Source of the DNA: a phage
Strand: one strand, 5' to 3'
DNA: 38,561 nt
Sequence record: PZ344858.1
In this document: positions 1 to 38,561 of the stretch, piece after piece
How the letters are laid out: the number at the start of each line of letters is the position of its first letter
Numbering within the stretch: position 1 is the stretch's first letter
The notes under the pieces: generated by a model
Database searches by the model: none
The model's input: the letters and a program-made list of their open reading frames with translations, nothing else
What the model was told of the DNA's origin: nothing
Position numbers and translations under genes: made by a program

Positions 1-150
1 AACAAACTGTTAGACCGCCATAAGTTCCAGATTGGTAAGCTGCAACCTGATGAGCACATCTTGGGTGGCCTTGCTGGTGCTCTGGACGAGTACAAGTCTA
101 AAGTTGGAGATGATGGTCTCACTGACGAGGATATTTACACTTTACAGTGA
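1..150 (+). CDS. 18: Small terminase subunit / DNA maturation protein (T7 gp18-like), C-terminal part; the CDS wraps round from the window end
   Basis: Frame 1 reads NKLLDRHKFQIGKLQPDEHILGGLAGALDEYKSKVGDDGLTDEDIYTLQ then TGA at 148-150; contiguous with the N-terminal part at 38442-38561; matches the T7 gp18 C-terminus as recalled. Confidence 0.85.
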   Translation, partial: NKLLDRHKFQIGKLQPDEHILGGLAGALDEYKSKVGDDGLTDEDIYTLQ

Positions 151-152
151 TA

Positions 153-200
153 TACTCAAGGCCACTACAGATAGTGGTCTTTATGGATGTCATTGTCTAT
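153..200 (+). promoter_or_regulatory. RNase III-type processing hairpin (R18.5-like)
   Basis: Motif ACTCAAGG-stem-loop-stem-CTTTATGGA shared with the other putative RNase III sites in this window; stem ccact/agtgg. Confidence 0.4.
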
Positions 201-244
201 ACGAGATGCTCCTACGTGAAATCTGAAAATTAACGGGAGGCATT

Positions 245-691
245 ATGCTGCAATTTTTACGTAAGCTGGTCCCTTGGGTTCTCGCTGGGATGCTATTCGG
301 ATGGGGATGGCACCTTGGGGCAGACTCAATGGACGCCAAGTGGAAACAGGAGGTACAGAATGAGTACGTTAAGAGAGTTGAGGCTACAGCGAGCACTCAA
401 AGAGCACTCAATGAAATATCGGCTAAGTATCAAGAAGACCTTGCCGCGTTGGAAGGGAGCACTGATAGGATTATTTCTGATTTGCGTAGCGACAATAAGC
501 GGCTGCTCGTCAGAGTCAAAACTACCGGAACCTCCGATGGTAAGTGTGGATTCGAGCCTGATGGTCGAGCCGAACTTGACGACCGAGATGCTAAACGTAT
601 TCTCGCAGTGACCCAAAGGGGTGACGCTTGGATTCGTGCCCTACAGGACACTATACGAGAACTACAGAATAAGCAGGAGGTTAAACAATGA
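245..691 (+). CDS. 18.5: i-spanin (Rz-like, T7 gp18.5 homolog)
   Basis: 148 aa ORF with RBS gggagg upstream; similar in size and sequence to T7 gp18.5; sits between genes 18 and 19. Confidence 0.85.
360..611 (+). CDS. 18.7: o-spanin lipoprotein (Rz1-like, T7 gp18.7 homolog), nested in +1 frame inside 18.5
   Basis: 83 aa starting MSTLRELRL after RBS aggagg; lipobox-like ATISGC; proline-rich C-terminus; start placed by similarity to T7 gp18.7. Confidence 0.75.
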   Translation: MSTLRELRLQRALKEHSMKYRLSIKKTLPRWKGALIGLFLICVATISGCSSESKLPEPPMVSVDSSLMVEPNLTTEMLNVFSQ

Positions 692-2460
692 GGAAAGGTT
701 CATTCGCTCAGTCCAATCGTAATGCGCTCGTTGTAGCGCAACTAAAGGGTGACTTCGTGGCGTTCCTGTTCGTCTTATGGAAGGCGTTAAACCTACCAGT
801 TCCCACTAAGTGTCAAATCGACATGGCTAAGGTACTGGCTAATGGGGATAACAAGAAGTTCATCTTACAGGCTTTCCGTGGTATCGGTAAGTCATTCATT
901 ACATGTGCGTTCGTTGTGTGGTCATTATGGAGGGACCCTCAGTTGAAGATACTTATCGTATCAGCTTCTAAAGAACGTGCAGACGCTAACTCCATATTCA
1001 TCAAGAACATCATTGACCTGCTGCCGTTTCTCAGCGAGTTGAAGCCAAGACCCGGACAGCGTGACTCTGTGATTAGCTTTGATGTTGGTCCTGCTAGTCC
1101 TGACCACTCGCCTAGTGTGAAATCAGTGGGTATCACTGGTCAGCTAACTGGTAGCCGTGCTGATATTATCATTGCGGATGACGTTGAGATTCCGTCTAAC
1201 AGTGCGACTATGGGTGCCCGTGAGAAGCTATGGACTCTGGTTCAGGAGTTCGCTGCGTTACTTAAACCACTACCTACGTCTCGTGTTATCTACCTTGGTA
1301 CTCCTCAGACTGAGATGACTCTCTATAAGGAACTGGAAGATAACCGTGGGTACACCACTATCATCTGGCCTGCTCTATACCCAAGGACTCGTGAGGAGAA
1401 TCTTTACTATGCCCAACGTCTTGCCCCAATGCTCCGTGCGGAGTACGAGGAGAATCCTGAGGCGCTGGCTGGTACTCCTACAGACCCTGTTCGATTCGAC
1501 AGAGACGACCTACGTGAGCGTGAGTTGGAATACGGTAAGGCTGGCTTTACGCTACAGTTCATGCTTAACCCGAACCTGAGTGATGCCGAGAAGTACCCTC
1601 TGAGGCTCCGTGACGCTATCGTAGCGGCCTTAGATTTAGAGAAGGCTCCAATGCATTACCAGTGGCTTCCGAACCGTCAGAACATCATTGAGGACCTTCC
1701 TAACGTGGGTCTTAAGGGTGATGACCTACACACATATCATGAGTGCTCGAATAACTCCGGTCAGTACCAACAGAAGATTCTGGTCATTGACCCTAGTGGT
1801 CGTGGTAAGGATGAAACAGGTTACGCTGTACTGTACACACTCAACGGTTACATCTACCTTATGGAAGCTGGAGGTTTCCGTGATGGTTACTCTGATAAGA
1901 CCCTTGAGCTACTCGCTAAGAAAGCTAAGCAATGGGGAGTCCAGACGGTTGTCTATGAGAGTAACTTCGGTGACGGTATGTTCGGTAAGGTATTCAGTCC
2001 TATCCTCCTTAAACACCACAACTGTGCTATGGAAGAGATTCGTGCTCGTGGTATGAAGGAGATGCGCATTTGTGATACCCTTGAGCCAGTCATGCAGACT
2101 CACCGCCTTGTCATTCGTGATGAGGTCATTCGGGCAGACTACCAGTCCGCTCGTGATGTAGACGGTAAGCATGACGTTAAGTATTCACTGTTCTACCAGA
2201 TGACTCGTATCACTCGTGAGAAAGGCGCTCTGGCACACGATGACCGATTGGATGCCCTTGCGTTAGGCGTTGAGTATCTCCGTGAGTCCATGCAGTTGGA
2301 TTCCGTTAAGGTAGAGGGTGAGGTACTTGCTGACTTCCTTGAGGAACACATGATGCGTCCTACAGTGTCTGCTACCCACATCATTGAGATGTCTGTAGGA
2401 GGAGTTGATGTGTACTCTGAGGACGATGAGGGATACGGTACGTCTTTCATTGAGTGGTGA
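688..2460 (+). CDS. 19: Large terminase subunit / DNA maturation protein B (T7 gp19 homolog)
   Basis: 590 aa ORF, strong RBS aggagg, near-identical in length to T7 gp19 (586 aa as recalled). Confidence 0.95.
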
Positions 2461-2687
2461 TTTATGCAGTAAGATTGCATAGGGATGCACTATAGGCCAC
2501 GGATGGTCAGTTCGTTAAGTTACTGAAAAGACACGAGGGACGAAAGGTTACTATATAGATACTGAATGAATACTTATAGAGTGCATAAAGTATGCATAGT
2601 AGTGTACCTAAAGTGACCTCTAAGAATGGTGATTATATTGTATTAATATCACCTTAACTTAAAGTCCAACATAAAGGGAGGAGACTC

Positions 2688-2837
2688 ATGTTCCGCTTAT
2701 TGTTGAACCTACTGCGGCATAGAGTCACCTACCGATTTCTTGTGGTACTTTGTGCTGCCCTTGGGTACGCATCGCTTAACGGAGACCTCAGTTCACTGGA
2801 GTCTACCGTTTGCTCTTTACTCACTTGTAGTGATTAA
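2688..2837 (+). CDS. 19.5: gp19.5-like small protein
   Basis: 49 aa ORF MFRLLLNLLRHRVTYRFLVVLCAALGYASLNGDLSSLESTVCSLLTCSD, RBS aagggagg; below the ORF-track length cut-off; matches T7 gp19.5 as recalled. Confidence 0.7.
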   Translation: MFRLLLNLLRHRVTYRFLVVLCAALGYASLNGDLSSLESTVCSLLTCSD

Positions 2838-3076
2838 GGTCTTCCTGACCGACTGACGGCTCACCGAGGGATTCAGCGGTATGATTGCATCACACCACTT
2901 CATCCCTATAGAGTCAAGTCCTAAGGTATGCCCATAAAGAGCCTCTAATGGTCTATCCTAAGGTCTATACCTAAAGATAGGCCATCCTATCAGTGTCACC
3001 TAAAGAGAGGCTTAGAGAGGGCCTAAGGAGTCCCTAGAGGGTCCTTTAAAATATACCATAAAAATCTGAGTGACTA

Positions 3077-3221
3077 TCTCACAGTGTACGGACCTAAAGT
3101 TCCCCCATAGGGGTACCTAAAGCCCAGCCAATCACCTAAAGTCAACCTTCGGTTGACCTTGAGGGTTCCCTAGGGGTTGGGATGACCCTTGGGGTTTACC
3201 TTTGAGTGTCTCCTTGTCCCT
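3077..3221. repeat. Terminal repeat (direct terminal redundancy), present once in this circular permutation
   Basis: Begins tctcacagtgtacggacctaaag, the T7 left-end sequence as recalled; bounded by right-end unique sequence upstream and left-end unique sequence downstream; boundaries approximate. Confidence 0.5.
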
Positions 3222-3226
3222 ATCTG

Positions 3227-3360
3227 TTCAGTCTCCTAAAGTATCCTCCTAAAGTCCATCATCAAGCCAACACCAAAAGAATAACCTTAAAGACCCATCA
3301 AGTCAATCCCTATCTTAAAGATAATCCTAACGACCATCCTAACGACCATCCTAAAGCTGC
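3227..3360. repeat. Left-end array of short CCTAAAG/CTTAAAG-type direct repeats, including tandem atcctaacgacc x2
   Basis: cctaaag at about 3234, 3248 and 3350; atcctaacgacc repeated at 3324-3335 and 3336-3347; related copies also in the right end (about 2608, 2968, 2998) and inside the terminal repeat. Confidence 0.5.
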
Positions 3361-3415
3361 CTCGTTGTTACCTATAAAGAGATTATCTTTAATCATTGTC
3401 TTTAATCACTCCCAT

Positions 3416-3438
3416 TAATTCGACTCACTAAAGGGAGA
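3416..3438 (+). promoter_or_regulatory. T7-RNAP-type promoter at the left end (phiOL-like)
   Basis: taattcgactcactaaagggaga; 21/23 match to consensus TAATACGACTCACTATAGGGAGA; predicted +1 G at 3433. Confidence 0.7.
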
Positions 3439-3496
3439 TAAGACTACTTAAAGAGGACCAAAGAGAGAGATTAATCAAAATAATTTTAAAAGAGTA

Positions 3497-3526
3497 TTGA
3501 CTTAAAGGGTCCTACCGGTTTACTAT
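3497..3526 (+). promoter_or_regulatory. Host sigma70-type early promoter (A1-like)
   Basis: -35 ttgact at 3497-3502; -10-like tactat 17-18 bp downstream. Confidence 0.55.
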
Positions 3527-3625
3527 TCATCTCGTCAACGGGACAACGGCCCAAAAGCCACTCCCTGAGATACCGGGGTCAACCGGATAAGTAGACAGCC
3601 TGATAAGTCATACGAAAACCAGGCA

Positions 3626-3655
3626 TTGACAACACGCAGTAACATGCAGTAAGAT
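3626..3655 (+). promoter_or_regulatory. Host sigma70-type early promoter (A2-like)
   Basis: -35 ttgaca at 3626-3631; 18 bp spacer; -10 taagat at 3650-3655. Confidence 0.7.
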
Positions 3656-3731
3656 ACACAGCGTCAACACGGTAGCACAGTGTCTTCTAGGTGACTTAAG
3701 CGCACCACGGCACATAAGGTGAAACAAACGG

Positions 3732-3760
3732 TTGACAACATGCAGTAAACACGGTACGAT
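3732..3760 (+). promoter_or_regulatory. Host sigma70-type early promoter (A3-like)
   Basis: -35 ttgaca at 3732-3737; 17 bp spacer; -10 tacgat at 3755-3760. Confidence 0.7.
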
Positions 3761-3878
3761 GTACCACAAGCAGTAAGGGTGTAGGGATAGGAACCGAGAA
3801 ACCTGCCCGTGACCCGCCAAGGATAAGGCACTAGCCATGAGTCGAATTCGGTCACTCATCGCATAAAAGAATAACAGG

Positions 3879-3907
3879 TTGACAGCCTCCTTTAAAAGCT
3901 GTAAGAT
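3879..3907 (+). promoter_or_regulatory. Additional (fourth) sigma70-type early promoter
   Basis: -35 ttgaca at 3879-3884; 17 bp spacer; -10 taagat at 3902-3907; followed by gtaccac as in the A3-like promoter. Confidence 0.55.
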
Positions 3908-4026
3908 GTACCACGAAATGACGGAACAGTGAGTCACCACACTGAAAGGTGATGCGGTCTAACGAAACCTGACCAAAGACGCTCTTTAACAATCTGGTAA
4001 ACGGCTCTTGAGTGTACACACGTAGC

Positions 4027-4070
4027 GGATAACTCAAGGGTATCGCAAGGTGCCCTTTATGATATTCACT
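4027..4070 (+). promoter_or_regulatory. RNase III-type processing hairpin upstream of gene 0.3 (R0.3-like)
   Basis: ggataactcaagggtatcgcaaggtgccctttatgatattcact; same ACTCAAGG...CCTTTATGAT architecture as the other sites. Confidence 0.5.
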
Positions 4071-4094
4071 AATAACTGCACGAGGTAACACAAG

Positions 4095-4457
4095 ATGGCT
4101 ATGTCTAACATGACTTATAACAACGTTTTCGATCACGCTTACGAAATGCTGAAAGAAAACATCCGTTATGATGACATCCGTGACGCTGATGACCTGCACG
4201 ATGCAGTGCATATGGCGGCTGATAATGCTGTTCCGCACTATTACAGCGACGTTTTCAGTGTAATGGCAAGCGAGGGCATTGACCTTGAGTTTGAGGATTC
4301 TGGTCTGATGCCGGACACCAAGGACGTAATCCGTATCCTGCAAGCACGTATCTATGAGCAACTCACAATCGACCTCTGGGAAGACGCTGAGGACTTACTG
4401 AACGAGTATCTTGAGGAAGTCGAAGAGTCAGAAGACTACGAGGAGGAAGAAGAGTAA
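4095..4457 (+). CDS. ocr: Ocr DNA-mimic anti-restriction protein (T7 gp0.3 homolog)
   Basis: 120 aa, highly acidic with C-terminal [11 protein letters not shown]; near-identical to T7 Ocr as recalled; first gene after the early promoters. Confidence 0.95.
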
Positions 4458-4612
4458 TGGCTAACAACACCACGCAATATGGTCTGACCGCTCAAACTGT
4501 ACTGTTTTATAGTGACATGGTGCGCTGTGGCTTTGATTGGTCGCTCGCAATGGAACACCTTAAGGAACTGTACGAAAACAACAAGGCAATAGCCTTGGAG
4601 TCTGCTGAGTGA
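4457..4612 (+). CDS. 0.4: gp0.4-like small protein (FtsZ inhibitor in T7)
   Basis: 51 aa [54 protein letters not shown]; ATG overlaps the ocr stop; RBS gaggagg. Confidence 0.75.
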   Translation: MANNTTQYGLTAQTVLFYSDMVRCGFDWSLAMEHLKELYENNKAIALESAE

Positions 4613-4613
4613 T

Positions 4614-4658
4614 AGGCTCAAGGTCGCTCAATATGAGTGGCCTTTATGATTATCACTT
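4614..4658 (+). promoter_or_regulatory. RNase III-type processing hairpin (R0.5-like, copy 1)
   Basis: ctcaaggtcgctcaatatgagtggcctttatgattatcactt. Confidence 0.55.
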
Positions 4659-4680
4659 AACACGCTATAGGACTAACATC

Positions 4681-4881
4681 ATGAGTAAACTTCTGGCAAC
4701 CTCCAAAATCAAAGGCCAACACACTGTAACTCTGCGTGAGTACGAGCACGGGAAAATGGGTAGCACCTACGTTGTGCGGTACGGTAAACAAGTCACGCAT
4801 TGGGTGAACGAGGTTCTGGCACAGGAGGAATATCAAGCCTGTGTGATACACCAAGCAACCTGCGCTGGCTGGAATGACTGA
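4681..4881 (+). CDS. Hypothetical early protein (66 aa)
   Basis: ORF MSKLLATSKIKGQHTVTLREYEHGK...CAGWND with RBS agga; flanked by two near-identical RNase III-like hairpins; function unknown. Confidence 0.5.
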   Translation: MSKLLATSKIKGQHTVTLREYEHGKMGSTYVVRYGKQVTHWVNEVLAQEEYQACVIHQATCAGWND

Positions 4882-4903
4882 CAACAGCCTTCAAGTCTAC
4901 CCA

Positions 4904-4954
4904 GTGATAAACTCAAGGTCGCTCCTAGCGAGTGGCCTTTATGATTATCACTTT
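4904..4954 (+). promoter_or_regulatory. RNase III-type processing hairpin (R0.5-like, copy 2)
   Basis: gtgataaactcaaggtcgctcctagcgagtggcctttatgattatcacttt; differs from copy 1 mainly in the loop. Confidence 0.55.
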
Positions 4955-4973
4955 ACGTATGGGAGTAATGTAT

Positions 4974-5102
4974 ATGCTTACTATCGGTCTACTCACCGCT
5001 CTGGGTCTAGCTGTAGGCGCATCCTTTGGGAAGTCCTTGGGTGTAGCTGTAGGCTCTTACTTGGTCGCTTGTATCATTACGGGAGCACTGCGCAAATGCT
5101 GA
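4974..5102 (+). CDS. Small hydrophobic protein (42 aa), putative membrane peptide
   Basis: MLTIGLLTALGLAVGASFGKSLGVAVGSYLVACIITGALRKC; RBS gggag; below the ORF-track cut-off; identity with a T7 gene not established. Confidence 0.4.
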   Translation: MLTIGLLTALGLAVGASFGKSLGVAVGSYLVACIITGALRKC

Positions 5103-5233
5103 AATACTACGTTATGCCCATCCACACCAAGAACGGTGCTACAGTTTGCACACCTGATGGCTTCGCAATGAAACAACGAATCGAACGCCTTAAGCGCGAA
5201 CTGCGCACCAATCGCAAGCTCAACAACATCTAA
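5096..5233 (+). CDS. 0.6: gp0.6-like small protein
   Basis: 45 aa MLKYYVMPIHTKNGATVCTPDGFAMKQRIERLKRELRTNRKLNNI; matches the T7 gp0.6A N-terminus as recalled; start chosen by homology within ORF 4874-5233. Confidence 0.6.
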   Translation: MLKYYVMPIHTKNGATVCTPDGFAMKQRIERLKRELRTNRKLNNI

Positions 5234-5269
5234 ATCTAATTTTCATATTGACACTGGAGAATACACAAA

Positions 5270-6349
5270 GTGAACGCTATCGACATCATGAACGCTATCG
5301 ACGCAATCAAAGCACTGCCAATCTGTGAACTTGATAAGCGTCAAAGTATGCTCATTGATTTACTGGTCGAGATGGTCAACAACGAAACGTGTGACGGTGA
5401 AATCACCAAGCTGGATAAGCCGCTTGAATATCAAGACTGGTGGACTACCTTAAGGTGCCTCACCACTGACGCTGGCTTCACGATGCTCGGTAATGGTCAC
5501 TTCTCCGCTGCATATAGTCACCCACTGCTGCCTAACAGAGTGATTAAGGTGGGCTTTAAGAAAGAGGATTCAGGCGCTGCGTATATCGCATTCTGCCGCA
5601 TGTATCAGGGTCGCGCTGGTATCCCTAACGTCTACGATGTTCAACGCCATGCAGGCTGCTATACGGTGGTTCTTGATGCTCTGAATGAATGTGAGCGAGA
5701 TGATAACTATGAGCACGACAAATACGCTGAGATTGCAAGCGACATCATTGACTGCAACTCTGATATGCACGATTGGCGTGGCGGATGGGTTGGGGAGTTC
5801 GTCGAAACTTGCAAACTAATCCGCAAGTTCTTTGAGGGCATCGCTTCGTTCGACATGCACAGCGGGAACATCATGTTCGACGATAATGACGTACCGTACA
5901 TTACCGACCCGGTGTCATTCTCACAGAAGAAAGACGGTGGCGCTTTCAGCATGGACCCTGAGGAACTCATCAAGGAAGTCGAGGAAGTCGCACGACAGAA
6001 AGAAATTGACCGCGCCAAGGAGCGTAAAGAACGCCATGAGGGGCGCTTAGAAGCTCGCAGAATGAAACGCCGTAACCGTAAGGCTCGCAAAGCACACCGC
6101 GCTAAGCGTGAAAGGATGATTGCTGCGTGGCGCATGGTTGAGCGTAAAGAACGTCGTAACCATGAGGTAGCTGTAGATGTACTAGGAAGGACCAATAACG
6201 CTATGCTCTGGGCGCACATGTTCGCTGGGGACTTTAAGGCGCTTGAGGAACGAATCGCAGCGCACTGGTTCCAAGCTGACCGCATGGCTATCGCTAATGG
6301 TCTTCCGCTAAACATTGATAAGAAACTGGACGCAATGCTAATGGGATGA
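5270..6349 (+). CDS. 0.7: Serine/threonine protein kinase and host-transcription shut-off protein (T7 gp0.7 homolog)
   Basis: 359 aa, GTG start with RBS ggag; strong similarity to T7 gp0.7 including the arginine/lysine-rich C-terminal region. Confidence 0.9.
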
Positions 6350-6364
6350 TAGTCTTATCTTACA

Positions 6365-6393
6365 GGTCATCTGCGGGTGGCCTGAAATAGATA
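6365..6393 (+). promoter_or_regulatory. Putative RNase III-type hairpin upstream of gene 1 (R1-like)
   Basis: caggtcatctgcgggtggcctg imperfect hairpin in the 0.7-1 intergenic region. Confidence 0.35.
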
Positions 6394-6419
6394 CGATTAC
6401 TGACCGAAAGAGGTACAAA

Positions 6420-9071
6420 ATGAGCACGATTAACATCGCTAAGAACGATTTCTCTGACATCGAACTGGCTGCTATCCCGTTCAATACTCTGGCTGACCAC
6501 TATGGTGAGCGCCTAGCTCGCGAGCAGTTGGCCCTTGAACATGAGTCTTACGAGATGGGCGAGGCACGTTTCCGCAAGATGTTTGAGCGTCAACTTAAGG
6601 CCGGTGAGGTTGCAGACAATGCGGCTGCTAAACCACTGATTACTACTCTGCTGCCTAAGATGGTTACACGCATCAACGACTGGTTTGAGGAAGTGAAGGC
6701 TAAGCGCGGCAAACGTCCAACCGCTTTCCAGTTCCTGCAAGGAATCAAGCCGGAATCTGTAGCGTATATCACCATCAAGACTACCCTTGCTTGTCTGACG
6801 AGCGTGGACAATACAACCGTTCAGGCTGTAGCAAGCGCCATCGGACGGGCTATCGAGGAAGAAGCTCGCTTCGGTCGAATCCGTGACCTAGAAGCTAAGC
6901 ACTTCAAGAAAAACGTTGAGGAACAACTCAATAAGCGCGTAGGGCATGTCTACAAGAAAGCATTCATGCAAGTAGTCGAGGCCGATATGCTCTCAAAGGG
7001 TCTACTCGGTGGCGAGGCGTGGTCTACATGGCACAAGGAAGACTCCATTCACGTAGGTGTGCGCTGCATTGAGATGCTCATTGAGTCAACCGGAATGGTT
7101 AGCTTGCACCGCCAAAATGCTGGCGTAGTGGGCCAAGACTCTGAGACTATCGAACTGGCACACGAATACGCTGAGGCTATCGCAACACGGGCTGGGGCAC
7201 TGGCGGGTATCTCTCCGATGTATCAGCCTTGCATAGTACCGCCTAAACCTTGGACTGGTGTAACTGGTGGCGGATACTGGGCTAACGGTCGCCGTCCGCT
7301 GGTACTGGTACGCACCCACAGCAAGAAGGCACTGATGCGCTACGAAGATGTTTACATGCCTGAGGTATACAAGGCGATCAACATTGCGCAAAACACCGCT
7401 TGGAAAATCAACAAGAAAGTCCTAGCGGTCGCCAACGTAATCACCAAGTGGAAGCACTGCCCGGTCGAGGACATCCCAGCGATTGAACGTGAAGAACTCC
7501 CGATGAAACCGGAAGACATCGACACGAATCCTGAGGCGCTCACCACTTGGAAACGTGCCGCTGCCGCTGTGTATCGTAAGGACAAGGCCCGTAAGTCTCG
7601 CCGCATAAGCCTTGAGTTCATGCTTGAGCAAGCCAATAAGTTTGCTAACCGTAAGGCCATCTGGTTCCCTTACAACATGGACTGGCGCGGTCGCGTGTAC
7701 GCTGTGTCAATGTTCAATCCGCAAGGTAACGACATGACCAAAGGACTGCTAACACTGGCTAAAGGTAAACCAATCGGCAAGGAAGGATTCTACTGGCTGA
7801 AAATCCACGGGGCAAACTGCGCGGGAGTTGATAAGGTTCCATTCCCTGAGCGCATCAAGTTCATTGAGGACAACCACGATAACATCATGGCGTGCGCTAA
7901 GTCCCCACTGGAGAACACTTGGTGGGCTGAGCAAGATTCTCCGTTCTGCTTCCTCGCGTTCTGCTTTGAGTACGCTGGGGTACAGCACCACGGCCTGAGC
8001 TACAACTGCTCGCTGCCATTGGCTTTCGATGGGTCTTGCTCCGGTATCCAGCACTTCTCCGCGATGCTCCGCGATGAGGTGGGTGGCCGTGCTGTTAACC
8101 TGCTGCCTAGCGAAACCGTTCAGGACATCTACGGGATTGTTGCCAAGAAAGTCAACGAGATTCTGCAAGCTGATGCAATCAACGGTACCGATAACGAAGT
8201 GATTACCGTGACCGATGAGAACACTGGTGAAATCTCTGAGAAAGTCAAGCTGGGCACTAAAGCACTGGCTGGTCAATGGTTGGCCTACGGTGTGACTCGT
8301 AGCGTAACTAAGCGTTCAGTCATGACTCTGGCCTATGGCTCCAAAGAGTTCGGCTTCCGCCAGCAAGTCCTTGAGGACACCATACAGCCAGCTATTGATT
8401 CAGGAAAAGGCCTGATGTTCACGCAACCGAATCAAGCTGCTGGGTATATGGCTAAGCTGATTTGGGAGTCAGTGAGTGTTACCGTAGTGGCTGCTGTAGA
8501 GGCCATGAACTGGCTTAAGTCTGCTGCTAAGCTGCTGGCTGCTGAGGTCAAAGATAAGAAGACTGGTGAGATTCTTCGCAAGCGTTGCGCAGTGTATTGG
8601 GTAACTCCTGATGGCTTCCCTGTGTGGCAAGAATACAAGAAGCCAATTCAGACTCGCTTGAACTTGATGTTCCTCGGTCAGTTCCGCTTACAGCCGACCA
8701 TCAACACCAACAAGGACAGCGAGATTGATGCTCATAAGCAGGAGTCTGGTATCGCTCCTAACTTTGTGCACAGCCAAGACGGTAGCCACCTACGTAAGAC
8801 TGTAGTGTGGGCGCACGAGAAGTACGGAATCGAATCTTTTGCACTGATTCATGACTCCTTCGGGACCATTCCGGCTGATGCTGCCAACCTATTCAAGGCT
8901 GTTCGTGAGACTATGGTTGACACCTACGAGTCCTGCGATGTACTTGCAGACTTCTACAACCAGTTCGCTGACCAGTTACATGAATCTCAACTGGATAAAA
9001 TGCCAGCACTTCCGGCTAAAGGTAACTTGAATTTACGAGACATCTTAGAGTCAGACTTCGCGTTTGCGTAA
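6420..9071 (+). CDS. 1: Single-subunit DNA-directed RNA polymerase (T7 gp1 homolog)
   Basis: 883 aa, the same length as T7 RNAP and near-identical along the whole protein as recalled. Confidence 0.98.
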   Translation: MSTINIAKNDFSDIELAAIPFNTLADHYGERLAREQLALEHESYEMGEARFRKMFERQLKAGEVADNAAAKPLITTLLPKMVTRINDWFEEVKAKRGKRPTAFQFLQGIKPESVAYITIKTTLACLTSVDNTTVQAVASAIGRAIEEEARFGRIRDLEAKHFKKNVEEQLNKRVGHVYKKAFMQVVEADMLSKGLLGGEAWSTWHKEDSIHVGVRCIEMLIESTGMVSLHRQNAGVVGQDSETIELAHEYAEAIATRAGALAGISPMYQPCIVPPKPWTGVTGGGYWANGRRPLVLVRTHSKKALMRYEDVYMPEVYKAINIAQNTAWKINKKVLAVANVITKWKHCPVEDIPAIEREELPMKPEDIDTNPEALTTWKRAAAAVYRKDKARKSRRISLEFMLEQANKFANRKAIWFPYNMDWRGRVYAVSMFNPQGNDMTKGLLTLAKGKPIGKEGFYWLKIHGANCAGVDKVPFPERIKFIEDNHDNIMACAKSPLENTWWAEQDSPFCFLAFCFEYAGVQHHGLSYNCSLPLAFDGSCSGIQHFSAMLRDEVGGRAVNLLPSETVQDIYGIVAKKVNEILQADAINGTDNEVITVTDENTGEISEKVKLGTKALAGQWLAYGVTRSVTKRSVMTLAYGSKEFGFRQQVLEDTIQPAIDSGKGLMFTQPNQAAGYMAKLIWESVSVTVVAAVEAMNWLKSAAKLLAAEVKDKKTGEILRKRCAVYWVTPDGFPVWQEYKKPIQTRLNLMFLGQFRLQPTINTNKDSEIDAHKQESGIAPNFVHSQDGSHLRKTVVWAHEKYGIESFALIHDSFGTIPADAANLFKAVRETMVDTYESCDVLADFYNQFADQLHESQLDKMPALPAKGNLNLRDILESDFAFA

Positions 9072-9075
9072 CGTC

Positions 9076-9098
9076 AAATTAATATCACTATAGGGAAG
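9076..9098 (+). promoter_or_regulatory. Degenerate T7-type promoter (phi1.1 position)
   Basis: aaattaatatcactatagggaag: perfect -8 to +4 (TCACTATAGGGA) but the upstream CGAC core (-12 to -9) is missing. Confidence 0.35.
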
Positions 9099-9176
9099 AC
9101 CTTAAGGTTTAACTTTAAGACCCTTAAGTGTTAATTAAAGATTTAAATTAAAGACTACTAAGAGAGGACTTTAAGT

Positions 9177-9305
9177 ATGCGTAACTTCGAAAAGATGACC
9201 AAACGTTCTAACCGTAACGCTCATGACTTCGAGGCAACCAAGGGTCGTAAGTTGAATAAGACAAAGCGTGATCGCTCACACAAGCGTAGCTGGGAGGGTC
9301 AGTAA
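9177..9305 (+). CDS. 1.1: gp1.1-like small basic protein
   Basis: 42 aa MRNFEKMTKRSNRNAHDFEATKGRKLNKTKRDRSHKRSWEGQ; RBS agagagga; matches T7 gp1.1 as recalled. Confidence 0.75.
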   Translation: MRNFEKMTKRSNRNAHDFEATKGRKLNKTKRDRSHKRSWEGQ

Positions 9306-9306
9306 G

Positions 9307-9564
9307 ATGGGACGTTTATACAGTGGGAACCTGAATGACTTCAAGGATGCTTGCAACAGGCTCTACCAGTTGGACCTTGCTGTTATAGCCGTTGAGCAGG
9401 AAGGTTCGCCAAACATAAAGGCAACCATGTACCTTCGGATTGAAGATCGTACTGGTCGCATAGTTGCTCAGGAAGAGATTCACCACTGCGACGAAGATAT
9501 TCTGTACAATATGGGAACATCTTGGTTGAACCGTATGTACGACCAGTTGAAGGACTGGAAGTAA
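9307..9564 (+). CDS. 1.2: gp1.2-like protein (host dGTPase inhibitor in T7)
   Basis: 85 aa starting MGRLYSGNL with RBS gggaggg; C-terminus NRMYDQLKDWK matches T7 gp1.2; the ORF-track start at 9268 is an upstream extension. Confidence 0.85.
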   Translation: MGRLYSGNLNDFKDACNRLYQLDLAVIAVEQEGSPNIKATMYLRIEDRTGRIVAQEEIHHCDEDILYNMGTSWLNRMYDQLKDWK

Positions 9565-9584
9565 TACGACTCACTAAAGGGACA
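9562..9584 (+). promoter_or_regulatory. T7-type promoter (phi1.3)
   Basis: taatacgactcactaaagggaca; overlaps the gene 1.2 stop codon. Confidence 0.85.
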
Positions 9585-9586
9585 AT

Positions 9587-9620
9587 GCTTAAGGTCGCTC
9601 CAACTGAGTGGCCTTAGTCG
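9587..9620 (+). promoter_or_regulatory. RNase III-type processing hairpin (R1.3-like)
   Basis: cttaaggtcgctccaactgagtggccttag, imperfect stem with internal mismatch. Confidence 0.5.
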
Positions 9621-9644
9621 TTTAACCGATAGGAGATACTAACC

Positions 9645-10733
9645 ATGATGAACATTAAGACCAACCCATTCAAAGCCGTGTCTTTCGTAGAGTCTGCCAT
9701 TAAGAAAGCTCTCGATAACGCTGGGTATCTTATTGCTGACGTTAAATACGATGGTGTACGTGGTAACATCTGCGTAGACAATACCGCTAACAGTTGCTGG
9801 CTCTCTCGTGTATCTAAACCGATTCCGGCACTGGAGCACTTAAACGGATTTGATGTTCGCTGGAAGCGTCTACTCAACGATGACCGTTGCTTCTACAAAG
9901 ATGGCTTTATGCTTGATGGTGAACTCATGGTCAAAGGTGTAGACTTCAACACTGGGTCCGGCCTACTGCGTACCAAGTGGCTCAACAAGAAGAACTTTGA
10001 GTTCGACGTTGGCGGTGTGCCACCACTCAAGGGGTCAAAGGTTGAGTTCGCGTTGGACACCAAACGTCTGAGTGTCAAACTGTATGCTATCCTACCACTG
10101 CACATCGTAGAGTCTGGGGAAGACTGCGACATCATGACACTGCTCATGCAGGAACACGTTAAGAACATGCTGCCTCTGCTACAGGAATACTTCCCTGAAA
10201 TCGAATGGCAAGCGGCTGAGTCTTACGAGGTCTACGATATGGTAGAACTACAGCAACTGTATGAGAAGAAGCGCGAAGAAGGACATGAAGGTCTAATCGT
10301 GAAAGACCCTATGGGCATCTACAAGCGAGGTAAGAAGTCCGGATGGTGGAAAATGAAGCCAGAGAACGAGGCTGACGGTATTATCCAAGGTCTGGTATGG
10401 GGTACGGAAGGTCTGTCTAATGAGGGCAAAGTGATTGGCTTTGAGGTGCTCCTTGAGAGTGGTCGTGTAGTAAACGCCACAAACATCTCTCGCGCCTTAA
10501 TGGACGAGTTCACAGCCGTGGTAAAAGAGGCCACTTTGAAACAGTGGGGATTCTTTAGCCCGTATGGGATTGGTGACAACGATGCTTGCACCTTAAATCC
10601 CTACAATGGATGGGCCTGCCAGATTAGCTACATGGAGGAAACACCTGATGGCTCTCTGCGTCACCCATCGTTCGTATGTTTCCGTGGTACTGAGGACAAC
10701 CCTCAAGAGTATAAGGAGACACTGTATGCTTAA
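9645..10733 (+). CDS. 1.3: ATP-dependent DNA ligase (T7 gp1.3 homolog)
   Basis: 362 aa; adenylation-site motif region IADVKYDGVRG; RBS aggag. Confidence 0.95.
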   Translation: MMNIKTNPFKAVSFVESAIKKALDNAGYLIADVKYDGVRGNICVDNTANSCWLSRVSKPIPALEHLNGFDVRWKRLLNDDRCFYKDGFMLDGELMVKGVDFNTGSGLLRTKWLNKKNFEFDVGGVPPLKGSKVEFALDTKRLSVKLYAILPLHIVESGEDCDIMTLLMQEHVKNMLPLLQEYFPEIEWQAAESYEVYDMVELQQLYEKKREEGHEGLIVKDPMGIYKRGKKSGWWKMKPENEADGIIQGLVWGTEGLSNEGKVIGFEVLLESGRVVNATNISRALMDEFTAVVKEATLKQWGFFSPYGIGDNDACTLNPYNGWACQISYMEETPDGSLRHPSFVCFRGTEDNPQEYKETLYA

Positions 10734-10881
10734 GAAAGTTGGTAAATTCCTTGCTGCTTGGGCAGCTATCCTGACGTTTGCGTATCTTCTTGCTGTATAT
10801 CCTCAAGTAGCACTCGTAGTAGTCGGTGCTTGTTGCTTAGCGGCAGCCTGTGCTTGCGTGTGGTGCTTCGTCAACTGTTAA
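10726..10881 (+). CDS. 1.4: gp1.4-like small hydrophobic protein
   Basis: 51 aa MLKKVGKFLAAWAAILTFAYLLAVYPQVALVVVGACCLAAACACVWCFVNC; start overlaps the ligase stop; RBS aaggag; ORF 10606-10881 is an unsupported upstream extension. Confidence 0.65.
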   Translation: MLKKVGKFLAAWAAILTFAYLLAVYPQVALVVVGACCLAAACACVWCFVNC

Positions 10882-10901
10882 TACGACTCACTATAGGAGG
10901 T
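10879..10901 (+). promoter_or_regulatory. T7-type promoter (phi1.5)
   Basis: taatacgactcactataggaggt. Confidence 0.85.
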
Positions 10902-10908
10902 ACACATC

Positions 10909-10998
10909 ATGATGTACTTAATGCCATTACTCATTGTCATCGTTGGATGCCTTGCGCTCCACTGTAGCGATGACGATATGCCAGATGGTCATGCTTAA
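10909..10998 (+). CDS. 1.5: gp1.5-like small protein
   Basis: 29 aa MMYLMPLLIVIVGCLALHCSDDDMPDGHA. Confidence 0.6.
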   Translation: MMYLMPLLIVIVGCLALHCSDDDMPDGHA

Positions 10999-11018
10999 TA
11001 CGACTCACTAAAGGAGAC
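10996..11018 (+). promoter_or_regulatory. T7-type promoter (phi1.6)
   Basis: taatacgactcactaaaggagac. Confidence 0.85.
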
Positions 11019-11023
11019 ACTAT

Positions 11024-11284
11024 ATGTTCCGACTTCACTTCAACAAAAGCCTTAAGAATTTCACGGTTCGTCGTGCTGACCGTTCAATCGTATGTGCGAG
11101 CGAACGCCGAGCTAAGTTACCTCTTATTGGTGACACAGTTCCTTTGGCACCGAGCGTCCACATCATTATCACCCGCGGTGACTTTGAGAAAGCAATAGAC
11201 AAGAAACGTCCGGTTCTTAGTGTGGCAGTGACCAGCTTCCCGTTCGTCCGTCTGTTACTCAAACGTATCAAGGAGGTGTTCTGA
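11024..11284 (+). CDS. 1.6: gp1.6-like protein
   Basis: 86 aa ORF directly downstream of the phi1.6 promoter; RBS aaaggag. Confidence 0.8.
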
Positions 11285-11866
11285 TGGGACTGTTAGATGG
11301 TGTAGCTTTGGAAAAAGAAAACCCGCCAGTACAAGCAACTGGGTGTATAGCTTGCTTAGAGAAAGACGACCGTTATCCACACACCTGTAATAAAGGAGCT
11401 AACGATATGACAGAACGTGAACAAGAGATGATCATTAAGTTGATAGACAATAACGAAGGTCGCCCAGATGATTTGAATGGCTGCGGACTTCTCTGCTCTA
11501 ATGTCCCTTGTCACCTCTGCCCCGCAAATAACGATCAAAAGATAACCTTAGGTGAAATCCGAGCGATGGACCCACGTAAGTCTAAGCAGGAGAAACCAGA
11601 GGTAACTCCTACAGATGACCAACCTTCCACCGAGTCAATAGAAGGTGTCACGAAGCCATCTCATTATATGTTGTTCGACGACATTGAGGCTATCGAAGTG
11701 ATTGCCCGTTCGATGACCCGTGAGCAGTTCAAAGGGTATTGCTTAGGGAACATCCTTAAGTACCGCCTACGTGCTGGTAAGAAGTCCGAACTGGCTTACT
11801 TAGAGAAGGACATGGCGAAAGCTGGGTTCTATGGTGAACTGTACGAGAAACATAAGGACAAGTGCT

Positions 11867-11877
<11 letters not shown>
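11284..11877 (+). CDS. 1.7: Nucleotide kinase (T7 gp1.7 homolog)
   Basis: 197 aa ORF; position and size match T7 gp1.7. Confidence 0.85.
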
Positions 11878-12182
<305 letters not shown>

Positions 12183-12185
<3 letters not shown>

Positions 12186-12205
12186 TACGACTCACTATAG
12201 GGAAG
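12183..12205 (+). promoter_or_regulatory. T7-type promoter (phi2.5)
   Basis: taatacgactcactatagggaag. Confidence 0.85.
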
Positions 12206-12249
12206 ACTCCCTTTGAGAAACTAAACGAAACCTAAAGGAGATTAACATT

Positions 12250-12948
12250 ATGGCTAAGAAGATTTTCACCTCTGCTCTGGGTACTGCTGAACCTTACGCT
12301 TACCTCTCTAAGCCGGACTACGGCAACGAAGAGCGTGGCTTTGGGAACCCTCGTGGTGTATACAAAGTTGACCTGACTATTCCCAACAAAGACCCGCGTT
12401 GTCAACGTATGGTCGATGAAATCGTGAAGTGCCACGAAGAGGCTTATGCTGCTGCCGTTGAGGAATACGAAGCGAACCCGCCTGCTGTAGCCCGTGGTAA
12501 GAAACCACTGAAACCGTATGAAGGCGACATGCCGTTCTTCGATAATGGTGATGGTACGACTACCTTTAAGTTCAAATGCTACGCGTCCTTCCAAGACAAG
12601 AAGACCAAAGAGACCAAGCACATCAATCTGGTTGTGGTTGACTCCAAAGGTAAGAAGATGGAAGACGTTCCGATTATCGGCGGTGGCTCTAAGCTGAAAG
12701 TCAAATACTCTCTGGTTCCGTACAAGTGGAACACCGCTGTAGGTGCGAGCGTTAAGCTGCAATTGGAATCCGTTATGTTGGTCGAACTGGCTACCTTTGG
12801 TGGCGGTGAAGACGATTGGGCTGACGAAGTTGAAGAGAACGGCTATGTTGCCTCTGGTTCTGCCAAAGCGAGCAAACCACGCGACGAAGAAAGCTGGGAT
12901 GAAGACGACGAAGGCTCTTACGAAGAAGACTCAGACGGAGATTTTTAA
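12250..12948 (+). CDS. 2.5: Single-stranded DNA-binding protein (T7 gp2.5 homolog)
   Basis: 232 aa with acidic C-terminal tail ending DGDF; RBS aaaggag. Confidence 0.95.
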   Translation: MAKKIFTSALGTAEPYAYLSKPDYGNEERGFGNPRGVYKVDLTIPNKDPRCQRMVDEIVKCHEEAYAAAVEEYEANPPAVARGKKPLKPYEGDMPFFDNGDGTTTFKFKCYASFQDKKTKETKHINLVVVDSKGKKMEDVPIIGGGSKLKVKYSLVPYKWNTAVGASVKLQLESVMLVELATFGGGEDDWADEVEENGYVASGSAKASKPRDEESWDEDDEGSYEEDSDGDF

Positions 12949-13445
12949 TGCCACGCCTTAGCCGTGAGGCATTGCAGAAGAAAATTCTAGACAATGTGAT
13001 TCCCGATGAGAATGGATGCTGGATATGGCAGAAGTCATTCGGGAGTCACGGTTATGGAAACATTGCTACAGGAGGGCACCGGAATGAGACGGCACATAGG
13101 GTCTCACACGAGGTGTTCATTGGCGAGATTCCAAAAGGCCAGCTAGTCTTACACTCCTGTGATAATCGCAAGTGTTGTAATCCTGATCACTTGCGTAGCG
13201 GCACATATAAGGATAACAGCTCAGACGCTATCAGTAGAGGGAGGAACAAACTACCTCCGGTAATGATTGGAAGTGACCATGTTAATGCTAAACTGACAGA
13301 AGAAGAGGTACTTGAAATTTATATGTCAACCTTGTCGCAGCGTAAACTTGCAGCACTGTTTGGAGTCTCTCAGAAGTTAATTCATTGCATAAAGAGAGGT
13401 AAGGCATGGCAGCATGTTACGCAGCACGAGGAATTAAACGTGTAG
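12948..13445 (+). CDS. HNH-family homing endonuclease
   Basis: 165 aa; motif GCWIWQKSFGSHGYG...HRVSHEVFIGEIPKGQLVLHSCDNRKCCNPDHL typical of HNH_3 nucleases; ATG overlaps the gene 2.5 stop and the 3' end overlaps gene 3. Confidence 0.85.
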   Translation: MPRLSREALQKKILDNVIPDENGCWIWQKSFGSHGYGNIATGGHRNETAHRVSHEVFIGEIPKGQLVLHSCDNRKCCNPDHLRSGTYKDNSSDAISRGRNKLPPVMIGSDHVNAKLTEEEVLEIYMSTLSQRKLAALFGVSQKLIHCIKRGKAWQHVTQHEELNV

Positions 13446-13858
13446 GAAACTACCGAAGTGGACTTGAAGAGAAAAATATGGCACGCTTGGAGAGTATGGG
13501 AGTTAAGGCTAAATATGAATCCTTCTCAATCCCTTATGTAATACCAGCTAGTAATCATAAATATACACCTGACGCGTTGCTACCAAACGGTATCATAGTA
13601 GAGTTCAAGGGATTGTTCGAAGCAGAAGACCGTAAGAAACATTTACTTATTCGCGAACAGTTCCCAGACCTCGATATACGCATCGTGTTCTCTTCAAGTC
13701 GCACCAAGTTATACAAAGGGTCTCCCACCAGCTACGGTGAGTGGGCAGAAAAACACAGCATTAAGTTCGCAGATAAGTTGATACCTGCGGAATGGCTTAA
13801 AGAACCTAGTAAGGAGATTCCTTGGGACAAAATGATTATTAAGAAGGAGAAGAAATAA
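13406..13858 (+). CDS. 3: Endonuclease I, Holliday-junction resolvase (T7 gp3 homolog)
   Basis: 150 aa; conserved VPYVIPASNH...PDALLPNGI...RIVFSSSRTKLYKGSPTSYGEW matches T7 endonuclease I. Confidence 0.9.
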   Translation: MAACYAARGIKRVGNYRSGLEEKNMARLESMGVKAKYESFSIPYVIPASNHKYTPDALLPNGIIVEFKGLFEAEDRKKHLLIREQFPDLDIRIVFSSSRTKLYKGSPTSYGEWAEKHSIKFADKLIPAEWLKEPSKEIPWDKMIIKKEKK

Positions 13859-14313
13859 TGGCTCGTGTACAGTTTAAACCGCGTGAATCTACTGACGCAA
13901 TCTTTATTCACTGCTCAGCGACTAAACCAAACCAGAACGTAGGTGTCCGCGAGATTCGCCAGTGGCACAAAGAGCAAGGCTGGTTGGATGTGGGATACCA
14001 CTACATCATTAAGCGCGATGGTACTGTAGAGGAAGGCCGAGACGAGATGGCTGTAGGTTCTCACGTTAAGGGCCACAACCACAACTCAATCGGTGTCTGC
14101 CTTGTTGGTGGTATTGACGATAAAGGTAAGTTCGAAGCTAACTTTACGCCAGCCCAGATGCAATCCCTCCGCTCACTGCTTGTCACACTACTGGCTAAGT
14201 ATAAAGGCGCTGTTCTTCGAGCGCATCACGATGTCGCACCTAAGGCTTGCCCTTCGTTCGACCTTAAGCGTTGGTGGGAGAAGAACGAACTTGTCACATC
14301 TGACCGTGGCTAA
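13858..14313 (+). CDS. 3.5: Lysozyme / N-acetylmuramoyl-L-alanine amidase and RNAP inhibitor (T7 gp3.5 homolog)
   Basis: 151 aa, same length as T7 lysozyme; strong similarity. Confidence 0.95.
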   Translation: MARVQFKPRESTDAIFIHCSATKPNQNVGVREIRQWHKEQGWLDVGYHYIIKRDGTVEEGRDEMAVGSHVKGHNHNSIGVCLVGGIDDKGKFEANFTPAQMQSLRSLLVTLLAKYKGAVLRAHHDVAPKACPSFDLKRWWEKNELVTSDRG

Positions 14314-14333
14314 TTGATTGTTCGCATCATTGA

Positions 14334-16107
<1,774 letters not shown>

Positions 16108-16110
<3 letters not shown>

Positions 16111-16130
16111 TACGACTCACTAAAGGAGAC
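16108..16130 (+). promoter_or_regulatory. T7-type promoter (phi4.3)
   Basis: taatacgactcactaaaggagac. Confidence 0.85.
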
Positions 16131-16135
16131 ACACC

Positions 16136-16348
16136 ATGTTTAAACTGATTAAGAAGTTGGGCAAACTACTGGTTCGTTTGTATAACGTAGAAGCTAAGCG
16201 CCTGAACGATGAGGCCCGTAATGAAGCCACACAGTCCCGCGCTCTGGCTATCCGCTCTAACGAACTGGCTGACAGCGCATCAAATAAAGTTACCGAGGCC
16301 GCTCGCGTAGCTAATCAAGCTCAACAACTTTCCAAATTCTTTGAGTAA
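16136..16348 (+). CDS. 4.3: gp4.3-like protein
   Basis: 70 aa ORF immediately downstream of the promoter and RBS aaaggag. Confidence 0.8.
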   Translation: MFKLIKKLGKLLVRLYNVEAKRLNDEARNEATQSRALAIRSNELADSASNKVTEAARVANQAQQLSKFFE

Positions 16349-16366
16349 TTAAACAGGAGAACTACC

Positions 16367-16636
16367 ATGACACAAGTAGCTGAAACTATCCGTCTATCCG
16401 ATACCGCCGACCAGTGGAACCGTCGAGTTCACATTAACGTTCGTAACGGAAAGGCTACCATGGTTTACCGTTGGAAGGACTCTAAGTCCTCTAAGAATCA
16501 CACTCAGCGTATGACGTTGACGGACGAGCAAGCACTGCGTCTGGTCAATGCGCTTACCAAAGCTTCCGTGACTGCAATTCATGAGGCTGGTCGCGTTGAT
16601 GAAGCTATGGCTATCCTCGACAAGATTGATAGCTAA
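16367..16636 (+). CDS. 4.5: gp4.5-like protein
   Basis: 89 aa ORF with RBS caggaga; size and position as T7 gp4.5. Confidence 0.8.
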   Translation: MTQVAETIRLSDTADQWNRRVHINVRNGKATMVYRWKDSKSSKNHTQRMTLTDEQALRLVNALTKASVTAIHEAGRVDEAMAILDKIDS

Positions 16637-16640
16637 GAGT

Positions 16641-16680
16641 GGTATACTCAAGGTCGCCCAAGTGGTGGCCTTCATGAATA
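16641..16680 (+). promoter_or_regulatory. RNase III-type processing hairpin (R4.7-like)
   Basis: ggtatactcaaggtcgcccaagtggtggccttcatgaata. Confidence 0.5.
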
Positions 16681-16703
16681 CTATTCGACTCACTATAGGA
16701 GAT
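16681..16703 (+). promoter_or_regulatory. T7-type promoter (phi4.7)
   Basis: ctattcgactcactataggagat; core -12 to +2 conserved, upstream AT-rich region variant. Confidence 0.75.
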
Positions 16704-16709
16704 ATTACC

Positions 16710-17117
16710 ATGCGTGACCCTAAAGTTATCCAAGCAGAAATCGCTAAACTGGAAGCTGAACTTGAGGACGTTAAGTACCATGAGGCCAAGACTCGCTCCG
16801 CTGTTCACATTTTGAAGAACTTAGGGTGGACTTGGACACGACAGGCTGGCTGGAAGAAGCCGGAAGTTTACAAGTTGAGCCACAAGGTGTTCGATAAGGA
16901 CACTATGACCCACATCAAGGCTGGTGATTGGGTTAAGGTTGACATGGGAGTTGTTGGAGGATATGGCTATGTCCGCTCAGTGAGTGGTAAATACGCACAA
17001 GTGTCATACATCACAGGTGTTACTCCACGAGGAGCAATCGTTGCCGATAAGACCAACATGATTCACACAGGCTTCTTGACGGTTGTCTCGTATGGAGAGA
17101 TTGTTAAGTCACGATAA
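16710..17117 (+). CDS. 4.7: gp4.7-like protein
   Basis: 135 aa starting MRDPKVIQAEIAKLE just downstream of phi4.7; ORF 16581-17117 is an upstream extension. Confidence 0.8.
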   Translation: MRDPKVIQAEIAKLEAELEDVKYHEAKTRSAVHILKNLGWTWTRQAGWKKPEVYKLSHKVFDKDTMTHIKAGDWVKVDMGVVGGYGYVRSVSGKYAQVSYITGVTPRGAIVADKTNMIHTGFLTVVSYGEIVKSR

Positions 17118-17135
17118 TCAATAGGAGAAATCAAT

Positions 17136-19292
17136 ATGATCGTTTCTGACATCGAAGCTAACGCCCTCTTAGAGAGCGTCACTAAGTTCCACTGCGGGGT
17201 TATCTACGACTACTCCACCGATGAGTACGTAAGCTACCGACCGAGTGACTTCGGTGCGTATCTGGATGCGCTGGAAGCCGAGGTTGCACGAGGCGGTCTT
17301 ATTGTGTTCCACAACGGTCACAAGTATGACGTTCCCGCATTGACCAAACTGGCAAAGCTACAATTGAACCGTGAGTTCCACCTACCCCGTGAGAACTGTA
17401 TTGACACACTTGTGTTGTCACGCTTGATTCACTCCAACCTGAAAGACACCGATATGGGTCTTCTGCGTTCCGGTAAGTTGCCTGGTAAACGCTTTGGGTC
17501 TCACGCTCTGGAGGCGTGGGGCTATCGCTTAGGTGAAATGAAAGGTGAATACAAGGATGACTTTAAGCATATGCTTGAAGAGCAAGGTGAAGAATACGTT
17601 GATGGCATGGAGTGGTGGAACTTCAACGAAGAGATGATGGCCTATAACGTTCAGGACGTTGTGGTCACTAAGGCTCTCCTTGAGAAGCTACTCTCTGACA
17701 AACATTACTTCCCTCCTGAGATTGACTTTACGGACGTAGGATACACTACGTTCTGGTCAGAATCCCTTGAGGCCGTTGACGTTGAACATCGCGCTGCATG
17801 GCTACTCGCTAAGCAAGAGCGCAATGGATTCCCGTTTGACACGAAAGCAATCGAAGAGTTGTACGTAGAGTTAGCTGCTCGTCGCTCTGAGTTGCTCCGC
17901 AAATTGACCGAAACGTTCGGCTCGTGGTATCAGCCTAAAGGTGGCACCGAAATGTTCTGCCACCCGAGGACTGGTAAGCCATTGCCTAAATATCCTCGCA
18001 TTAAGACACCTAAAGTTGGTGGCATCTTTAAGAAGCCTAAGAACAAGGCACAGAGAGAAGGCCGTGAGCCTTGCGAACTGGATACCCGCGAGTACGTTGC
18101 TGGTGCTCCTTATACGCCAGTTGAGCACGTAGTGTTTAACCCTTCGTCTCGTGACCACATCCAGAAGAAACTTCAAGAGGCTGGATGGGTCCCGACTAAG
18201 TACACCGATAAAGGTGCACCTGTGGTGGATGATGAGGTACTCGAAGGAGTAAAAGTAGATGACCCTGAGAAGCAAGCCGCTATCGACCTTATTAAAGAAT
18301 ACTTGATGATTCAGAAGAGAATCGGACAATCTGCTGAGGGAGACAAGGCATGGCTTCGTTACGTTGCTGAGGATGGTAAAATTCATGGTTCTGTTAACCC
18401 CAATGGTGCTGTTACTGGGCGCGCTACTCACGCTTTCCCTAACCTCGCACAGGTACCCGGTGTCCGCTCTCCTTATGGTGATCGGTGCCGCTCTGCTTTT
18501 GGCGCTGAACATCACCTAGATGGACTTACAGGTAAGCCTTGGGTTCAGGCTGGTATAGACGCCTCAGGTCTGGAGTTGCGCTGCTTGGCCCACTTCATGG
18601 CTCGATTTGACAACGGTGAGTATGCTCACGAGATTCTCAATGGCGATATTCACTGGAAGAACGCAATTGCTGCCGACTTAGCACCAAACGTTGCCCGTGA
18701 TAAACACAATAAGGAACACGACCTAATGCGTGATAACGCCAAGACGTTTATCTATGGGTTCCTCTATGGTGCTGGTGATGAGAAGACTGGTCAGATTGTA
18801 GGTGCTGGTAAAGAACGCGGTAAGGAACTCAAGAAGAAATTCCTTGAGAACACCCCAGCGATTGCCGCACTCCGAGAGTCTATCCAACAGGCTCTTGTTG
18901 AGTCCTCTCAGTGGGTAGCGGGTGAACAACAAGTCAAGTGGAAACGCCGCTGGATTAAAGGTCTGGATGGTCGTAAGGTACACGTTCGTAGTCCTCACGC
19001 TGCCTTGAATACCCTACTGCAATCTGCTGGTGCTCTCATCTGCAAACTGTGGATTATCAAGACCGAAGAGATGCTCGTAGAGAAAGGCTTGAAGCACGGC
19101 TGGGATGGGGACTTTGCGTACATGGCATGGGTACATGACGAAATCCAAGTAGGTTGCCGTACCGAAGAGATTGCTCAGGTGGTCATTGAGACCGCACAAG
19201 AAGCAATGCGCTGGGTTGGAGACCACTGGAACTTCCGGTGTCTTCTGGATACCGAAGGTAAGATTGGTCCTAATTGGGCGATTTGCCATTAA
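17136..19292 (+). CDS. 5: DNA polymerase with 3'-5' exonuclease (T7 gp5 homolog)
   Basis: 718 aa; family A polymerase motifs ([26 protein letters not shown]); near-identical to T7 gp5 except for a short insertion. Confidence 0.97.
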
Positions 19293-19305
19293 AGGAGGTA
19301 TACAA

Positions 19306-19662
19306 GTGGATTCGAAACACGTCACTGGTGCTGCGTCGGAACTACTTGTTGCCTACAAGTTTACCAAGGCTGGGTACACTGTGTATTACCCTATGCTTAC
19401 TCAAAGTAAAGAGGACTTAGTTGTATGTAAGGATGGTAAATTTAGTAAGGTGCAGGTTAAGACTGCGACAGCGTTAACTGTTGGCGGAAGTACGGCACAT
19501 CAAGTCAGACTAGGCGGTTGTGGTAGAGCGTCCTACAAGGATGGCGACTTTGACCTACTGGCTGCTGTGGTGGAAGATGAAGTCCTCCTGTACACATGGG
19601 AGGAAGTTAAAGGCAAGACCTCTATGTGCGTAGGTAAGCGCAACAAAGGCGTTAAACTATAG
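19306..19662 (+). CDS. 5.3: gp5.3-like protein
   Basis: 118 aa from a GTG start 7 nt after RBS aaaggagg; size matches T7 gp5.3 as recalled; the ORF-track version 19171-19662 overlaps the gene 5 3' end. Confidence 0.65.
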   Translation: MDSKHVTGAASELLVAYKFTKAGYTVYYPMLTQSKEDLVVCKDGKFSKVQVKTATALTVGGSTAHQVRLGGCGRASYKDGDFDLLAAVVEDEVLLYTWEEVKGKTSMCVGKRNKGVKL

Positions 19663-19673
19663 GAGAAATTATT

Positions 19674-19970
19674 ATGGCTATCACTAAGAAATTTAAAGTG
19701 TCCTTTGATGTTACCCTTAAGCTGGACAGCGAGACCGAGGAACTGATGCGAGAAAAGATTCTGGACTTAGCTCATCGTGCTGGCGCTGGTGAGGAGATTG
19801 CTCCTATGGACCGAGAGTTACTAGTCCAAGCTCTGACCCGTGGTCCAGACGGTGCTGCTGCATTTGCTGTACGACAAGGCATCCGTAATGCTGTCAAGGA
19901 GATGTTCGAAGAGTCTGGTGATAAATCACTGTTCAAACAATCTCCTGCAACTGTACGGGAGGTGTTCTGA
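19674..19970 (+). CDS. 5.5: gp5.5-like protein (binds host H-NS in T7)
   Basis: 98 aa, RBS aggag. Confidence 0.85.
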   Translation: MAITKKFKVSFDVTLKLDSETEELMREKILDLAHRAGAGEEIAPMDRELLVQALTRGPDGAAAFAVRQGIRNAVKEMFEESGDKSLFKQSPATVREVF

Positions 19971-20179
19971 TGTCTGACTACTTGAAAGTGCTGCAAGCAA
20001 TCAAAAGTTGCCCTAAGACTTTCCAGTCCAACTATGTACGGAACAATGCGAGCCTCGTAGCGGAGGCCGCTTCCCGTGGTCACATCTCATGTCTGACCAC
20101 AAGTGGACGAAACGGTGGTGCTTGGGAAATCACTGCTTCTGGTACTCGCTTTCTGAAACGAATGGGAGGATGTGTCTAA
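19970..20179 (+). CDS. 5.7: gp5.7-like protein
   Basis: 69 aa; start overlaps the 5.5 stop. Confidence 0.8.
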   Translation: MSDYLKVLQAIKSCPKTFQSNYVRNNASLVAEAASRGHISCLTTSGRNGGAWEITASGTRFLKRMGGCV

Positions 20180-20337
20180 TGGTACGTGACACTGTGACAA
20201 TTCCTCGTGATGCGTGGAACGATATGCAGGGTTATATTGATTCTCTGGAACGCGAGAACGATAGCCTTAAGAACCAACTTATGGAAGCTGACGAATACGT
20301 GGCTGAGCTAGAGGAGAAACTTAATGGCGCTTCTTGA
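20179..20337 (+). CDS. 5.9: gp5.9-like RecBCD inhibitor
   Basis: 52 aa MVRDTVTIPRDAWNDMQGYIDSLERENDSLKNQLMEADEYVAELEEKLNGAS; RBS gggagga; near-identical to T7 gp5.9 as recalled. Confidence 0.8.
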   Translation: MVRDTVTIPRDAWNDMQGYIDSLERENDSLKNQLMEADEYVAELEEKLNGAS

Positions 20338-21226
20338 CCTTAAACAGTTCTATGAGTTACGCGAAGGCTGTGACGACAAAGGTATCCTTGTGATGGATGG
20401 TGACTGGCTGGTCTTCCAAGCTATGAGTGCTGCTGAGTTTGATGCCTCATGGGAGGAAGAGATTTGGCACCGCTGCTGTGACCACGCTAAGGCACGTCAG
20501 ATTCTGGATGATTCCATCAAGTCCTATGAGACCCGTAAGAAGGCTTGGGTAGGCGCTCCGATTGTCCTTGCGTTCACAGATAGTGTCAACTGGCGTAAAG
20601 AATTGGTAGACCCTAACTACAAGGCTAACCGTAAGGCCACGAAGAAACCTGTAGGTTACTTTGAGTTCCTTGACGCTCTCTTTGAGCGCGAAGAGTTCTA
20701 CTGCATCCGCGAGCCTATGCTTGAGGGCGATGACGTTATGGGAGTGATTGCTTCCAATCCGTCTGCATTCGGTGCCCGTAAAGCTGTAATTATCTCGTGC
20801 GATAAGGACTTTAAGACCATCCCTAACTGTGACTTCCTGTGGTGTACCACTGGTAACATCCTGACTCAGACCGAAGAGTCCGCTGACTGGTGGCACCTAT
20901 TCCAGACAATCAAAGGTGACATTACCGATGGTTACTCAGGGATTGCTGGGTGGGGTGATACTGCCGAGGACTTCTTGAATAACCCGTTCATAACCGAGCC
21001 TAAAACGTCTGTGCTTAAGTCTGGGAAGAACAAAGGGCAAGAGGTTACTAAGTGGATTAAGCGCGACCCTGAGCCACATGAGACGCTCTGGGACTGTATT
21101 AAGTCCATTGGCGCTAAGGCTGGTATGACCGAAGAGGATGTTATCAAGCAGGGCCAGATGGCTCGCATCCTGCGGTTCAACGAGTACAACTTTATTGACA
21201 AGGAGATTTACCTGTGGAGACCGTAG
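20324..21226 (+). CDS. 6: 5'-3' exonuclease (T7 gp6 homolog)
   Basis: 300 aa, same length as T7 gp6. Confidence 0.95.
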   Translation: MALLDLKQFYELREGCDDKGILVMDGDWLVFQAMSAAEFDASWEEEIWHRCCDHAKARQILDDSIKSYETRKKAWVGAPIVLAFTDSVNWRKELVDPNYKANRKATKKPVGYFEFLDALFEREEFYCIREPMLEGDDVMGVIASNPSAFGARKAVIISCDKDFKTIPNCDFLWCTTGNILTQTEESADWWHLFQTIKGDITDGYSGIAGWGDTAEDFLNNPFITEPKTSVLKSGKNKGQEVTKWIKRDPEPHETLWDCIKSIGAKAGMTEEDVIKQGQMARILRFNEYNFIDKEIYLWRP

Positions 21227-21327
21227 CATATATTGGTATTGGCCTTTGTGTTATCGGAATGGGCCTCATTGCGTGGGGCCTTTGGGACTTAGCCCAAATA
21301 ATCAAGAAGATACACGACTATAAGTGA
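21214..21327 (+). CDS. 6.3: gp6.3-like small hydrophobic protein
   Basis: 37 aa from GTG with RBS aaggag 8 nt upstream: VETVAYIGIGLCVIGMGLIAWGLWDLAQIIKKIHDYK; size equals T7 gp6.3. Confidence 0.5.
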   Translation: METVAYIGIGLCVIGMGLIAWGLWDLAQIIKKIHDYK

Positions 21328-21365
21328 TAAACTCAAGGTCCAGGGGCCTTTATGATTATTACTTT
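21324..21365 (+). promoter_or_regulatory. RNase III-type processing hairpin (R6.5-like), without an associated T7 promoter
   Basis: gtgataaactcaaggtccaggggcctttatgattattacttt. Confidence 0.5.
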
Positions 21366-21394
21366 AAGATTTAACTCTAAGAGGAATCTTTATC

Positions 21395-21649
21395 ATGTTA
21401 ACACCTATTAACCAATTACTTAAGAACCCTAACGATATTCCAGATGTACCTCGTACAACTGCTGAGTATCTACAGGTTCGATTCAATTATGCGTATCTAG
21501 AAGCGTCTGGTCATATAGGACTTATGCGTGCTAATGGTTGTAGTGAAGCCCACATCTTGGGTTTCATTCAGGGCCTACAGTATGCCTCTAACGTCATTGA
21601 CGAGATTGAGTTACGCAAGGAACAACTAAGAGATGATGGGGAGGATTGA
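21395..21649 (+). CDS. 6.5: gp6.5-like protein
   Basis: 84 aa, RBS aagagga. Confidence 0.8.
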
Positions 21650-21653
21650 CCTT

Positions 21654-21920
21654 ATGTGTTTCTCACCGAAAGTTAAAGTTCCGAAGATGGATACCAATCA
21701 GGTTCGAGCCGTTGAGCCAGCACCCCTGACCCAAGAAGTCTCAGGTGTGGAGTTCGGTGGGTCTTCTGATGAGACGGATACCGAGGGCACCGAAGTGTCT
21801 GGACGCAAAGACCTCAAGGTCGAACGCGACGATTCCGTAGCGAAGTCTAAAGCCGCTGGTTCTGGCTCTGCTCGTATGAAATCTTCAATCCGTAAGTCTG
21901 CATTCGGAGGTAAGAAGTAA
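21654..21920 (+). CDS. 6.7: gp6.7-like virion protein
   Basis: 88 aa starting MCFSPKVKVPK with RBS ggggagga; ORF-track start at 21633 is an extension. Confidence 0.8.
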   Translation: MCFSPKVKVPKMDTNQVRAVEPAPLTQEVSGVEFGGSSDETDTEGTEVSGRKDLKVERDDSVAKSKAAGSGSARMKSSIRKSAFGGKK

Positions 21921-22321
21921 TGTCTGAGTTCACATGTGTGGAGGCGAAAAGTCGCTTCCGTGCAATCCAATGGACTGTAGAGCACCTTGGGTTGCCTAAA
22001 GGATTCGAAGGACACTTTATTGGCTACAGCCTCTACGTTGACGAAGTTATGGACACGTCTGGTTGCCACGAAGAGTACATTCTGGACTCTACTGGAAAAC
22101 ATGTAGCGTACTTCGCGTGGTGCGTAAGCTGTGACATTCACCATAAAGGTGACATTCTGGATGTAACGTCCGTTGTCATTAACCCTGAGGCAGACTCTAA
22201 AGGCTTACAGCGATTCCTTGCGAAACGCTTTAAGTGCCTTGCAGAACTCCATGATTGCGATTGGGTGTCCCGCTGCAAACACGAAGGCGAGACAATGCGT
22301 ATATACTTTAAGGAGGTATAA
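21920..22321 (+). CDS. 7: gp7-like host-specificity protein
   Basis: 133 aa, same length as T7 gp7. Confidence 0.85.
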   Translation: MSEFTCVEAKSRFRAIQWTVEHLGLPKGFEGHFIGYSLYVDEVMDTSGCHEEYILDSTGKHVAYFAWCVSCDIHHKGDILDVTSVVINPEADSKGLQRFLAKRFKCLAELHDCDWVSRCKHEGETMRIYFKEV

Positions 22322-22324
22322 GTT

Positions 22325-22630
22325 ATGGGTAAGAAAATTAAGAAGGCCGTGAAGAAAGTCACTAAGTCCGTTAAGAAAGTCGTTAAGGAAGTGGCTCGTC
22401 CGGTTAAACAGGTTGCCAGCGGTCTGGCTGGTGGTGCTGGTGAGGCACAGGTAGTGGAAGTGCCACAAGCTGCCGCTGCTACTCCTGCTGCACAGATTGT
22501 TGACGTACCTGAGAAAGAGGTTTCCACTGAGGATGAAGCACAGACCGAAAGCGGACGTAAGAAAGCCCGTGCTGGCGGTAAGAAGTCATTAAGTGTGGCT
22601 CGTAGCTCCGGTGGCGGCATCAATATTTGA
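22325..22630 (+). CDS. 7.3: gp7.3-like tail/adsorption protein
   Basis: 101 aa, lysine/alanine-rich, RBS aaggaggt. Confidence 0.85.
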   Translation: MGKKIKKAVKKVTKSVKKVVKEVARPVKQVASGLAGGAGEAQVVEVPQAAAATPAAQIVDVPEKEVSTEDEAQTESGRKKARAGGKKSLSVARSSGGGINI

Positions 22631-22644
22631 TCAGGAGGTGACAC

Positions 22645-24261
22645 ATGGCTGAGAAGCGTACAGGTCTAGCCGAGGAAGGTGCTAAGTCGGTCTATGAACG
22701 ATTGAAGAACGACCGTGCCCCGTATGAGACTCGTGCTCAAAACTGCGCTCAGTACACCATTCCGTCCCTCTTCCCTAAGGACTCCGATAACGCATCTACA
22801 GACTACACAACTCCGTGGCAAGCTGTGGGTGCTCGCGGTCTCAATAACTTGGCCTCTAAGCTCATGCTGGCTCTCTTCCCTATGCAAACGTGGATGAAAC
22901 TGACCATCTCTGAGTTTGAGGCCAAACAGTTACTGGATGACCCCGATGGACTCGCTAAGGTTGATGAGGGCCTCTCAATGGTAGAGCGCATCATCATGAA
23001 CTACATTGAGTCTAACAGCTACCGAGTGACTCTCTTCGAGGCTCTCAAGCAGTTAGTCGTTGCTGGCAACGTCCTGCTGTACCTACCGGAACCAGAAGGG
23101 TCGAACTATAATCCCATGAAGCTGTACCGATTGTCTTCTTATGTGGTCCAACGAGACGCATTCGGCAACGTTCTGCAAATGGTGACTCGCGACCAGATAG
23201 CTTTCGGAGCACTCCCTGAGGATGTCCGTAAGGCTGTAGAAGGTCAAGGTGGTGAGAAGAAACCTGATGAGACCATTGATGTGTACACTCACGTCTATCT
23301 GGATGAAGAATCAGGGGAGTATCTCCGCTACGAAGAGGTTGAGGGTATGGAGGTCCAAGGCTCAGACGGGTCTTACCCTAAAGAGGCTTGTCCATACATC
23401 CCGATTCGAATGGTTCGACTCGACGGTGAATCCTACGGTCGTTCGTACATTGAGGAATACTTAGGTGACTTACGGTCCCTTGAGAATCTCCAAGAGGCTA
23501 TCGTCAAGATGTCCATGATTAGCTCTAAGGTTATCGGCTTAGTGAATCCTGCTGGTATCACCCAGCCACGCCGACTGACCAAAGCTCAGACTGGTGACTT
23601 CGTTACTGGTCGTCCAGAAGACATCTCATTCCTACAACTGGAGAAGCAAGCAGACTTTACTGTAGCTAAAGCCGTAAGTGACGCTATTGAGGCTCGCCTT
23701 TCGTTTGCCTTCATGTTGAACTCTGCGGTTCAGCGCACTGGTGAACGTGTGACCGCCGAAGAGATTCGGTACGTTGCGTCAGAACTTGAAGATACTTTAG
23801 GTGGTGTCTACTCTATCCTTTCTCAAGAATTACAATTGCCTCTGGTACGAGTGCTCTTGAAGCAACTACAAGCCACGCAACAGATTCCTGAGTTACCTAA
23901 GGAAGCCGTAGAGCCAACTATTAGTACAGGTCTGGAAGCAATCGGTCGTGGTCAAGACCTTGATAAGCTGGAACGCTGTGTCTCTGCATGGGCTGCTCTG
24001 GCCCCTATGCGCGATGACCCAGACATCAACCTTGCGATGATTAAGTTACGCATTGCTAACGCTATCGGTATTGACACTTCTGGCATCCTTCTTACCGAAG
24101 AGCAGAAGCAACAGAAGATGGCTCAACAGTCTGTTCAAATGGGTATGGATAATGGCGCTGCTGCGCTTGGTCAAGGTATGGCTGCACAGGCTACGGCTTC
24201 ACCTGAGGCTATGGCTGCTGCCGCTGATTCCGTTGGTTTACAGCCGGTCCAGATTGAGTGA
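22645..24261 (+). CDS. 8: Head-to-tail connector (portal) protein (T7 gp8 homolog)
   Basis: 538 aa, RBS aggaggt; follows 7.3 directly with no gene 7.7. Confidence 0.97.
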   Translation: MAEKRTGLAEEGAKSVYERLKNDRAPYETRAQNCAQYTIPSLFPKDSDNASTDYTTPWQAVGARGLNNLASKLMLALFPMQTWMKLTISEFEAKQLLDDPDGLAKVDEGLSMVERIIMNYIESNSYRVTLFEALKQLVVAGNVLLYLPEPEGSNYNPMKLYRLSSYVVQRDAFGNVLQMVTRDQIAFGALPEDVRKAVEGQGGEKKPDETIDVYTHVYLDEESGEYLRYEEVEGMEVQGSDGSYPKEACPYIPIRMVRLDGESYGRSYIEEYLGDLRSLENLQEAIVKMSMISSKVIGLVNPAGITQPRRLTKAQTGDFVTGRPEDISFLQLEKQADFTVAKAVSDAIEARLSFAFMLNSAVQRTGERVTAEEIRYVASELEDTLGGVYSILSQELQLPLVRVLLKQLQATQQIPELPKEAVEPTISTGLEAIGRGQDLDKLERCVSAWAALAPMRDDPDINLAMIKLRIANAIGIDTSGILLTEEQKQQKMAQQSVQMGMDNGAAALGQGMAAQATASPEAMAAAADSVGLQPVQIE

Positions 24262-24329
24262 GGTCTGGTCTCAAGGTTCGAGTCCTTGGGTGTCCCTTAG
24301 TTCTTTAAATTGGAATGGAGATAACAATA

Positions 24330-25253
24330 ATGGCTGAATCTAATGCTGATGTATATGCGTCCTTCGGCGTAAACTCCGCTGTGATGTCTGGTGGTTCCGT
24401 TGAGGAACACGAGCAGAATATGCTGGCTCTGGATGTTGCTGCCCGTGATGGCGATGATGCAATCGAGTTAGCGTCCGACGAAGATGAAACTGAACGTGAC
24501 CTGTATGACAACTCTGACCCGTTCGGTCAAGAGGACGATGAGGGCCGTATTCAGGTTCGCATTGGTGATGGTTCTGAGCCGACTGATGTGGACACTGGGG
24601 AAGAAGGTTTTGATGGCACAGAAGGTTCCGAAGAGTTTACCCCACTGGGTGAGACTCCAGAAGAACTGGTAGCTGCCTCTGAGCAACTTGGTGAGCACGA
24701 AGAGGGCTTCCAAGAGATGATTAACATTGCTGCCGAGCGTGGCATGAGTGCTGAGACCATTGAGGCAATCCAGCGTGAGTACGAGGAGAACGAAGAGCTA
24801 TCCGCTGCATCCTACGCTAAGCTGGCTGAAATTGGTTACACTAAGGCTTTCATCGACTCATACATCCGTGGTCAAGAAGCTCTGGTGGAGCAGTACGTAA
24901 ACAGTGTAGTTGAGTATGCTGGCGGTCGTGAGCGTTTTGATGCGCTGTACAATCACCTTGAGACTCACAACCCTGAGGCTGCACAATCGCTGGACAATGC
25001 GCTGACCAATCGCGACTTAGCGACCGTTAAGGCTATCATTAACTTGGCTGGCGAGTCTCGTGCTAAGGCGTTCGGTCGTAAGCCCACTCGTAGTGTAACC
25101 AGTCGAGCTATTCCGGCTAAACCTCAAGCGACTAAGCGTGAAGGCTTTGCTGACCGTAGCGAGATGATTAAGGCTATGAGTGACCCTCGGTATCGCACCG
25201 ATGCAAACTATCGTCGTCAAGTCGAACAGAAAGTGATCGACTCTAACTTCTGA
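24330..25253 (+). CDS. 9: Capsid assembly (scaffolding) protein (T7 gp9 homolog)
   Basis: 307 aa from MAESNADVYASFGV with RBS ggag 9 nt upstream; highly acidic; ORF-track start at 24315 has no RBS. Confidence 0.9.
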   Translation: MAESNADVYASFGVNSAVMSGGSVEEHEQNMLALDVAARDGDDAIELASDEDETERDLYDNSDPFGQEDDEGRIQVRIGDGSEPTDVDTGEEGFDGTEGSEEFTPLGETPEELVAASEQLGEHEEGFQEMINIAAERGMSAETIEAIQREYEENEELSAASYAKLAEIGYTKAFIDSYIRGQEALVEQYVNSVVEYAGGRERFDALYNHLETHNPEAAQSLDNALTNRDLATVKAIINLAGESRAKAFGRKPTRSVTSRAIPAKPQATKREGFADRSEMIKAMSDPRYRTDANYRRQVEQKVIDSNF

Positions 25254-25256
25254 TAG

Positions 25257-25526
25257 ACTCTCGCTGGCACCTCTCGCTCGGATGCTACCGGTCAGAAGCA
25301 CGCCTTCCCGGCTACTAAGAGCGGTACTGACAAGGTTGCTAAGGACAACGTTATCGGCCTGTTCATGCACCGCTCTGCGGTAGGTACTGTTAAGCTGCGT
25401 GACTTGGCTCTGGAACGTGCTCGCCGTGCTAACTTCCAAGCGGACCAGATTATCGCGAAGTACGCAATGGGCCACGGTGGTCTGCGTCCAGAAGCTGCTG
25501 GTGCTGTGGTTTTCACGGCAGCGTAA
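25257..25526 (+). pseudogene. 10: Remnant of the major capsid protein gene (3' end of T7 gene 10A homolog), without start codon, RBS or promoter
   Basis: In-frame translation ...TGQKHAFPATKSGTDKVAKDNVIGLFMHRSAVGTVKLRDLALERARRANFQADQIIAKYAMGHGGLRPEAAGAVVFTAA* matches the C-terminal part of T7 gp10A as recalled; preceded by TGA TAG. Confidence 0.8.
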
Positions 25527-25637
25527 TGCTGAAAGTGGCCTCAACGGTCGCTGCTAGTCCCGAAGAGGTGAGCATTACTACCGAAGAGAGTCTAACTCCA
25601 GCACAGAAAGCTGCACGCACACGCGCGCTCATACGAT

Positions 25638-26213
25638 ATGAACGTTGAGACTGCCGCTGAGTTATCCGCTGTGAACGACATTCTGGCATCTATCGGTGAA
25701 CCTCCGGTATCAACGCTGGAAGGTGACGCTAACGCAGATGTAGCGAACGCTCGGCGCATTCTCAATAAGATTAACCGACAGATTCAGTCTCGTGGCTGGA
25801 CGTTCAACATTGAGGAAGGCATAACGCTATTACCTGATGTTTACTCCAACCTGATTGTGTACAGCGATGACTATTTGTCACTAATGGCTACTTCCGGTCA
25901 ATCAGTCTATGTTAATCGAGGTGGCTATGTGTATGACCGAACGAGTCAATCTGACCGCTTTGAGTCTGGTATCACTGTTAACATTATCCGTCTACGAGAC
26001 TACGATGAGATGCCTGAGTGCTTCCGATACTGGATTGTCACTAAGGCTTCCCGTCAGTTCAACAACCGATTCTTTGGGGCACCAGAAGTAGAGGGTGTAC
26101 TACAAGAAGAGGAGGATGAGGCTCGACGTCTCTGTATGGAGTACGAAGTGGATTATGGCGGTTATAACATGCTGGATGGTGACGCGTTCACTTCTGGTCT
26201 ACTGACTCGCTAA
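25638..26213 (+). CDS. 11: Tail tubular protein A (T7 gp11 homolog), starting at an internal methionine relative to T7
   Basis: 191 aa [23 protein letters not shown]...; T7 gp11 begins MRSYDMNVE as recalled; no Shine-Dalgarno sequence upstream here. Confidence 0.85.
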
Positions 26214-26233
26214 TAAGCATTAAGGAGGCTCTA

Positions 26234-28621
26234 ATGGCACTCATTAGCCAATCAATTAAGAACTTGAAGGGTGGTATCAGTCAACAGCCTGACATCCTTC
26301 GTTATCCAGACCAAGGGTCACGCCAAGTTAACGGTTGGTCTTCGGAGACCGAGGGCCTCCAAAAGCGTCCACCAATGGTTTTCCTTAAGACACTTGGAGA
26401 CAACGGTGCTCTAGGTCAAGCTCCGTACATCCACCTGATTAACCGTGATGAGAACGAACAGTATTACGCTGTGTTCACTGGTACAGGAATCCGAGTGTTT
26501 GACCTTGCCGGTAACGAAAAACAGGTACGATACCCAACAGATGGTGCTTCGTACATCACCACTTCAAACCCAAGGAACGACTTGAGGATGGTAACTGTGG
26601 CTGACTATACGTTCATCGTTAACAGAAACGTAAGGGTAGCACGTAATGCCAACTCTGTCAACCTTCCTGGGTTTAACCCTAAGAAAGATGCGTTAATCAA
26701 CGTTCGTGGTGGTCAGTACGGTAGAACCCTCCAGATTCAGATTAATGGGGGCACTCAGGCCAGCTATCAGATTCCAGATGGTTCACAACCCGCACACGTA
26801 AACAATACGGACGCTCAGTGGTTAGCTGAGGAGCTGGCCAGACAACTAAGGGCAAACACTCCCGGATGGACATTCAACGTGGGTCAAGGCTTTATCCACA
26901 TCATAGCAGATGCTGCCGGTGAGATTAACTCTTTGGTTACTAAGGATGGTTATGCAGACCAGTTGATTAACCCTGTAACACACTACGCCCAGTCATTCTC
27001 CAAGCTGCCACCTAACGCACCTGATGGGTACATGGTGAAAATCGTAGGAGATGCCTCAAAGTCCGCTGACCAATATTACGTTCGCTATGACGCACAGCGT
27101 AAGGTCTGGGTTGAGACACTAGGTTGGAACGTCACGAACCAACTTCTGTACGAGACTATGCCGCACGCGCTGGTTCGCGCTTCTGATGGTAACTTTGAGT
27201 TCAGGTGGCTTGAGTGGGTTCCAAAGACATGCGGTGACGATGATACCAACCCGTGGCCTTCCTTCATGGACTCCACAATCAACGATGTGTTCTTCTTCCG
27301 TAACCGTTTAGGTTTCCTAAGTGGAGAGAATATCATCTTGAGTAGAACCGCTAAATACTTCAACTTCTACCCAGCGTCAATCGCGAACTTGAGTGATGAT
27401 GATCCTATTGATGTGGCTGTAAGTACCAACAGAATAGCAATCCTTAAGTATGCCGTGCCATTCTCTGAGGAGTTGCTCATCTGGTCCGATGAAGCGCAGT
27501 TCGTCCTGACTGCTTCCGGTACTCTCACGTCGAAGTCAGTTGAGTTGAACCTAACGACTCAGTTTGATGTGCAGGACCGAGCGAGGCCGTTCGGGATTGG
27601 TCGTAACGTTTACTTTGCGAGTCCGAGGTCCAGCTTTACGTCCATCCATCGGTATTACGCCGTTCAGGATGTAAGTTCCGTTAAGAACGCTGAGGACATT
27701 ACGGCTCACGTTCCGAACTATATACCTAATGGTGTGTACAGTATCTGCGGGTCGGGTACTGAGAACTTCTGTTCGGTACTATCCCATGGGGACCCTAGCA
27801 AAATCTTCATGTACAAATTCCTGTACCTTAACGAAGAGTTGAGGCAACAGTCGTGGTCTCACTGGGACTTTGGGGAAAACGTGCAGGTTTTGGCATGTCA
27901 GAGCATCAACTCAGATATGTTCATCATTCTACGTAACGAGTTTAACACGTTCCTTGCAAGAGTTTCCTTTACGAAGAACGCCATTGACTTACAGGGAGAA
28001 CCTTATCGGGCCTTTATGGACATGAAGATTCGCTACACGATTCCAAGCGGAACGTATAACGATGATACCTATGAGACGTCCATCCATATTCCAACTATTT
28101 ATGGTGCAAACTTCGGGAGGGGCAAAATCACTGTACTTGAACCTGATGGTAAGATCACAGTGTTTGAGCAACCTCAGGCTGGCTGGAGTAGTGACCCTTG
28201 GCTGAGACTCAATGGTAACTTAGAGGGACGCATGGTGTACATCGGGTTCAACATCAACTTCGTCTATGAGTTCTCTAAGTTCCTCATCAAACAAACTGCC
28301 GACGATGGGTCTACCTCCACGGAAGACATTGGTCGCTTGCAGTTACGCCGAGCGTGGGTGAACTATGAGAACTCTGGGACGTTCGACATTTATGTTGAGA
28401 ACCAATCGTCCAGCTGGAAGTACACAATGGCTGGTGCCCGACTAGGCTCTAGCACCCTGAGGGCCGGTAGACTGAACTTAGGGACCGGACAATACCGATT
28501 CCCTGTGGTGGGCAACGCCAAGTTCAATACCGTGTCCATCTTGTCCGATGAGACTACCCCGTTGAACATCATTGGTTGTGGCTGGGAAGGTAACTACTTA
28601 CGGAGAAGTTCCGGTATTTAA
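26234..28621 (+). CDS. 12: Tail tubular protein B (T7 gp12 homolog)
   Basis: 795 aa, RBS aaggagg. Confidence 0.95.
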   Translation: MALISQSIKNLKGGISQQPDILRYPDQGSRQVNGWSSETEGLQKRPPMVFLKTLGDNGALGQAPYIHLINRDENEQYYAVFTGTGIRVFDLAGNEKQVRYPTDGASYITTSNPRNDLRMVTVADYTFIVNRNVRVARNANSVNLPGFNPKKDALINVRGGQYGRTLQIQINGGTQASYQIPDGSQPAHVNNTDAQWLAEELARQLRANTPGWTFNVGQGFIHIIADAAGEINSLVTKDGYADQLINPVTHYAQSFSKLPPNAPDGYMVKIVGDASKSADQYYVRYDAQRKVWVETLGWNVTNQLLYETMPHALVRASDGNFEFRWLEWVPKTCGDDDTNPWPSFMDSTINDVFFFRNRLGFLSGENIILSRTAKYFNFYPASIANLSDDDPIDVAVSTNRIAILKYAVPFSEELLIWSDEAQFVLTASGTLTSKSVELNLTTQFDVQDRARPFGIGRNVYFASPRSSFTSIHRYYAVQDVSSVKNAEDITAHVPNYIPNGVYSICGSGTENFCSVLSHGDPSKIFMYKFLYLNEELRQQSWSHWDFGENVQVLACQSINSDMFIILRNEFNTFLARVSFTKNAIDLQGEPYRAFMDMKIRYTIPSGTYNDDTYETSIHIPTIYGANFGRGKITVLEPDGKITVFEQPQAGWSSDPWLRLNGNLEGRMVYIGFNINFVYEFSKFLIKQTADDGSTSTEDIGRLQLRRAWVNYENSGTFDIYVENQSSSWKYTMAGARLGSSTLRAGRLNLGTGQYRFPVVGNAKFNTVSILSDETTPLNIIGCGWEGNYLRRSSGI

Positions 28622-28671
28622 TACATAATGTTCTCCCTGTGGTGTCAATACGACTACGGGAGGGTTTTCTT

Positions 28672-29088
28672 ATGATGATTATAAGACCTACTAAAAGTAC
28701 AGACTTTGAGGTATTCACTCCGGCTCACCATGACATTCTTGAAGCTAAGGCTGCTGGTATTGAGCCAAGTTTCCCAGATGCTTCCGAGTGTGTCACGTTG
28801 AGCCTCTATGGGTTCCCTCTAGCCATTGGTGGTAACTGTGGGGACCAGTGCTGGTTCGTTACGAGCGACCAAGTGTGGAGACTTAGTGGAAAAGCTAAGC
28901 GAGAGTTCCGCAAGTTAATCATGGAGTATCGCGATAAGATGCTTGAGAAGTATGATACTCTTTGGAATTACGTGTGGGTAGGCAATGCGTCTCACATTCG
29001 TTTCCTCAAGACTATCGGTGCGGTATTCCATGAAGAGTACACACGCGATGGTCAATTTCAATTATTCACAATAACGAAAGGAGGATAA
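28672..29088 (+). CDS. 13: Internal virion protein A (T7 gp13 homolog)
   Basis: 138 aa starting MMIIRPTKSTDF with RBS gggaggg; ORF-track start at 28639 is an extension. Confidence 0.85.
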   Translation: MMIIRPTKSTDFEVFTPAHHDILEAKAAGIEPSFPDASECVTLSLYGFPLAIGGNCGDQCWFVTSDQVWRLSGKAKREFRKLIMEYRDKMLEKYDTLWNYVWVGNASHIRFLKTIGAVFHEEYTRDGQFQLFTITKGG

Positions 29089-29092
29089 CCAT

Positions 29093-29683
29093 ATGTGCTG
29101 GGCAGCTGCAATTCCAATCGCAATAGCTGGCGCTCAGGCTATCGGCAGTCAGAATGCTCAAGCGAAAGCGATAGCGTCTCAGACCGCCGCTGGTCGTCGT
29201 CAAGCCTTTGAACTTATGAAGCAGACGAACATCCAGAATGCTGACCTATCGTTGCAAGCTCGAAGTAAACTTGAGGAAGCGTCCTCTGAGTTGACCTCAC
29301 AGAACATGCAGAAGGTACAAGCTATGGGGTCTATCCGAGCGGCTATCGGAGAAAGTATGCTTGAAGGTTCCTCAATGGACCGCATTAAGCGAGTCACTGA
29401 GGGCCAGTTCATTCGGGAGGCCAACATGGTCACGGAGAACTACCGTAGAGACTACCAAGCAATCTTCGCACAGCAACTTGGTGGCACTCAAAGTGCTGCA
29501 AGTCAGATTGATGAAATCTACAAGGGCGAACAGAAACAGAAGAGTAAGCTACAGATGGTTCTTGACCCACTGGCTATCATGGGGTCATCTGCTGCTAGTG
29601 CTTATGCGTCTGGGGCGTTCGACTCTAAGCCAACCACTAAGGCACCTATTGTTGCCGCTAAAGGAACTAAGACGGGGAGGTAA
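29093..29683 (+). CDS. 14: Internal virion protein B (T7 gp14 homolog)
   Basis: 196 aa, RBS aaaggagg. Confidence 0.9.
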   Translation: MCWAAAIPIAIAGAQAIGSQNAQAKAIASQTAAGRRQAFELMKQTNIQNADLSLQARSKLEEASSELTSQNMQKVQAMGSIRAAIGESMLEGSSMDRIKRVTEGQFIREANMVTENYRRDYQAIFAQQLGGTQSAASQIDEIYKGEQKQKSKLQMVLDPLAIMGSSAASAYASGAFDSKPTTKAPIVAAKGTKTGR

Positions 29684-29689
29684 TATTAT

Positions 29690-31933
29690 ATGAGCAAGAT
29701 TGAATCTGCCCTTCAAGCAGCACAACCGGGACTCTCTCGGTTACGTAGTGGCGCTGGTGGTATGGGCTACAGGGCCGCCTCAACGCAAGCTGAGCAGCCT
29801 AAGTCCAGCCTATTGGACACCATTGGTCGGTTCGCTCAGGCTGGAGCCGATATGTATACCGCTAAGGAACAACGTGCTCGTGACCTAGCCGATGAACGCT
29901 CTAACGAGATTATTCGTAAGCTGACCCCTGAGCAACGTCGAGAGGCTCTCAACAACGGGACCCTTCTGTATCAGGATGACCCATACGCTATGGAAGCACT
30001 ACGAGTCAAGACTGGTCGTAACGCTGCGTACCTAGTTGATGATGACGTTATGCAGAAGGTTAAAGAGGGTGTCTTCCGTACTCGTGAAGAGATGGAACAG
30101 TATCGCCATAGCCGTCTTCAAGAGGGTGCTAAAGCATACGCTGAGCAGTTCGGTATTGACCCTGAGGACGTGGATTATCAGCGTGGTTTCAACGGGGACA
30201 TCACTGAGCGTAACATCTCACTATATGGAGCACATGATAACTTCTTGAGTCAACAAGCTCAGAAGGGTGCCATCATGAATAGCCGAGTGGAACTTAACGG
30301 TGTCCTTCAAGACCCTGATATGCTTCGCCTCCCAGACTCTGCTGACTTCTTTGAGAAGTACATCGACAATGGTCTGGTTACTGGGGCAATCCCATCTGAT
30401 GCTCAAGCCACACAGCTTATAAGCCAAGCGTTCAGTGACGCTTCTAGCCGTGCTGGTGGTGCTGACTTCCTGATGCGAGTCGGTGACAAGAAGGTAACAC
30501 TTAACGGAGCCACGACGACTTACCGAGAGTTGATGGGTGAAGAACAATGGAATGCTCTTATGGTAACAGCACAACGTTCTCAATTTGAGAATGACGCTAA
30601 GCTGAACGAGCAGTATCGCTTGAAGATTAACTCTGCGCTGAACCAAGAGGACCCTCGTACTGCGTGGGAGATGCTTCAAGGTATCAAGGCTGAACTCGAT
30701 AAGGTTCAACCTGATGAGCAGATGACACCGCAACGTGAGTGGCTAATCTCGGCACAGGAACAAGTCCAGAATCAGATGAACGCATGGACGAAGGCTCAAG
30801 CCAAAGCTCTGGATGACTCAATGAAGTCTATGAACAAACTTAACGTAATCGACAAGCAATTCCAGAAGCGAATCAATGGTGAGTGGGTCTCAACGGACTT
30901 TAAGGATATGCCAGTCAACGAGAACACTGGTGAGTTCAAGCATAGTGATATGGTTAACTACGCCAATAAGAAGCTCGCTGAGATTGACCGCATGGACATC
31001 CCAGATAGCGCCAAGGACATGCTGAAGTTGAAATACCTTCAAGCGGACTCTAAGGACGGGGCATTCCGCACAGCAATCGGAACTATGGTGACTGACGCTG
31101 CTCAAGAGTGGTCTGCCGCTGTTATTAACGGTAAGTTACCAGAACGAACCCCAGCTCTGGATGCTCTACGTAGAATACGTAATGCCGACCCTCAGTTGAT
31201 TGCTGCGCTATACCCAGACCAAGCTGAGTTATTTCTGACGATGGACATGATGGACAAGCAAGGTCTTGACCCTCAGCTTATTCTTGATGCCGACAGACTG
31301 GCTGTTAAGCGGTCCAAAGAGCAACGCTTTGAGGATGATAAAGCATTCGAGTCTGCACTGAACGCATCTAAGGCTCCTGAGATTGCCCGTATGCCAGCGT
31401 CACTGCGCGAATCTGCACGTAAGATTTATGACTCCGTTAAGTATCGCTCAGGGAACGAAAGTATGGCTATGGAGCAGATGACCAAGTTCCTTAAGGAATC
31501 TACCTACACGTTCACTGGTGATGATGTTGATGGTGATACCATTGGTGTGATTCCGAAGAACATGATGCAAGTCAACTCTGACCCGAAATCATGGGAGCAA
31601 GGTCGGGATATTCTGGAGGAAGCACGTAAGGGAATCATAGCGAACAACAAGTGGATTACCAATAAGCAACTGACTATGTATTCTCAAGGTGATTCCATTT
31701 ACCTTATGGATACCACTGGTCAAGTGCGAATCCGGTATGACAAAGAGCTGCTCGCTAAGGTCTGGAGTGAGAACCAGAAGAAACTTGAAGAGAAAGCACG
31801 CGAGGAGGCATTGAAGGATGCCAACAAGCGAGCACCTATCACTGCTGCTACTAAGGCCCGTGAAGCTGGAGCTAAGCGAGTACGGGATAAACGTAAACAG
31901 GTTCCTAAGTTCATCTATGGACGTAAGGAGTAA
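29690..31933 (+). CDS. 15: Internal virion (core) protein C (T7 gp15 homolog)
   Basis: 747 aa, same length as T7 gp15. Confidence 0.95.
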   Translation: MSKIESALQAAQPGLSRLRSGAGGMGYRAASTQAEQPKSSLLDTIGRFAQAGADMYTAKEQRARDLADERSNEIIRKLTPEQRREALNNGTLLYQDDPYAMEALRVKTGRNAAYLVDDDVMQKVKEGVFRTREEMEQYRHSRLQEGAKAYAEQFGIDPEDVDYQRGFNGDITERNISLYGAHDNFLSQQAQKGAIMNSRVELNGVLQDPDMLRLPDSADFFEKYIDNGLVTGAIPSDAQATQLISQAFSDASSRAGGADFLMRVGDKKVTLNGATTTYRELMGEEQWNALMVTAQRSQFENDAKLNEQYRLKINSALNQEDPRTAWEMLQGIKAELDKVQPDEQMTPQREWLISAQEQVQNQMNAWTKAQAKALDDSMKSMNKLNVIDKQFQKRINGEWVSTDFKDMPVNENTGEFKHSDMVNYANKKLAEIDRMDIPDSAKDMLKLKYLQADSKDGAFRTAIGTMVTDAAQEWSAAVINGKLPERTPALDALRRIRNADPQLIAALYPDQAELFLTMDMMDKQGLDPQLILDADRLAVKRSKEQRFEDDKAFESALNASKAPEIARMPASLRESARKIYDSVKYRSGNESMAMEQMTKFLKESTYTFTGDDVDGDTIGVIPKNMMQVNSDPKSWEQGRDILEEARKGIIANNKWITNKQLTMYSQGDSIYLMDTTGQVRIRYDKELLAKVWSENQKKLEEKAREEALKDANKRAPITAATKAREAGAKRVRDKRKQVPKFIYGRKE

Positions 31934-31958
31934 TTAAGGCTACATAAGGAGGCCCTAA

Positions 31959-34900
31959 ATGGATAAGTACGATAAGAACGTACCAAGTGAGTATGACGGT
32001 CTGTTCCAAAAGGCGGCTGATGCCAACGGGGTCTCTTATGACCTTTTACGTAAAGTCGCTTGGACAGAATCACGGTTTCAACCCACAGCCAAGTCTAAAA
32101 CTGGACCACTGGGCATGATGCAGTTCACCAAGGCCACGGCTAAGGCTATGGGATTGCGAGTAACAGATGGTCCTTATGACGACCGACTTAACCCTGAATT
32201 GGCTATCAACGCTGCCGCTAAGCACCTTGCAGGTCTGGTAGGTAAATTTGATGGTGATGAACTCAAAGCTGCCCTTGCGTATAACCAAGGCGAGGGACGC
32301 TTGGGGAATCCACAACTTGAAGCGTACTCTAAGGGAGACTTCTCATCCATCTCCGAGGAAGGTCGTAATTATCTGCGCAATCTTCTGGATGTAGCTAAGT
32401 CTCCTATGTCTGGACAACTGGAAGCATTTGGTGGCATCACCCCAAAGGGTAAAGGAATTCCGGCTGATGTTGGACTGGCTGGGATTGGTCATAAGCAGAA
32501 AGTGACACAGGAACTTCCTGAGTCCACAAGTTTTGACGTTAAGGGTATCGAACAGGAGGCTACGGCGAAACCATTCGCCAAGGACTTTTGGGAGACCCAC
32601 GGAGAAACACTTGACGAGTACAACAGTCGTTCAACCTTCTTCGGATTCAAAAATACTGCCGAAGCTGAACTCTCCAACTCAGTCGCTGGGATGGCTTTCC
32701 GTGCTGGTCGTCTTGATAATGGTTTTGACGTGTTTAAAGACACCATTACGCCGACTCGCTGGAACTCTCACATCTGGACTCCAGAGGAGTTAGAGAAGAT
32801 TCGCACAGAGGTTAAGAACCCTGCGTACATCAACGTGGTGACTGGTGGTTCTCCTGAGAATCTTGACGAACTCATCAAGTTAGCTAATGAGAACTTTGAG
32901 GTGGATTTACGGAAATCAGAGGCCGGACTAGGAGCACAGCTTAGTGCTGGTATTATCGGTGCTGGTGTGGACCCACTCAGTTATGTTCCTATGGTTGGTG
33001 TGACTGGTAAGGGCTTTAAATTAATCAATAAGGCGCTTGTTGTTGGCGCTGAGAGTGCAGCACTTAACGTAGCCTCCGAGGGACTTCGAACCTCTGTGGC
33101 TGGTGGTGACTCGGACTATGCAGGCGCTGCCTTAGGTGGTTTTGTGTTTGGTGCTGGTATGTCCGCAATCAGTGATGCTATCGCTGCTGGACTAAAACGG
33201 GGTAAGCCGGAAGCTGAGTTCGACAATGAGTTCATTGGTCCTATGATGCGAATGGAAGCCAGAGAGACAGCGCGTAACGCCAACTCTGCGGACCTCTCTA
33301 GGATTAACACTGAGAACATGAAGTTTGAAGGTGAATACAAAGGCGTTCCTTATGAGGAACTTCCGACCGAAAAGGGTGCTGTGGTTCTCCATGATGGCTC
33401 CATACTTAGTGCGAGCAACCCAATCAACCCCAAGACTCTCAAAGAGTTCTCCGAGGTTGACCCTGAGAAAGCGGCACGAGGTATCAAACTAGCAGGGTTC
33501 ACTGAGATTGGGTTAAAGACCTTAGGCTCAGACGACGCTGATATTCGACGTGTAGCTATTGACCTAGTGCGGTCTCCTACAGGAATGCAATCAGGTTCCT
33601 CAGGGAAGTATGGTTCAACAGCCTCTGACATTTTCGAGAAACTTCGTGGCACTGACCAGCGTACTTACAACGACTTGTATAAGGCAATGTCTGACGCGAT
33701 GAAAGACCCTGAGTTCTCCACTGGCGGCGCTAAGATGTCTCGCGAAGAAGCTCGTTACACTATCGAGCGTCGAGTGGCCTTGGCTATTGAGAACCCTGAG
33801 CTACAGAAGGCTTTAACTCCTAACGAGCGAATCGTAATGGACATCGTTAAGCGACATTATGACACCAAGCGTGAACTTATGGAGAACCCTGCGGTCTTTG
33901 GTAATACGAAGGCTGTGAGTATCTTTCCAGAGAGTAGACACAAGGGAACGTATGTTCCACATGTGTACGACAAGTACGCTAAGGCACTAAAAATTCAACG
34001 CTATGGTGCTGAGGGCTTACAGGAAGGTATCGCTCGGTCATGGATGTGTAGCTACGATTTGAGACCTTCGGTAAAGGCCCGTATTGACGAAGCACTTAAA
34101 GAGATGCACGGTGTAGAGGAAGTCACTCATGATATGGTGTATAAGTACGCTATGGATAAAGCATACGGTATCTCTCACTCAGACAGGTTCACTAATAGCT
34201 CCATCATTGAGGAGAACATTGAGGGTCTTGTTGGTATAGAGAATAATTCATTCCTTGAAGCACGAAACCTCTTTGACTCCGACTTAGCAATCACCATGCC
34301 AGACGGTGAGCAATTCTCTGTGAACGATTTGAGGGACTTTAGTATGTTCCGTATCATGCCAGCGTATGACCGCCGTATCAACGGTGACATCGCAATAATG
34401 GGGTCTACCGGTAAAACCACTAAGGAACTTAAGGATGAGATTTTGGCTCTCAAAGCGAAAGCTGAGGGAGACGGTAAGAAGACAGGTGAGGTCCATGCTC
34501 TCATGGATACCGTTAAGATTCTTACTGGTCGTGCTCGACGCAATCAGGACACTGTGTGGGAAACCTCACTGCGTTCCATCAATGACCTAGGGTTCTTCGC
34601 CAAGAACGCCTATATGGGCGCTCAGAACCTTACGGAGATTGCTGGGATGATTGCCACGGGTAACGTGCGTGCCCTTGGTCACGGTATACCAATTCTACGT
34701 GATACCCTCTACAGGTCTAAACCAGTTTCCGCTAAGGAACTTAAGGAACTCCATGCCTCTCTATTCGGGAAGGAGGTGGACCAGTTGATTAGACCTCAGC
34801 GTGCTGACATAGTGCAGCGTCTAAGGGAAGCAACTGATACAGGACCTGTGGTTGCTAACATTGTAGGGACCTTGAAGTATTCCACACAGGAACTGGCTGC

Positions 34901-35933
34901 TCGCTCTCCGTGGACTAAGCTGCTTAATGGAACCACTAACTACCTTCTGGATGCTGCGCGTCAAGGTATGCTTGGGGACGTGATTAGTGCCACCCTAACA
35001 GGTAAGACTACCCGCTGGGAGAAAGAAGGATTCCTTCGGGGTGCCTCAATAACCCCTGAGCAGATGCAGGGAATCAAGGCACTCATTAAGGAACACATGG
35101 TGCGTGGTGAAGATGGTAAGTATACCGTTAAGGATAAGCACGCGTTCTCTATGGACCCAAGAGCTATGGACTTGTGGCGACTGGCTGATAAGGTAGCTGA
35201 CGAGGCAATGCTGCGTCCGCATAAGGTGTCCTTACAGGATTCACATGCGTTCGGAGCATTAGGCAAGATGGTGATGCAGTTTAAGTCTTTCACCATTAAA
35301 TCCCTTAACTCTAAGTTTCTGCGAACCTTCTACGATGGGTACAAGAACAACCGAGCGATTGACGCTGCGCTGACTGGTATCATCTCTATGGGTCTCGCTG
35401 GTGGTTACTACGCTATGGCTGCACACGTCAAAGCGTATGGAATGCCTAAGGAGAAACGTAAAGAATACTTGGAGCGTGCATTGGACCCAACCATGATTGC
35501 CCACGCGTCGTTATCTCGTAGTTCTCAATTAGGTGCTCCTTTGGCTATGGCTGACCTAGTTGGTGGCCTGTTCGGGGTTGAGTCCTCAAAGATGGCTCGC
35601 TCTACTATTCTTCCTAAAGACACCATGAGGGAGCGTGACCCTAATAAGCCTTATACCTCGTGGGAGGTAATGGGTAATATGGGTTCCAACATTCTTGAAC
35701 AGATGCCTTCGGCTGGATTTGTGGCTAACGTTGGGGCTTCCCTACTTAATACTGCTGGCGTGGTGAATGCTCCTAACAAAGCCACTGAGCAGGACTTCAT
35801 GACTGGTCTCATGAACTCCACAAAAGAGTTAGTACCGAACGACCCATTGACGCAACAGCTTGTGTTGAAGATTTATGAGGCGAATGGTGTTAACTTGAGG
35901 GAGCGTCGGAACGAAAGAATCTTCTCCCTGTAG
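31959..35933 (+). CDS. 16: Internal virion (core) protein D with N-terminal lytic transglycosylase domain (T7 gp16 homolog)
   Basis: 1324 aa; N-terminal SLT-like motif ESRFQPTAKSKTGPLGMMQF; RBS aaggagg. Confidence 0.95.
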   Translation: MDKYDKNVPSEYDGLFQKAADANGVSYDLLRKVAWTESRFQPTAKSKTGPLGMMQFTKATAKAMGLRVTDGPYDDRLNPELAINAAAKHLAGLVGKFDGDELKAALAYNQGEGRLGNPQLEAYSKGDFSSISEEGRNYLRNLLDVAKSPMSGQLEAFGGITPKGKGIPADVGLAGIGHKQKVTQELPESTSFDVKGIEQEATAKPFAKDFWETHGETLDEYNSRSTFFGFKNTAEAELSNSVAGMAFRAGRLDNGFDVFKDTITPTRWNSHIWTPEELEKIRTEVKNPAYINVVTGGSPENLDELIKLANENFEVDLRKSEAGLGAQLSAGIIGAGVDPLSYVPMVGVTGKGFKLINKALVVGAESAALNVASEGLRTSVAGGDSDYAGAALGGFVFGAGMSAISDAIAAGLKRGKPEAEFDNEFIGPMMRMEARETARNANSADLSRINTENMKFEGEYKGVPYEELPTEKGAVVLHDGSILSASNPINPKTLKEFSEVDPEKAARGIKLAGFTEIGLKTLGSDDADIRRVAIDLVRSPTGMQSGSSGKYGSTASDIFEKLRGTDQRTYNDLYKAMSDAMKDPEFSTGGAKMSREEARYTIERRVALAIENPELQKALTPNERIVMDIVKRHYDTKRELMENPAVFGNTKAVSIFPESRHKGTYVPHVYDKYAKALKIQRYGAEGLQEGIARSWMCSYDLRPSVKARIDEALKEMHGVEEVTHDMVYKYAMDKAYGISHSDRFTNSSIIEENIEGLVGIENNSFLEARNLFDSDLAITMPDGEQFSVNDLRDFSMFRIMPAYDRRINGDIAIMGSTGKTTKELKDEILALKAKAEGDGKKTGEVHALMDTVKILTGRARRNQDTVWETSLRSINDLGFFAKNAYMGAQNLTEIAGMIATGNVRALGHGIPILRDTLYRSKPVSAKELKELHASLFGKEVDQLIRPQRADIVQRLREATDTGPVVANIVGTLKYSTQELAARSPWTKLLNGTTNYLLDAARQGMLGDVISATLTGKTTRWEKEGFLRGASITPEQMQGIKALIKEHMVRGEDGKYTVKDKHAFSMDPRAMDLWRLADKVADEAMLRPHKVSLQDSHAFGALGKMVMQFKSFTIKSLNSKFLRTFYDGYKNNRAIDAALTGIISMGLAGGYYAMAAHVKAYGMPKEKRKEYLERALDPTMIAHASLSRSSQLGAPLAMADLVGGLFGVESSKMARSTILPKDTMRERDPNKPYTSWEVMGNMGSNILEQMPSAGFVANVGASLLNTAGVVNAPNKATEQDFMTGLMNSTKELVPNDPLTQQLVLKIYEANGVNLRERRNERIFSL

Positions 35934-35960
35934 TCTCTTAGATTTACTTAAGGAGGTCAA

Positions 35961-37637
35961 ATGGCTAACGTAATTAAAACCGTTTTGACTTACCCGTTAG
36001 ATGGCTCCAATCGTGATTTTAATATTCCGTTTGAGTATCTGGCCCGTAAGTTCGTAGTGGTAACTCTTATTGGTGTTGACCGCAAGGTCCTTACGCTCAA
36101 TACAGATTATCGCTTTGCTACGCGCACTACTATCTCGCTGACCAAATCTTGGGGTCCTGCTGATGGCTACACGACCATCGAGTTGCGCCGAGTAACCTCC
36201 ACGACCGACCGATTGGTTGACTTTACGGACGGCTCAATCCTGCGTGCGTATGACCTTAACGTAGCGCAGATTCAGACTATGCATGTGGCAGAAGAGGCCC
36301 GTGACTTAACTGCGGATACCATTGGTGTCAACAATGATGGTCACTTGGATGCCCGTGGTCGTCGTATCGTGAACCTAGCGAACGCTGTGGATGACCGTGA
36401 TGCCGTTCCATTTGGTCAACTTAAGACCATGAACCAGAACTCATGGCAAGCGCGTAATGAAGCCTTACAGTTCCGTAATGAGGCTGAGACTTTCAGAAAC
36501 CAAGCGGAGGGCTTTAAGAACGAGTCCAGCACTAACGCTACGAATACCAATCAGTGGCGTAATGAGGCTAAGGGGTTCCGTGATGAGGCCGAACAGTTCA
36601 AGAACACTGCGGCACAACAGGCTACCGCTGCTAGTAACTCTGCGGCTGCTGCTCACCAATCCGAGGTGAACGCTGCGAACTCCGCTACTGCATCCGCTAA
36701 CTCTGCCCAGTCGGCAGAACAGCAAGCAGACCGTGCGGAGCGTGAAGCAGACAAGTTGGGTAACTGGAATGCACTTGCAGAGGCCATTGAGGAAGTAAGT
36801 CCTGACCATGTGGTCACGTGGGCGGCTACTGCTAAGTTTAACGGTGAACTTATTGCTAAACGTTCTTCAACCCTGAATGCAACTGCCGAAGCTGGCTCTA
36901 TGGGGCAGATGGTACATGAATATGACCCGACTGCCGGGCGGTACACCTCAAATACATTTTGGGCTATCAAACACCCACATCAAGATGGATGGCACGTTCC
37001 CTTTCAGGTTCAAAGTAAACCTAATGATTCTGCTACATGGGAGATGCACTTCGGGGACTTCATGCATTGCTACAATGGCTTGCAGGTCGAAGGGTTCAAC
37101 AAACCGCTAGGTGTTACTAATCAGGCTAATACTGCCGTTAAGACGGTGGCACATGGTCCGGGTGATTTAGCCCAAGGCTCATGGGTATGTAACACCAGAT
37201 GGAGTTTCTACGACGCAGGGTTAGAAATTGGATGGGTTCGTGGTGGCTCTTCGAATGGCAACGGCCTACTCAGGTGGAAACCGGAAGCATCTCAAGCGAC
37301 GTATCATGACATTTGGCTAAACCCAGGTGGCGAGGTACAATTCCCATCCACGATTAAGGCAGGTGCTGCAACATATGCCGTTGATGGAAACATTGCCGGA
37401 ACTGTATGGGGCGGTTCTGGTCATCTTTACGGGTGGCTTAGAGAAAACACAGTCAACCACATTGCGATGGGTGGAGTTAACTGGGCGCAACTGTGGAGGG
37501 CTGGCGGTGTTGATGATGGTGGCGGTAAGGTCATAACAGGTATTTTAAACACGAACGCCGATGACACGGTAGATGGCTGCCAGTGGCGTGTTATGCAATA
37601 TGTACGCAACGATGGTCAACGCTTCAATATTTACTAA
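35961..37637 (+). CDS. 17: Tail fibre protein (T7 gp17-like N-terminal half, divergent C-terminal receptor-binding half)
   Basis: 558 aa; residues 1 to about 265 near-identical to T7 gp17 as recalled; remainder unrelated to the T7 tip. Confidence 0.95.
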   Translation: MANVIKTVLTYPLDGSNRDFNIPFEYLARKFVVVTLIGVDRKVLTLNTDYRFATRTTISLTKSWGPADGYTTIELRRVTSTTDRLVDFTDGSILRAYDLNVAQIQTMHVAEEARDLTADTIGVNNDGHLDARGRRIVNLANAVDDRDAVPFGQLKTMNQNSWQARNEALQFRNEAETFRNQAEGFKNESSTNATNTNQWRNEAKGFRDEAEQFKNTAAQQATAASNSAAAAHQSEVNAANSATASANSAQSAEQQADRAEREADKLGNWNALAEAIEEVSPDHVVTWAATAKFNGELIAKRSSTLNATAEAGSMGQMVHEYDPTAGRYTSNTFWAIKHPHQDGWHVPFQVQSKPNDSATWEMHFGDFMHCYNGLQVEGFNKPLGVTNQANTAVKTVAHGPGDLAQGSWVCNTRWSFYDAGLEIGWVRGGSSNGNGLLRWKPEASQATYHDIWLNPGGEVQFPSTIKAGAATYAVDGNIAGTVWGGSGHLYGWLRENTVNHIAMGGVNWAQLWRAGGVDDGGGKVITGILNTNADDTVDGCQWRVMQYVRNDGQRFNIY

Positions 37638-37649
37638 AGGAGATACACT

Positions 37650-38177
37650 ATGAAGACTTTACGTCACTATAAGAACTTCGTAAACTATATCCCAGAACGC
37701 ACCAAAGAGAATGCAGACCTTCTGGACCACGGAGTTGGCTTCTCAAAGGACGAGAATGGGAATGACTGGTATGAACTACGTGAGACATTCCGTGAGGATA
37801 CGTGGAAACTTGTCTATGCTAAAGATGGTTCGGTTATCCAGTGTGAACAGGATGTTCAGGAGTTAGCCGTGCAGGGTTCTGCTGGGGTAGTTGAACTTGA
37901 GGAAATCCCTGCTGAATACTCTCGTTACAATATGATGCAGTGGTGGTGGGACGGTGAGAAGCTCACTTGGTATCCGAGATACTTTGAGAACCAGAAGGCT
38001 CGTCTACTCTCTATGGCCTCCAAGAAGATTGAGCAGTATGCTGACTTTATGGCGCTTGGGGAGGAGGGATTAGAGGGTCTACTAAATGCGTGGCGAATCT
38101 ATCGACTTGCTGTGTATAAAGTGGACCTAAGTGTTCTACCTTTTTACGATTGGCCTGAGAAGCCTGAGGACTTATAA
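37650..38177 (+). CDS. Tail fibre assembly protein / chaperone (lambda Tfa-like)
   Basis: 175 aa with RBS aaaggag; C-terminal NAWRIYRLAVYKVDLSVLPFYDWPEKPE resembles lambda Tfa [27 protein letters not shown]; located immediately 3' of the tail-fibre gene. Confidence 0.8.
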   Translation: MKTLRHYKNFVNYIPERTKENADLLDHGVGFSKDENGNDWYELRETFREDTWKLVYAKDGSVIQCEQDVQELAVQGSAGVVELEEIPAEYSRYNMMQWWWDGEKLTWYPRYFENQKARLLSMASKKIEQYADFMALGEEGLEGLLNAWRIYRLAVYKVDLSVLPFYDWPEKPEDL

Positions 38178-38232
38178 CAACCACACAAGGAAAGACGTGT
38201 AGTCCACGGATGGACTCAGTTATGGAGGATAC

Positions 38233-38436
38233 ATGTTGTCTTTAGATTTTAACAATGAGTTAGTCAAGGCTGCACCTATTGTTGGAACAGGTGTGGCTGA
38301 TGGCGCTGCGAGGCTTTTCTTCGGGTTGAGTCTTAATGAGTGGTTTTATGTTGCTGCTATCGCCTATACAGTGGTTCAGATTGGTGCCAAGGTAGTCGAT
38401 AAGATGATTGACTGGAAGAAAGCTAATAAGGAGTGA
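38233..38436 (+). CDS. 17.5: Class II holin (T7 gp17.5 homolog)
   Basis: 67 aa with a hydrophobic transmembrane segment and charged C-terminus KKANKE; RBS ggagga. Confidence 0.85.
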   Translation: MLSLDFNNELVKAAPIVGTGVADGAARLFFGLSLNEWFYVAAIAYTVVQIGAKVVDKMIDWKKANKE

Positions 38437-38441
38437 TGCAT

Positions 38442-38561
38442 ATGGAAAAAGATAAGAGCCTTATCACGTTCTTAGAGATGTTGGACACTGCGATGGCGCA
38501 ACGTATGCTTGCAGACCTTTCTGACCCTGAGCGTCGTTCTCCACAGCTATACAACGCCATC
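38442..38561 (+). CDS. 18: Small terminase subunit (T7 gp18-like), N-terminal part; continues at window positions 1-150
   Basis: MEKDKSLITFLEMLDTAMAQRMLADLSDPERRSPQLYNAI runs to the window end in frame with the CDS at 1-150. Confidence 0.85.
   Translation, partial: MEKDKSLITFLEMLDTAMAQRMLADLSDPERRSPQLYNAI

Follow-up and report, generated by a model that had tools for sequence, protein, structure and literature searches.

How does a small gene come to stand between two nearly identical hairpins within the early operon of a T7-type phage, and is that gene a new one? The question was raised by a preliminary description of a phage DNA of 38,561 nucleotides (PZ344858.1; "the window" below means the whole of this stretch), which was made from the letters alone and reported two hairpins, at 4614–4658 and 4904–4954, on either side of a 66-aa open reading frame (ORF). 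The ORF was taken to be an unassigned early gene that had arrived as a cassette by recombination between RNase III sites. We examined the identity of the ORF, the nature of the hairpins, and the arrangement of the same locus in related phages, and find that the gene already has a name.

The window is a circularly permuted genome of a T7-type (Teseptimavirus-like) podovirus with ~94% identity to Yersinia phage vB_YenP_WW2 and ~89% identity to T7 over 24 kb. The ORF lies on the plus strand in the class I region, between the A1–A3 promoters and gene 1, which has the same orientation (table 1), and the early operon, including the module considered here, would be driven by the A1–A3 equivalents. 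Because a sigma-70 scan found no promoter-like site directly 5′ of the ORF, the gene must be read within this operon. Searches of Pfam and NCBIfam with the 66-aa, 42-aa, 51-aa, and 45-aa proteins of the region and with a 94-aa protein of WW2 returned nothing meaningful.

Table 1. Features of the Early Operon in the Window around the 66-aa ORF
Feature	Position	Strand	Basis
A1, A2, A3-equivalent sigma-70 promoter matches	3626–3655, 3732–3760, 3879–3907	+	TTGACA, spacing 17–18 nt, 10/12 matches
R0.3-type hairpin (putative RNase III site), 5′ of gene 0.3	4021–4076	+	Covariance model, 62.5 bits; core as in T7 R0.3 (alignment)
Gene 0.3 (ocr), 120 aa	4095–4457	+	96% identity to T7 gp0.3 over 103 aa
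Gene 0.4, 51 aa	4457–4612	+	84% identity to T7 gp0.4; phrog_7202
Direct-repeat copy 1 (final 26 nt of gene 0.4 and hairpin A)	4587–4661	+	Repeat search
Hairpin A, putative R0.5/R0.45-type RNase III site	4605–4663 (paired ~4606–4659)	+	Fold, covariance model, homologues
Shine-Dalgarno AGGA of gene 0.45	4669–4672	+	Read in the sequence; 8 nt before ATG
Gene 0.45, 66 aa, ~7.5 kDa	4681–4881	+	phrog_6500; tblastn; dN/dS; AlphaFold model
Non-coding relic of the gene 0.4 3′ end (AGCCTTCAAGTCTACCCAGTGATAA)	4882–4911	+	Alignment to the gene 0.4 tails of the window and T7
Direct-repeat copy 2	4882–4956	+	81% identity to copy 1
Hairpin B, putative resident R0.5 RNase III site	4900–4958 (paired ~4903–4952)	+	Fold, covariance model, homology to T7 R0.5
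Gene 0.5 homologue, 42 aa, hydrophobic	4974–5102	+	82% identity to T7 gp0.5 over 45 columns; phrog_16572; GRAVY 1.44
Gene 0.6 homologue, 45 aa	5096–5233	+	phrog_8393; 93–100% identity among relatives
Gene 0.7, protein kinase	5270–6349	+	87% identity to T7 gp0.7
Gene 1, RNA polymerase	6420–9071		Position in the early-region map

Homology Identifies the 66-aa ORF as Gene 0.45

The ORF is not the novelty for which it was first taken. It matches phrog_6500 with an E value of 4.5e-44, its residues 1–66 falling on profile positions 1–66 of 66, and tblastn found the protein in 159 phage records, with 156 of the 159 matches covering at least 80% of the query. The names "gp0.45" or "putative 0.45 protein" are already in use in phiSG-JL2, phiYeO3-12, and 13a. 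The protein of the window is 85% identical to that of phiYeO3-12, 72% to that of 13a, and 100% to gp0.45 of Yersinia phage WW2 and of Escherichia phage EG1. The gene is spread among Teseptimavirus, Teetrevirus, and Klebsiella phages. By homology the 66-aa ORF is gene 0.45, a named early gene of T7/T3-type phages.

The pattern of substitutions tells us that the frame is translated. Sixteen homologues compared with the gene of the window differ at 11–51 nucleotides but at just 0–12 amino acids, dN/dS is 0–0.19 among those homologues with a usable estimate of dS, and all 11 of the nucleotide differences between the window and WW2 are synonymous. Judged by these comparisons, gene 0.45 is a real protein-coding gene under strong purifying selection. 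The gene does have the ribosome binding site of its own that had been noticed (table 1), and the leader ATAGGACTAAC...ATG with its AGGA travels with gene 0.45 in every context in which a hairpin leads it (phiYeO3-12, WW2, EG1, P694, and others). Longer readings of the ORF that begin inside hairpin A, of 82 aa from the ATG at 4633 or 90 aa from the GTG at 4609, were considered and set aside for want of conservation: in WW2, EG1, and P483, only the 66-aa frame is present.

A second ORF had been placed directly after the module as a 42-aa hydrophobic protein. It is present and hydrophobic, with a start one base away from that implied at first; it is, however, no part of the extra module, being the homologue of T7 gene 0.5, with a match to phrog_16572 at an E value of 1.6e-26. 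The order 0.4–hairpin–0.45–hairpin–0.5 is likewise not peculiar to the window, as the same order can be read in the deposited genomes of CICC 80001 and 3A_8767 and in an IMG/VR contig.

The Hairpins Belong to a Homologous Family of RNase III-Type Stem-Loops

The two near-identical hairpins are present as reported, and they turn out to be parts of a longer direct repeat: a repeat search delimits two copies of 75 nt with a spacing of 295 nt (table 1). Each hairpin is preceded by ~27 nt of repeat; in copy 1 these belong to the end of gene 0.4, and in copy 2 they are a non-coding relic of it. The blocks CTCAAGGTCGCTC and GAGTGGCCTTTATGATTATCACTT are common to both copies without differences, and it was correctly noted that the hairpins differ mainly in the loop, which is AATAT in A and CTAGC in B.

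Folding gives both hairpins a lower stem, an internal loop, and an upper stem, with energies of −27.1 kcal/mol (z = −4.8) for A and −22.1 kcal/mol (z = −4.7) for B; none of 200 shuffles folded as well. The structure was also evaluated comparatively in an alignment of 28 homologous hairpins taken from the window and 13 related phage genomes. Standard pairs are formed in 96.2% of the alignment cells, in five pairs (25 cells) both partners are changed, and not one of 500 shuffles matches either the paired fraction or the covariation score of the alignment; when the 3′ partners are shifted by 1–3 columns, pairing falls to 31–50%. The compensatory changes among the 28 homologues preserve the two-part stem with internal loop of R0.5/R0.45-type sites. 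A covariance model built from these hairpins finds B (80.6 bits) and A (77.5 bits) as its best two matches in the whole window.

Hairpin B differs from R0.5 of T7 by one mismatch over ~52 nt and occupies the same place, directly 5′ of gene 0.5, and hairpin A has both stems of T7 R0.5 with a different loop. Homologous stem-loops have already been annotated as "RNase III recognition site R0.5" in T3 and as "putative RNase III site R0.45" in phiYeO3-12. An Rfam search of positions 3000–10500 at E values up to 1 found no family that matches the hairpins. Because the repeat is homologous to T7 R0.5, with B one base apart from it, a chance origin of the repeat is excluded on these alignments. The original reading of the hairpins as RNase III-type thus holds through their homology to the R0.5 stem-loops of T7 and T3 and the R0.45 stem-loop of phiYeO3-12, and we infer from this homology that A and B are processing sites of the T7 group at which RNase III cleaves.

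Hairpin-Led Cassettes Are Arranged Differently among Related Phages

To place the module we mapped ORFs and hairpins in ~20 related loci. T7 has the order hairpin, ocr–0.4, hairpin, 0.5; it has one hairpin at the junction where the window has two, and it lacks gene 0.45. The module is therefore extra by comparison with T7, as had been supposed, and it is extra by comparison with T3 as well. The window, CICC 80001, L011, and 3A_8767 have the T7 order plus one hairpin–0.45 unit. WW2 and EG1 have, in addition, a hairpin–94-aa-gene unit (phrog_9817) stacked before hairpin–0.45, so that the number of R0.5-type hairpins at this junction rises from one in T7 and T3 to two in the window and three consecutive ones in WW2 and EG1. 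HZ2R8 has a 147-aa ORF instead of gene 0.5 after the second hairpin, and this ORF looks by eye like an HNH endonuclease.

In phiYeO3-12, L012, and P483 the order is hairpin, SAMase, hairpin, 0.45, 0.6. The phiYeO3-12 locus shares with the window the 66-aa phrog_6500 protein, the ATAGGACTAAC leader, the class I location, and an RNase III-type hairpin directly upstream, likenesses that extend to gene 0.45 of phiSG-JL2 and 13a. In phiYeO3-12, however, gene 0.45 has the SAMase gene before it and gene 0.6 immediately after it, and lacks a downstream hairpin; in the window its neighbors are the T7-type genes 0.4 and 0.5, and a second hairpin follows it. T3 has the phiYeO3-12 order minus gene 0.45. 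P694 has SAMase, hairpin, ocr–0.4, hairpin, 0.45. In 13a, unlike the window, gene 0.45 precedes ocr and lies between two R0.3-type hairpins, the second of which has an R0.3 upper stem within an R0.5-like lower stem. In the Klebsiella phages sampled, gene 0.45 adjoins a SAMase-like gene without a hairpin, and the gene is therefore not obligatorily tied to one. Across the ~20 loci, the hairpin-led cassettes (0.45, the 94-aa gene, ocr–0.4, and SAMase) are ordered differently from one locus to another, and insertions and deletions between the early regions of relatives map to the hairpin that borders small variable ORFs.

The Two Joints of the Cassette Appear to Differ in Kind

Where the exchanges took place can be read from how the parts of the hairpin sort with the neighboring genes. 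The 5′ flank and the 5′ lower stem sort with the upstream gene: they read CTGAGTGATAG after gene 0.4, GTAAGTG where the SAMase gene precedes, and CCCAGTGATAA where the relic does. The 3′ flank sorts with the downstream gene and reads CACTTAACA before gene 0.45 and CACTTTAC before gene 0.5. The loop goes with either side: it is AATAT after gene 0.4, be the next gene 0.45 or the 94-aa gene, and CCTTGTG before gene 0.45, be the preceding gene that for the SAMase or the 94-aa protein. This sorting places the crossovers within the hairpin, to one side of the loop or the other.

The right side of the cassette has a different history. In phiYeO3-12 the start of gene 0.6 overlaps the stop codon of gene 0.45 (ATGACTATGATGACGATATTTGTACTCACTG). 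In CICC 80001, HZ2R8, and L011, the stop codon of gene 0.45 is followed by GCGCTATTTGTACGCACTGG, which agrees at ~15 of 17 nt with the start of gene 0.6 in phiYeO3-12, then by ATAGCCTTCGAGTCTACCCAGTGATAA, which is the final ~27 nt of gene 0.4 in diverged form, with the hairpin coming next. The window and L013 lack the piece of gene 0.6 and have kept the relic of the gene 0.4 tail alone, and in 3A_8767 and 13a the relic is trimmed further.

The series suggests a route. The donor would have had the T3/phiYeO3-12-type order of hairpin R0.45, gene 0.45, and gene 0.6. The left crossover would have been homologous recombination within the ~50-nt conserved hairpin. On the right, the opening codons of gene 0.6 would have been joined illegitimately to the final ~27 nt of gene 0.4, and this join would have produced the second copy of the gene 0.4 tail and R0.5. 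The relic would then have been trimmed by deletions, the window losing its piece of gene 0.6. The weak point of this route is the shortness of the match to the gene 0.6 start. The proposal that the gene arrived as a cassette by recombination between RNase III sites is consistent with these comparative data as to its left end; only that joint lies in a hairpin, and the right one appears illegitimate. With this change, we regard the region as, probably, a gene 0.45 cassette that is bracketed by RNase III hairpins, would yield a monocistronic 0.45 mRNA, and was acquired by recombination at the hairpin.

Loss from T7 and Other Readings of the Module

The direction of the change deserves scrutiny because the same repeats would also promote deletion. 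T7 could have lost gene 0.45, and for T7 the polarity could be read either way from these sequences. On this alternative the module is ancestral, and T7 lost it by homologous recombination between the flanking direct-repeat hairpins. Direct repeats of 75 nt are an obvious substrate for deletion, the T7 junction looks exactly like the product of such an event, and the gene is widespread, occurring in 159 records from Teseptimavirus, Teetrevirus, and Klebsiella phages. Against it stand the relic of a T3-type gene 0.6 start and the duplicated gene 0.4 tail in relatives, which form the footprint of an insertion, and the location of gene 0.45 at no fewer than three different positions relative to genes 0.3 and 0.4 among phages. 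We therefore think an ancestral module unlikely, at perhaps one chance in a few, and prefer acquisition. Loss of gene 0.45 is nevertheless likely in some lineages, because a deletion from one repeat to the other would restore a junction like that of T7. Both the acquired and the ancestral reading would accommodate a history in which the gene was gained and then lost repeatedly.

It is far less probable that the repeats, instead of being RNase III sites, serve as terminators or attenuators, or delimit a self-mobile element (site-specific or homing). That structured repeats flank a small gene would suit such a role, as would the HNH-endonuclease-like appearance, by eye, of the 147-aa ORF just after the second hairpin in HZ2R8. 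Neither stem, however, is followed by a run of T, and a terminator scan found none on the plus strand at the site; the repeats are direct and not inverted, neither a recombinase nor a nuclease is encoded in the cassette, the crossover points vary within the hairpin with no fixed site, and hairpin B is essentially R0.5 of T7, a classic RNase III site. Finally, the gene 0.4 tail and R0.5 could have been duplicated locally in tandem, leaving a spacer with a spurious or newly arisen ORF. This reading would account for the duplication that is indeed seen, but we give it next to no credence given the full-length homologues of the ORF in unrelated contexts and more distant ones in other phage groups, its strong purifying selection, and its confident predicted fold; the tblastn homologues, the dN/dS values, and the AlphaFold model refute a spurious origin of the ORF.

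Predicted Expression of the Cassette

The early region of T7 is transcribed by the host RNA polymerase as one RNA that RNase III cuts at each R site. T7 R sites are cut once, within the 3′ side of the internal loop, and the hairpin stays on the upstream RNA as protection of its 3′ end. As reference for the cuts predicted here we used position 1468 of T7, which we take from the T7 annotation to be the R0.5 cut. By this model, the host RNA polymerase would read from A1–A3 through the whole early operon of the window, and RNase III would cut once in each hairpin, on the 3′ side of the internal loop, near 4647 in A and near 4942 in B. The product would be a monocistronic 0.45 mRNA of ~295 nt, equipped with a Shine-Dalgarno sequence of its own and protected by the hairpin at its 3′ end. 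The neighboring transcripts would keep their T7 ends (3′ for the 0.3–0.4 mRNA, 5′ for the 0.5–0.7 mRNA), so that the insert would be insulated from them. T7 R0.5 has served to insulate or decouple adjacent reporters and is called "highly processive" as an RNase III site in that work (Cambray et al., PMC3643576). In the summary given in PMC6993053, one RNase III cut stabilizes an RNA and a double cut destabilizes it.

gp0.45 Belongs to a Family of Small Phage Proteins with a Confidently Predicted Fold

A word-indexed search with gp0.45 recovered close relatives only. A profile search of 1.8 billion cluster representatives gave 39 matches, ~35 of which are proteins of 60–90 aa with a common motif, GQ[YH]xVxL ... 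YxVxYG ... A..EY..C..H...CAG. Structure prediction, one of the checks suggested at the outset, depended on these relatives: a model made with 13 close homologues had a pLDDT of 45, and the model used here, made with AlphaFold from an alignment of 41 sequences, has a pLDDT of 92.4 and a pTM of 0.75. In the model, strands at 2–8, 16–22, 28–34, and 37–41 are followed by a helix at 44–62 that bears the conserved C-x2-H-x3-C-A-G. Many similar models are found in BFVD, from phages of Bordetella, Pseudomonas, Klebsiella, and Escherichia including the large phages PBECO4 and RaK2, and all are of uncharacterized proteins; relatives of gp0.45 occur in podo-, myo-, and jumbo phages. A distant homologue (P0020) sits in a phage-like contig among unannotated small genes and gives no functional clue.

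Comparison with known structures was negative: the profile of the 41-member family had no match among PDB sequences at E values up to 10, and Foldseek with the model found nothing in the PDB below E = 0.7. A search of the accessible literature for "gp0.45" and "gene 0.45" returned no statement about function, the sole mention being a BLAST match in a list. Residues 8–38 also match multi-repeat proteins of 357–3076 aa, for example P0031 with units of the type YTVTFNANGHG...VNYGAKV; these matches span two strands only and were rejected as a compositional or beta-hairpin resemblance and not homology.

Small size, a non-essential appearance, and a place in the early region transcribed by the host RNA polymerase are shared by gp0.45 with ocr, gp0.4, gp0.6, gp2, and gp5.5 of T7 classes I and II, and gp0.45 is encoded near the anti-restriction gene ocr; in sequence and fold we found no relationship to any of these proteins. 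The first proposal, of a new host-interaction factor, is a guess at this stage, as neither a family nor a fold nor a paper points to a function. Other small class I proteins of T7 bind host factors stoichiometrically, and by analogy we suggest, with low confidence, that gp0.45 may do the same and not be an enzyme. As a minor alternative that we consider improbable, gp0.45 could be a small regulator that binds nucleic acid through a fold of the AP2, integrase-arm, or WGR-like kind and acts on host or phage DNA or RNA. The broad family of ~65-aa proteins to which gp0.45 belongs, with its C-x2-H-x3-C-A-G helix and its presence in many unrelated phages, might represent a host-takeover or counter-defense effector. 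As a protein that is conserved, under selection, and confidently predicted to fold, gp0.45 is a reasonable candidate for knock-out and for screening against a panel of defense systems.

Hairpins as Joints of the Early Region

The feature is real yet ordinary for phages of the T7/T3 type, gene 0.45 having had its name since the annotation of phiYeO3-12 and the arrangement being present in GenBank. The finding as such matters little; what is worth keeping is the hairpin-cassette pattern and the fold family of gp0.45.

The pattern has a counterpart in T4-type phages. A PeSL consists of an early promoter and a terminator stem-loop. PeSLs are reported to mediate modular shuffling in T4-type phages (Arbiol et al. 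2010, PMC2839356; Comeau et al. 2014, PMC4122927). The PeSL cassettes would resemble the module of the window in that small early genes of unknown function are bordered by copies of a conserved regulatory motif of ~50 nt, to which the insertions and deletions between close relatives map. The hairpins of the window, in contrast, are RNA-processing hairpins inside a single operon and include neither a sigma-70-like site nor a T-tailed stem on the plus strand. By analogy, the module would work like a PeSL cassette while standing outside the PeSL family.

The comparison provides a clean worked example of the swapping of early genes at RNase III hairpins in the T7 group, and swapping at hairpins would explain why the mRNAs beside the inserts are undisturbed. 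In phage engineering, a payload could be put between duplicated R0.5 sites. In the searchable literature, to which the older subscription titles do not belong, we found no description of RNase III sites as recombination joints in this group, an absence of little weight. We propose, with about equal readiness to be right or wrong, that the RNase III hairpins of T7-group phages double as portable recombination joints and that the early region is made of self-insulating, hairpin-led cassettes (0.45, the 94-aa gene, ocr–0.4, and SAMase), which homologous recombination within the ~50-nt hairpin would add, remove, reorder, and stack. If this is true, the hairpin joints would be the RNA-processing-site analogue of the PeSL system of T4.

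Early-Gene Cassettes in Related Phages

A second hairpin-led cassette carries as its cargo a 94-aa gene (phrog_9817) without assigned function and occurs at four of the related phage loci. In WW2 and EG1, it is stacked 5' of gene 0.45, resulting in three consecutive R0.5-type hairpins; in locus L013, it is placed upstream of an ocr-like gene, and in 64795_ec1 downstream of gene 0.4.

In phage 13a, 0.45 lies upstream of ocr and is flanked by two R0.3-type hairpins. The hairpin downstream of 0.45, within the stem of which the stop codon of this gene falls, looks chimeric, with an R0.5-like lower stem (GTGATAAACTCAAG...CATGATTATCAT) and an R0.3-like upper stem. In HZ2R8, gene 0.5 is replaced by a 147-aa ORF directly 3' of the second hairpin; judged by eye from its sequence, which starts MSQQAKTCIACGEFKPL..., this ORF looks like a putative HNH-type homing endonuclease.

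At the Klebsiella phage loci L014, L015, L016, L018, and L019, in which the covariance model found no RNase III-type hairpin, 0.45 adjoins or overlaps a SAMase-like gene. A 60-aa ORF (MKHYGITQQ...) follows 0.45 in the Klebsiella phage loci, and 0.45 appears to be disrupted in L019.

Similarity of gp0.45 to Repeat Proteins

The gp0.45 family profile also matches, over residues 8–38 of gp0.45, repeat units of the YTVTF...VNYGAKV type in very long proteins. Eight stretches are matched in P0023 (1,700 aa) and 11 in P0040 (3,076 aa), and four are matched in the 357-aa protein P0031. The resemblance of gp0.45 to the long repeat proteins is probably only at the level of a β-hairpin.

Other Features of the Window

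The covariance model gave additional matches of the RNase III hairpin type in the window with scores of 41–53 bits, together with one partial match at 24 bits; these are presumably R18.5 (143-200), R4.7 (16635-16691), R6.5 (21320-21369), and R1.1 or a neighbor (9591-9615). R1, the site expected 5' of gene 1, was not detected in the window by this model at E values up to 1. At the start of gene 0.7, where GTG is the listed start codon and an ATG lies in frame, a 12-nt exact repeat (TGAACGCTATCG) is present in two copies 18 nt apart.

Compared with T7, the window is a circular permutation: its first bases belong to the late region, with a terminase-like ORF and a gp19.5-like ORF, and the left-end promoters come after these. 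The physical genome ends are therefore predicted to lie at about 2850–3500.

Coordinates of features in the window and in related phage loci
Feature	Sequence	Position	Strand
Opening segment of the window	Window	1-3600	
RNase III-type hairpin	Window	143-200	+
Terminase-like ORF, 590 aa	Window	688-2460	
gp19.5-like ORF, 49 aa	Window	2688-2837	
Physical genome ends (predicted)	Window	~2850-3500	
gp0.45	Window	4681-4881	+
Gene 0.7, GTG	Window	5270	
Gene 0.7 start, repeat	Window	5271-5300	
Gene 0.7, ATG	Window	5288	
RNase III-type hairpin	Window	9591-9615	+
RNase III-type hairpin	Window	16635-16691	+
RNase III-type hairpin	Window	21320-21369	+
0.45 region	L005 (13a)	575-891	
147-aa ORF	L009 (HZ2R8)	2813-3256	
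94-aa-gene cassette	L002 (WW2)	806-1222	
94-aa-gene cassette	L006 (EG1)	1581-1995	
94-aa-gene cassette	L013	1419-1827	
94-aa-gene cassette	L017	1268-1679

Follow-up and report, generated by a model that had tools for sequence, protein, structure and literature searches.

Gene 0.7 of phage T7 (UniProt P00513) encodes a seryl-threonyl protein kinase and host shut-off protein of 359 residues and is the described gene with which the present locus is most readily compared. In homologs of the T7 kinase, the tripeptide DPV replaces the kinase DFG motif at T7K residues 213-215 and is considered a hallmark, and recent work shows that the T7 kinase itself acts broadly as an anti-defence effector (PMC13645617). 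The T7 gene starts with ATG, which is preceded by the Shine-Dalgarno (SD) sequence AAGGA with a 9-nt spacer. Its first twelve codons make up a quasi-repeat of two six-codon units, ATG AAC ATT ACC GAC ATC and ATG AAC GCT ATC GAC GCA, which agree at 12 of 18 positions.

Templated mutagenesis, in which one repeat is copied onto another, has so far been shown mainly in laboratory T4 and in E. coli reporter systems, and the quasipalindrome correction of Ripley is reportedly related to the form that operates at imperfect direct repeats. For phage T4, this latter form was documented by Schultz and Drake (2008; Genetics 178:661), as their work is cited in PMC8604942.

The window analysed here is the full phage stretch of record PZ344858.1 (38,561 nt), and all positions are given on its single presented strand. 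Judged from its sequence, the genome is T7-like (Teseptimavirus), and it probably represents an undescribed Teseptimavirus isolate or assembly, because the closest record, Yersinia phage vB_YenP_WW2, is only ~94% identical. Compared with T7 it is circularly permuted, with the kinase gene at 5270 and not at ~2021 and with the terminase-side genes ahead of the left-end region. The genes around the start region under study are the following.

5096-5233, plus strand: gene 0.6A-like, 45 aa (alignment with T7 0.6A; phrog_8393; annotations of relatives include this 138-nt gene)
5270-6349, plus strand: gene 0.7, Ser/Thr protein kinase of the T7 type, 359 aa, shut-off domain at the C-terminus (open reading frame; identity to T7 gp0.7; phrog_2828; D213-P214-V215)
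6420-9071, plus strand: gene 1, T7-type RNA polymerase, 883 aa (open reading frame; annotated as RNA polymerase in all relatives)

The original prediction had identified the second of these genes as the gp0.7 kinase, and the comparison confirms this assignment. The protein shares 87% identity at 100% coverage with the T7 gp0.7 cluster (P0019), and its residues 1-359 match positions 1-366 of the phrog_2828 profile ('serine-threonine kinase') with an E value of 5.7e-169. D213, P214, and V215 are invariant in the alignment that has the window protein as its first sequence. The gene order 0.6A-like, kinase, and RNA polymerase is the same in relatives, and the stop codon of the 0.6A-like gene lies 36 nt upstream of the kinase GTG. 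By similarity, the DPV motif, and synteny, all three of which agree, the kinase can be classified as T7 gp0.7-type (PF27024/phrog_2828). PF27024 (Phage_T7_kinase) is a precomputed label carried by all homologs; the Pfam copy that was scanned does not contain this family (0 matches). A PDB sequence search with the window kinase found no match and thus no solved structure, and a 105-aa N-terminal query in the protein search returned only 6 fragments.

Several side observations concern these neighbouring genes. The mechanical list of open reading frames gives a 119-aa frame at 4874-5233, within which the real gene, to judge from T7 0.6A and from relatives, would be the 45-aa frame at 5096-5233 (phrog_8393). 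Locus L093 carries a 103-aa version of the 0.6A-like gene, labelled 0.6, with Endonuclease_7 Pfam matches. The kinase frame ends at 864 nt in phiCFP-1 (L008) and at 327 nt in L021, in place of the normal 1080 nt; some natural relatives apparently have a truncated form of this non-essential kinase.

The 5′ end of the kinase gene reads GTG AAC GCT ATC GAC ATC ATG AAC GCT ATC GAC GCA (5270-5305) and contains a direct repeat. The features of this start region are as follows.

5256-5259, plus strand: SD core GGAG, as read from the window, with 10 nt between it and the GTG
5270-5272, plus strand: putative GTG initiation codon of gene 0.7, at the position homologous to the ATG of T7, T3-like, and KP32-like phages
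5270-5287, plus strand: unit 1, codons 1-6, M-N-A-I-D-I, holding repeat copy 1 (TGAACGCTATCGAC, 5271-5284)
5276-5281, plus strand: derived bases GCTATC, codons 3-4 (ATT/ATC ACC in T7, Pila, and 3A_8767; ATT ATC in L093-L095 and L098)
5288-5305, plus strand: unit 2, codons 7-12, M-N-A-I-D-A, holding repeat copy 2 (TGAACGCTATCGAC, 5289-5302)
5288-5290, plus strand: internal ATG (Met7) in unit 2; codon 7 is ACG, ATT, CAA, or CAG in relatives

The sequence, the two occurrences of a motif 18 nt apart, and the duplicated NAID peptide (MNAIDI and MNAIDA) are all as the original prediction had described them, except that the exact repeat is 14 nt long and not 12. The two units are identical at 14 of 18 positions. 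TGAACGCTATCGAC occurs exactly twice, with a start-to-start distance of 18 nt, and a pattern search of the whole window found no further copy. The repeat is real and not due to chance, since none of 100 dinucleotide shuffles contained two matches to TGAACGCTATCGAC and only 2 of 200 order-2 Markov genomes contained any direct repeat of at least 14 nt within 40 nt. Tandem Repeats Finder does not report the pair, as a two-copy repeat falls below its thresholds.

Exact direct repeats of at least 12 nt spaced within 40 nt number two in the whole window, the TGAACGCTATCGAC pair and a 12-nt tandem at 3324. The latter is a perfect tandem of ATCCTAACGACC (2.6 copies, 3324-3354), lies in non-coding sequence where CCTAAAG-like motifs abound, and resembles the left-end repeat region of T7. 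It is followed at 3416-3438 by TAATTCGACTCACTAAAGGGAGA, which differs from the T7 promoter consensus by two mismatches and is probably the phiOL equivalent.

How the two units came to be alike was examined with about 100 orthologous loci (given below as L numbers), from which start codons were counted on 52 unique sequences. The original prediction had proposed a tandem duplication or a slippage product, and had named comparison with orthologs as its check and a conserved coding stretch with ATG in the orthologs as the outcome that would speak against it. That outcome is largely what the orthologs display; T7 and more than 60 others have ATG at the homologous position, and the stretch is conserved coding sequence. 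The distance to the LPI motif is 18 codons in the window, T7, T3-like, and KP32-like genes alike, and the codon number before LPI is equal in orthologs at 45-90% identity. There is thus no 18-nt gain, nor a net gain of one repeat unit in the window relative to T7, T3-like, or KP32-like orthologs. The N-termini of the T3-like ortholog (MNYTDIQARLAIIKSLPI, ~53% identity) and of the KP32-like ortholog (MNYTDMQERLDVIRNLPI, ~49% identity) illustrate this constancy of length. Because the N-terminal length is conserved, the resemblance between the units would have arisen by substitution in pre-existing coding sequence. An ortholog with a single unit is absent among 94 loci and the best 120 protein clusters. 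One candidate, the 353-aa 'single-copy' protein P0073, was discarded, as it is annotated from the internal ATG and its DNA has the GTG and both units.

Both units also form graded series of substitutions across the family. Unit 1 passes through NYTD, NITD, NIID, and NAID, and unit 2 through QARLAI, TAALEA, TNALDA, TNAIDA, and MNAIDA, while the identity between units 1 and 2 is 3-6/18 in T3-like and KP32-like genes, 9-12/18 in T7-type genes, 12-13/18 in NIID forms, and 14/18 in the window. On this evidence the unit series is read as divergence and convergence by substitution. Even though a duplication would leave an exact direct repeat such as this one of 14 nt, with a period of 18 nt that keeps the frame, it is, in view of these orthologs, extremely improbable that 18 nt were truly duplicated in tandem or inserted by slippage where the gene starts. 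The slippage idea survives only in a weaker form, a short-patch templated correction of codons 3-4, which is possible but not required. An origin of unit 2 by compensated frameshift was likewise considered, from the T7 ATG AAC GCT ATC and the KP32-like CAA GAA CGC TTA, which have GAACGCT in common one base out of frame; it was rejected because TAALEA, TNALDA, and TNAIDA show gradual substitution.

The original prediction also took GTG as the start codon, and here the comparison bears it out, in that the GTG is homologous to the ATG of orthologs, has an SD upstream, and is followed by conserved codons 2-6. First, the GTG at 5270 is the first possible start of the 359-aa frame, with an in-frame TGA at 5249-5251. 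Second, the homologous position is occupied by ATG in 39 and GTG in 13 of the 52 unique sequences. Third, codons 2-6 appear to be translated, because N2 (AAC/AAT; 51 of 52) and D5 (GAC in 34 and GAT in 15; 49 of 52) are conserved with synonymous variation. Fourth, position 1 of the phrog_2828 profile aligns to residue 1 as counted from the GTG. All 13 unique GTG-type sequences have the GGAG core unchanged, while the intergenic bases and length around it vary by indels and substitutions. The energy of the SD duplex with the 3′ end of 16S rRNA is -6.4 kcal/mol at the GTG, the corresponding values in orthologs being -5.3 to -6.2 kcal/mol. Positional homology and the SD are observed, and actual initiation at GTG 5270 is what we infer from them.

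Public records start this kinase at three different codons, the GTG, the internal Met7 ATG, or an upstream ATG. The GTG is annotated in WW2, CICC 80001, PHB20, PVN09, Pila, and 3A_8767, so that the GTG start is not new to public genomes, and the T7 gene 0.7 start region itself is well known. EG1 (L002) and 64795_ec1 (L012) are annotated from an in-frame ATG that lies 1-3 nt after the GGAG and was made by an ATA to ATG change. Met7 is annotated as the start in four GenBank records, HZ2R8 (L006), ESh6 (L007), phiCFP-1 (L008), and EFA-2 (L097); the last of these is labelled as an Enterococcus phage, yet its genome is T7-like.

These four annotations, together with the greater strength of ATG as a start codon in comparison with GTG, would favour the ATG at 5288 as the real or a second start, which would make GTG-AAC-GCT-ATC-GAC-ATC an untranslated leader. 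However, the 20 nt before this ATG pair with the 16S 3′ end at only -1.5 kcal/mol, so that no SD precedes it, and annotators are inconsistent, others having picked the GTG or the upstream ATG. Codon 7 would also be unusable as a start in several relatives, because L096, which is closely related and likewise has the GTG/NAID arrangement, carries ATT there, L024 and L095 carry ACG, and T3-like and KP32-like orthologs carry CAA or CAG. With the synonymous conservation of codons 2-6 and the start of the phrog profile at residue 1 added to these, the internal start is very unlikely. The GTG with its 10-nt spacer is a sub-optimal initiation region, and some initiation may occur at Met7; N-terminal sequencing of gp0.7 from T7 or from the window phage was not found in the literature searched. 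In an AlphaFold2 model, residues 3-14 form one helix with pLDDT of ~86-89 (the model as a whole is of moderate quality, mean pLDDT 67.8), and the first 14 residues are accordingly predicted as a single N-terminal alpha-helix. The N-terminal six residues would thus belong to a predicted kinase-domain helix, which a start at Met7 would halve.

The most probable reading, and one in which we place high confidence, is an ordinary, length-conserved gene 0.7 start with initiation at GTG 5270, whose two units became alike by substitution and without duplication. The GTG itself is not confined to one background. L098, a contig from Logan SRR8048112 with the gene at 401, encodes a 60%-identical kinase that starts with GTG behind an ancestral-type AAGGA SD, and its start region reads taaggaacacttaaa GTG AAC ATT ATC GAC ATC ATG AAC GCT ATC GAC. 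Since this GTG is independent and stands behind AAGGA, ATG and GTG would have been switched at the kinase start more than once, or moved by recombination. A role of the repeat in mRNA structure was rejected; the start-region mRNA is weakly folded in every variant compared, and the initiation region folds at -5.1 kcal/mol in the window and at -5.2 kcal/mol in an in-silico NITD revertant. A regulatory or structural RNA role of the repeat is not indicated.

The source of the GCTATC in unit 1 was also sought upstream. A third copy of the motif, cTGAACGCTATCtca, lies 40 nt upstream of the gene 0.7 ATG in T7 (record positions 1981-1995), L014, L024, L095, and L106, and could in principle have served as a donor or as a deletion endpoint. 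Had the old SD been deleted together with the ATG and codons 2-4, this copy would have been fused to codon 5, and the GTG-type start region would have resulted. Such a course would account for the preference of the global T7-window alignment for a pairing with a 40-nt gap, and for the resemblance of the window AATACAC...TGAAC to AATACACTGAAC of L014. Against it, the leader does not bring GCTATC with it, because GTG-NITD genomes with the identical GGAGAATACACAAAGTGAAC leader carry ATTACC. The window leader also matches the ancestral-type leader of L098 (TAAGGAACACTTAAA GTG) without gaps at 10 of 15 positions, which speaks for the old initiation region having simply diverged, and microhomology at the junction of such a deletion would amount to just 1 nt. 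Retention of the third copy through a 40-nt deletion was downgraded once the L098 leader and the shared GTG-NITD leader had been seen, and it is now considered highly unlikely.

The region that holds the third copy has features of its own. An intact 71-aa frame, MENTEGLKRGYMPNGTLYAANRRIVREWRANNLERRKEQERAAWHRRKEKVKAKKLAALEQALANTLKAIS*, lies between 0.6A and 0.7 in the relatives L094 (161-376) and L095 (163-378). Its counterpart in T7 (L003, NC_001604; locus 1592-1809, record 1781-1998) is broken by a 1-nt deletion (CGCAAGG-ACAAGAG). The N-terminal 38 codons of the broken frame lie in the 'possible gene 0.6B' frame with a stop at 1972, and the conserved C-terminal part, ...KEKVKAKKLAALEQALANTLNAIS*, lies in another frame with a stop at 1998. 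The T7 cTGAACGCTATCtca copy encodes the final residues, LNAIS*, of this 71-aa-type frame. T3-like L030 and L032 keep its C-terminus with synonymous changes. The whole region of the 71-aa frame is absent from the window.

In comparison with T7, the window lineage has changed codons 3-4 from ATTACC to GCTATC by three transitions, A7G, T8C, and C11T (I3A and T4I), and the T3-like outgroup (TAC ACC GAC) polarises ACC as ancestral. GCT ATC is found at codons 3-4 in the window, WW2, EG1, CICC 80001, PHB20, HZ2R8, ESh6, phiCFP-1, and PVN09. The window-type leader and the GTG are also found in Pila, 3A_8767, 64795_ec1, and others, which still retain ATT/ATC ACC. The partial state ATT ATC (NIID) occurs in several backgrounds, among them L093-L095 and L098. 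Among the first six codons, 3 and 4 vary most across the family. Sequences with NAID share one local haplotype, marked ~90 nt downstream by ATT GAT vs ATC GAC, and because of this tie a single origin of NAID is suggested. The first 130 nt alone have a local haplotype that follows the NAID state; the gene body is mosaic, and a tree of the body does not sort by start state. Mapping of start states on the kinase-body tree was abandoned as uninformative because of this mosaicism.

Transitions are the commonest point mutations. Ordinary stepwise point mutation by way of ATT ATC (NIID) is the course to which we lean, because NIID is found in relatives, codons 3-4 are variable, and all the changes are transitions. 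Intermediates with GTT or ACT at codon 3 (NVID/NTID) were seen neither in the best 120 of 761 homologs nor in the IMG/VR and metagenome scans, in which the pattern RTGAACRYTAYC matched 6 IMG/VR loci and 4 metagenome contigs; an NIID form was not seen within the close GTG-type clade. An earlier argument from missing intermediates to one three-base event was withdrawn after NIID forms appeared in a wider protein search.

It is also possible, though less probable, that codons 3-4 of a GTG-NITD ancestor were copied, all three bases at once, from the unit 18 nt downstream. The nascent strand after TGAAC would have misaligned by 18 nt, copied GCTATC, and realigned on GAC. GTG-NITD and GTG-NAID sequences have five fixed differences in ~160 nt, three of which, A7G, T8C, and C11T, fall within 5 nt; these three all yield the bases of unit 2, including its exact Ala and Ile codons, and are flanked by the shared anchors TGAAC and GAC. 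The clustering of the three exceeds the expectation under a uniform rate, in a statistic that is biased upward because the finding was picked as a repeat. The tie of NAID to one local haplotype is consistent with a single event. Beyond this clade, ACC has changed to ATC in at least three backgrounds, each with ATC in unit 2, and the unit identity climbs stepwise across the family from 3-6/18 to 14/18. The mechanism itself has a precedent in T4 (Schultz and Drake, 2008, as cited in PMC8604942).

On the other side, the existence of NIID makes a simultaneous three-base event unnecessary, the three changes are all transitions, and the mosaic gene blurs ancestry. Codons 3-4 are also hypervariable in KP32-like genes, where codon 4 walks through ACC, TCC, TTC, and GCC and unit 2 offers no matching donor. 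Because of the partial intermediate and the weakly constrained codons, point mutation accounts for the data about equally well. A more general proposal, that short-patch templated mutation between the two direct quasi-repeat units recurs in the kinase gene of the T7 group and homogenises them, is put forward only tentatively and is rather doubtful. If it were true, the homogenisation would be a natural, phylogenetically traceable case of templated mutagenesis.

With stepwise point mutation as the favoured course, the locus may be explained as follows. Translation of the 359-residue kinase would begin at GTG 5270, with the ribosomes bound at the GGAG (5256-5259). The repeat would correspond to two adjoining six-codon stretches of a helix (MNAIDI and MNAIDA), which are now nearly identical. 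Three transitions in codons 3-4, the two least constrained of the first six, would have sharpened a T7-like quasi-repeat of 12/18 into an exact match of 14 nt. The main value of the comparison lies in annotation, where the comparative evidence favours the GTG homologous to the ATG of T7. Constructs and proteomic searches would be better based on the full 359-aa form, because the T7 kinase is a broad anti-defence effector. The repeat is at most a small natural illustration of the sharpening of a quasi-repeat.

Among known systems, T7 gene 0.7 resembles the window gene in its 359-aa product, 87% identical over the full length, in the synteny of 0.6A, 0.7, and gene 1, in the equal length of the N-terminus, and in an identical unit 2 (ATG AAC GCT ATC GAC GCA). 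It differs in starting with ATG and not GTG, in its AAGGA and 9-nt spacer vs GGAG and a 10-nt spacer in the window, and in ATT ACC (I, T) vs GCT ATC (A, I) at codons 3-4; T7 further has ~220 nt between 0.6A and 0.7 (a 'possible gene 0.6B' tail), which are absent from the window. WW2 is identical to the window from -50 to +60 of the kinase start. The same or nearly the same GTG, GGAG, and NAID-NAID arrangement occurs in EG1, CICC 80001, PHB20, and HZ2R8 (Escherichia), ESh6 (Shigella), and PVN09 (Edwardsiella), with point differences from the window that give NAIN in EG1, NTID in CICC 80001, and SAID in PHB20. From the templated mutagenesis of T4, the present case differs in that it is read entirely from natural genomes and involves a partial intermediate and weakly constrained codons; it resembles the T4 process in that a clustered multi-base change, bounded by short identical anchors, perfects a nearby imperfect repeat.

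Follow-up and report, generated by a model that had tools for sequence, protein, structure and literature searches.

The window analysed here is the whole 38,561-nt stretch of sequence record PZ344858.1, a T7-like (Teseptimavirus) genome that is about 88% identical to T7 nearly throughout and circularly permuted, its first position being equivalent to about T7 36673. On the plus strand, gene 1 (6420–9071, stop codon 9069–9071) encodes an intact T7-type RNA polymerase of 883 amino acids, and gene 1.1 (9177–9305) encodes an intact protein of 42 amino acids, which is found as the same protein on many metagenome contigs. The two genes are separated by 105 nt. Within this intergenic region, positions 9076–9098 consist of AAATTAATA followed directly by TCACTATAGGGAAG, with no gap between the halves, which gives the region its junction form TAATATCACTATAGGG. 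Alignment with T7, vB_YenP_WW2 (WW2 in the following), and HZP2 identifies the first half (9076–9084, plus strand) as a remnant of the phi1.1A promoter, comprising its upstream flank and positions −17 to −13, and the second half (9085–9098, plus strand) as a remnant of phi1.1B, which spans −8 to +6 and in which 9093 would be the start G (+1). Just 3′ of the phi1.1B start, a small hairpin of the phi1.1B leader, CUUAAGGUUUAACUUUAAG (9101–9119, plus strand), is retained. This predicted stem–loop is invariant in eight of eight aligned sequences and presumably stabilises phi1.1B transcripts at their 5′ end. Further downstream, the first T7-type promoter that is intact is phi1.3, TAATACGACTCACTAAAGGGACA (9562–9584, plus strand), with 35.6 bits on a T7 promoter matrix.

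In T7, the same site between genes 1 and 1.1 is occupied by phi1.1A, the R1.1 RNase III hairpin, and phi1.1B (T7 5831–5928; map of Dunn and Studier 1983). The initial annotation had given this arrangement for T7, and rightly so: the T7 record V01146 annotates phi1.1A at 5848 and phi1.1B at 5923. The flanks are common to T7 and the window: AAATTAATA lies upstream, and on the other side TCACTATAGGGAAG leads into the conserved leader CTTAAGG...CCTTAAG and then into the ribosome-binding site of gene 1.1. What lies between them differs. Exactly 79 nt (T7 5836–5914) are absent between positions 9084 and 9085 relative to T7 and to WW2 and HZP2, the closest intact relatives. These 79 nt are the 75-nt unit that leads from phi1.1A to phi1.1B and contains R1.1, plus the four bases CGAC; lost are, therefore, CGAC and the rest of phi1.1A, the entire R1.1 hairpin, and phi1.1B through its CGAC. 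Compared with T7, the window is without a complete promoter and without an RNase III hairpin at this site, and AATA replaces CGAC at −12 to −9. The missing hairpin and the missing CGAC of the specificity region had both been noticed initially from the window alone, and both are borne out by the alignment with T7, whose arrangement is 79 nt longer than that of the window.

The remnant was scored with a position weight matrix derived from the 17 annotated T7 promoters. The 23-mer at 9076–9098 reaches 3.2 bits—to be compared with 26.5–39.9 bits for the 17 T7 promoters and 26.5–36.0 bits for the eight intact promoters of the window. The initiation half is perfect, as had been claimed: TATAGGG is present at −4 to +3, and TCACTATAGGGAAG is identical to the corresponding part of phi1.1B in WW2 and HZP2. 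The specificity bases at −12 to −8, on the other hand, read AATAT versus CGACT of a T7-type promoter. Positions −12 to −9 are contacted by the specificity loop of T7 RNA polymerase. Since AATA substitutes CGAC at precisely the bases that this loop reads, the remnant should be inactive as a T7 promoter, as far as can be told from its sequence. An altered polymerase specificity that would compensate for the remnant could be ruled out, because the recognition loops are those of T7 RNA polymerase: the polymerase of the window is 97.5% identical to it, with the AT-rich recognition loop (93–101), the intercalating hairpin, and the specificity loop (739–770) unchanged.

A matrix scan found no other T7-type promoter within 9072–9176, which agrees with the earlier description of 9076–9098 as the sole promoter-like element after the polymerase gene. 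A substitute promoter or RNA element in the wider interval 8800–9700 was considered as well and rejected: this interval holds no sigma-70-like site and gives no Rfam match, and the fold of the 105-nt intergenic RNA is not better than that of shuffled sequence (z = −0.5). The R1.1-type hairpin—an irregular structure of about 60 nt made up of a lower stem, an internal loop, and an upper stem—is absent from the intergenic region of the window and present in WW2 and in the aligned natural contigs.

The phi1.1 gap is one of nine clean excisions spread around the window. A phiOR scar lies at 2534/2535 (31 nt absent in the alignment with T7 and WW2), and the alignment further places a phi3.8 scar at 14317/14318 (36 nt absent), a phi6.5 scar at 21341/21342 (30 nt absent, the same 30-nt gap being found in four of four affected genomes), a phi9 scar at 24247/24248 (about 30 nt absent, the position being approximate as the downstream flank has diverged), a phi13 scar at 28644/28645 (32 nt absent), and a phi17 scar at 35911/35912 (26 nt absent). 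At 25259/25260, phi10, the leader of gene 10, and some 257 codons from the start of the major capsid gene are absent (T7 about 22880–23735, about 860 nt), and at 25624/25625, Tphi is absent together with the start codon of gene 11 (T7 24106–24229, 124 nt). As a result, the matrix scan finds no perfect-consensus promoter left in the window—the class III promoters phi6.5, phi9, phi10, phi13, and phi17 as well as phiOR are all missing—and eight class II-type promoters that are kept, at 3416, 9562, 10879, 10996, 12183, 15438, 16108, and 16681. Of gene 10, the C-terminal part remains (25260–25526), with a remnant ORF of 53 amino acids (25365–25526), the kind of fragment that is annotated as 'virion structural' or 'major capsid' in the phages vB_Yep_9 and AH67C600_Q5, and no ORF of capsid length is found anywhere in the window. 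The gene 11 ORF starts at an internal methionine (25638–26213) and encodes 191 amino acids instead of 196; a search of the protein index for this truncated gp11 gave no entry. Because the capsid ORF, the gene 11 start codon, and the late promoters are missing, a phage of this sequence could not make particles, and the genome as written could not be viable.

The edges of several of these gaps can be compared with the T7 fragments carried by laboratory vectors. The Tphi gap spans T7 24106–24229; in PLSDB, pET-type plasmids have a T7 match that starts exactly at 24106 and ends at about 24229–24232, the BLAST match of the pET Tphi fragment extending to 24232 with one terminal mismatch. The pET-type phi10 fragment starts at −23 of phi10 and includes the leader of gene 10 and N-terminal codons. 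The pET plasmids match from T7 22881, and the homology of the window ends at 22879, which puts the left edge of the gene 10 gap at about T7 22880. The two ends of the Tphi gap, like the left end of the gene 10 gap, hence fall on cloning junctions of T7 expression vectors rather than on boundaries of biological origin. On its right side, the gene 10 gap ends near codon 257–260 in every affected genome, which corresponds to the reach of the gene 10 segment present in pET-3x/pGEMEX-type vectors. At phi3.8, the upstream part TAATTGA stays, and the excision begins at ACTCAC, where the resemblance to the pET phi10 promoter and leader sets in (ACTCACTATAGGGAGACC.CAACGGTTTCCCT); it is the part with this resemblance that is lost. 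The pET-type vectors are laboratory constructs, and as such they account for the parts that were removed and not for what the phage contains.

The promoters can also be sorted by the number of consecutive bases that they have in common with vector-type T7 promoters: the surviving ones have at most 21–22, the lost ones at least 23. The weakest internal-match score of VecScreen is 23, and the split between 21–22 and 23 fits this threshold. The phi6.5, phiOR, and phi17 gaps reach 1–4 nt past the longest match to phi10-type vector sequence that could be reconstructed. As for the locus between genes 1 and 1.1, phi1.1A and phi1.1B each have only 22 consecutive bases in common with vector promoters, and promoter matches alone would therefore be insufficient to remove the phi1.1 region. 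Since both promoters stay below the match threshold on their own, a cloned R1.1 fragment must be assumed. The pET vectors described by the Studier laboratory reportedly included an R1.1 fragment. A literature search on R1.1-carrying vectors and on damage to T7-like genomes by vector screens returned nothing usable. In PLSDB, the sole match to phi1.1A–R1.1–phi1.1B is a Yersinia "plasmid" that in fact represents a phage, and the fragment T7 5836–5914 was not found in any PLSDB plasmid or E. coli assembly. The matches in E. coli genomes are to the DE3 gene 1 insert only (chromosomes of the BL21(DE3) type) and end at T7 5841, a HinfI site inside phi1.1A. This end of the DE3 insert shows that classic laboratory constructs bisected phi1.1A. 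A HinfI fragment with BamHI linkers, which was tried as a candidate for the R1.1 clone, predicts the left edge of the gap (5836) and places the right edge 2 nt beyond the observed one; it was not adopted.

The phi1.1 junction is also present in other deposited phages. AH67C600_Q5 (MZ833439) and vB_Yep_9 (PV596790) carry the same junction as the window, and in vB_Yep_15 (PV596791) the gap is broken by an 8-nt island, GCTTAAAC. In all three, the gap set of the window is repeated genome-wide—consensus promoters, the N-terminus of gene 10, and Tphi—with gap edges that lie 1–4 nt apart from those of the window at some sites. The three differ by several percent from the window, and from one another where compared, which argues for independent genomes that went through the same process. 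They and PSP2-22 (ON886116) are distinct phages, the best match over 10 kb being 93.8% identical, so that the window is no copy of any of them. Within the phage collection, only AH67C600_Q5, vB_Yep_9, and vB_Yep_15 have gene 9 fused to what is left of gene 10, and among the matches listed, they are the only natural isolates with a shortened spacer between genes 1 and 1.1. The record of PSP2-22, flagged UNVERIFIED and chimeric, shows the identical junction, with TAATA joined to TCACTATAGG, in front of a phi1.1B of another type, GGAGAA; it is the only other record of natural source with the junction. The junction, hence, recurs only in GenBank records with the same excisions and in the chimeric PSP2-22.

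The identical junction in several deposited phages might be taken as a sign of a natural 79-nt deletion in the lineage, by which R1.1 would be gone and both class II promoters would be disabled, while genes 1.1–1.3 would be served by early transcripts of the host polymerase and by read-through. Such a deletion would be compatible with the T7 annotation, in which genes 1.1–1.3 belong to the early transcription unit upstream of TE, and the region is dispensable in principle, as illustrated by the T7 clone T7_1t1, which does without one promoter unit and without R1.1. However, in AH67C600_Q5, vB_Yep_9, and vB_Yep_15, the junction accompanies excisions that are impossible for a phage (capsid gene, class III promoters, and Tphi). 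It is moreover found with differing phi1.1B types (GGGAAG and GGAGAA) and differing upstream flanks, which a single inherited event leaves unexplained. The island of vB_Yep_15 is equally difficult to reconcile with a deletion: GCTTAAAC is the R1.1 loop as it occurs in WW2 and in the metagenome contig L019, and it is the sole part of the hairpin that differs from that of T7, ATTCGCAA—the retained 8 nt are, thus, exactly the loop bases in which R1.1 departs from T7. Short islands, including one of 47 nt, also survive inside the gene 10 gap of AH67C600_Q5 and vB_Yep_15 where the sequence diverges from T7. By this pattern, the excision tracks similarity to T7-derived sequence, which explains the islands, whereas a natural deletion does not.

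Unedited metagenome assemblies speak against a natural deletion, too. The comparison comprised ten contigs of 38.8–40.7 kb (from JGI, ENA, and Logan) whose gp1.1 is identical to that of the window. In the parts of these genomes that were retrieved, phi1.1A, R1.1, and phi1.1B are intact on ten out of ten raw contigs, and genes 1 and 1.1 lie 177–187 nt apart, as compared with 105 nt in the window. A perfect-consensus phiOR is found on nine of the ten. Scans for the junction as an exact pattern gave 16 matches in IMG/VR and 97 in JGI metagenomes; in the loci returned from both, none of 96 matches stands in a T7-like context, and as far as these loci show, the matches are chance matches in AT-rich sequence. 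A lineage-specific 31-mer has no match in IMG/VR, where an intact phi1.1A occurs in 13 contigs. Given these observations, we regard a natural 79-nt deletion in the lineage as quite unlikely.

How a genuine fusion of phi1.1A and phi1.1B looks can be appreciated from T7_1t1 (OL964748), a mutant T7 clone in which exactly one 75-nt repeat unit is gone and the perfect promoter TAATACGACTCACTATAGG is retained. Like the window, T7_1t1 is left with one promoter-like element between genes 1 and 1.1 and does not have R1.1 there. Unlike the window, it represents a true recombinational deletion between phi1.1A and phi1.1B without a 4-nt loss, whereas the window has lost 79 nt and, with them, recognition bases. 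The initial annotation had interpreted the remnant as a fusion of the two promoters. This holds insofar as phi1.1A sequence upstream is joined to phi1.1B sequence downstream; the biology that it implied, a natural crippling of the promoter, is not supported, because the same record is without its consensus promoters, Tphi, and the greater part of the capsid gene, the edges matching pET fragments; because unedited close relatives always keep both promoters and R1.1; because the junction is confined to records with the same excisions and to a chimeric one; and because the hybrid promoter that results from the genuine fusion is intact and has not lost the 4 nt.

The comparison with T7_1t1 bears equally on a collapse during assembly, in which the 19–22-nt direct repeats of phi1.1A and phi1.1B would have been merged and the 75-nt unit dropped. 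The two promoters are indeed direct repeats 75 nt apart, and the window resembles a short-read assembly in being circularly permuted with a collapsed terminal repeat. Nevertheless, merging of the repeats would yield the clean hybrid promoter TAATACGACTCACTATAGG of T7_1t1 and not a 79-nt loss that includes CGAC, and it gives no account of the 860-nt gene 10 gap, of the Tphi gap, or of single-copy promoter sites that are lost without their flanks. With a clean hybrid promoter to be expected instead, we rejected repeat collapse by the assembler and consider it extremely unlikely.

Another conceivable origin is a filtering at the level of reads, in which reads or k-mers matching vectors or contaminants were discarded prior to assembly and the flanks were joined by scaffolding or gap closing. 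The gaps do track similarity to T7-derived laboratory sequences, and the pipeline reported for AH67C600_Q5, run at a sequencing company, consisted of Trimmomatic, SPAdes, SSPACE, and GapFiller (PMC10194157). Discarded reads, however, leave coverage holes that exceed the matched stretch and normally end in contig breaks or runs of N, and base-precise joins that keep islands of 8 and 47 nt are not expected from them. We hold this course of events to be exceedingly improbable. It is a variant of the explanation that we prefer—likewise an artefact—rather than a true rival.

Taken together, the junction at 9084/9085 is very probably a scar that was left when vector-like matches were removed from a sequence record, and not a feature of the phage. 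Under this explanation, matches to T7-derived laboratory sequences would have been cut out after assembly or at submission and the flanks joined. The matched sequences would have been vector-type consensus T7 promoters, the pET/pGEMEX-type phi10–gene 10 fragment, the pET Tphi fragment, and presumably also a cloned R1.1 fragment with −12 of phi1.1A and −9 of phi1.1B as its ends. The cuts would most likely have been prompted by a VecScreen/UniVec-type screen for vector contamination. Which tool or person made the cuts, and a screening-database entry that holds T7 5836–5914, are matters that we infer.

For the real phage, a record-editing scar would imply that gene 1 is almost certainly followed by phi1.1A, the R1.1 RNase III site, phi1.1B, and gene 1.1. 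Unedited, the region would read TAATACGACTCACTATAGAGGG...R1.1...TAATACGACTCACTATAGGGAAG, with a full intergenic distance of about 184 nt, and TAATATCACTATAGGG would not occur. In this intact arrangement, a polymerase of T7 specificity would start class II transcripts at both phi1.1A and phi1.1B, and RNase III would cut the read-through early transcripts and the phi1.1A transcripts at R1.1. A loss of phi1.1 would be biologically tolerable, and phi1.1A, phi1.1B, and R1.1 would be dispensable, because the host polymerase also transcribes genes 1.1–1.3 from the early promoters. One might, hence, imagine that the phi1.1 junction alone is a real deletion that arose naturally and repeatedly within a subset of T7-like phages and that its co-occurrence with editing artefacts is coincidental, for example by way of similar pipelines. 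We judge this to be very unlikely. If the deletion were true, both class II promoters and R1.1 would be abolished, and genes 1.1–1.3 would depend on transcripts of the host polymerase.

The junction, therefore, bears little biological weight, since the phage itself very probably possesses phi1.1A, R1.1, and phi1.1B in their textbook arrangement. Its value is rather one of data quality. The window and at least three deposited T7-like genomes appear to have been silently stripped of late promoters, a terminator, most of the capsid gene, and the phi1.1 region, and studies of promoters, regulatory RNAs, capsid phylogeny, or pangenomes that use such records will carry the false absences forward. 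The scars will also continue to turn up as oddities in automated scans. In one published analysis, the 63-amino acid capsid remnant of AH67C600_Q5 has already been read as a genuine "small" replacement major capsid protein, for a phage whose capsid is described as normal, icosahedral, and about 50 nm in size (PMC10194157).

Apart from the nine excisions, some further differences between the window and its relatives are seen. Three stretches have no nucleotide BLAST match to T7: 12949–13531 (gene 2.5 to gene 3), 19280–19656 (after the DNA polymerase gene), and 36790–38184 (C-terminal part of the tail fibre). These are probably ordinary mosaic variation of the group. The terminal repeat (about 140–160 nt; 3077–3216) is present in one copy, as expected of a short-read assembly that was closed into a circle. 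Upstream of the early promoters, the left-end repeats at 3256–3660 differ from those of WW2 by length differences of 12–35 nt and contain short repeats of the CCTAAAG type; these length differences look like natural repeat variation rather than excision.

Follow-up and report, generated by a model that had tools for sequence, protein, structure and literature searches.

Between the genes for the single-stranded DNA-binding protein (SSB; gene 2.5) and endonuclease I (the Holliday-junction resolvase; gene 3) of the phage genome PZ344858.1 lies an open reading frame (ORF) for an HNH protein of 165 aa, and the question raised by this locus is whether the ORF represents a mobile gene and, if it does, how it could have reached its present position and what travelled with it. 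The window, by which we mean the whole stretch of 38,561 nucleotides that was analysed, is a circularly permuted T7-like genome (Teseptimavirus) with 88% identity to T7 over the aligned parts; the left end of T7 falls near window position 3077. As argued below, the ORF is an intact, free-standing HNH endonuclease gene of the gp2.8/gp7.7 family that occupies the 2.5/3 junction and probably spreads by homing. What we propose about its mobility, homing, target site and mode of cutting (nick or double-strand break) follows the example of the HNH homing endonucleases as a class; in the literature searched we found no report of site-specific cleavage or homing by any member of the gp2.8/gp7.7 family.

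The ORF, its neighbours and its expression signals

The original prediction had placed the ORF between the SSB and endonuclease I genes, with its last 40 nt overlapping the start of gene 3, and this arrangement was recovered exactly (Table 1). The three motifs that it had quoted (GCWIW, HRVSHE and LHSCDNRKCCNPDHL) are likewise all present in the translation of the 165-aa ORF.

Table 1. Features of the 2.5/3 region, with positions numbered along the whole window.
Feature	Position	Strand	Basis
T7-type (phi2.5-like) phage RNA polymerase promoter, before gene 2.5	12183..12205	+	TAATACGACTCACTATAGGGAAG, 2 mismatches to consensus, 0 expected by chance
Gene 2.5, single-stranded DNA-binding protein (SSB)	12250..12948	+	Pfam SBB_T7, E=1.6e-89
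Mosaic block of ~0.95 kb spanning the gene 2.5 tail, the HNH gene and gene 3; foreign to the HZ2R8/WW2-like backbone	~12905..13855	+	Informative sites
Shine-Dalgarno GGAG, 7 nt upstream of the HNH ATG, within the DGDF codons conserved in gene 2.5	12937..12940	+	Read from sequence
HNH endonuclease ORF, T7 gp2.8/gp7.7 family, 165 aa, ATG start	12948..13445	+	ORF listing, Pfam, PHROG, BLASTP
Nuclease domain, residues 1-96 (N-terminal helix, beta-sheet, His-Me finger)	12948..13235	+	Model
Pfam HNH_3 portion, residues 49-91	13092..13220	+	Pfam
Flexible linker, residues ~97-117	13236..13298	+	pLDDT falls to 66-88
C-terminal three-helix helix-turn-helix, residues 118-149	13299..13394	+	AlphaFold2 model
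GAGAGGTAAGG, Shine-Dalgarno-like, for gene 3, inside the 3' end of the HNH ORF	13394..13404	+	Read from sequence
Overlap of the HNH 3' end and the gene 3 start, 40 nt, different frames	13406..13445	+	ORF listing
Gene 3, endonuclease I (Holliday-junction resolvase)	13406..13858	+	Pfam Phage_endo_I, E=1.8e-74

At the upstream edge of the ORF, the TAA of gene 2.5 (12946-12948) and the ATG of the HNH gene (12948-12950) have one base in common (TAATG). At the downstream edge, the start of gene 3 at ATG 13406 is backed by an alignment from residue 1 with gp3 of T7, pO111, Klebsiella phage Patroon and a metagenomic relative, and the Phage_endo_I profile is matched over positions 2-149 of 149, beginning at residue 3 of gene 3. 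In the record of Escherichia phage vB_EcoP_PHB19 (MN481365; hereafter PHB19) gene 3 is instead given a start at an ATG further inside the gene, and the call seems to be truncated. Overlaps between the HNH gene and gene 3 were also found elsewhere, spanning 20 nt in T7, 29 nt in pO111, 37 nt in Patroon and 31 nt in the metagenomic relative (L012). The minus-strand ORFs across the region measure at most 67 aa and were dismissed as unsupported.

The promoter that precedes gene 2.5 stands at the place where phi2.5 is annotated in T7, and no further T7-type promoter consensus was found between 12205 and the HNH gene. A promoter or terminator belonging to the HNH gene itself was rejected, as the sigma-70-like and terminator-like matches stay at chance level, and a search of Rfam over 11500-15000 gave no match at E≤1, that is, neither an RNA family nor an intron. 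Transcription of the HNH gene presumably starts at the phi2.5-type promoter and runs through gene 2.5, and translation of the HNH gene is presumably tied to that of gene 2.5 by the TAATG overlap and by the GGAG within the DGDF codons. In relatives that have no insert at the 2.5/3 site, it is gene 3, with its GTG start, that follows the same GGAG. In T7, pO111 and Patroon a purine-rich element equivalent to the one listed for gene 3 in Table 1 likewise lies within the HNH 3' end, and the overall layout, in which the insert takes the upstream translation signal and brings a new one for gene 3, is common to these three phages and the metagenomic relative. Since gene 3 receives a new ribosome-binding site and start codon (ATG) from the 3' end of the HNH gene, both neighbours are left intact.

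HNH proteins of the terminase-associated type (HK97 gp74), which are terminase-adjacent and needed for packaging, were also considered and set aside: the present gene is part of the cluster for DNA metabolism, its neighbours being genes 2.5 and 3, and close relatives of the phage lack it.

Domain structure and family of the HNH protein

The HNH_3 core proposed in the original prediction was identified by Pfam (PF13392; 39.8 bits against a gathering cut-off of 24.8, E=3.5e-10, residues 49-91), and the ORF matches 11 PHROG HNH/endonuclease families, the best of them at 2.5e-31. A NUMOD DNA-binding motif, for which a search had been suggested, was not found in the Pfam scan of the ORF at E≤0.1. 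The idea that the C-terminal region might bind DNA gained ground from the AlphaFold2 model, which predicts a three-helix helix-turn-helix (HTH) there. The model was built on an alignment of 39 homologous sequences that leaves out those of T7 and pO111, and its mean pLDDT is 91.7. The HTH, presumably the DNA-recognition domain, is well conserved across the family alignment. The linker that joins it to the nuclease domain is 13 residues longer than in Patroon-type relatives, as seen from a gap in the alignments.

Eleven residues are invariant in the family and every one of them is kept in the window protein (C24, Y36, H50, H69, C71, D72, C76, N78, H81, G85 and N90); H69, N78 and N90 are invariant in both alignments that were constructed, of 34 and 39 sequences. 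H69 is presumed to be the general base and N90 a metal ligand. The presence of invariant cysteines and histidines, together with a weak Pfam match to zf-His_Me_endon and a match to I-PpoI, suggests C24, C71, C76 and H81 as a candidate structural zinc site.

Comparison of the model to solved structures with Foldseek returned I-HmuI of Bacillus phage SPO1 (PDB ID: 1U3E) as the top match (probability 1.00), and I-HmuI likewise headed the results when the PDB was searched with the family sequence profile (E=5e-4), the alignment extending over nuclease domain and HTH. I-HmuI was recovered by the family profile only, the single-sequence PDB search with the HNH protein having given no match at E≤1. 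In the profile alignment the conserved histidine of the family (H69) shares a column with the histidine of the DHKDGN motif of I-HmuI. I-HmuI, with its nuclease domain and C-terminal HTH, is thus the best solved structural and profile match, and the assignment of the protein as a His-Me-finger nuclease of I-HmuI-like architecture is supported by the model and the profile alike. An intron-encoded origin of the I-HmuI type was rejected for the gene itself, which lies between two intact genes in a region free of Rfam matches.

Measured against the 80%-identical metagenomic relative (L012), the HNH gene has a dN of 0.14 and a dS of ~1.7 (dN/dS ~0.09); the protein is thus no relic but evolves under purifying selection. 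Synonymous divergence is saturated for most gene pairs, and dN/dS could be calculated only for two pairs with L012 (HNH and gp2.5) and two with Patroon (gp2.5 and gp3.5).

The original prediction had remarked that the sequence did not seem to be that of the T7 gene at this position. As far as the sequence goes this is correct, but T7 does carry a gene there, gene 2.8, whose product is a full-length homologue: BLASTP against T7 gp2.8 (NP_041971.1) gave 39% identity over residues 9-152 (E=4e-32). The remark is misleading, because what the two phages have at this site are divergent alleles belonging to one gene family. The T7 paralogue of gp2.8, gp7.7 (NP_041994.1), is 41% identical to the HNH protein (E~1e-29), and the two T7 proteins are 49% identical to each other. 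The HNH_3 profile is also matched by T7 gp2.8, T7 gp7.7, the gp2.8 of pO111 and the Patroon protein.

Both T7 proteins share the two-domain layout of the window protein, gp2.8 also its locus, and both are non-essential in T7. Unlike them (139 and 130 aa, respectively), the window protein has an N-terminal extension and a linker longer by 13 residues. The window gene opens with an ATG that overlaps the TAA of gene 2.5, whereas T7 gene 2.8 (139 aa) opens with a GTG right behind that stop codon and overlaps gene 3 by 20 nt; the gene 3 allele linked to the window HNH gene also differs from that of T7. In a recent preprint (10.1101/2025.09.07.674715), T7 genes 2.8, 3.8 and 7.7 are treated as homing endonuclease genes and their triple deletion is viable. 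The ORF is, then, of an ordinary and already annotated kind: it sits where members of its well-known family, the optional gene 2.8/7.7 family of T7-group phages, are usually found. The value of this result lies mainly in housekeeping, in that the ORF can be assigned to the gp2.8/gp7.7 family and its T7 counterpart at this position recognised.

Occupied and empty 2.5/3 junctions

In order to trace the distribution of the family, phage records were searched with tblastn, and homologues were retrieved from 1607 of them. Among the best matches listed, nearly all have their annotated position between the genes for SSB and endonuclease I in Studiervirinae, the hosts of which include Klebsiella, Escherichia, Leclercia, Pantoea, Serratia, Citrobacter and Shigella. 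At the DNA level a copy of the window allele was found in a single phage record, that of PHB19 (99.4% identity for both nucleotides and amino acids). The PHB19 protein (QHI00766.1) has the same context as in the window and is already annotated as 'HNH homing endonuclease', albeit the two genomes are overall just 92.0% identical. A metagenomic protein (P0001) is 99% identical to the HNH protein, and another (P0002) is 80% identical and has the same 2.5/HNH/3/3.5 context, in a phage with only ~71% nucleotide identity to the window.

The HNH genes of Teetrevirus and Przondovirus members (Klebsiella phage Patroon, Leclercia 10164-302, KP32 isolate 195 and ORF17 of Citrobacter phage SH1) lie at the same 2.5/3 site and have the same architecture, with 46-66% amino acid identity; they differ from the window gene in belonging to other genera, in their gene 3 alleles and in their shorter linkers. 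In the SH1 record the HNH homologue adjoins endonuclease I, and ORF17 has been described as a homing endonuclease missing in the sister phages SH2 and phiYeO3-12 (PMC4925675). The alleles of pO111, T7, Patroon and KP32-like phages at this same site are just 40-66% identical. The 2.5/3 junction is a recurrent endonuclease insertion site in Studiervirinae.

The closest genome-wide relatives of the window are WW2 (94.4%), HZ2R8 (93.7%) and CICC 80001 (91.9%). In all three, genes 2.5 and 3 abut without any intervening sequence, the GTG of gene 3 coming immediately after the TAA of gene 2.5 (TAA/GTG). A 200-nt probe for the empty junction gave a contiguous match in 64 phage records, including that of phiA1122. 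T7 matches the probe only through TAAGTGG, four bases beyond the gene 2.5 stop. The gene is thus polymorphic for presence and absence among close relatives, with a precise empty site, as expected of the optional or selfish element that had been proposed. That the ORF might be orthologous and syntenic across all T7-group phages, the outcome that would have spoken against such an element, is contradicted by the empty junction in the closest relatives and in the 64 records.

The 2.5/3 site also bears signs of loss. Vi06 has a spacer of 76 nt there, in which a frame (TLREKLRAYPRVTPFGCC) resembling the first ~18 residues of gp2.8-type proteins is followed by the ribosome-binding region of gene 3; judging from its sequence, the spacer is a probable deletion remnant of a gp2.8-type gene. 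Decay therefore occurs at this site, and one may ask whether the window ORF, too, has lost its activity and is the decaying leftover of an ancient insertion. Conversely, the wide occurrence of HNH genes at the 2.5/3 position in the subfamily might point to a core gene passed on by vertical inheritance; in neither case would the gene be mobile. We hold both to be very improbable. The ORF is of full length and keeps every invariant residue, and both its dN/dS and the confidence of its model (pLDDT 91.7) are out of keeping with a relic. A core gene would not be absent from the closest genome-wide relatives and from the 64 empty-junction records, and the amino acid identity of the HNH proteins (39-80%) does not follow that of the flanking genes, the value for T7 being 39% compared to 99% for gp2.5.

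Purifying selection and the well-conserved HTH domain would also fit a protein that is useful to the phage, and the gene might be kept mainly as a DNA-binding anti-defence factor, for instance one that masks DNA ends from the break-sensing GAPS4 system, its nuclease activity and mobility being secondary. In the preprint mentioned above, catalytically dead T7 gp3.8 and an HNH endonuclease of Bas24 attenuate GAPS4, and T7 devoid of genes 2.8, 7.7 and 3.8 loses to the wild type only when GAPS4 is present (10.1101/2025.09.07.674715). However, gp2.8 was removed there only within the triple mutant (10.1101/2025.09.07.674715), all catalytic and metal- or zinc-binding residues are invariant in the family, which argues for a selected nuclease activity, and close relatives represented by 64 records manage without the HNH gene. 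We therefore find it unlikely that anti-defence is the main role of the protein, bearing in mind that this role and that of a nuclease are not mutually exclusive.

A mosaic block that includes gene 3

Three-way informative sites (window, PHB19 and HZ2R8) were used to delimit the foreign DNA around the HNH gene. The left crossover falls within 12779-12910 and the right one within 13849-13880. The last ~14 codons of gene 2.5 (from ~12905) belong to the foreign block, with 10 consecutive informative sites of the PHB19 type at 12910-12945, and in gene 3 the PHB19 type accounts for 155 of 157 informative sites. Outside the block, sites of the PHB19 and HZ2R8 types form a fine mosaic. In the comparison with HZ2R8, WW2 and T7, homology ends exactly at 12948, picks up at low identity only from ~13528, and leaps to 98-100% at 13850, the 3/3.5 boundary. 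Genome-wide, the interval 12801-13900 is the 1.1 kb most similar to PHB19 (9 differences against a median of 84.5), and the GC content drops to 41-43% over 13200-13850, compared to 47-50% in the flanks.

The encoded proteins display the same discontinuity. While gp2.5, gp3.5 and gp4 share 95-100% amino acid identity with their counterparts in the backbone relatives (T7, WW2, HZ2R8 and CICC 80001), and gp2.5 is 99.5% identical to that of HZ2R8, gp3 is only 72-73% identical to the proteins of T7, WW2, HZ2R8 and CICC 80001, compared to 97% for pO111 and 100% for PHB19. The window gene 3 thus represents the Vi06/pO111 allele class. From these sequence patterns, gene 3 seems to have moved together with the HNH gene, as its linked cargo, and the block as a whole is best described as a lateral transfer that included the flanks, which is compatible with homing accompanied by co-conversion of gene 3.

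Under homing, the preferred reading, the events could be pictured as follows. The HNH nuclease domain, tethered by the flexible linker to an HTH predicted to confer sequence recognition, would in a mixed infection nick or cut the genome of a related phage devoid of the HNH gene, at or near the 2.5/3 junction or within gene 3. In the T7-type recombination repair that follows, the cut genome would acquire a copy of the HNH gene along with flanking DNA, in this case the tail of gene 2.5 and the whole of the linked gene 3 allele, and the outcome would be the foreign block of ~0.95 kb within an HZ2R8/WW2-like backbone. A comparison of gene 2.5 tails revealed no consistent 'immunising' substitution pattern that might mark the target site, as the gene 2.5 tail of T7 does not differ from that of the empty-site phages despite the presence of gp2.8 in T7.

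Similar arrangements are on record for other phage lineages. Among the free-standing HNH endonucleases of T4-type phages (MobE), an intergenic gene next to an essential gene, with co-conversion of its flanks, has been described (PMC2790892), and in ICP1-like phages divergent and interchangeable HNH-3 endonuclease genes at fixed loci bracket essential (cargo) genes (Barth et al., PMC10448857). The T4-type MobE/Mob class and the 'HEG islands' of ICP1 resemble the present locus in concept, having an endonuclease gene placed between genes beside an essential gene; by description, which is the level at which they were compared, they contain a zinc finger or AP2 domain instead of the HTH found in the window protein.

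Two further explanations bear on the same block. The first is that the protein acts as a nuclease of interference or marker exclusion, which cuts co-infecting T7-like genomes and lowers their yield without efficiently copying its own gene. Its architecture would be the same as for homing, interference competition mediated by the endonuclease of a phage intron has been shown (PMC11620839), and the HNH allele is rare, being represented at the DNA level in one other record of the phage collection. The near-identical HNH and gene 3 block in two genomes that are 92% identical indicates, on the other hand, copying between lineages, and we rate interference without self-copying as distinctly improbable. 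Exclusion and homing are two outcomes of one cleavage event, and the two explanations therefore differ in emphasis rather than in mechanism. The second is ordinary recombination: T7-like genomes are finely mosaic everywhere, and recombination alone, without help from an endonuclease, could produce the same block of ~1 kb.

Gene 3 itself falls into at least three deep allele classes (~72% amino acid identity) in genomes that are otherwise 90-95% identical. Such classes separate even T7 from the empty-site phages, and the divergence of gene 3 is therefore not uniquely tied to the window HNH allele; the comparison of HNH clades with gene 3 allele classes covers ~12 loci. Homing might nevertheless be taken a step further, and we raise tentatively, as a possibility that we are inclined to doubt, that the HNH gene and its gene 3 allele form a co-mobile endonuclease-cargo cassette directed against rival gene 3 alleles or the empty 2.5/3 junction, perhaps with an anti-defence function as well. 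If so, the cassette would drive the turnover of the phage Holliday-junction resolvase and would thereby explain the deep allele classes of gene 3, and the HNH protein might add a nuclease-independent anti-defence role such as that reported for T7 gp3.8.

Whichever of these holds, the locus is a clean case from nature, in which the breakpoints are defined and an endonuclease gene at a mosaic boundary travels with its essential neighbour, gene 3. The TAA/GTG junction, the three allele classes of gene 3 and the phages HZ2R8, CICC 80001, phiA1122, T7, pO111 and PHB19 together constitute a convenient system in which homing by a gp2.8-type enzyme could be tested.

A minor peculiarity of the block concerns the start of gene 3, which reads MAACY in the window and MAGY in pO111, and thus has one extra codon. 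We considered whether recombination joining an HNH cassette of the Patroon type to a gene 3 of the pO111 type had left this codon behind as a scar, and rejected the idea, as the 80%-identical metagenomic relative (L012) has MAARY at the same place; the extra codon is therefore a feature of the HNH clade to which the window gene belongs.

Endonuclease I alleles and the 2.5/3 junction

Teseptimavirus genomes that are otherwise 90–95% identical carry at least three deep allele classes of endonuclease I, as seen when gene 3 of the window is compared with the loci of T7 (L002) and L009, Vi06 (L003), L004, and WW2, HZ2R8 and CICC 80001 (L006–L008). The first class, of the T7 type, is linked to gp2.8; the second (HZ2R8/WW2/CICC type) occurs with an empty junction, at which the TAA of gene 2.5 directly abuts the GTG of gene 3; the third is the Vi06/pO111/window type. 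Between the classes, identity over the entire gene is ∼57–82% at the nucleotide level and ∼72% at the amino acid level, and after this divergent gene it jumps to 98–100% exactly where gene 3.5 begins.

Genes 2.5 and 3 of Salmonella phage Vi06 are separated by a 76-nt spacer, one frame of which reads TLREKLRAYPRVTPFGCC. Since this translation is similar to the N-terminus of gp2.8-type HNH proteins, the spacer is probably what remains of an HNH gene after a deletion. In T7, the GTG start of gene 2.8 directly follows the TAA of gene 2.5 (TAAGTGG), as does the GTG start of gene 3 in empty-site phages, and the homology between the T7 and empty-site junctions stops after those four bases past the TAA. 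From this shared start, with homology ending there, it appears that the original start codon of gene 3 was taken over by the T7 insert.

An empty 2.5|3 junction of the T7 group was also found in MT350293.1 ('Enterococcus phage EFA-2', labelled as an Enterococcus faecalis phage). The 94.9% identity of this junction to Escherichia coli phage HZ2R8 suggests a mislabelled host or contamination.

In the PHB19 record, an internal ATG is used as the start of endonuclease I (127 aa). The annotation lacks 24 N-terminal residues which are conserved with T7 gp3, and the start was therefore probably mis-called.

Coordinates of the features discussed
Feature	Sequence	Position	Strand	Remarks
Gene 3 (endonuclease I)	window	13406-13858
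2.5/3 spacer	Vi06 (L003)	2206-2281
Gene 2.5 stop/gene 2.8 start	T7 (L002)	1055-1064
Endonuclease I as annotated	PHB19 (L001)	4531-4911
HNH linker insertion	window	13245-13283		HNH residues ∼100-112
Gene 3.8 site	window	14320-14364		flanks directly joined; T7 has 418 nt
Gene 7.7 site	window	22639-22645		flanks directly joined; T7 has 397 nt
T7 gene 5.3 homologue	window	19306-19659	+	78% aa identity; Pfam PDDEXK_5, E=1.2e-10
Gene 5.3 region	window	19292-19941		unaligned with PHB19
Distal gene 17 (by position)	window	∼36400-38220		no alignment with PHB19 (36406-38221) or T7 (36790-38184)

Linker insertion in the HNH protein

Relative to Patroon-type relatives, the linker that joins the nuclease domain to the HTH domain contains an insertion of ∼13 residues, KLPPVMIGSDHVN, common to the HNH clade formed by the window, PHB19 and the metagenomic protein P0002. 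The structure model of the window protein is of low confidence at this insertion.

Other endonuclease genes and the tail-fibre region

T7's two other HNH genes, 3.8 and 7.7, have no counterparts in the window. The homologue of T7 gene 5.3 is a second optional endonuclease-like gene; in place of the region containing it, PHB19 has a shorter stretch of ∼290 nt.

Near its right end, the window has a stretch that aligns with neither PHB19 nor T7; it is, by position, the distal part of tail-fibre gene 17, where a different receptor-binding domain is presumably encoded.

Follow-up and report, generated by a model that had tools for sequence, protein, structure and literature searches.

The DNA polymerase encoded by the phage genome PZ344858.1 is 14 residues longer than that of T7, and these residues probably represent the long, W-type form of the N-O connector of the fingers, a self-contained structural variant that has been kept as an old, recombining polymorphism. 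Gene 5 and the features mapped within it lie on the plus strand of the window, by which we mean the complete stretch of 38,561 nucleotides that was analysed. Gene 5 (17136-19292) was delineated from its open reading frame, Pfam matches, alignment with T7, and an AF2 model compared through Foldseek, and its 718-residue product is a T7-like family A DNA polymerase (Pfam PF00476) of the class termed cluster 5 / cd08643 (Czernecki et al. 2023, PMC10201439). Searching all PDB chains with phmmer aligned the protein end to end with T7 gp5 (6n7w_H, 704 residues), and the Pfam DNA_pol_A model was matched at E=9.8e-47 (160 bits, cut-off 34.3). The RNase_H_2 Pfam match covers residues 5-92, and residues D5, E7, D65 and D174 of the N-terminal 3'-5' exonuclease are conserved in the alignments, as are the motif A aspartate D475 (DASGLELR) and motif C (H667-D668-E669), both invariant or nearly so. 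Motif B (R-x3-K-x3-Y-G) is likewise kept, with Tyr at the ddNTP-discrimination position; its O-helix residues R532, K536 and Y540 (18729-18755) occupy invariant alignment columns and are unchanged from T7 R518, K522 and Y526. The dNTP ligands of T7, numbered H506, R518, K522, Y526 and Y530 after Doublie et al. 1998, all have conserved equivalents (H506, R532, K536, Y540 and Y544). At the level of sequence, the thumb thioredoxin-binding insertion (T7 262-338) shows no difference from T7 in the phmmer alignment, and the approximately 15 other positions outside the extra block at which the two polymerases differ are scattered, none falling in the thioredoxin-binding domain.

An exact-sequence look-up in a collection of 15 billion sequences returned no match to the gp5 protein. 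The identical 718-residue architecture, including the connector, is already present in deposited genomes, where it is annotated simply as DNA polymerase, and the connector polymorphism was not described in any paper found by our literature search.

A previous sequence-only reading had drawn attention to the length of gp5, 718 residues against 704 in T7, and this difference was confirmed by the open reading frame and the full-length alignment. The whole excess corresponds to one in-frame block of 42 nucleotides (14 codons) directly before the O-helix Arg, seen as a single gap in which gp5 residues 517-530 lack a T7 counterpart between T7 P516 and T517. The block is read directly from the alignment and is not a statistical signal, and it raises no question of chance. 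Placement of the block, which spans 18681-18725 overall, is ambiguous by a few nucleotides, with MAFFT alignment of the DNA assigning it to 18681-18722 and HMMER to 18684-18725; in the former alignment it is present in phage CICC 80001 and absent from T7 and Bas103. The same reading had located the extra residues within 18670-18730, just upstream of a conserved motif. Both points held: the block lies inside that range and abuts R532, the peptide quoted is exact, and alignment with T7 places the length difference at this one site, in a segment that T7 lacks. The affected region is slightly wider, in that a DNA alignment of nine Teseptimavirus polymerase genes confines all fixed differences between long and short alleles to a patch at 18654-18728, running from W507 to M531 and constituting the long W-type connector. 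Besides the 42 nucleotides, this patch includes the substitutions T507W, Q510A and E514D and the replacement of P516-T517 by L530-M531. Its landmarks are the codons of the conserved dNTP phosphate ligand H506 and of W507, the hallmark of the long module and Thr in T7 (18651-18656), of R521-D522 (18696-18701), and of H528 (18717-18719), four residues before the O-helix Arg. A further codon, that of T551 in helix O1 (18786-18788; Ile in T7, I537), co-varies with the long module.

To place this variant among its relatives, we compared the segment between the DIH and AKTFIYG motifs in the 120 best homologues, all from Studiervirinae and at least 79% identical to gp5. Just two forms were found: a short form of 14 residues (DIHT[KV]NQxAAELPTRDN) in 115 proteins, and a long form of 28 residues (DIHWxNAxAADLAPxVxRDKxxxEHxxMRDN) in the remaining five, namely those of Klebsiella phage vB_KpnP_cmc356ctg1 and Enterobacter phage NJ2 and three metagenomic proteins (four recognized by sequence pattern, with P0012 added by alignment). 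A blastn search with an 84-nucleotide query comprising most of the patch (18652-18735) showed 41 deposited phage genomes to carry the long allele, approximately 34 of them KP32-group Klebsiella phages, while vB_Yep_9, Yanou, CICC 80001, EG1 and 'Enterococcus' phage EFA-2 matched the query at 92-98% identity. The last of these (MT350293.1) is a T7-like phage with a long connector and a polymerase gene 91% identical to that of PZ344858.1, and its Enterococcus host label looks doubtful.

A wider survey, in which 1.84 billion representatives were scanned in full with HMMER, yielded relatives 40-58% identical to gp5, which clustering at 50% identity reduced to 127 representatives. Among these, 75 possess a short connector (HTxNQxAAGLPTRDxAK) and 32 (~25%) a W-type long connector of 28-40 residues (HWxNxxAxGLxPx(G)TxRDKxNxxHxxxRxxAK); the other 20 comprise a third type of approximately 28 residues (HSxNxRALGxxPKxxYxVxGKxxxGRDIAK) together with other forms. 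The third type, unrelated in sequence to the W-type, accounts for about 15% of T7-like PolA representatives (P0141, P0142, P0167, P0218 and others in our labelling) and may fold as a hairpin. The W-type can be summarized by the signature H-W-x-N-x-x-A-x-G/D-L-x-P-x-(G)-T/V-x-R-D-K-x-N-x-x-H-x-x-x-R-x-x-A-K, and the gp5 of PZ344858.1 belongs to it, with W507, a connector of 29 residues against a defining range of 28-31, R521-D522 and H528. In the 38 W-type modules collected, R521 is conserved in 31, D522 in 32 and H528 in 37; the Trp following the His occurs in all 38 by definition of the type, and is always coupled to a long connector. Because the W-type is spread across diverse T7-like PolAs as well as deposited phages, PZ344858.1 carries a common and ancient connector module as opposed to a novelty. 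The strict conservation of H528, R521 and D522 at only 40% overall identity shows that this module is under constraint, and argues for a role beyond filling space.

These distributions also bear on whether the block might be a recent, lineage-specific insertion, whether produced by tandem duplication, left as a scar by a mobile element, or created artificially during assembly or sequencing. The 8-nucleotide direct repeat CGTGATAA does occur twice, 33 nucleotides apart, within and beside the block, and in relatives this polymerase gene is interrupted by a group I intron containing an HNH gene. The two repeat copies, however, are unrelated beyond the 8-mer, and approximately 0.3 such repeats are expected by chance per 200 nucleotides; the intron of the relatives is situated some 460 nucleotides downstream, at polymerase nucleotide 2001/2002; and the block itself is in frame, with its sequence kept in several genera and in relatives only 40-58% identical. 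A recent origin is consequently extremely improbable, and is in effect refuted by the distribution. As regards its individual variants, a tandem duplication was rejected, the 8-nucleotide repeat being all that was found and compatible with chance; an artefact was ruled out by conservation of the block across genera; and an intron, homing-endonuclease or intein insert was dismissed given a block of 42 nucleotides that is in frame and translated, and an intron site that lies elsewhere. The term "insertion relative to T7" used in the sequence-only reading is accordingly sound as a description but does not extend to a new insertion, the long form being ancient among distantly related PolAs.

Two neighbouring features were recorded alongside this analysis. 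In Bas103 (2460-3060) the polymerase gene contains a 601-nucleotide insert with an HNH endonuclease gene, beside the HDE motif and equivalent to PZ344858.1 position 19136/19137. This insert corresponds to the group I intron already known from T7-like phages, which PZ344858.1 lacks, and matches in three pieces point to polymerase-gene inserts of approximately 600 nucleotides in Bas103, Bas104, HZP2, pO111, vB_YenP_WX2 and vB_Yep_15. Directly downstream of the polymerase, a gene 5.3 homologue is located at 19303-19662 (Pfam PDDEXK_5, PD-(D/E)XK endonuclease, E=1.5e-10). The same slot is empty in CICC 80001, WW2 and Yanou, and is occupied by an HNH endonuclease in vB_Yep_9 and by a 65-residue open reading frame in EG1. 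A link between connector type and gene 5.3 was considered and rejected, since PZ344858.1 and T7 both possess the gene yet carry different alleles, and CICC 80001 and Yanou carry the long allele without it.

Comparisons among close relatives revealed that the connector is exchanged by recombination. Every protein with the long allele can be paired with a short-allele neighbour to which, outside the patch, it is 97-98% identical, the pairs being PZ344858.1/T7, P0004/P0035, P0013/P0097 and P0012/P0117. Across the nine Teseptimavirus genes, sliding identity between PZ344858.1 and short-allele phages drops to 73-86% only around the patch, where long-allele phages are at 91-98%. When the upstream flank (18480-18580) and the patch are considered jointly, all four combinations are present among the nine: PZ344858.1, CICC 80001, Yep_9 and EG1 combine flank A and the long patch, in WW2 and HZ2R8 flank A is joined to the short patch, Yanou has flank B and the long patch, and T7 has flank B and the short patch. 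Recombination must therefore have occurred within approximately 100 nucleotides of the patch. The DNA encoding GDIH on one side of the patch and a 16-residue stretch on the other is almost invariant, and could serve as recombination anchors. WW2 and HZ2R8, the best whole-genome relatives of PZ344858.1, carry the short allele, and across the family W-type connectors are scattered among lineages whose nearest relatives have the short type. The polymerase gene as a whole is finely mosaic, its closest partners changing from block to block; over 18336-18580, for example, T7 and Yanou are 78-88% identical to PZ344858.1 and CICC 80001, Yep_9, EG1 and WW2 94-99%. Differences within long/short pairs also cluster in part at residues 440-600, around the patch, which may reflect exchanged tracts longer than the patch itself, or further co-adaptation. 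With respect to the direction of change, the connector of Bst Pol I is close in length to the long form, making the short connector of T7 the outlier relative to Pol I; judged from such sequence comparisons, derivation of the T7 short form appears at least as likely as derivation of the long form.

We next consider the potential structural consequences of the module. An AF2 model of gp5 built from an alignment of 85 diverse sequences reached a pLDDT of 93.5 and a pTM of 0.89, with residues 501-540 at 94-96; a model based on a shallow alignment, restricted to identities of 80% or more (pLDDT 60), was discarded in its favour. Foldseek superposed the model on T7 gp5 structures with TM scores of 0.91-0.96. 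DSSP assigned a helix at 505-512, an ordered non-helical loop at 513-525, and a helix at 526-543 that includes H528. Relative to T7, with T517 taken as the first residue of helix O, the additional 14 residues are thus predicted to provide approximately nine more loop residues and a helix O that starts some six residues earlier. Mutual information over the whole protein revealed no convincing co-variation with the connector outside the module except at residue 551, which is Thr in all six long-allele Studiervirinae proteins and Ile in 107 of 115 short-allele ones. Family-wide, a small residue occupies this position in 13 of 33 long-type proteins versus 4 of 52 others (Fisher p=6e-4), a pattern that fits volume compensation for the bulk of W507. 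At T7 position 514, which is situated at the back of the fingers, a coumarin amino acid is tolerated and can be used to follow the closure of the fingers that nucleotide induces (PMC7857513).

From these features we propose that the module represents a self-contained structural variant, situated where the back and tip of the mobile fingers are exposed to solvent. W507 would pack against the extension, with the Ile-to-Thr change at 551 in helix O1 offsetting its bulk, and H528, one helical turn before R532, would either brace the N/O hairpin or border the path of nucleotide entry at its outer end. Such a module may at most tune fingers dynamics or dNTP/PPi traffic, and would leave catalysis and thioredoxin-dependent processivity as in T7. 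The polymorphism would be old and persistent, with homologous recombination in the highly conserved DNA on either side continuing to shuffle the module. The long connector is accordingly expected to have little functional effect.

With regard to processivity, which the sequence-only reading had suggested might be affected, an influence is unlikely because neither the catalytic residues nor the thioredoxin-binding domain are altered; connector type is also independent of how long the thumb insertion is, a long insertion being present in some and absent from other enzymes of either connector type. An effect on nucleotide selection, also raised at that stage, is conceivable given that the block is next to R532 (T7 R518) in helix O. 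The extension might then take part in nucleotide handling, with H528, and possibly R521, lining the outer dNTP entry or PPi exit path, such that the long connector alters Km, PPi release or substrate discrimination. H528, which precedes R532 by four positions (i-4) within one uninterrupted predicted helix, would share a face with R532, K536 and Y540, and this geometry, like its near invariance, is what such a role would call for. The canonical ligands are unchanged, however, and the short type works without H528 or R521; we therefore regard direct participation in nucleotide handling as unlikely.

The persistence of discrete alleles across lineages, and their recombination as a small cassette, could alternatively reflect a connector surface that faces a partner or an inhibitor, such as the gp4 helicase or a phage or host factor (e.g. 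a defence protein or polymerase-binding inhibitor), with long and short modules altering the docking of the fingers on it and the polymorphism kept by balancing or diversifying selection. Variable positions of the insert do evolve faster, at approximately 75% identity versus a protein average of 84% between PZ344858.1 and P0003, and one model of the T7 replisome places the fingers domain (residues 472-584) in contact with a subunit of the gp4 helicase (bioRxiv 10.64898/2026.05.20.726333). The accessible text gives no residue-level contact of region 507-517. R521, D522 and H528 moreover look structural or catalytic-side as opposed to diversifying, and our literature search found no defence system tied to the N-O connector region. 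A partner-facing role is thus quite unlikely. A more specific version, to which we give very little credence, holds that the N-O connector is a swappable cassette kept polymorphic by selection, its short, W-type and hairpin-like types setting sensitivity to a fingers-binding factor of the host or a rival phage, or tuning helicase coupling; were this true, phages would swap connectors by recombination to escape or adapt.

The genomic setting of the polymerase gene was also surveyed. PZ344858.1 represents a distinct Teseptimavirus, with a best genome-wide match of ~94% (vB_YenP_WW2 and HZ2R8), and is circularly permuted with respect to the T7 map, with terminase gp19 at 688-2460, RNA polymerase at 6420-9071 and tail fibre gp17 at 35961-37637. 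Gene 10, encoding the major capsid protein, is mostly missing (25254-25640): the gene 9 open reading frame ends at 25253, gene 11 starts near 25620-25638, and only codons ~256-345 remain between them, at 25262-25526. A second copy of gene 10 was not found elsewhere in PZ344858.1. Relative to EG1, 852 nucleotides are absent, comprising the phi10 promoter, the ribosome-binding site and gene 10 codons 1-256. The same deletion, again with no other capsid gene, is seen in vB_Yep_9 (PV596790.1), which is ~92% identical over 31.9 kb and collinear across the junction in a single 11.4-kb segment (19882-31246). The missing span coincides with the phi10 promoter and gene 10 (codons 1-260) fragment of the pET-3x, pET-17xb and pGEMEX vectors, and because of this match automated trimming of supposed vector contamination is a plausible origin of the gap. 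If the deletion is instead real, it would imply a defective or helper-dependent phage.

Taken together, these findings describe the polymerase of PZ344858.1 as an ordinary T7-type enzyme whose connector variant is already represented in GenBank genomes. Of possible interest to polymerase enzymologists are the three discrete and ancient types of connector located beside the O helix, and the exchange of so small a patch between close relatives. Since the E514 reporter of T7 gp5, a kinetic model enzyme, lies two residues from the block, the natural module swap would offer an easy probe of how the fingers tip affects closure.

Among known polymerases, T7 gp5 (PDB 1T7P, 2AJQ and 6N7W) shares with the PZ344858.1 enzyme its domain order, thioredoxin-binding domain and catalytic residues, and is 97-98% identical outside the patch; it differs in its short connector, HTKNQIAAELPTRDNAK, which counts 15 residues between His and Lys compared with 29, and in carrying I537 where PZ344858.1 has T551. 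The Teseptimavirus polymerases of CICC 80001 and EG1 (Escherichia), vB_Yep_9 (Yersinia) and Yanou (Cedecea) have the same long connector and a length of 718 residues, and are 94-98% identical to the patch query, with a nucleotide difference of 4-7%, mosaic in distribution, over the rest of the gene. More divergent are the polymerases of the Klebsiella KP32 group (K5, KP32 isolate 195 and vB_KpnP_cmc356ctg1) and Enterobacter phage NJ2, at 82-84% overall identity, in which the W-type module is present with APxVxRDKxxxEHxxM conserved, and approximately a quarter of the insert positions differ from PZ344858.1. Beyond phages, the N-O connector of bacterial Pol I occupies the same position and is comparable in length to the long form. 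The enzymes are nevertheless distinct in detail: Bst Pol I, at an overall identity of ~17-18%, has no Trp after the catalytic His (a residue not known at this position in Taq or Klenow either) and carries Thr instead of His at -4 from the Arg. When aligned with the long form, its connector, DIHTKTAMDIFQVSEDEVTPNMRRQAK, requires only six gap positions, and V, D and M-R are common to both.

Follow-up and report, generated by a model that had tools for sequence, protein, structure and literature searches.

The window, by which we mean the whole stretch of 38,561 nucleotides analyzed here (PZ344858.1), is a complete, circularly permuted T7-like (Teseptimavirus) genome, and its gene order, as determined by blast, is colinear with that of T7 over the entire length. 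The assembly is of the short-read style, circular, with the terminal repeat collapsed, and it contains no Ns. The same gene order is found in T7, HZ2R8, vB_YenP_WW2, 64795_ec1, and PHB19, which are 89 to 94% identical to the window at the DNA level; with an identity of ~89% to T7, the backbone represents a wild-type lineage rather than laboratory T7. Gene 1 (6420 to 9071, + strand) encodes an RNA polymerase of 883 amino acids that is 98% identical to T7 RNA polymerase and has a specificity loop identical to that of T7, so its cognate promoter is the T7 consensus.

We then determined where promoters of this type are present. In a scan of the whole window the core CGACTCACTAWAG was found in eight copies, all on the + strand between 3421 and 16698, against a chance expectation of 0. 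A 23-nt weight matrix trained on the 17 T7 promoters plus the eight window sites (29 to 40 bits for the training sites) and applied to both strands down to a cutoff of 8 bits returned these eight sites and no more; with the same matrix, 17 sites were found in the relative HZ2R8. The eight comprise the promoter at the phiOL position (3416 to 3438; TAATTCGACTCACTAAAGGGAGA) and the class II promoters phi1.3 (9562 to 9584), phi1.5 (10879 to 10901), phi1.6 (10996 to 11018), phi2.5 (12183 to 12205; TAATACGACTCACTATAGGGAAG), phi4c (15438 to 15460), phi4.3 (16108 to 16130), and phi4.7 (16681 to 16703), all on the + strand, recovered by the core and matrix scans alike, and shared with T7 and close Teseptimavirus relatives. 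Exact, three-mismatch, and weight-matrix scans detected no class III promoter ahead of genes 6.5, 9, 10, 13, and 17 or at the right end. The initial annotation had likewise placed eight promoters within 3416 to 16703 and had left the late region and the right end empty, and the relaxed scan of both strands added nothing to that list. No 9- to 11-mer was common to three or more late intergenic regions, and the few shared by two of them were mostly ribosome-binding sequence. Diverged or alternative late promoters are thus ruled out by the matrix scan, the k-mer search, and the T7-identical specificity loop.

Pairwise alignment with nine normal relatives revealed nine clean gaps in the window. 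Those at phi6.5, phi9, phi13, phi17, and phiOR are 26 to 31 nt long and lie precisely on the promoters, as the initial annotation had suspected when it spoke of excisions of promoter size; the two junction strings that it quoted, at 2530 to 2545 and 28640 to 28660, are real. At these five sites TAATACGACTCACTATAGGGAGA is present in T7 without exception and in HZ2R8 at four, HZ2R8 not being colinear with the window at phiOR. All the junctions are given on the + strand. The phiOR junction (2534/2535) lacks 31 nt, GATAAATTAATACGACTCACTATAGGGAGAG in T7 and WW2; the phi6.5 junction (21341/21342), where AAGGTCC is joined to AGGGGCC, lacks 30 nt, CTAAATTAATACGACTCACTATAGGGAGAT; the phi9 junction (24247/24248) lacks 31 nt, GAATTTAATACGACTCACTATAGGGAGACCA as in HZ2R8; the phi13 junction (28644/28645) lacks ~31 nt, TCGAAATTAATACGACTCACTATAGGGAGAA; and the phi17 junction (35911/35912) lacks 26 nt, ATAATACGACTCACTATAGGGAGAGG. 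The R6.5 RNase III hairpin at 21340, earlier described as intact, is in fact shortened, 4 bp of its upper stem being gone. Two further junctions lie in the early region. At 9084/9085, where AAATTAATA is joined to TCACTATAGGGAAG, ~80 nt (T7 5836-5914) are absent, comprising the core of phi1.1A, the R1.1 RNase III site, and the upstream half of phi1.1B, and no functional promoter remains there. At a phi3.8-like site (14317/14318) the absent 32 nt, ACTCACTATAGGGAGACCACAACGGTTTCCCT, start inside the promoter and extend 15 nt into the transcribed leader; PHB19 shows the exact precut form of this site.

The greatest losses affect genes 10 and 11. At 25261/25262 (+ strand) ~860 nt (T7 22882-23736) are absent, including phi10, the s10 leader, the ribosome-binding site, and codons 1 to ~257 of the capsid gene 10, and what is left of the gene (25262 to 25526, + strand) is its last ~88 codons and the stop, devoid of a start codon, ribosome-binding site, and promoter. 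At 25624/25625 (+ strand) ~124 to 127 nt (T7 24106-24229, GCTGCTAACAAAG...GGAACTATAT) carrying the Tphi cassette are absent, together with the ribosome-binding site and the first two letters (AT) of the start codon of gene 11 (tail tubular protein A; 25625 to 26213, + strand), which has therefore lost its native start and has its first in-frame ATG at 25638. The complete gene 10 and complete gene 11 expected of a Teseptimavirus are both missing from the window. Since most of the capsid gene and the start codon of gene 11 are lost, no virion can be made from the genome as it is written here. The gaps at phi10/gene 10, at Tphi and the gene 11 start, and at 9084/9085 and 14317/14318 had gone without mention in the initial annotation. 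Altogether, the inferred gaps amount to 1,248 nt, and adding them to the window gives 39,809 nt, compared with 39,937 nt for T7.

The relatives carry what the window lacks. Promoter-bearing inserts were found at phi6.5, phi9, phi10, phi13, and phi17 in all nine aligned relatives and at phiOR in seven (HZ2R8 and CICC 80001 are not colinear there), while at the phi3.8-like site one of the nine is not colinear and the others carry the promoter. Aside from these noncolinear cases, phi1.1A/B, the phi3.8-like site, the class III promoters, phiOR, and Tphi are present in the relatives and not in the window, and all nine have gene 10 in full and gene 11 with its start. All 18 environmental contigs with the phi6.5 flanks of the window have a promoter-sized insert of 30 nt between them, and the phi6.5 junction of the window was found in only 3 of 279 phage records. 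A record of the window itself was recovered neither from viral contigs scanned for the Tphi junction, nor from viral, metagenome, and genome contigs scanned for a gapped phi6.5 pattern, nor by megablast of the phage, plasmid, and E. coli collections, nor by look-ups of exact proteins. The earlier statement that natural T7-group phages are not organized in this way thus holds for every relative and every environmental contig compared at phi6.5.

We then asked what the absent segments have in common. Eight of the nine gaps correspond to sequences that are also carried by T7 expression vectors, namely, the consensus promoter (at phiOR, phi6.5, phi9, phi13, phi17, and the phi3.8-like site), phi10 with gene 10, and Tphi. 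A pET-3xa-derived plasmid aligns to T7 22881-22969 and 24106-24229, and the Tphi gap of the window equals T7 24106-24229 at both ends, just as in the plasmid. The gene 10 gap starts at the first vector-matching base (T7 22882) and ends at T7 23736, the base at which the alignment of ESh3, under VecScreen-type conditions, to a model 260-codon pET-3x insert also stops; this insert was built from T7 and is presumed to represent that of pET-3x/pGEMEX vectors, whose real sequence it is not. That the cut ends are the ends of pET-borne T7 fragments points to removal in silico rather than to engineering or evolution.

The sensitivity of individual promoters to removal followed the same rule. When blastn was run under VecScreen settings and a small pET database served as the reference, seven normal genomes gave 8 to 11 matches scoring at least 23, exactly at the sites lost in the window, while the window itself, MZ833439, and PV596790 gave none; a score of 23 is the lowest internal-match score of VecScreen. 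In the relatives, the removed sites scored between 23 and 32 or were rated strong, and the retained promoters scored 20 or 21. The phi3.8-like site was at the upper end, exact identity to the phi10 region of pET extending over the missing 32 nt and no further (score of 32, strong), phiOR scored 27 to 28 against the pET promoter, and phi17, with a match of 23 nt, was the weakest of the removed sites. Of the promoters kept, phi1.5 and phi2.5 have subthreshold matches of 20 and 21 nt, respectively, and for that at phiOL no match scoring at least 20 was among those listed. A vector match of at least 23 nt thus went with loss of the promoter and one of at most 22 nt with its retention. The phi1.1 region stands apart, phi1.1A and phi1.1B being each matched by the pET promoter over only 22 nt; the pET promoter alone is insufficient for the ~80-nt gap spanning phi1.1A, R1.1, and phi1.1B, and other vector entries are needed. 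Nor does pET alone account for the 1 to 4 nt by which the gaps at the class III promoters exceed the exact match. PLSDB contained no plasmid with the T7 5836-5914 (R1.1) fragment, and a literature search on R1.1 showed only its reuse in synthetic constructs.

Two other ways of screening were considered. Screening against the complete T7 genome is ruled out, as 219 exact runs of at least 30 nt common to the window and T7 survive, which means that only the vector-borne T7 segments were targeted. Masking of k-mers (k = 27 to 31, one mismatch) against pET alone, followed by hand, fits phi9 and does not fit phi6.5 or phi17.

The DNA itself could truly lack these segments, as would a T7-like genome that had been engineered, or one that is defective and dependent on a helper, with late genes expressed by read-through from class II promoters. 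Such deletions would be compatible with gaps that are clean and of promoter size in a genome that is otherwise colinear and intact, and with Tphi gone, read-through from upstream is physically possible. The initial annotation had stated that late expression would depend on read-through of this kind, but the same cuts that remove the promoters wreck gene 10 and the start of gene 11, abolishing 257 capsid codons and the gene 11 ribosome-binding site, and they end where pET fragments end. Moreover, the backbone is that of a wild-type lineage ~89% identical to T7 and not of laboratory T7, and the loss follows the 22/23-nt similarity rather than function, phi2.5 being kept and the phi3.8-like site cut. 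Together with the recurrence of the pattern in a deposited genome whose phage forms plaques and has a normal capsid (see below), this leaves a true deletion barely credible.

An error of assembly, in which identical promoter repeats of 23 to 30 nt collapsed or broke the graph and the contigs were joined without them, is highly unlikely, even though the class III promoters are perfect repeats and the assembly is a short-read-style, circular one with a collapsed terminal repeat. Unique sequence was lost too (860 nt at gene 10 and the Tphi cassette), with ends defined by the vector, and the class II promoters at 10996 and 16108 survived in spite of being identical. Furthermore, a break in the graph would duplicate or keep the k-1 bases of the repeat, not drop the repeat together with a few flanking bases, and the window is free of Ns.

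Decontamination at the level of reads, where reads matching a vector or contaminant database were discarded or trimmed ahead of assembly or consensus calling and the positions left uncovered were dropped, would likewise strike vector-like segments, and it could explain the loss of the ~53- to 57-nt spacer between phi1.1A and phi1.1B, as every read covering the spacer holds one of the promoters. However, reads overlapping a vector match only in part predict gaps shorter than the match, while the gaps observed equal the match or, for the class III promoters, exceed the exact pET match by 1 to 4 nt, and de novo assembly would have placed Ns between any flanks that it joined. We consider this course of events unlikely; were it true, the consequence would be unchanged, and the gaps would still be an artifact.

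The same pattern was found in three GenBank records, MZ833439 (AH67C600_Q5), PV596790 (vB_Yep_9), and PV596791 (vB_Yep_15), which are different phages ~89 to 90% identical to the window. The phi1.1 and phi6.5 junctions of MZ833439 and PV596790 are identical to those of the window, both records have the gaps at phi9, phi13, and phi17, a gene 10 stump, and no Tphi, and Q5 also has the gap at the phi3.8-like site; PV596791 shares the phi6.5 junction and the gene 10 stump. The Tphi cut of Q5 and Yep_9 ends 20 nt earlier than that of the window because their own sequence departs from pET there: both keep TTTAATGGGAGGAACTATAT after Tphi, where the pET tail reads TGAAAGGAGGAACTATAT. Q5 retains a 79-nt divergent island within gene 10, and a variant right-end promoter, TAATTCGACTCACTATAGGGA, is retained in both. 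As read from the sequences, the cut ends track each genome's own vector similarity. AH67C600_Q5 forms plaques and has a capsid of ~50 nm by electron microscopy, and yet in its record gene 10 is only a 64-amino-acid stump. The methods of the Q5 paper nowhere mention vector removal, and one paper took the trimmed gene 10 stump for a novel small capsid protein. A natural helper-dependent or satellite-like T7 derivative lacking every class III promoter, Tphi, and the bulk of gene 10, which would have to be represented by at least four isolates, has a practically negligible probability.

We conclude, with a probability of about 0.9, that the missing segments are an artifact of vector contamination trimming and not a new phage organization. 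An ordinary Teseptimavirus genome would have been edited in silico after assembly, the stretches resembling T7-derived vector parts being cut out and the flanks joined. Three vector parts would have been targeted: the consensus T7 promoter of 23 nt, the phi10-s10-gene 10 N-terminal block found in vectors of the pET-3x/pGEMEX type, and the terminator cassette with Tphi that pET vectors carry. A VecScreen/UniVec-type contamination screen followed by deletion of the flagged spans would remove the consensus class III promoters, with their vector match of at least 23 nt, and would spare the class II promoters, which are nonconsensus and match over at most 22 nt. The coincidence of cut ends with vector ends, the 22/23-nt threshold, and the recurrence in other records are observed; the trimming step itself, the tool used, and the party that applied it are inferred. 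In the physical phage, phi6.5, phi9, phi10, phi13, phi17, phiOR, and Tphi are almost certainly present, as are a complete gene 10 and an undamaged gene 11.

Biologically, this is nothing new, as standard T7 late promoters are to be expected in the real phage; its value is that of a curation warning on data quality. The T7 promoter, gene 10 leader, and Tphi used in vectors originate from T7-like phages, so contamination screens flag these phages, and if the flagged spans are deleted, the genome deposited is one without late promoters, the terminator, and most of the capsid gene. At least three such trimmed records are in GenBank, and they will mislead promoter surveys, studies of RNA polymerase specificity, pangenome and gene content analyses, and models trained on phage genomes. 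In the promoter-deleted and refactored T7 genomes made in studies of attenuation and refactoring, single class III promoters were removed from laboratory T7 and the essential genes were kept. In the window, by contrast, the backbone belongs to a wild relative, the cuts destroy essential genes, and the sites affected are those chosen by similarity to vectors.

We searched the window for T7-type promoters and found that the core CGACTCACTAWAG occurs eight times, always on the + strand and between 3421 and 16698, where no copy is expected by chance. A weight matrix derived from the 17 T7 promoters and these eight sites (training sites, 29 to 40 bits), with which both strands were scanned down to 8 bits, returned the same eight sites only, and HZ2R8 yielded 17 under the same matrix. 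The initial annotation had described the late region as devoid of T7-type promoters, and both searches, including the relaxed scan that it proposed, confirm this. No alternative motif common to at least three late intergenic regions of the window was found. Since the RNA polymerase of the window (6420 to 9071) is 98% identical to that of T7 and shares its specificity loop and AT-rich recognition loop, the expected cognate promoter is the T7 consensus.

By megablast, the window falls among T7-like phages, with ca. 93 to 94% identity to Escherichia phage HZ2R8 and Yersinia phage vB_YenP_WW2 and ca. 89% to T7. No collection searched yielded a source record for the window itself. The window is a complete, circularly permuted genome with a collapsed terminal repeat; its base 1 corresponds to ca. 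T7 36673, and T7 base 1 falls at 3077. Its ends, 1 and 38561, lie where the genome was opened between T7 ca. 36671 and 36673, in the gene 18 region; such an opening and a collapsed repeat are what circularising a short-read assembly typically yields.

Alignments with nine normal relatives (T7, HZ2R8, WW2, 64795_ec1, PHB19, 04922B, CICC 80001, ESh3, and C2) covered first every T7 promoter region and then the sequence flanking each junction. As the initial annotation had anticipated, clean gaps appeared at the lost promoters. There are nine in all: phiOR (2534/2535, 31 nt missing), a span from the core of phi1.1A through the R1.1 RNase III site into phi1.1B, whose upstream half is lost (9084/9085, ca. 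80 nt), a phi3.8-like site (14317/14318, 32 nt), phi6.5 (21341/21342, 30 nt), phi9 (24247/24248, 31 nt), phi10 with its leader and gene 10 codons 1 to ca. 257 (25261/25262, ca. 860 nt), the terminator Tphi (25624/25625, 124 to 127 nt), phi13 (28644/28645, ca. 31 nt), and phi17 (35911/35912, 26 nt). Every relative colinear at a junction has a promoter- or terminator-bearing insert there, the noncolinear ones being HZ2R8 and CICC 80001 at phiOR and 64795_ec1 at the phi3.8-like site. A gapped pattern over the phi6.5 junction was matched by contigs from viral (13) and metagenome (5) collections; each contains the 30-nt insert, and the deleted form was not seen. With the nine inferred segments (1,248 nt) put back, the genome would measure 39,809 nt; T7 has 39,937 nt, or 39,777 nt without its 160-nt terminal repeat.

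Between 25254 and 25637, most of the major capsid gene 10 (promoter, leader, and ca. 257 codons) and Tphi are gone, and the Tphi gap also removes the first two bases (AT) of the gene 11 start codon, ATG, together with the ribosome-binding site of that gene. The genome as written cannot assemble a virion. The losses of gene 10, Tphi, and the gene 11 start had escaped the initial annotation. Its "intact" R6.5 RNase III hairpin (21318 to 21372) does keep the lower stem, but the upper stem is cut from 10 to 6 bp (-13 kcal/mol, versus -20.7 for the T7 version).

The gaps coincide with T7 fragments borne by expression vectors. In PLSDB, a plasmid derived from pET-3xa aligns to T7 22881-22969 and 24106-24229, and the Tphi gap equals the latter at both ends (GCTGCTAACAAAG...GGAACTATAT). 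At the phi3.8-like site, the 32 missing nt correspond exactly to the longest stretch identical to the pET phi10 region, with the pre-cut form present in PHB19. The gene 10 gap starts at the first vector-matching base and ends at T7 23736, three codons short of codon 260; the gene 10 portion of pET-3x and pGEMEX vectors is 260 codons long. Because the window differs from T7 at 23737, immediately beyond this point, and at 23743, local alignment would terminate at 23736. Removal by similarity to whole T7 is ruled out: 219 exact runs of at least 30 nt shared with T7 survive, and therefore only vector-borne pieces were targeted.

We then simulated a vector screen using blastn with VecScreen settings and a small database comprising a real pET3xa stretch and a modelled 260-codon gene 10 insert. 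The lowest internal-match score that VecScreen reports is 23. Seven normal genomes gave 8 to 11 matches each at a score of at least 23, at phiOR, the phi3.8-like site, phi6.5, phi9, phi10-gene 10, Tphi, phi13, and phi17, exactly the sites missing from the window; the window itself gave none at that score against this pET database. Retained promoters score 20 to 21. The ESh3 alignment to the modelled insert stops at ...CCGCTGGTGG, the window's cut point, and CGCTGGCA follows the break in both.

The absence of the late promoters is not real biology but almost certainly a vector-screening artefact. The organisation that the initial annotation envisaged, late genes read through from class II promoters, is not borne out, and a truly promoter-less phage, engineered or defective, is very unlikely, given vector-defined gap ends, destroyed essential genes, a wild backbone, and a choice of sites that follows a similarity threshold. 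Repeat collapse during assembly does not explain the gaps, as unique sequence is also gone and identical class II promoters are still present. Read-level decontamination, which would equally be an artefact, should produce gaps that fall short of the vector match, and it would not join the flanks.

Two details sit less well with the proposed trimming of an ordinary genome. Class III gaps exceed the exact pET match by 1 to 4 nt, probably because other vector entries differ in their flanks or because trimming was done by hand. The unique ends of the ca. 80-nt gap (T7 5836-5914) are shared by three genomes, and the pET promoter match does not account for this gap, as phi1.1A and phi1.1B each match pET by only 22 nt (score in relatives, 20 to 22). 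One idea is a vector or construct in the screening database with the T7 R1.1 RNase III fragment; early pET transcription vectors carried it, and R1.1 is reused in synthetic devices. No plasmid with this fragment was found in PLSDB. The pET phi10 and Tphi segments occur in PLSDB on small plasmids filed as native to Ruficoccus, Staphylococcus haemolyticus, Aeromonas veronii, Micromonospora, and others (e.g., NZ_CP080650.1, NZ_CP071514.1, CP046410.1, and NZ_CP130428.1), likely laboratory-vector contamination of "complete" genomes. A 38,276-bp Yersinia pestis "plasmid", NZ_CP155630.1, matches T7 at ca. 73 to 77% identity in gene 10 and the tail genes and is apparently the genome of a T7-like phage.

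Searches with the phi1.1 and phi6.5 junctions matched 222 and 279 records, respectively, three of which, all published T7-like genomes in GenBank, share the window's junctions: AH67C600_Q5 (MZ833439), vB_Yep_9 (PV596790), and vB_Yep_15 (PV596791). The phi1.1 junction, TTAATA/TCACTATAGGGAAG, is identical in the first two, which lack all class III promoters and Tphi, keep only a gene 10 stump, and contain no VecScreen-type match; vB_Yep_15 has the phi6.5 junction and the stump. Q5 forms plaques and has an icosahedral capsid of ca. 50 nm, its 64-aa stump was read as a novel small capsid protein, and its methods list Trimmomatic, SPAdes, SSPACE, and GapFiller, with vector removal unmentioned (PMC10194157). 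Since a viable T7-like phage needs its capsid gene, the three records are artefactual, and the window, bearing the same signature, is almost certainly artefactual too. The value of these observations lies mainly in the caution they urge when T7-like genomes are screened for vector sequence. The cut ends in Q5 and vB_Yep_9 track each genome's own vector similarity: Q5 has a 79-nt divergent island left inside gene 10, and both retain the variant right-end promoter TAATTCGACTCACTATAGGGA, a short vector match. Both also retain TTTAATGGGAGGAACTATAT after Tphi, where pET has TGAAAGGAGGAACTATAT, whereas the window lacks that tail, its ancestor having matched pET to the end.

Follow-up and report, generated by a model that had tools for sequence, protein, structure and literature searches.

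The capsid gene missing from the T7-like phage genome PZ344858.1 was, in all probability, lost when vector-like spans were excised from the assembled sequence and their flanks joined. Almost certainly, the loss is not a real biological feature and there is no capsid-less phage here. The parent would be an ordinary viable T7-like phage (Teseptimavirus) that was assembled before cleaning, and the assembled sequence would then have been "cleaned" of supposed cloning-vector contamination by a screen of the VecScreen/UniVec type, applied presumably by the submitter, the sequencing provider or the submission workflow. Common vectors contain T7 pieces, namely phi10 from position -23 on, the leader of gene 10 and a T-phi fragment, and fusion vectors of the pET-3x/pSCREEN type also carry the first 260 codons of gene 10. 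A T7-like genome therefore matches these pieces wherever it is near enough to T7; the flagged spans would have been cut out and the flanks joined, an excision that would have taken most of the capsid gene, T-phi, the gene 11 start, the gene 8 stop and every near-perfect late promoter.

The window, by which we mean the whole 38,561-nt stretch that was analyzed, is a wild Teseptimavirus genome, about 88-95% identical to anything known (88-90% to T7 and 92-95% to Yersinia phage vB_Yep_9). The phage collection holds no record near-identical to it and no intact twin; the best matches to its variable tail-fibre region are 84-91% identical at a coverage of 84% or less. Its ORF order is colinear with T7 and, outside the scars described below, also with the intact phages pO111 (OR204652) and EG1 (MG488277). 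Both the RNA polymerase gene and gene 3.5 (lysozyme) are intact, and the proposed screen would therefore have been one without some T7 laboratory clones. Four ORFs have no obvious T7 counterpart, encoding a tail-fibre assembly protein, an HNH endonuclease, a PD-(D/E)XK protein and a gp4.7-like protein. The HNH homing-endonuclease ORF and the PD-(D/E)XK nuclease-like ORF lie between core T7 genes (12948-13445 and 19171-19662), and the ORF 3' of the tail-fibre gene (37650-38177) encodes the tail-fibre assembly protein (Pfam Caudo_TAP, PHROG 136), an uncommon feature for T7 itself that recurs in Escherichia phage Bas103 and Cedecea phage Yanou. The window is a circular permutation of the T7 map, with position 1 at about the gene 18 region and the T7 left end near 3,080-3,530, which suggests raw assembler output with the terminal repeat collapsed.

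Between genes 9 and 11, only the 3' end of the capsid gene is left (Table 1). The sequence confirms that the TGA of gene 9 (25251-25253) is followed directly by TAG (25254-25256), a double stop that the preliminary description of this DNA had taken to look construct-like; it is instead native, with TTCTGATAGACTTCG at T7 22,868-22,882 and also in EG1 and pO111. The frame from 25257 encodes 89 residues up to a TAA at 25524-25526. These residues had been assigned to the C-terminal end of a T7-type capsid protein, and the assignment holds: they match the Pfam profile PF21703 (Gp10A-like) at positions 199-279 of 279 (E = 2e-32) and, by tblastn, align at 94% identity with EG1 capsid residues 257-342, and the remnant is 95.7% identical to intact pO111 gene 10 at the nucleotide level. 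The remnant thus has C-terminal homology to gp10A, and with 89 codons only it falls short of a functional full-length capsid gene, which runs to about 345 codons, opens with a start codon and is served by an RBS and the phi10 promoter. The start codon, RBS and promoter of gene 10 are absent, as had been claimed, and the gene 9 stop stands directly before the remnant frame; gone at the first scar are the phi10 promoter from -22/-23, the s10 leader, the RBS and gene 10 codons 1 to ~257.

The remnant is followed by a clipped 10B tail, which had also been recognized previously: the 10B-frame ORF (25526-25648) aligns with profile positions 1-35 of the 52 in PHROG 12582 "head protein" (E = 2e-17). 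The second scar removes the end of this tail, the T-phi terminator (its reported absence between the remnant and gene 11 is borne out by alignment) and, from gene 11, the RBS and the first two letters, "AT", of the ATG; the junction has a GC/GCGCT ambiguity. The next long ORF after the gene 9 stop does start at ATG 25638, but this codon had been mistaken for the start of gene 11 and corresponds to Met6 of gp11 (MRSYDMNVE... in T7 versus MNVE... in the window). Elsewhere in the window there is indeed no capsid gene: tblastn with the intact EG1 capsid protein returned the remnant only, and the ORF map leaves no spare slot of at least 300 aa for one. The alignment with T7 and its relatives that the preliminary description had called for placed the end points of the deletion.

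Table 1. Coordinates of the gene 9-11 features and of all scars in the window
Feature	Position in window	Strand	Lost or retained	Basis
Scar at phiOR	2534..2535	+	~31 nt gone	Alignments
Scar at phi1.1A/1.1B	9084..9085	+	78 nt gone versus EG1	EG1 flanks 100% identical
Scar at phi3.8	14317..14318	+	~36 nt gone	Simulated score 32
Scar at phi6.5	21341..21342	+	30 nt gone	EG1 has 30 extra nt here
Scar at phi9	24246..24247	+	Promoter and natural gene 8 stop gone	Alignments
Gene 9 (scaffold protein)	24315..25253	+	Intact	PHROG 1052 "head assembly", E = 7e-111
Scar 1	25261..25262	+	~860 nt gone	pO111 alignment break 22,723/23,584, equal to T7 22,879/80 and 23,738
Gene 10A 3' remnant	25262..25526	+	Last ~88 codons plus TAA	PF21703, tblastn, nucleotide alignment
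10B frameshift tail remnant (-1 frame)	25526..25624	+	Clipped at scar 2	
Scar 2	25624..25625	+	~129 nt gone	pO111 23,947-24,075, equal to T7 24,106-24,229
Gene 11 (tail tubular protein A)	25638..26213	+	Without first five codons	PHROG 446 alignment from profile position 5
Scar at phi13	28644..28645	+	~32 nt gone	Alignments
Scar at phi17	35911..35912	+	~26 nt gone	Alignments

The anatomy of the capsid region had been read correctly, and eight further scars in the window had been overlooked. Compared with T7, EG1 and pO111, the window carries nine seamless scars, all joined exactly to the base and without Ns, and all nine sit at a T7 RNA-polymerase promoter or another T7 segment. At eight of the nine, the missing block belongs to the T7 pieces found in pET/pSCREEN-type vectors: phi10 from -23 on, the leader of gene 10 with the first 260 codons, T-phi, or a near-perfect promoter. 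The phi3.8 scar, for example, removes the promoter together with the "CCACAACGGTTTCCCT" leader that phi3.8 and phi10 have in common. Because the natural stop of gene 8 lay inside the excised phi9 promoter, the gene 8 product now runs to an artificial end (...LQPVQIE and a stop at 24247-24261, versus ...LQPGI and a stop in T7 gp8). Perfect-consensus T7 promoters number six in T7 and none in the window, which retains seven weaker promoters, each with at least two mismatches.

The two gaps in the gene 9-11 region correspond to T7 22,880-23,737 and T7 24,106-24,229, and they coincide with vector-borne T7 segments. In the plasmid collection, matches of pET-type vectors to T7 are confined to the stretch from 22,880/22,881 and to 24,102-24,229, and the fragments in pET3xa-barn36 map to T7 22,881-22,969 and T7 24,106-24,232. 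Fusion vectors of the pSCREEN-1b type carry the first 260 residues of gene 10, ending at T7 23,746 (PMC2095791), and gene 10 fusions are also made from pGEMEX vectors (PMC10693968). The same collection lists pET-type vectors under Ruficoccus, Staphylococcus haemolyticus, Aeromonas veronii, Micromonospora and others as if they were natural plasmids, and NZ_CP155630, a "Yersinia pestis plasmid" of 38,276 bp, is the genome of a T7-like phage.

We simulated a vector screen with pO111 as the intact proxy, chosen for the close identity of its gene 10 to the remnant. The mock vector, a stand-in for UniVec, consisted only of T7 22,881-23,746 and T7 24,106-24,228, taken from the fragments identified here, and was searched by blastn with VecScreen scoring (+1/-5, gap costs 3/3). 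Strong matches fell on pO111 at 22,724-23,254, 23,333-23,583 and 23,947-24,056, with other matches at phi3.8 (score 32), phi13 (29), phi6.5 (27), phi9 (24) and phi17 (23). The block missing from the window is pO111 22,724-23,583 (860 of 860 columns), and the simulated span is likewise 22,724-23,583; for T-phi, the simulated match at 23,947-24,056 compares with a missing block of 23,947-24,053 in vB_Yep_9. Under default BLAST scoring, the first match would run to 23,593 rather than to the observed end at 23,583, and the observed end therefore fits the harsh mismatch penalty of VecScreen.

The scores also separate what was lost from what was kept. At all comparable loci in four affected genomes and two references, blocks scoring at least 23 have about 0 bases left between their flanks, and blocks with scores of up to 21 have kept their whole length. 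The lowest internal score that VecScreen reports is 23. The one exception to the threshold is phi1.1A/B, which was removed although the scores there against the mock vector are only 22 and 22. The mock vector does not account for the cut positions there; the scar, common to the window, vB_Yep_9 and AH67C600_Q5, leaves "AAATTAATA" joined to "TCACTATAGGGAAGACC", 4 nt away from where a simple collapse of repeats would put the cut. In VecScreen, the "strong" band of internal matches begins at a score of 30 (PMC5996228). Matches with weak scores of 23-24 were excised as well, which is harsher than usual practice and counts against a vector screen as the explanation. From a pO111-like parent, a 78-nt island in the middle of gene 10, where the longest exact run against T7 is 10 nt, would be expected to be kept, and it is absent from both the window and vB_Yep_9; either the parents had a more T7-like allele at this place, or the entire span was taken out at once.

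The same pattern recurs in three other records. The gene 9/10 junction is spanned by one of 165 matching records (vB_Yep_9), and the phi6.5 junction is spanned in one piece by three of 175 (vB_Yep_9, vB_Yep_15 and AH67C600_Q5). Like the window, vB_Yep_9 (PV596790), vB_Yep_15 (PV596791) and AH67C600_Q5 (MZ833439) have scars at phi6.5, phi9, phi10/gene 10, T-phi, phi13 and phi17, lack any perfect T7 promoter and have a gutted gene 10; at about 91-95% identity to the window, they are nevertheless phages in their own right. By contrast, in T7 (NC_001604), EG1 and pO111, gene 10 has all of its 345 codons, T-phi is present and perfect-consensus promoters number five or six.

Where the records differ, they do so at the ends of their own matches to the vector pieces. 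On the left of the capsid gap, the window retains "...TGATAGACTCT" (after "...GACTCT") and vB_Yep_9 retains "...TGATAGGCTT" (after "...GGCTT", where "CGAAATT" would begin), and in both the cut falls where the genome's own match to the vector's "CGAAATTAATACG" would start. On the right, both resume one base after "...CACCGCTGGTGG", the last T7-identical run before the end of the 260-codon leader. Unlike the window, vB_Yep_9 keeps the gene 11 start and also phiOR, the latter with one mismatch. EG1 is intact at phi1.1A/B, where it has 78 more bases, despite flanks 100% identical to the window. Judged from these alignments, the cut points track similarity to the vector fragments and not descent.

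In AH67C600_Q5 and vB_Yep_15, an island of ~80 nt (...NENITGLGSASVIETTQAK) is kept, covering gene 10 codons ~148-173 and lying, in AH67C600_Q5, within the segment MZ833439 21977-22168. It is the stretch between the two strong simulated matches, predicted to escape flagging, and has no nucleotide match to T7; a biological deletion would not leave just the vector-dissimilar piece in place. In vB_Yep_15, a further ~125 nt without a T7 or pO111 match lie between the gene 9 stop and the island (22806-22930), possibly a stretch of the parental gene 10 region that had diverged or been inserted. AH67C600_Q5 is a lytic phage taken through three rounds of plaque purification, with 3-mm plaques, 50-nm icosahedral capsids by TEM and one-step growth; its genome was assembled by a sequencing company with SPAdes, SSPACE and GapFiller, and the methods of the paper make no mention of a vector screen (PMC10194157). 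That no document records the use of such a screen counts against this explanation. A phage with normal capsids cannot be without a capsid gene, and the gap is therefore in the record and not in the phage.

Four other readings were weighed, and there is only a slim chance that any of them is correct. The missing sequence might have been lost at the level of reads, if those matching a vector or primer database had been filtered out or trimmed prior to assembly and the flanks then joined by scaffolding and gap-closing. Such a loss would still explain the coincidence of the missing blocks with vector-borne T7 segments, and the use of SPAdes, SSPACE and GapFiller by a company for AH67C600_Q5 is in keeping with it. 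We nevertheless regard it as improbable: nine joins are seamless to the base and without Ns, short-insert read pairs would hardly bridge an 860-nt hole, the isolated island in AH67C600_Q5 and vB_Yep_15 would not persist as a contig, and the cuts are local-alignment ends and not read or k-mer boundaries. Ordinary assembly collapse has possible substrates in the T7 promoters, which are 23-bp repeats scattered through the genome, but it would delete everything between two promoters and leave one of them, whereas here each promoter is excised singly and unique flanks are joined; nor is there a repeat at the right end of the first gap, which lies inside gene 10, and we give collapse next to no credence. 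The preliminary description had offered assembly collapse, or loss by assembly or trimming, as a fallback, which pointed in the right direction. Deletion through short direct repeats was considered separately and rejected, as the first gap has different junctions in different genomes and the mechanism does not account for all nine scars together.

Two further readings place the scars in the DNA itself. A natural defective or satellite-like T7 lineage could have lost its capsid gene and late promoters and be propagated by a co-infecting helper phage; taken further, the records would represent a T7-like family without a capsid gene, T-phi or class III promoters, parasitic on helpers, with the coincidence with vectors accidental. 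Lesions common to four genomes that are ~91-95% identical could be read as those of an old lineage, but they follow vector-fragment similarity and a score threshold and not phylogeny, EG1 is intact, and the junctions differ among genomes as alignment ends would. The lesions also destroy the gene 8 stop and the gene 11 start along with the late promoters, the gene 9/10 junction pattern has no match in IMG/VR, and AH67C600_Q5, which carries the lesions, is lytic, was plaque-purified in three rounds and has normal capsids. Such a lineage is extremely improbable, and a parasitic family matching vector pieces by accident is hardly to be credited. An engineered phage of the biocontainment or display type, deleted for gene 10 and supplied with capsid protein by its host, is suggested by what is lost, namely the promoter, the RBS and three quarters of the gene at its 5' end, a pattern like that of a designed knockout. 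Capsid-complementing hosts for T7 display vectors exist, and virion production then needs plasmid-supplied capsid protein. Unlike the window, however, capsid-complemented display and knockout vectors are constructs built on T7 sequence that contain cloning sites and have their late promoters intact. The backbone of the window is wild (only as close to T7 as given above), with isolated relatives from sewage; the sequence on both sides of the junction is native, including the TGATAG of T7, with no foreign or cloning sequence; and the eight further scars strip all strong promoters, which no design would do. We consider engineering scarcely tenable. A defective or engineered phage needing capsid protein in trans, as the preliminary description had proposed, is at odds with the wild backbone, the nine scars, the vector-tracking cuts and the viability of AH67C600_Q5.

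Excision by a vector screen, our preferred reading, is related to a recognized problem. VecScreen_plus_taxonomy (Schaffer et al. 2018, as cited in PMC10978663) addresses false vector calls on the natural source of a vector component. As in that problem, genuine T7-like segments match T7-derived parts of vectors and score bands decide what is flagged; the difference here is that the flagged spans, including internal and weak ones, were actually deleted from "complete genome" sequences, leaving a genome devoid of a capsid gene. We found no description of this artefact in T7-like phages in the literature. For data quality, the consequence is that at least three "complete genome" GenBank records, in addition to the window, lack the capsid gene and late promoters because genuine T7-like sequence was taken for vector contamination. 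Gene-content surveys, capsid phylogenies, studies of promoter/RNA-polymerase co-variation and genome-scanning pipelines would be misled by such records, which carry a signature suited to automatic detection: the genome is T7-like, a perfect promoter and T-phi are both missing, and what is left of gene 10 begins near codon 258.

Follow-up and report, generated by a model that had tools for sequence, protein, structure and literature searches.

Probable removal of vector-like sequence as the origin of the missing gene 11 start in a T7-like phage record

In the phage record PZ344858.1, gene 11, encoding tail tubular protein A, is found without a translation start of its own, which raises the question of whether the phage or only its record lacks this region. 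The window analyzed here is the whole stretch of 38,561 nucleotides. The missing gene 11 start is almost certainly the result of an in silico excision following a vector-contamination screen and not a feature of the real phage.

Gene 11 and the two large cuts upstream

The elements of the locus, all on the + strand and given in positions of the window, are as follows.

24330–25253, +: gene 9 (scaffolding protein), intact; forms the left border of cut 1, which lies seven to eight nucleotides past its stop
25254–25271, +: cut site 1, junction between 25261 and 25262, TAGACTCT joined to CGCTGGCACC (alignment to T7 and 13a)
25263–25526, +: remnant of gene 10A (major capsid protein), last 87 codons and stop (25524–25526)
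25526–25624, +: remnant of the 10B frameshift tail, truncated at cut 2; corresponds to the 13a feature "similar to C-terminal tail of gp10B"
25613–25637, +: cut site 2, junction between 25624 and 25625 (2-nt ambiguity), gcacgcacacgc joined to gcgctcatacgat (alignment to T7 and 13a)
25625–26213, +: gene 11, lacking only the first two bases of the start codon (alignment to T7 gp11)

The first ATG left in gene 11, at 25638, corresponds to Met6 of T7 gp11. The protein read from there has 191 amino acids compared with 196 in T7, and 186 of the 191 (97%) are identical to T7 residues 6–196. T7 residues 2–5 (RSYD) are encoded in frame upstream of this ATG; the frame reads A-R-S-Y-D-M-N-V-E in the record and M-R-S-Y-D-M-N-V-E in T7. 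Homology to T7 gp11 is thus full length, and the loss of the native ATG claimed in the earlier note, with GCG in its place, is evident from this comparison. The gene lies between gene 10/Tphi and gene 12, with the gene 10 remnant upstream and the gene 12 homologue starting at 26234. No start codon behind a Shine–Dalgarno sequence GGAGG belongs to it: the 25 nucleotides upstream of the ATG (gcacgcacacgcgcgctcatacgat) contain no GGAG-like or Shine–Dalgarno motif, in agreement with the same note. A search for terminators on the + strand between 25100 and 25800 yielded none. On the minus strand, a terminator-like hairpin was called at 25613–25628, which is created by the GC-rich artificial junction and has no likely significance.

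Upstream of gene 11, the frame of the 10B tail (ORF 25526–25648) continues directly into the gene. T7, 13a, pO111, EG1, and approximately 250 other records have about 120 extra nucleotides at this point, including the terminator, GGAGGAACTAT, and the ATG, which speaks against mere chance variation. The alignment with T7 and 13a also corroborated the third observation made from the letters, namely that the 10B tail is fused to codon 2 of gene 11 and that the terminator and the initiation region are gone.

Two blocks are absent in comparison with T7. At cut 1, the equivalent of T7 22882–23736 is missing (approximately 860 nucleotides in 13a), which contains promoter phi10, the gene 10 leader and ribosome-binding site (RBS), and gene 10 codons 1–257. 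At cut 2, the equivalent of T7 24106–24229 is missing, which contains the final 17 codons of the 10B tail with their stop, Tphi, the Shine–Dalgarno sequence of gene 11, and the first two bases (AT) of its ATG. Between the cuts, 363 nucleotides are kept, which comprise the 3′ end of gene 10 and some of the 10B tail. The joined flanks share a microhomology of 0 to 2 nucleotides. Gene 11 is without Shine–Dalgarno sequence and ATG because the equivalent of T7 24106–24229 was excised, and not as a result of evolution. The 40-amino-acid ORF at 25526–25648 is, judged from the alignment, an artefact of the join.

The Teseptimavirus relatives T7 (NC_001604), 13a (EU734174), pO111 (OR204652), and EG1 (MG488277) have the same gene order 8-9-10-11-12. 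Their nucleotide identity to the flanks is 92% to 95%, and the end of 10A and the 10B frameshift tail are recognizable in the record. In contrast to the record, these intact relatives possess phi10, gene 10 codons 1–257, the end of the 10B tail, Tphi, and the RBS and start of gene 11. A relocation of the capsid gene within the record was considered and rejected: neither an ORF of approximately 345 amino acids nor other gene 10 homology was detected outside 25262–25526. The ORFs of 359 and 362 amino acids sit at the positions expected for T7 genes 0.7 and 1.3, the kinase and the ligase of the T7 map.

The deletions might be physically real if the record described a defective, helper-dependent, or engineered T7-like phage that is maintained by a helper phage or by complementation from a plasmid; we regard this as very improbable. 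The record is contiguous with zero Ns, as would be expected of such a phage, and its layout is common to three records. Under this reading, gene 11 would be expressed poorly or via coupling to the ORF of the 10B remnant (stop 25646–25648), a consequence to which we likewise give very little credence. The 40-amino-acid ORF ends 8 nucleotides past the ATG at 25638, and termination–reinitiation would formally be possible. Against physical deletions stands the loss of gp10A and all late promoters, which is lethal according to established T7 genetics. Neither a viable remainder nor signatures of recombination at the flanks were found.

Correspondence of the missing blocks with T7 DNA in cloning vectors

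A comparison of T7 22800–24300 with PLSDB retrieved small plasmids of the pET type, one of them named pET3xa-barn36. As determined by local blastn, NC_025174 (pET3xa-barn36), CP080650, and CP130428 carry T7 24106–24229 (124 bp) with 100% identity. In the pET plasmids, this Tphi fragment is flanked by the linkers ggatccg and ccggat, and the T7 DNA begins at T7 22881, after the linker gatcccg. Base for base, block 2 equals the pET Tphi fragment, and even one additional T (24229), a chance match to the linker, is part of it. On its left side, block 1 begins one base inside the vector fragment; at T7 22880–22881, the record has the 13a-like CT instead of the TC of T7. The right edge of block 1 (23736) lies 10 nucleotides short of where gene 10 codon 260 ends (T7 23746, KpnI site GGTACC), and the record mismatches T7 in those 10 nucleotides (C for T at 23737 and 23743). 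Since the edges of block 1 adjoin mismatches to T7, a local alignment to the vector would end exactly there.

The first 260 codons of gene 10 are presumably also present in pET-3x, pET-17xb, and pGEMEX. For pSCREEN-1b(+), it has been stated that the initial 260 residues of T7 gene 10 are encoded (PMC2095791), and the right edge of block 1 is supported by this statement together with the simulation described below. With the query T7 22800–24300, no vector with the gene 10 codon-260 junction was detected in PLSDB or in E. coli genomes; the plasmids retrieved were all of the pET type and lacked the 260-codon leader. In metagenome contigs, the pattern GGTGGTGCTGGTACC-N(0-30)-GCTGCTAACAAAGCCCGAAAGG gave 0 matches. 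The pattern CGCTGGTGGTGCTGGTACCNNV gave 30 matches in genome contigs and 19 in metagenome contigs, all of them chance matches without T7 homology.

Taken edge by edge, the missing blocks equal the T7 fragments of pET/pSCREEN-type vectors base for base at three of the four edges, and the fourth ends 10 nucleotides inside the fragment, at two mismatches. In contrast to these vectors, the record is without any vector backbone; homologues of vector-borne DNA were removed from the phage genome, which is different from vector contamination. Gene 11 is an ordinary T7-type gene, and the locus is an ordinary gene 10–Tphi–gene 11 region minus the parts shared with vectors. The earlier note had expected severely reduced gp11 expression unless translational coupling occurs or the locus is engineered. 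This expectation was not supported, since the missing block is the T7 fragment of pET and one of seven cuts of the vector type. Translational coupling and alternative initiation for the ATG at 25638 were set aside as moot, the junction being artificial.

Recombination with a pET plasmid in the host was rejected as a source of the gaps. A double crossover would swap gene 10 for the insert; it could not delete two separate vector-homologous blocks while sparing the non-vector piece between them, and five distant promoters would not be removed.

Promoter cuts and simulated vector screen

Base-level alignments of the promoter sites with 13a, T7, EG1, pO111, and the sibling phage vB_Yep_9 revealed five further cuts on the + strand.

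2528–2541, +: phiOR cut, junction between 2534 and 2535 (2-nt ambiguity); 31 nucleotides missing, GATAAATTAATACGACTCACTATAGGGAGAG in T7
21335–21348, +: phi6.5 cut, junction between 21341 and 21342; 30 nucleotides missing, CTAAATTAATACGACTCACTATAGGGAGAT in 13a
24240–24255, +: phi9 cut, junction between 24247 and 24248; approximately 31 nucleotides missing, GGAATTTAATACGACTCACTATAGGGAGACCA in EG1
28639–28652, +: phi13 cut, junction at approximately 28644–28646; 32 nucleotides missing, TCGAAATTAATACGACTCACTATAGGGAGAAC in 13a
35905–35918, +: phi17 cut, junction between 35911 and 35912; 26 nucleotides missing, ATAATACGACTCACTATAGGGAGAGG in 13a

The phi9 gap was measured against EG1, which has the same downstream sequence as the record. 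All six consensus class III promoters (phiOR, phi6.5, phi9, phi10, phi13, and phi17) are absent, whereas the degenerate class II promoters are kept; the four T7-promoter-like sites left in the record are all degenerate, and none matches the consensus. A genome-wide scan against 13a showed no further clean deletion of at least 12 nucleotides in well-aligned regions, the only exceptions being short indels in the repeat-rich genome end. As read in 13a, the phi17 and phi6.5 gaps are 3 nucleotides longer than the match to the pET-based model, a surplus that we ascribe to further vectors in the database used for screening or to differences in the phage's own sequence. Taken together, the seven cuts have removed nothing but T7 DNA that vectors carry.

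The phi9 and phi17 cuts also took the native stop codons of genes 8 and 16, which overlap these promoters. The C-terminus of gp8 (gene 8 end 24240–24261) now reads ...GLQPVQIE* and the protein has 538 instead of 536 amino acids. Without its stop, the gene 16 ORF extends to 35933 by six extra codons, giving a gp16 of 1324 instead of 1318 amino acids.

A vector screen was simulated with a model composed of pET linkers, T7 22881–23746, and T7 24106–24229, using blastn with VecScreen-like scoring (+1/−5, gap costs 3/3). The matches, in T7 coordinates, were as follows.

pO111 (closest intact relative around the junctions): gene 10 match 22882–23736; terminator match 24106–24212
13a: gene 10 match 22882–23746; terminator match 24106–24229
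Record: gene 10 match none; terminator match none
vB_Yep_9: gene 10 match none; terminator match none

On intact relatives, the simulation reproduced all four edges of the two large gaps of the record, those of block 1 with pO111 and those of block 2 with 13a. The longest exact run of the vector model surviving in the record is 21 nucleotides (12183–12203). In 13a, the vector runs outside gene 10 and Tphi measure 23, 26, 27, and 29 nucleotides and correspond to phi17, phi9, phi6.5, and phi13, respectively; all four are cut in the record. One further 23-nucleotide run in 13a, just after phi3.8, falls in the gene 3.8 region, which is absent from the record. The internal threshold of VecScreen is presumably about 23. 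T7-like DNA that does not occur in vectors was retained in spite of considerable scores against T7 under the same VecScreen-like scoring (gene 10 3′ part 154, gene 9 492, gene 11 368). This retention indicates that the rule behind the seven gaps is likeness to vector-borne T7 DNA and not likeness to T7. The footprint of a vector-screen excision is therefore present in three respects: the edges coincide with vector DNA, no match above the threshold is left, and non-vector DNA is kept.

The same results weigh against physically real deletions. Each of the seven cuts falls on T7 DNA that vectors carry and on nothing else, the edges follow likeness to the vector and not homology between the flanks, which is limited to the 0 to 2 nucleotides mentioned above, and a length threshold between 21 and 23 nucleotides has no biological rationale.

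A different origin of the cuts would be an artefact before assembly, in which reads or k-mers matching vectors were discarded and the assembler bridged the holes. Read-level decontamination against UniVec is common practice, and it would target exactly the vector-like segments. However, discarding entire reads would open gaps larger than the match and would not give base-exact joins; base-exact edges are hardest to reconcile with this for the promoter cuts of 26 to 32 nucleotides inside unique sequence. Flanks that share 0 to 2 nucleotides give an assembler no overlap, and neither Ns nor scaffolding gaps are present. A read-level artefact is accordingly very improbable.

Sibling records, proposed course of events, and further features of the genome

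Among the approximately 250 matching phage records, only vB_Yep_9 (PV596790) and vB_Yep_15 (PV596791) run from gene 9 to gene 11 with no capsid gene in between. They have adjacent accessions, come from the same submitter and from wastewater in China, and are described as sewage isolates on Yersinia enterocolitica, a description that speaks against real deletions. Both are T7-like and, like the record, lack phi9, the 5′ part of gene 10, and the Tphi block, and neither contains any remaining vector match. In vB_Yep_9, phi13 is missing as well, as in the record, with which it aligns in one piece over both junctions at 94.9% identity. The relatives proposed as a test in the earlier note were aligned, and none has the same junction as the record, but this outcome is not decisive for the interpretation. 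The 32-nucleotide junction of the record gave 0 matches in IMG/VR.

The edges of the sibling cuts differ slightly from those of the record. In vB_Yep_9, block 1 has its left edge 1 nucleotide away from that of the record (TAGGCTT joined to CGCTGG) because a T7-like TC is present there. In both siblings, the terminator cut ends approximately 20 nucleotides earlier than in the record, and the RBS and ATG of gene 11 are kept; block 2 of vB_Yep_9, ending 20 nucleotides earlier, leaves TTTAATGGGAGGAACTATATG in place. The sibling terminator cuts end where TTTAATGGGAGG and TTAATGGGAGG depart from the GCTGAAAGGAGG of the vector, and that of vB_Yep_15 starts exactly at T7 24106. The nearest sibling, vB_Yep_9, thus keeps the gene 11 RBS and ATG only where its own sequence departs from the vector. 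Edges that shift with the local likeness of each genome to the vector argue for alignment-driven editing and not for recombination.

In vB_Yep_9, neither a major capsid protein nor gp11 is annotated, although the ATG and RBS of gene 11 are present. In vB_Yep_15, 242 nucleotides without T7 similarity (1585–1826) lie between the end of gene 9 and the kept 3′ part of gene 10; this segment could be a divergent or inserted piece of the capsid region that escaped excision. A literature search on the vB_Yep phages and on VecScreen score thresholds returned nothing usable.

The three records could also be taken as a family of capsid-less T7-like genomes, helper-dependent, satellite-like, or defective interfering, that occurred in mixed lysates, with the coincidence with vectors being accidental. 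We consider such a family extremely improbable. By established T7 biology, a phage that has neither the major capsid gene nor a class III promoter could not form plaques.

We infer the act of excision from its footprint in the sequence; the vector screen may have been run by the submitter or within a pipeline. The starting point would be a normal T7-like phage (Teseptimavirus) genome. Since cloning vectors carry T7 DNA, a comparison of the UniVec/VecScreen or FCS type would flag the homologous parts of close T7 relatives. The pieces that vectors carry are phi10 and the leader of gene 10, beginning at T7 22881, codons 1 to 260 of gene 10, ending at T7 23746, Tphi on T7 24106–24229, and the 23-nucleotide consensus T7 promoter. 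The flagged spans would then have been deleted and the flanks joined. The pET Tphi fragment reaches the A of the gene 11 ATG, plus one base by chance identity with the linker, so that the cut took the RBS and "AT" and left the G behind GC. VecScreen reports matches only and deletes nothing; human or scripted removal therefore has to be assumed. In the real phage, gene 10 and Tphi would be intact, and gene 11 would start normally (GGAGGAACTATATGCGC...).

With the excision as the preferred reading, the locus has no biological significance for gene 11 expression and represents no new biological feature; its value lies in curation. Because common vectors were built from T7 parts, T7-like genomes easily attract false vector flags. 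Deleting the flagged spans gives rise to "complete genomes" without the capsid gene, the late terminator, and the late promoters, and with altered gp8 and gp16 C-termini. Such records mislead annotation, pangenome, and promoter analyses. Side effects of the cuts are the spurious 40-amino-acid ORF and a 53-amino-acid "virion structural protein" call as annotated in vB_Yep_9. At least two GenBank records with the same footprint (PV596790 and PV596791) could be corrected.

Other features of the genome were noted in passing. The record is circularly permuted and has the terminal repeat only once: from a start within the gene 18 region, it continues through 18.5, 19, the terminal repeat, and the early region (1–3768), and matches to both ends of 13a overlap at 3077–3215. 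This permutation is typical of a circular contig of an assembler that was never re-oriented. Between genes 3.5 and 4 (14313–14349), gene 3.8 is absent and only a 35-nucleotide spacer is found; the gene is present in 13a and T7. Its absence looks like natural variation rather than a cut. Downstream of gene 17 (35961–37637), an ORF of 175 amino acids (37650–38177, + strand) matches the tail fibre assembly family phrog_136 (E = 1e-38), and a gene of this type is absent from T7 and 13a. Between approximately 36790 and 38166, nucleotide similarity to 13a is absent from the record, and the tail fibre's C-terminal third together with the putative chaperone looks like a swapped receptor-binding module.

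Follow-up and report, generated by a model that had tools for sequence, protein, structure and literature searches.

A mosaic tail fibre and its Mu gpU-type assembly protein gene in a T7-like phage

The tail-fibre locus of the phage sequence PZ344858.1 lies near the right end of the 38,561-nucleotide stretch that we analysed, hereafter the window. It comprises gene 17, coding for the tail fibre protein gp17 (35961-37637, 558 amino acids), a gene for a tail fibre assembly (Tfa) protein of 175 amino acids (37650..38177), and, as context, the type II holin gene 17.5 (38233..38436; PF10746, E 1e-35). All of these genes, and the features described below, are on the + strand. An exact look-up found no record of the complete gp17 sequence of the window.

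The first part of gp17 is that of a T7 fibre. The N-terminal tail-attachment domain (aa 1-162, 35961..36446) was recognized in a Pfam scan as Phage_T7_tail (PF03906, E 1.4e-72) and matches the structures PDB 7BOZ, 8E4G and 8DSP. A coiled-coil shaft of the T7/PGX1 type, assigned by amino acid identity, follows (aa 163-264, 36447..36752). Over residues 1-266, the protein is 94% identical to wild-type T7 gp17, with 147/150 identities in residues 1-150 (98%), 46/46 in residues 151-196 and 57/70 in residues 197-266. The original prediction, made from the sequence alone, had called gp17 near-identical to T7 up to about residue 265; this is accurate for the first 196 amino acids, and identity is about 81% in the distal shaft. 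From residue 151 to about 264, the shaft is 88% identical to that of PGX1 and 20-27% identical to the shafts of Bas103, Yanou, LL2 and Kvp1.

The left recombination junction is the linker KLGNWNALAEAIEEV (aa 263-277, 36747..36791), which is kept in every tip of the alignment. Nucleotide similarity to T7 (88%) stops at 36790, similarity to Bas103 and Yanou starts at 36751, and base-by-base alignment places the crossover at about 36750-36760. The nucleotide comparison with T7 thereby arrives at the breakpoint that had been proposed, both as a start coordinate and through the landmark '...READKLGNWNALAEAIEEV'.

Beyond the linker lies a rare, beta-rich middle domain that belongs to no assigned family (aa 265-474, 36753..37382). 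It shares 70-71% amino acid identity with its counterparts in Bas103 and Yanou and 19-26% with the other Tfa-bearing fibres. At the nucleotide level, it is 79% identical over 36743-37345 to ErnstBeyeler/Bas67, a phage without a Tfa gene, which is 75% identical in amino acids over the first 229 residues of the tip. An exhaustive HMMER search of 1.84 billion representative sequences yielded two full matches to the middle domain (P0003 and P0006), one partial match (P0012) and no others. This search, together with tblastn against phage genomes, was far more informative than word-indexed protein searches, which returned two matches for the tip and three for the Tfa protein and did not reveal the donor lineage. 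The tip as a whole (aa 265-558) has no Pfam or NCBIfam match, even at permissive thresholds, so that no enzymatic (depolymerase) domain can be claimed; beyond residue 169, gp17 has no Pfam match at all, even at E<=10 with the tip alone as the query, and no intramolecular chaperone (IMC) domain was found. In the AlphaFold2 (AF2) model of the tip, pLDDT is 38-59 over the first ~130 residues, the N-terminal linker excepted, and about 80 at tip residues 140-200.

The middle domain ends at the neck motif DGNIAGTVWGGSGHLYGWL (DGNIxGxxWGG; aa 475-493, 37383..37439), which forms the second recombination junction: within it, the similarity to Bas67 fades and the similarity to PGX1, LL2 and Kvp1 begins. 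The motif is common to the window gp17, T7 gp17 and Mu gpS; it aligns with T7 gp17 residues 434-482 and lies inside the profile matches to 4A0T and 5YVQ_A described below. The C-terminal domain at the distal end (aa 475-558; 37383..37637 with the stop codon included) belongs to the Mu gpS C-terminal family and is the presumed docking site of the Tfa protein. A profile built from window residues 457-558 and their homologues (A1) matches the Mu fibre proteins S' (8JU3_A, E 8e-21) and S (5YVQ_A, E 1.5e-8), and also T7 gp17 (4A0T, E 2e-7), in the latter case over the neck only. The distal domain is modelled by AF2 with a pLDDT of about 90, and its best Foldseek match is again 5YVQ_A, from the crystal structure of the Mu fibre in complex with its chaperone. 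Among Tfa-bearing Studiervirinae, this domain is 60-96% identical, and the HMMER search found homologous distal domains at the ends of many myovirus and prophage fibres.

How far the tip departs from that of T7 had been somewhat overstated. Outside the neck there is indeed no alignment, but a weak alignment with T7 gp17 434-482 extends over a stretch of 57 residues, aa 467-523, DGNIAGTVWGG...WL... (phmmer domain E 0.21; 35.6% identity over 59 aa with blastp). By fold, the resemblance to the T7 tip amounts to a weak Foldseek match (E 4e-3, TM 0.24-0.36). The C-terminal pyramid and self-folding tip of the T7 type (4A0T residues 371-553) are absent from gp17, and the reading that its C-terminal half is not a canonical T7 tip survives, with the neck motif as the only aligned part. 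As to possible donors, the tip's only relatives outside Studiervirinae are domains at the C-termini of myovirus and prophage fibres; one of these fibres carries an N-terminus of the P2 H type (PF12571) and a second one a prophage phage_tail_N domain. Lambda Stf and T-even gp37, which had been named as candidates, are not among them and were rejected.

The Tfa gene, for which the name 'gene 17.2' is available, begins 12 nt past the gp17 stop codon on the same strand. As anticipated, it has a strong ribosome-binding site of its own, a canonical Shine-Dalgarno AAGGAG (37637..37642) whose first base is the last of the gp17 stop codon and which is separated by a 7-nt spacer from the ATG at 37650. 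The C-terminal signature W..YR..L..VD.S.....WP..P, by which the open reading frame (ORF) was first recognized, reads NAWRIYRLAVYKVDLSVLPFYDWPEKPEDL. Residues 45-173 match Caudo_TAP (PF02413) over profile positions 4-131 of 131, with E 1.1e-9 and 39.0 bits (the gathering score being 22.1), which bears out the predicted family. The protein also matches phrog_136, 'tail fiber assembly protein' (E 1.1e-38), all PHROG matches are of the Tfa type, and phmmer against the PDB gave a single match, to tail fiber assembly protein U of Mu (5YVQ_B, aa 5-173 to 2-175, E 5.5e-11). Membership of the Tfa family thus stands; the suggested kinship with T4 gp38 does not, given that a Pfam scan at E<=1 returned Caudo_TAP alone and no family of gp38-type adhesins. 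The protein is best classed as the Mu gpU / P2 gpG type. The Tfa gene is not a chance ORF: dN/dS against six homologues is 0.02-0.09. An AF2 model from a four-sequence alignment (pLDDT 41, unreliable) has strands at residues 11-107 and long helices at 109-165, compatible with a Tfa fold of two domains, an N-terminal alpha/beta one that binds the fibre and a helical C-terminal one that trimerises. Wild-type T7 (LR745710) passes directly from gene 17 to 17.5, in keeping with the original prediction that T7 has no gene at this place.

On the right, the mosaic is bounded by a conserved intergenic element upstream of gene 17.5 (38187..38220). This element, CACAAGGAAAGACGTGTAGTCCACGGATGGACTC, is identical in T7 and has one mismatch in PGX1; with blastn, similarity to T7 picks up again at 38184. 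A scan of 35700-38561 for sigma-70 promoters and terminators gave none above the expectation from shuffled sequences, so that nothing points to such signals within the inserted cassette itself.

A separate observation concerns the sequence record itself. Missing from the window are every consensus T7 promoter, Tphi and some 257 codons of capsid gene 10. We take the missing pieces to be the T7 segments carried by pET-type vectors, and because of this correspondence their absence is likely an artefact of vector screening. The apparent removal of vector-like T7 segments, including most of the capsid gene, matters for data quality: with artefactual excisions elsewhere, the integrity of the source sequence is imperfect. 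The gp17 and Tfa ORFs are intact and collinear with their relatives.

The order gene 17, Tfa gene, holin gene is found in at least 12 isolated natural Studiervirinae from three genera, with Tfa proteins 82-98% identical, and in several metagenome contigs. Its carriers include Kvp1, LL2, Leclercia phage 10164-302, PGX1, Yanou, ESh2/6/10 and Bas103. Many independent isolates from sewage and wastewater, along with metagenome contigs, share the architecture at 84-92% nucleotide identity, and one metagenome scaffold carries the same combination of shaft and tip. The phages with Tfa proteins in the 80-98% range were isolated on Escherichia, Shigella, Cedecea, Leclercia and Kluyvera, and the Tfa proteins of Serratia and Salmonella phages are 82-89% identical. 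The arrangement has already been annotated and published for T7-like phages, and it is natural.

Conservation differs among the parts: 20-94% for the shaft, 19-90% for the middle domain, 60-96% for the distal domain and 80-98% for Tfa. Every Studiervirinae fibre examined that has a Mu S-type distal domain is trailed by a Tfa gene, and so are two distant myovirus fibres with this domain (MyoSmar and PCSE1). Bas67, which combines the same middle domain with a T7-type tip and has no Tfa gene, serves as a natural control. The distal domain and Tfa form one cassette whose parts travel together, and the middle domain and this cassette assort independently. The idea of a tip and chaperone acquired as a module is therefore only partly upheld: the fibre is a mosaic with a non-T7 tip and an adjoining gene of the Tfa family, but it is not a single unit, since the middle domain and the distal domain with Tfa have different relatives and a breakpoint between them.

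Together, these observations lead us to interpret the locus, with a probability of roughly 85%, as a natural receptor-recognition locus of a T7-like phage (Studiervirinae) recombined from four exchangeable parts, including a Mu gpU-type Tfa. The adaptor and coiled-coil shaft of the T7 type (aa 1-264) would mount the trimeric fibre on the tail. The rare beta-rich middle domain (aa 265-474) is of the same type as in Bas103, Yanou and Bas67, and the distal domain (aa 475-558) is of the family that ends the Mu gpS/S' fibre, with the gpU-type Tfa encoded directly downstream. For Mu Tfa, North et al. 2019, as summarised in PMC9608196, describe an N-terminal domain that binds the distal fibre and a conserved C-terminal domain that trimerises. 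By analogy, three Tfa subunits might bind the distal domain of gp17 through their N-terminal halves, and trimerisation of their conserved C-terminal helices would then hold three gp17 chains in register, so that folding could proceed from the C-terminus; Tfa may also remain on the finished fibre. The T7 tip is self-folding after the same neck, and T7 therefore needs no Tfa gene.

We expect host specificity to reside in the middle domain, which is variable, in the likewise variable surface of the distal domain, or in the two together, and the target is probably a lipopolysaccharide (LPS) or O-antigen glycan of an enterobacterium. A host range different from that of T7 is plausible. Comparison of Bas67 with Bas103, which share the middle domain type and differ in tip and receptor class, points to receptor binding in the distal part. 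That the distal domain and Tfa hardly vary among phages of six host genera points to the middle part. A tentative extension of the latter, to which we give limited credence, is that, in this group of T7 relatives, the rare and fast-evolving middle domain is the true specificity determinant and that the almost invariant distal domain and Tfa act as a portable 'folding cap', attachable to any middle domain at the neck. If true, this would be the reverse of the T7 paradigm of receptor binding by the extreme tip, and would provide a universal chaperone-assisted C-terminal cassette for new receptor-binding domains on gp17.

The 175-aa protein might instead be mainly an adhesin that stays at the fibre tip and itself binds the host receptor, in the manner of gp38 in T2 and S16 and as proposed for the Tfa proteins of Mu and Ur-lambda, with gp17 folding as a secondary role. 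The window Tfa does match Mu gpU over its full length, and according to PMC9608196, Mu Tfa stays in the mature virion, bound to the distal fibre, and has a part in receptor recognition. A primary specificity determinant is, however, expected to vary with the host, so that the conservation of Tfa, the most conserved part of the locus (80-98% over several host genera, with the low dN/dS given above), counts against this explanation, as does the lack of a match to the GP38 adhesin family; we regard it as unlikely. That the Tfa gene is an unneeded remnant which hitch-hiked with a distal domain able to fold by itself, like the T7 tip, is very improbable, even though the fibres of T7 and Bas67 share the neck motif and fold without Tfa. 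The ORF is intact and preceded by a consensus ribosome-binding site, and purifying selection on it is strong; Tfa strictly co-occurs with the Mu S-type distal domain and is missing where the tip is of the T7 type; and no intramolecular chaperone domain was detected in gp17.

We see hardly any chance that the locus is a laboratory design, that is, an engineered T7 chassis with a heterologous tip and chaperone, as the original prediction had offered for consideration. Engineered gp17 chimeras are on record, for example T7-BPP1 Mtd (LR745707), and the excision of promoters, of Tphi and of most of gene 10 from the window does look unnatural. The backbone, however, is not T7 (about 89-90% nucleotide identity) and is closest to Yersinia phage WW2 and E. 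coli phage HZ2R8 (94%). The junctions lie in conserved motifs, with graded divergence on both sides and no vector scars, and the same architecture recurs in the independent isolates and metagenome contigs. The excised pieces correspond to the T7 segments carried by pET-type vectors, which would speak for computational vector trimming rather than design.

Fibre tips have been known for decades to be exchanged modularly together with their Tfa genes, and nothing here changes current understanding. In annotation, ORF 37650-38177 should be named gene 17.2, with a tail fibre assembly protein of the Mu type as its product, and gp17 is best described as a four-module mosaic whose host specificity is not inferable from T7. 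The KLGN..ALA linker (nucleotide ~36750) and the DGNIxGxxWGG neck (37383-37439) are natural, repeatedly used splice points for gp17 module swaps; for engineering, the distal domain must move with its Tfa.

Among named systems, Gp59 and Gp60 of Bas103 (EmilieLinder, PQ850602) resemble the window in their genus-level backbone, in the gene order 16, 17, Tfa, and in sequence, with 71% amino acid identity in the middle domain, 81% in the distal domain and 95% in Tfa. The Bas103 fibre, 598 aa in total, differs in having another, longer shaft (27% identical) and a tip that is just 74% identical overall, although it is the nearest tip that has been characterised. Gp60 was termed a 'Mu-like Tfa' in 2025, AlphaFold-Multimer predicts a Mu-like 3:3 hexameric fibre-Tfa complex for the pair, and Bas103 requires the O16 O-antigen (PMC11990801, S7 Fig for the Tfa designation). 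This receptor is not transferable to the window phage. Bas67 (MZ501064), isolated on E. coli K-12, has the same type of middle domain, unlike the window followed past the neck by a T7-type tip, with the holin gene coming next after the fibre gene; on E. coli K-12, the LPS core is reported to be used by the earlier BASEL Studiervirinae (PMC11990801).

Kvp1 (FJ194439) is the earliest annotated case that we found of a Tfa gene between 17 and 17.5 ('gene 17.2', 2008), and its 17-17.2 region differs from that of phage Berlin (Lingohr et al. 2008, PMC2579914). Its Tfa and distal domain are 83% and 63% identical to those of the window; unlike the window, it has a Berlinvirus backbone and an unrelated middle region (26% aa) that opens with a T7-like segment. 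T7 gp17 (4A0T, 7BOZ) shares with the window the N-terminal adaptor and shaft, the neck DGNIxGTxWGG...WL and the genome position, but after the shaft it has a 'pyramid' domain and a self-folding beta-sandwich tip, with no alignment past the neck. Mu gpU has the same length as the window Tfa, aligns with it end to end at about 30% identity and is likewise encoded directly downstream of the fibre gene, and the distal domain of Mu gpS/S' is of the same family as that of the window gp17. Mu is, however, a myovirus that carries its fibre on the baseplate and encodes two S/U pairs in an invertible G segment, whereas the window has a single fixed fibre/Tfa pair on a podovirus gp17 adaptor.

The window is a nearly whole, circularly permuted genome of a T7-like podovirus, and its large ORFs keep the T7 gene order, including a terminase-sized ORF (688-2460), an RNA-polymerase-sized ORF (6420-9071) and the gp16 ORF (31959-35933), with gene 18 at the end of the window. 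Over bases 1-25000, the closest relatives are Yersinia phage vB_YenP_WW2 (94.4% nucleotide identity) and E. coli phage HZ2R8 (93.7%), with T7 at ~90%, and for the fibre region no match above 91% was found among the records of the phage collection. Because the backbone is only ~90% identical to T7 and the fibre region at most 91% identical to any of these records, these sequence comparisons identify the phage not as T7 but as an undescribed T7 relative within Studiervirinae.

Several T7 segments are missing from the source sequence, at 25261/25262, ~25626 and 35909-35910, and near 2540, 21340, 24250 and 28650. All perfect-consensus class III promoters of WW2 (phiOR, phi6.5, phi9, phi10, phi13 and phi17) are absent from the window, the promoter losses being gaps of ~25-33 nt. 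The loss at phi17, of 26 nt (ATAATACGACTCACTATAGGGAGAGG), includes the TAA stop codon of gene 16, so that the gp16 ORF continues for several more codons (...RNERIFSL*) up to 35933, and the gap between genes 16 and 17 is 27 nt rather than ~70. At 25261/25262, 923 nt are gone, namely phi10, the leader and ~257 codons of capsid gene 10; as written, the window has no intact major capsid gene. At ~25626, GCTGCTAACAAAGCCCGAAAGGAAGCTGA...CTAGCATAACCCCTTGGGGCCTCTAAACGGGTCTTGAGGGGTTTTTTG (Tphi) is lacking. The excised pieces are precisely absent by comparison with WW2, T7 and other relatives, and mismatched promoters are kept. The missing pieces correspond to what we take to be the T7 fragments of pET-type vectors (promoter, 260-codon gene 10 fragment and T7 terminator), from which we infer that automated vector screening cut them out of the source assembly. 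The region of the fibre and its assembly gene is unaffected.

The tail fibre gp17 (35961-37637, 558 aa) is identical to wild-type T7 gp17 at 147 of 150 residues over aa 1-150, at all 46 residues of aa 151-196 and at 57 of 70 over aa 197-266, beyond which identity collapses, much as the original prediction of a T7-like fibre up to about residue 265 had it. Nucleotide similarity to T7 (88%) reaches 36790 and is absent until 38184; the crossover, judged from the alignment of the junction, lies at ~36750-36760, in agreement with the predicted break near nt 36750. In the record of WW2 (OP161219, L018), the closest backbone relative, three pieces are annotated as 'tail fiber protein' (13-588, 904-1047 and 1055-2638) and the gp17 N-terminal region is doubled, window bases 35972-36380 matching both 42-450 and 1042-1450, which suggests a terminal-repeat or assembly duplication.

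Wild-type T7 has no gene between genes 17 and 17.5. In the window, a 175-aa ORF (37650-38177), here denoted Tfa, lies between gp17 and the type II holin gene 17.5 (38233-38436), 12 nt downstream of gp17, and the strong ribosome-binding site attributed to it is present as AAGGAG at 37637-42, 7 nt before the ATG. The ORF matches Pfam Caudo_TAP with 39 bits (E 1.1e-9; gathering score 22.1) and, with E 1e-38, phrog_136, 'tail fiber assembly protein'. Its sole match of solved structure, over the whole length, is the Tfa protein gpU of phage Mu (5YVQ_B, E 5.5e-11), which is of the same size. The proposed tail-fibre assembly gene absent from T7 is thus borne out, confirming the original observation and supporting its core interpretation. 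Further downstream, upstream of the holin gene, a 34-nt intergenic element, CACAAGGAAAGACGTGTAGTCCACGGATGGACTC (38187-38220), is identical in T7 and has one mismatch in PGX1 despite differing flanks; it holds a short inverted repeat, AGTCCA...TGGACT, and might be an RNA processing or regulatory site. In WW2, gene 17 and the holin gene are separated by a different ORF of 128 aa (2649-3035), for which comparison with Pfam and PHROG gave no match and which could be an uncharacterised chaperone; because of this different ORF, the 17/17.5 junction appears to be a hot spot for genes accessory to the fibre.

The foreign tip and its chaperone had been taken for a single acquired module. A non-T7 tip and a chaperone are indeed present, but the tip (aa 265-558) consists of two modules, a middle domain (aa 265-474) and a distal domain (aa 475-558), with differing relatives and a breakpoint within the neck motif DGNIAGTVWGGSGHLYGWL (aa 475-493, nt 37383-37439). 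In tblastn comparisons, full-length tip matches come only from Escherichia phage EmilieLinder (Bas103, 74%) and from Yanou (72%); ErnstBeyeler (Bas67) matches only the first 229 tip residues (75%), and PGX1, the Leclercia phages, ESh2, ESh10, LL2, SPLA4 and Seera only the last ~90 (60-71%). At the nucleotide level, similarity to Bas67 spans 36743-37345 (79%), that to PGX1, LL2, Leclercia 10164-302 and Kvp1 begins at 37433, and that to Bas103 covers 36751-38233, excluding the shaft (36410-36750). Past its DGNIxGxxWGG neck, Bas67 (MZ501064) ends in a tip of the T7 type, and the holin gene comes next after its fibre gene, without Tfa; this phage is a natural Tfa-less control for the dependence of the distal domain on Tfa.

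When 1.84 billion representative proteins were searched exhaustively with HMMER, the tip had only 31 hits. The middle domain is rare, since only three of these representatives matched it, P0003 and P0006 over its full length and P0012 partially. The last ~100 tip residues also form the C-terminal end of other fibres, 123-1842 aa long, two of which have a P2 H-type and a prophage-type N-terminal domain, respectively. In Mu, the distal-domain profile matches the fibres S' (8JU3_A, E 8e-21) and S (5YVQ_A, E 1.5e-8), the latter from a crystal in which the Mu fibre is bound to its chaperone; with its first half only, corresponding to the neck motif, the profile also matches T7 gp17 (4A0T, E 2e-7). 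The fibres of the myoviruses MyoSmar and PCSE1 carry the distal domain, with a Tfa gene next after each. Tfa and the Mu S-type distal domain strictly co-occur, and both are absent where the tip is T7-type; Tfa thus travels with this domain, not with the whole tip.

Among nine Tfa-bearing phages, amino acid identity is 71-98% in the N-terminal domain, 20-94% in the shaft, 19-90% in the middle domain, which is of at least three unrelated types, 60-96% in the distal domain and 80-98% in Tfa. dN/dS is lowest for Tfa (0.02-0.09, against six homologues), intermediate for the distal domain (0.13-0.22, if the comparison with Kvp1, which is saturated, is left out) and highest for the middle domain (0.25-0.28), and the values for Tfa indicate a functional gene.

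By analogy with the Mu system (North et al. 2019, as summarized in PMC9608196), the N-terminal domain of Tfa would bind the distal fibre and the conserved C-terminal helices of Tfa would trimerise, so registering three gp17 chains, and gp17 folding would start from the C-terminus; Tfa may stay on the virion. The two genes are tightly coupled and Tfa is under purifying selection, which, together with the family membership of Tfa and the distal domain, is consistent with this scheme. As for the receptor, that of the earlier BASEL Studiervirinae on E. coli K-12, the isolation host of Bas67, is the LPS core, and Bas102-104, Bas103 included, require the O16 O-antigen (PMC11990801). Because Bas67 and Bas103 share the middle type and differ in tip and receptor, their comparison suggests that the distal part matters for receptor binding. 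Alternatively, the near constancy of the distal domain and Tfa in phages that span six host genera suggests that the variable middle domain might carry specificity.

Within Studiervirinae, tblastn detected relatives of Tfa with 82-98% identity in Teseptimavirus (PGX1, Yanou, ESh6, ESh2 and Bas103), Teetrevirus (Leclercia 10164-302, Leclercia 10164RH and LL2), Berlinvirus (Kvp1), and in ESh10, Seera and SPLA4; wherever its position was examined, the gene is flanked by gene 17 and that of the holin. The next-best relatives, ~30% identical, are the U-annotated Tfa of Mu-like and P1-like phages and Tfa of other myoviruses. In the 'UNVERIFIED' ESh2 record (ON528716, L003), the Tfa ORF (4214-4819) is 201 aa long and its C-terminus is aberrant, with gp17 ending in ...GQCFNIY, probably through a frameshift or sequencing error. 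A designed tail-fibre swap, which had been offered as an alternative to natural acquisition, is not supported because the same order of gene 17, Tfa and holin also occurs in metagenome contigs, one of which (scaffold L020) combines a T7-type shaft with the tip type of the window and Tfa at 88% nucleotide identity. The arrangement is natural and was already known: the Kvp1 record annotates the gene as '17.2, putative phage tail fiber assembly protein', and a 2008 paper lists 17-17.2 as one region of difference between Kvp1 and phage Berlin (PMC2579914); for Bas103, a 'Mu-like Tfa' was noted in 2025 (PMC11990801). To this published arrangement, of which the window is a further example, the present analysis adds a map of four modules and of two precise junctions that can be reused, the linkage of Tfa to the distal domain, and Bas67 as a Tfa-less natural control.
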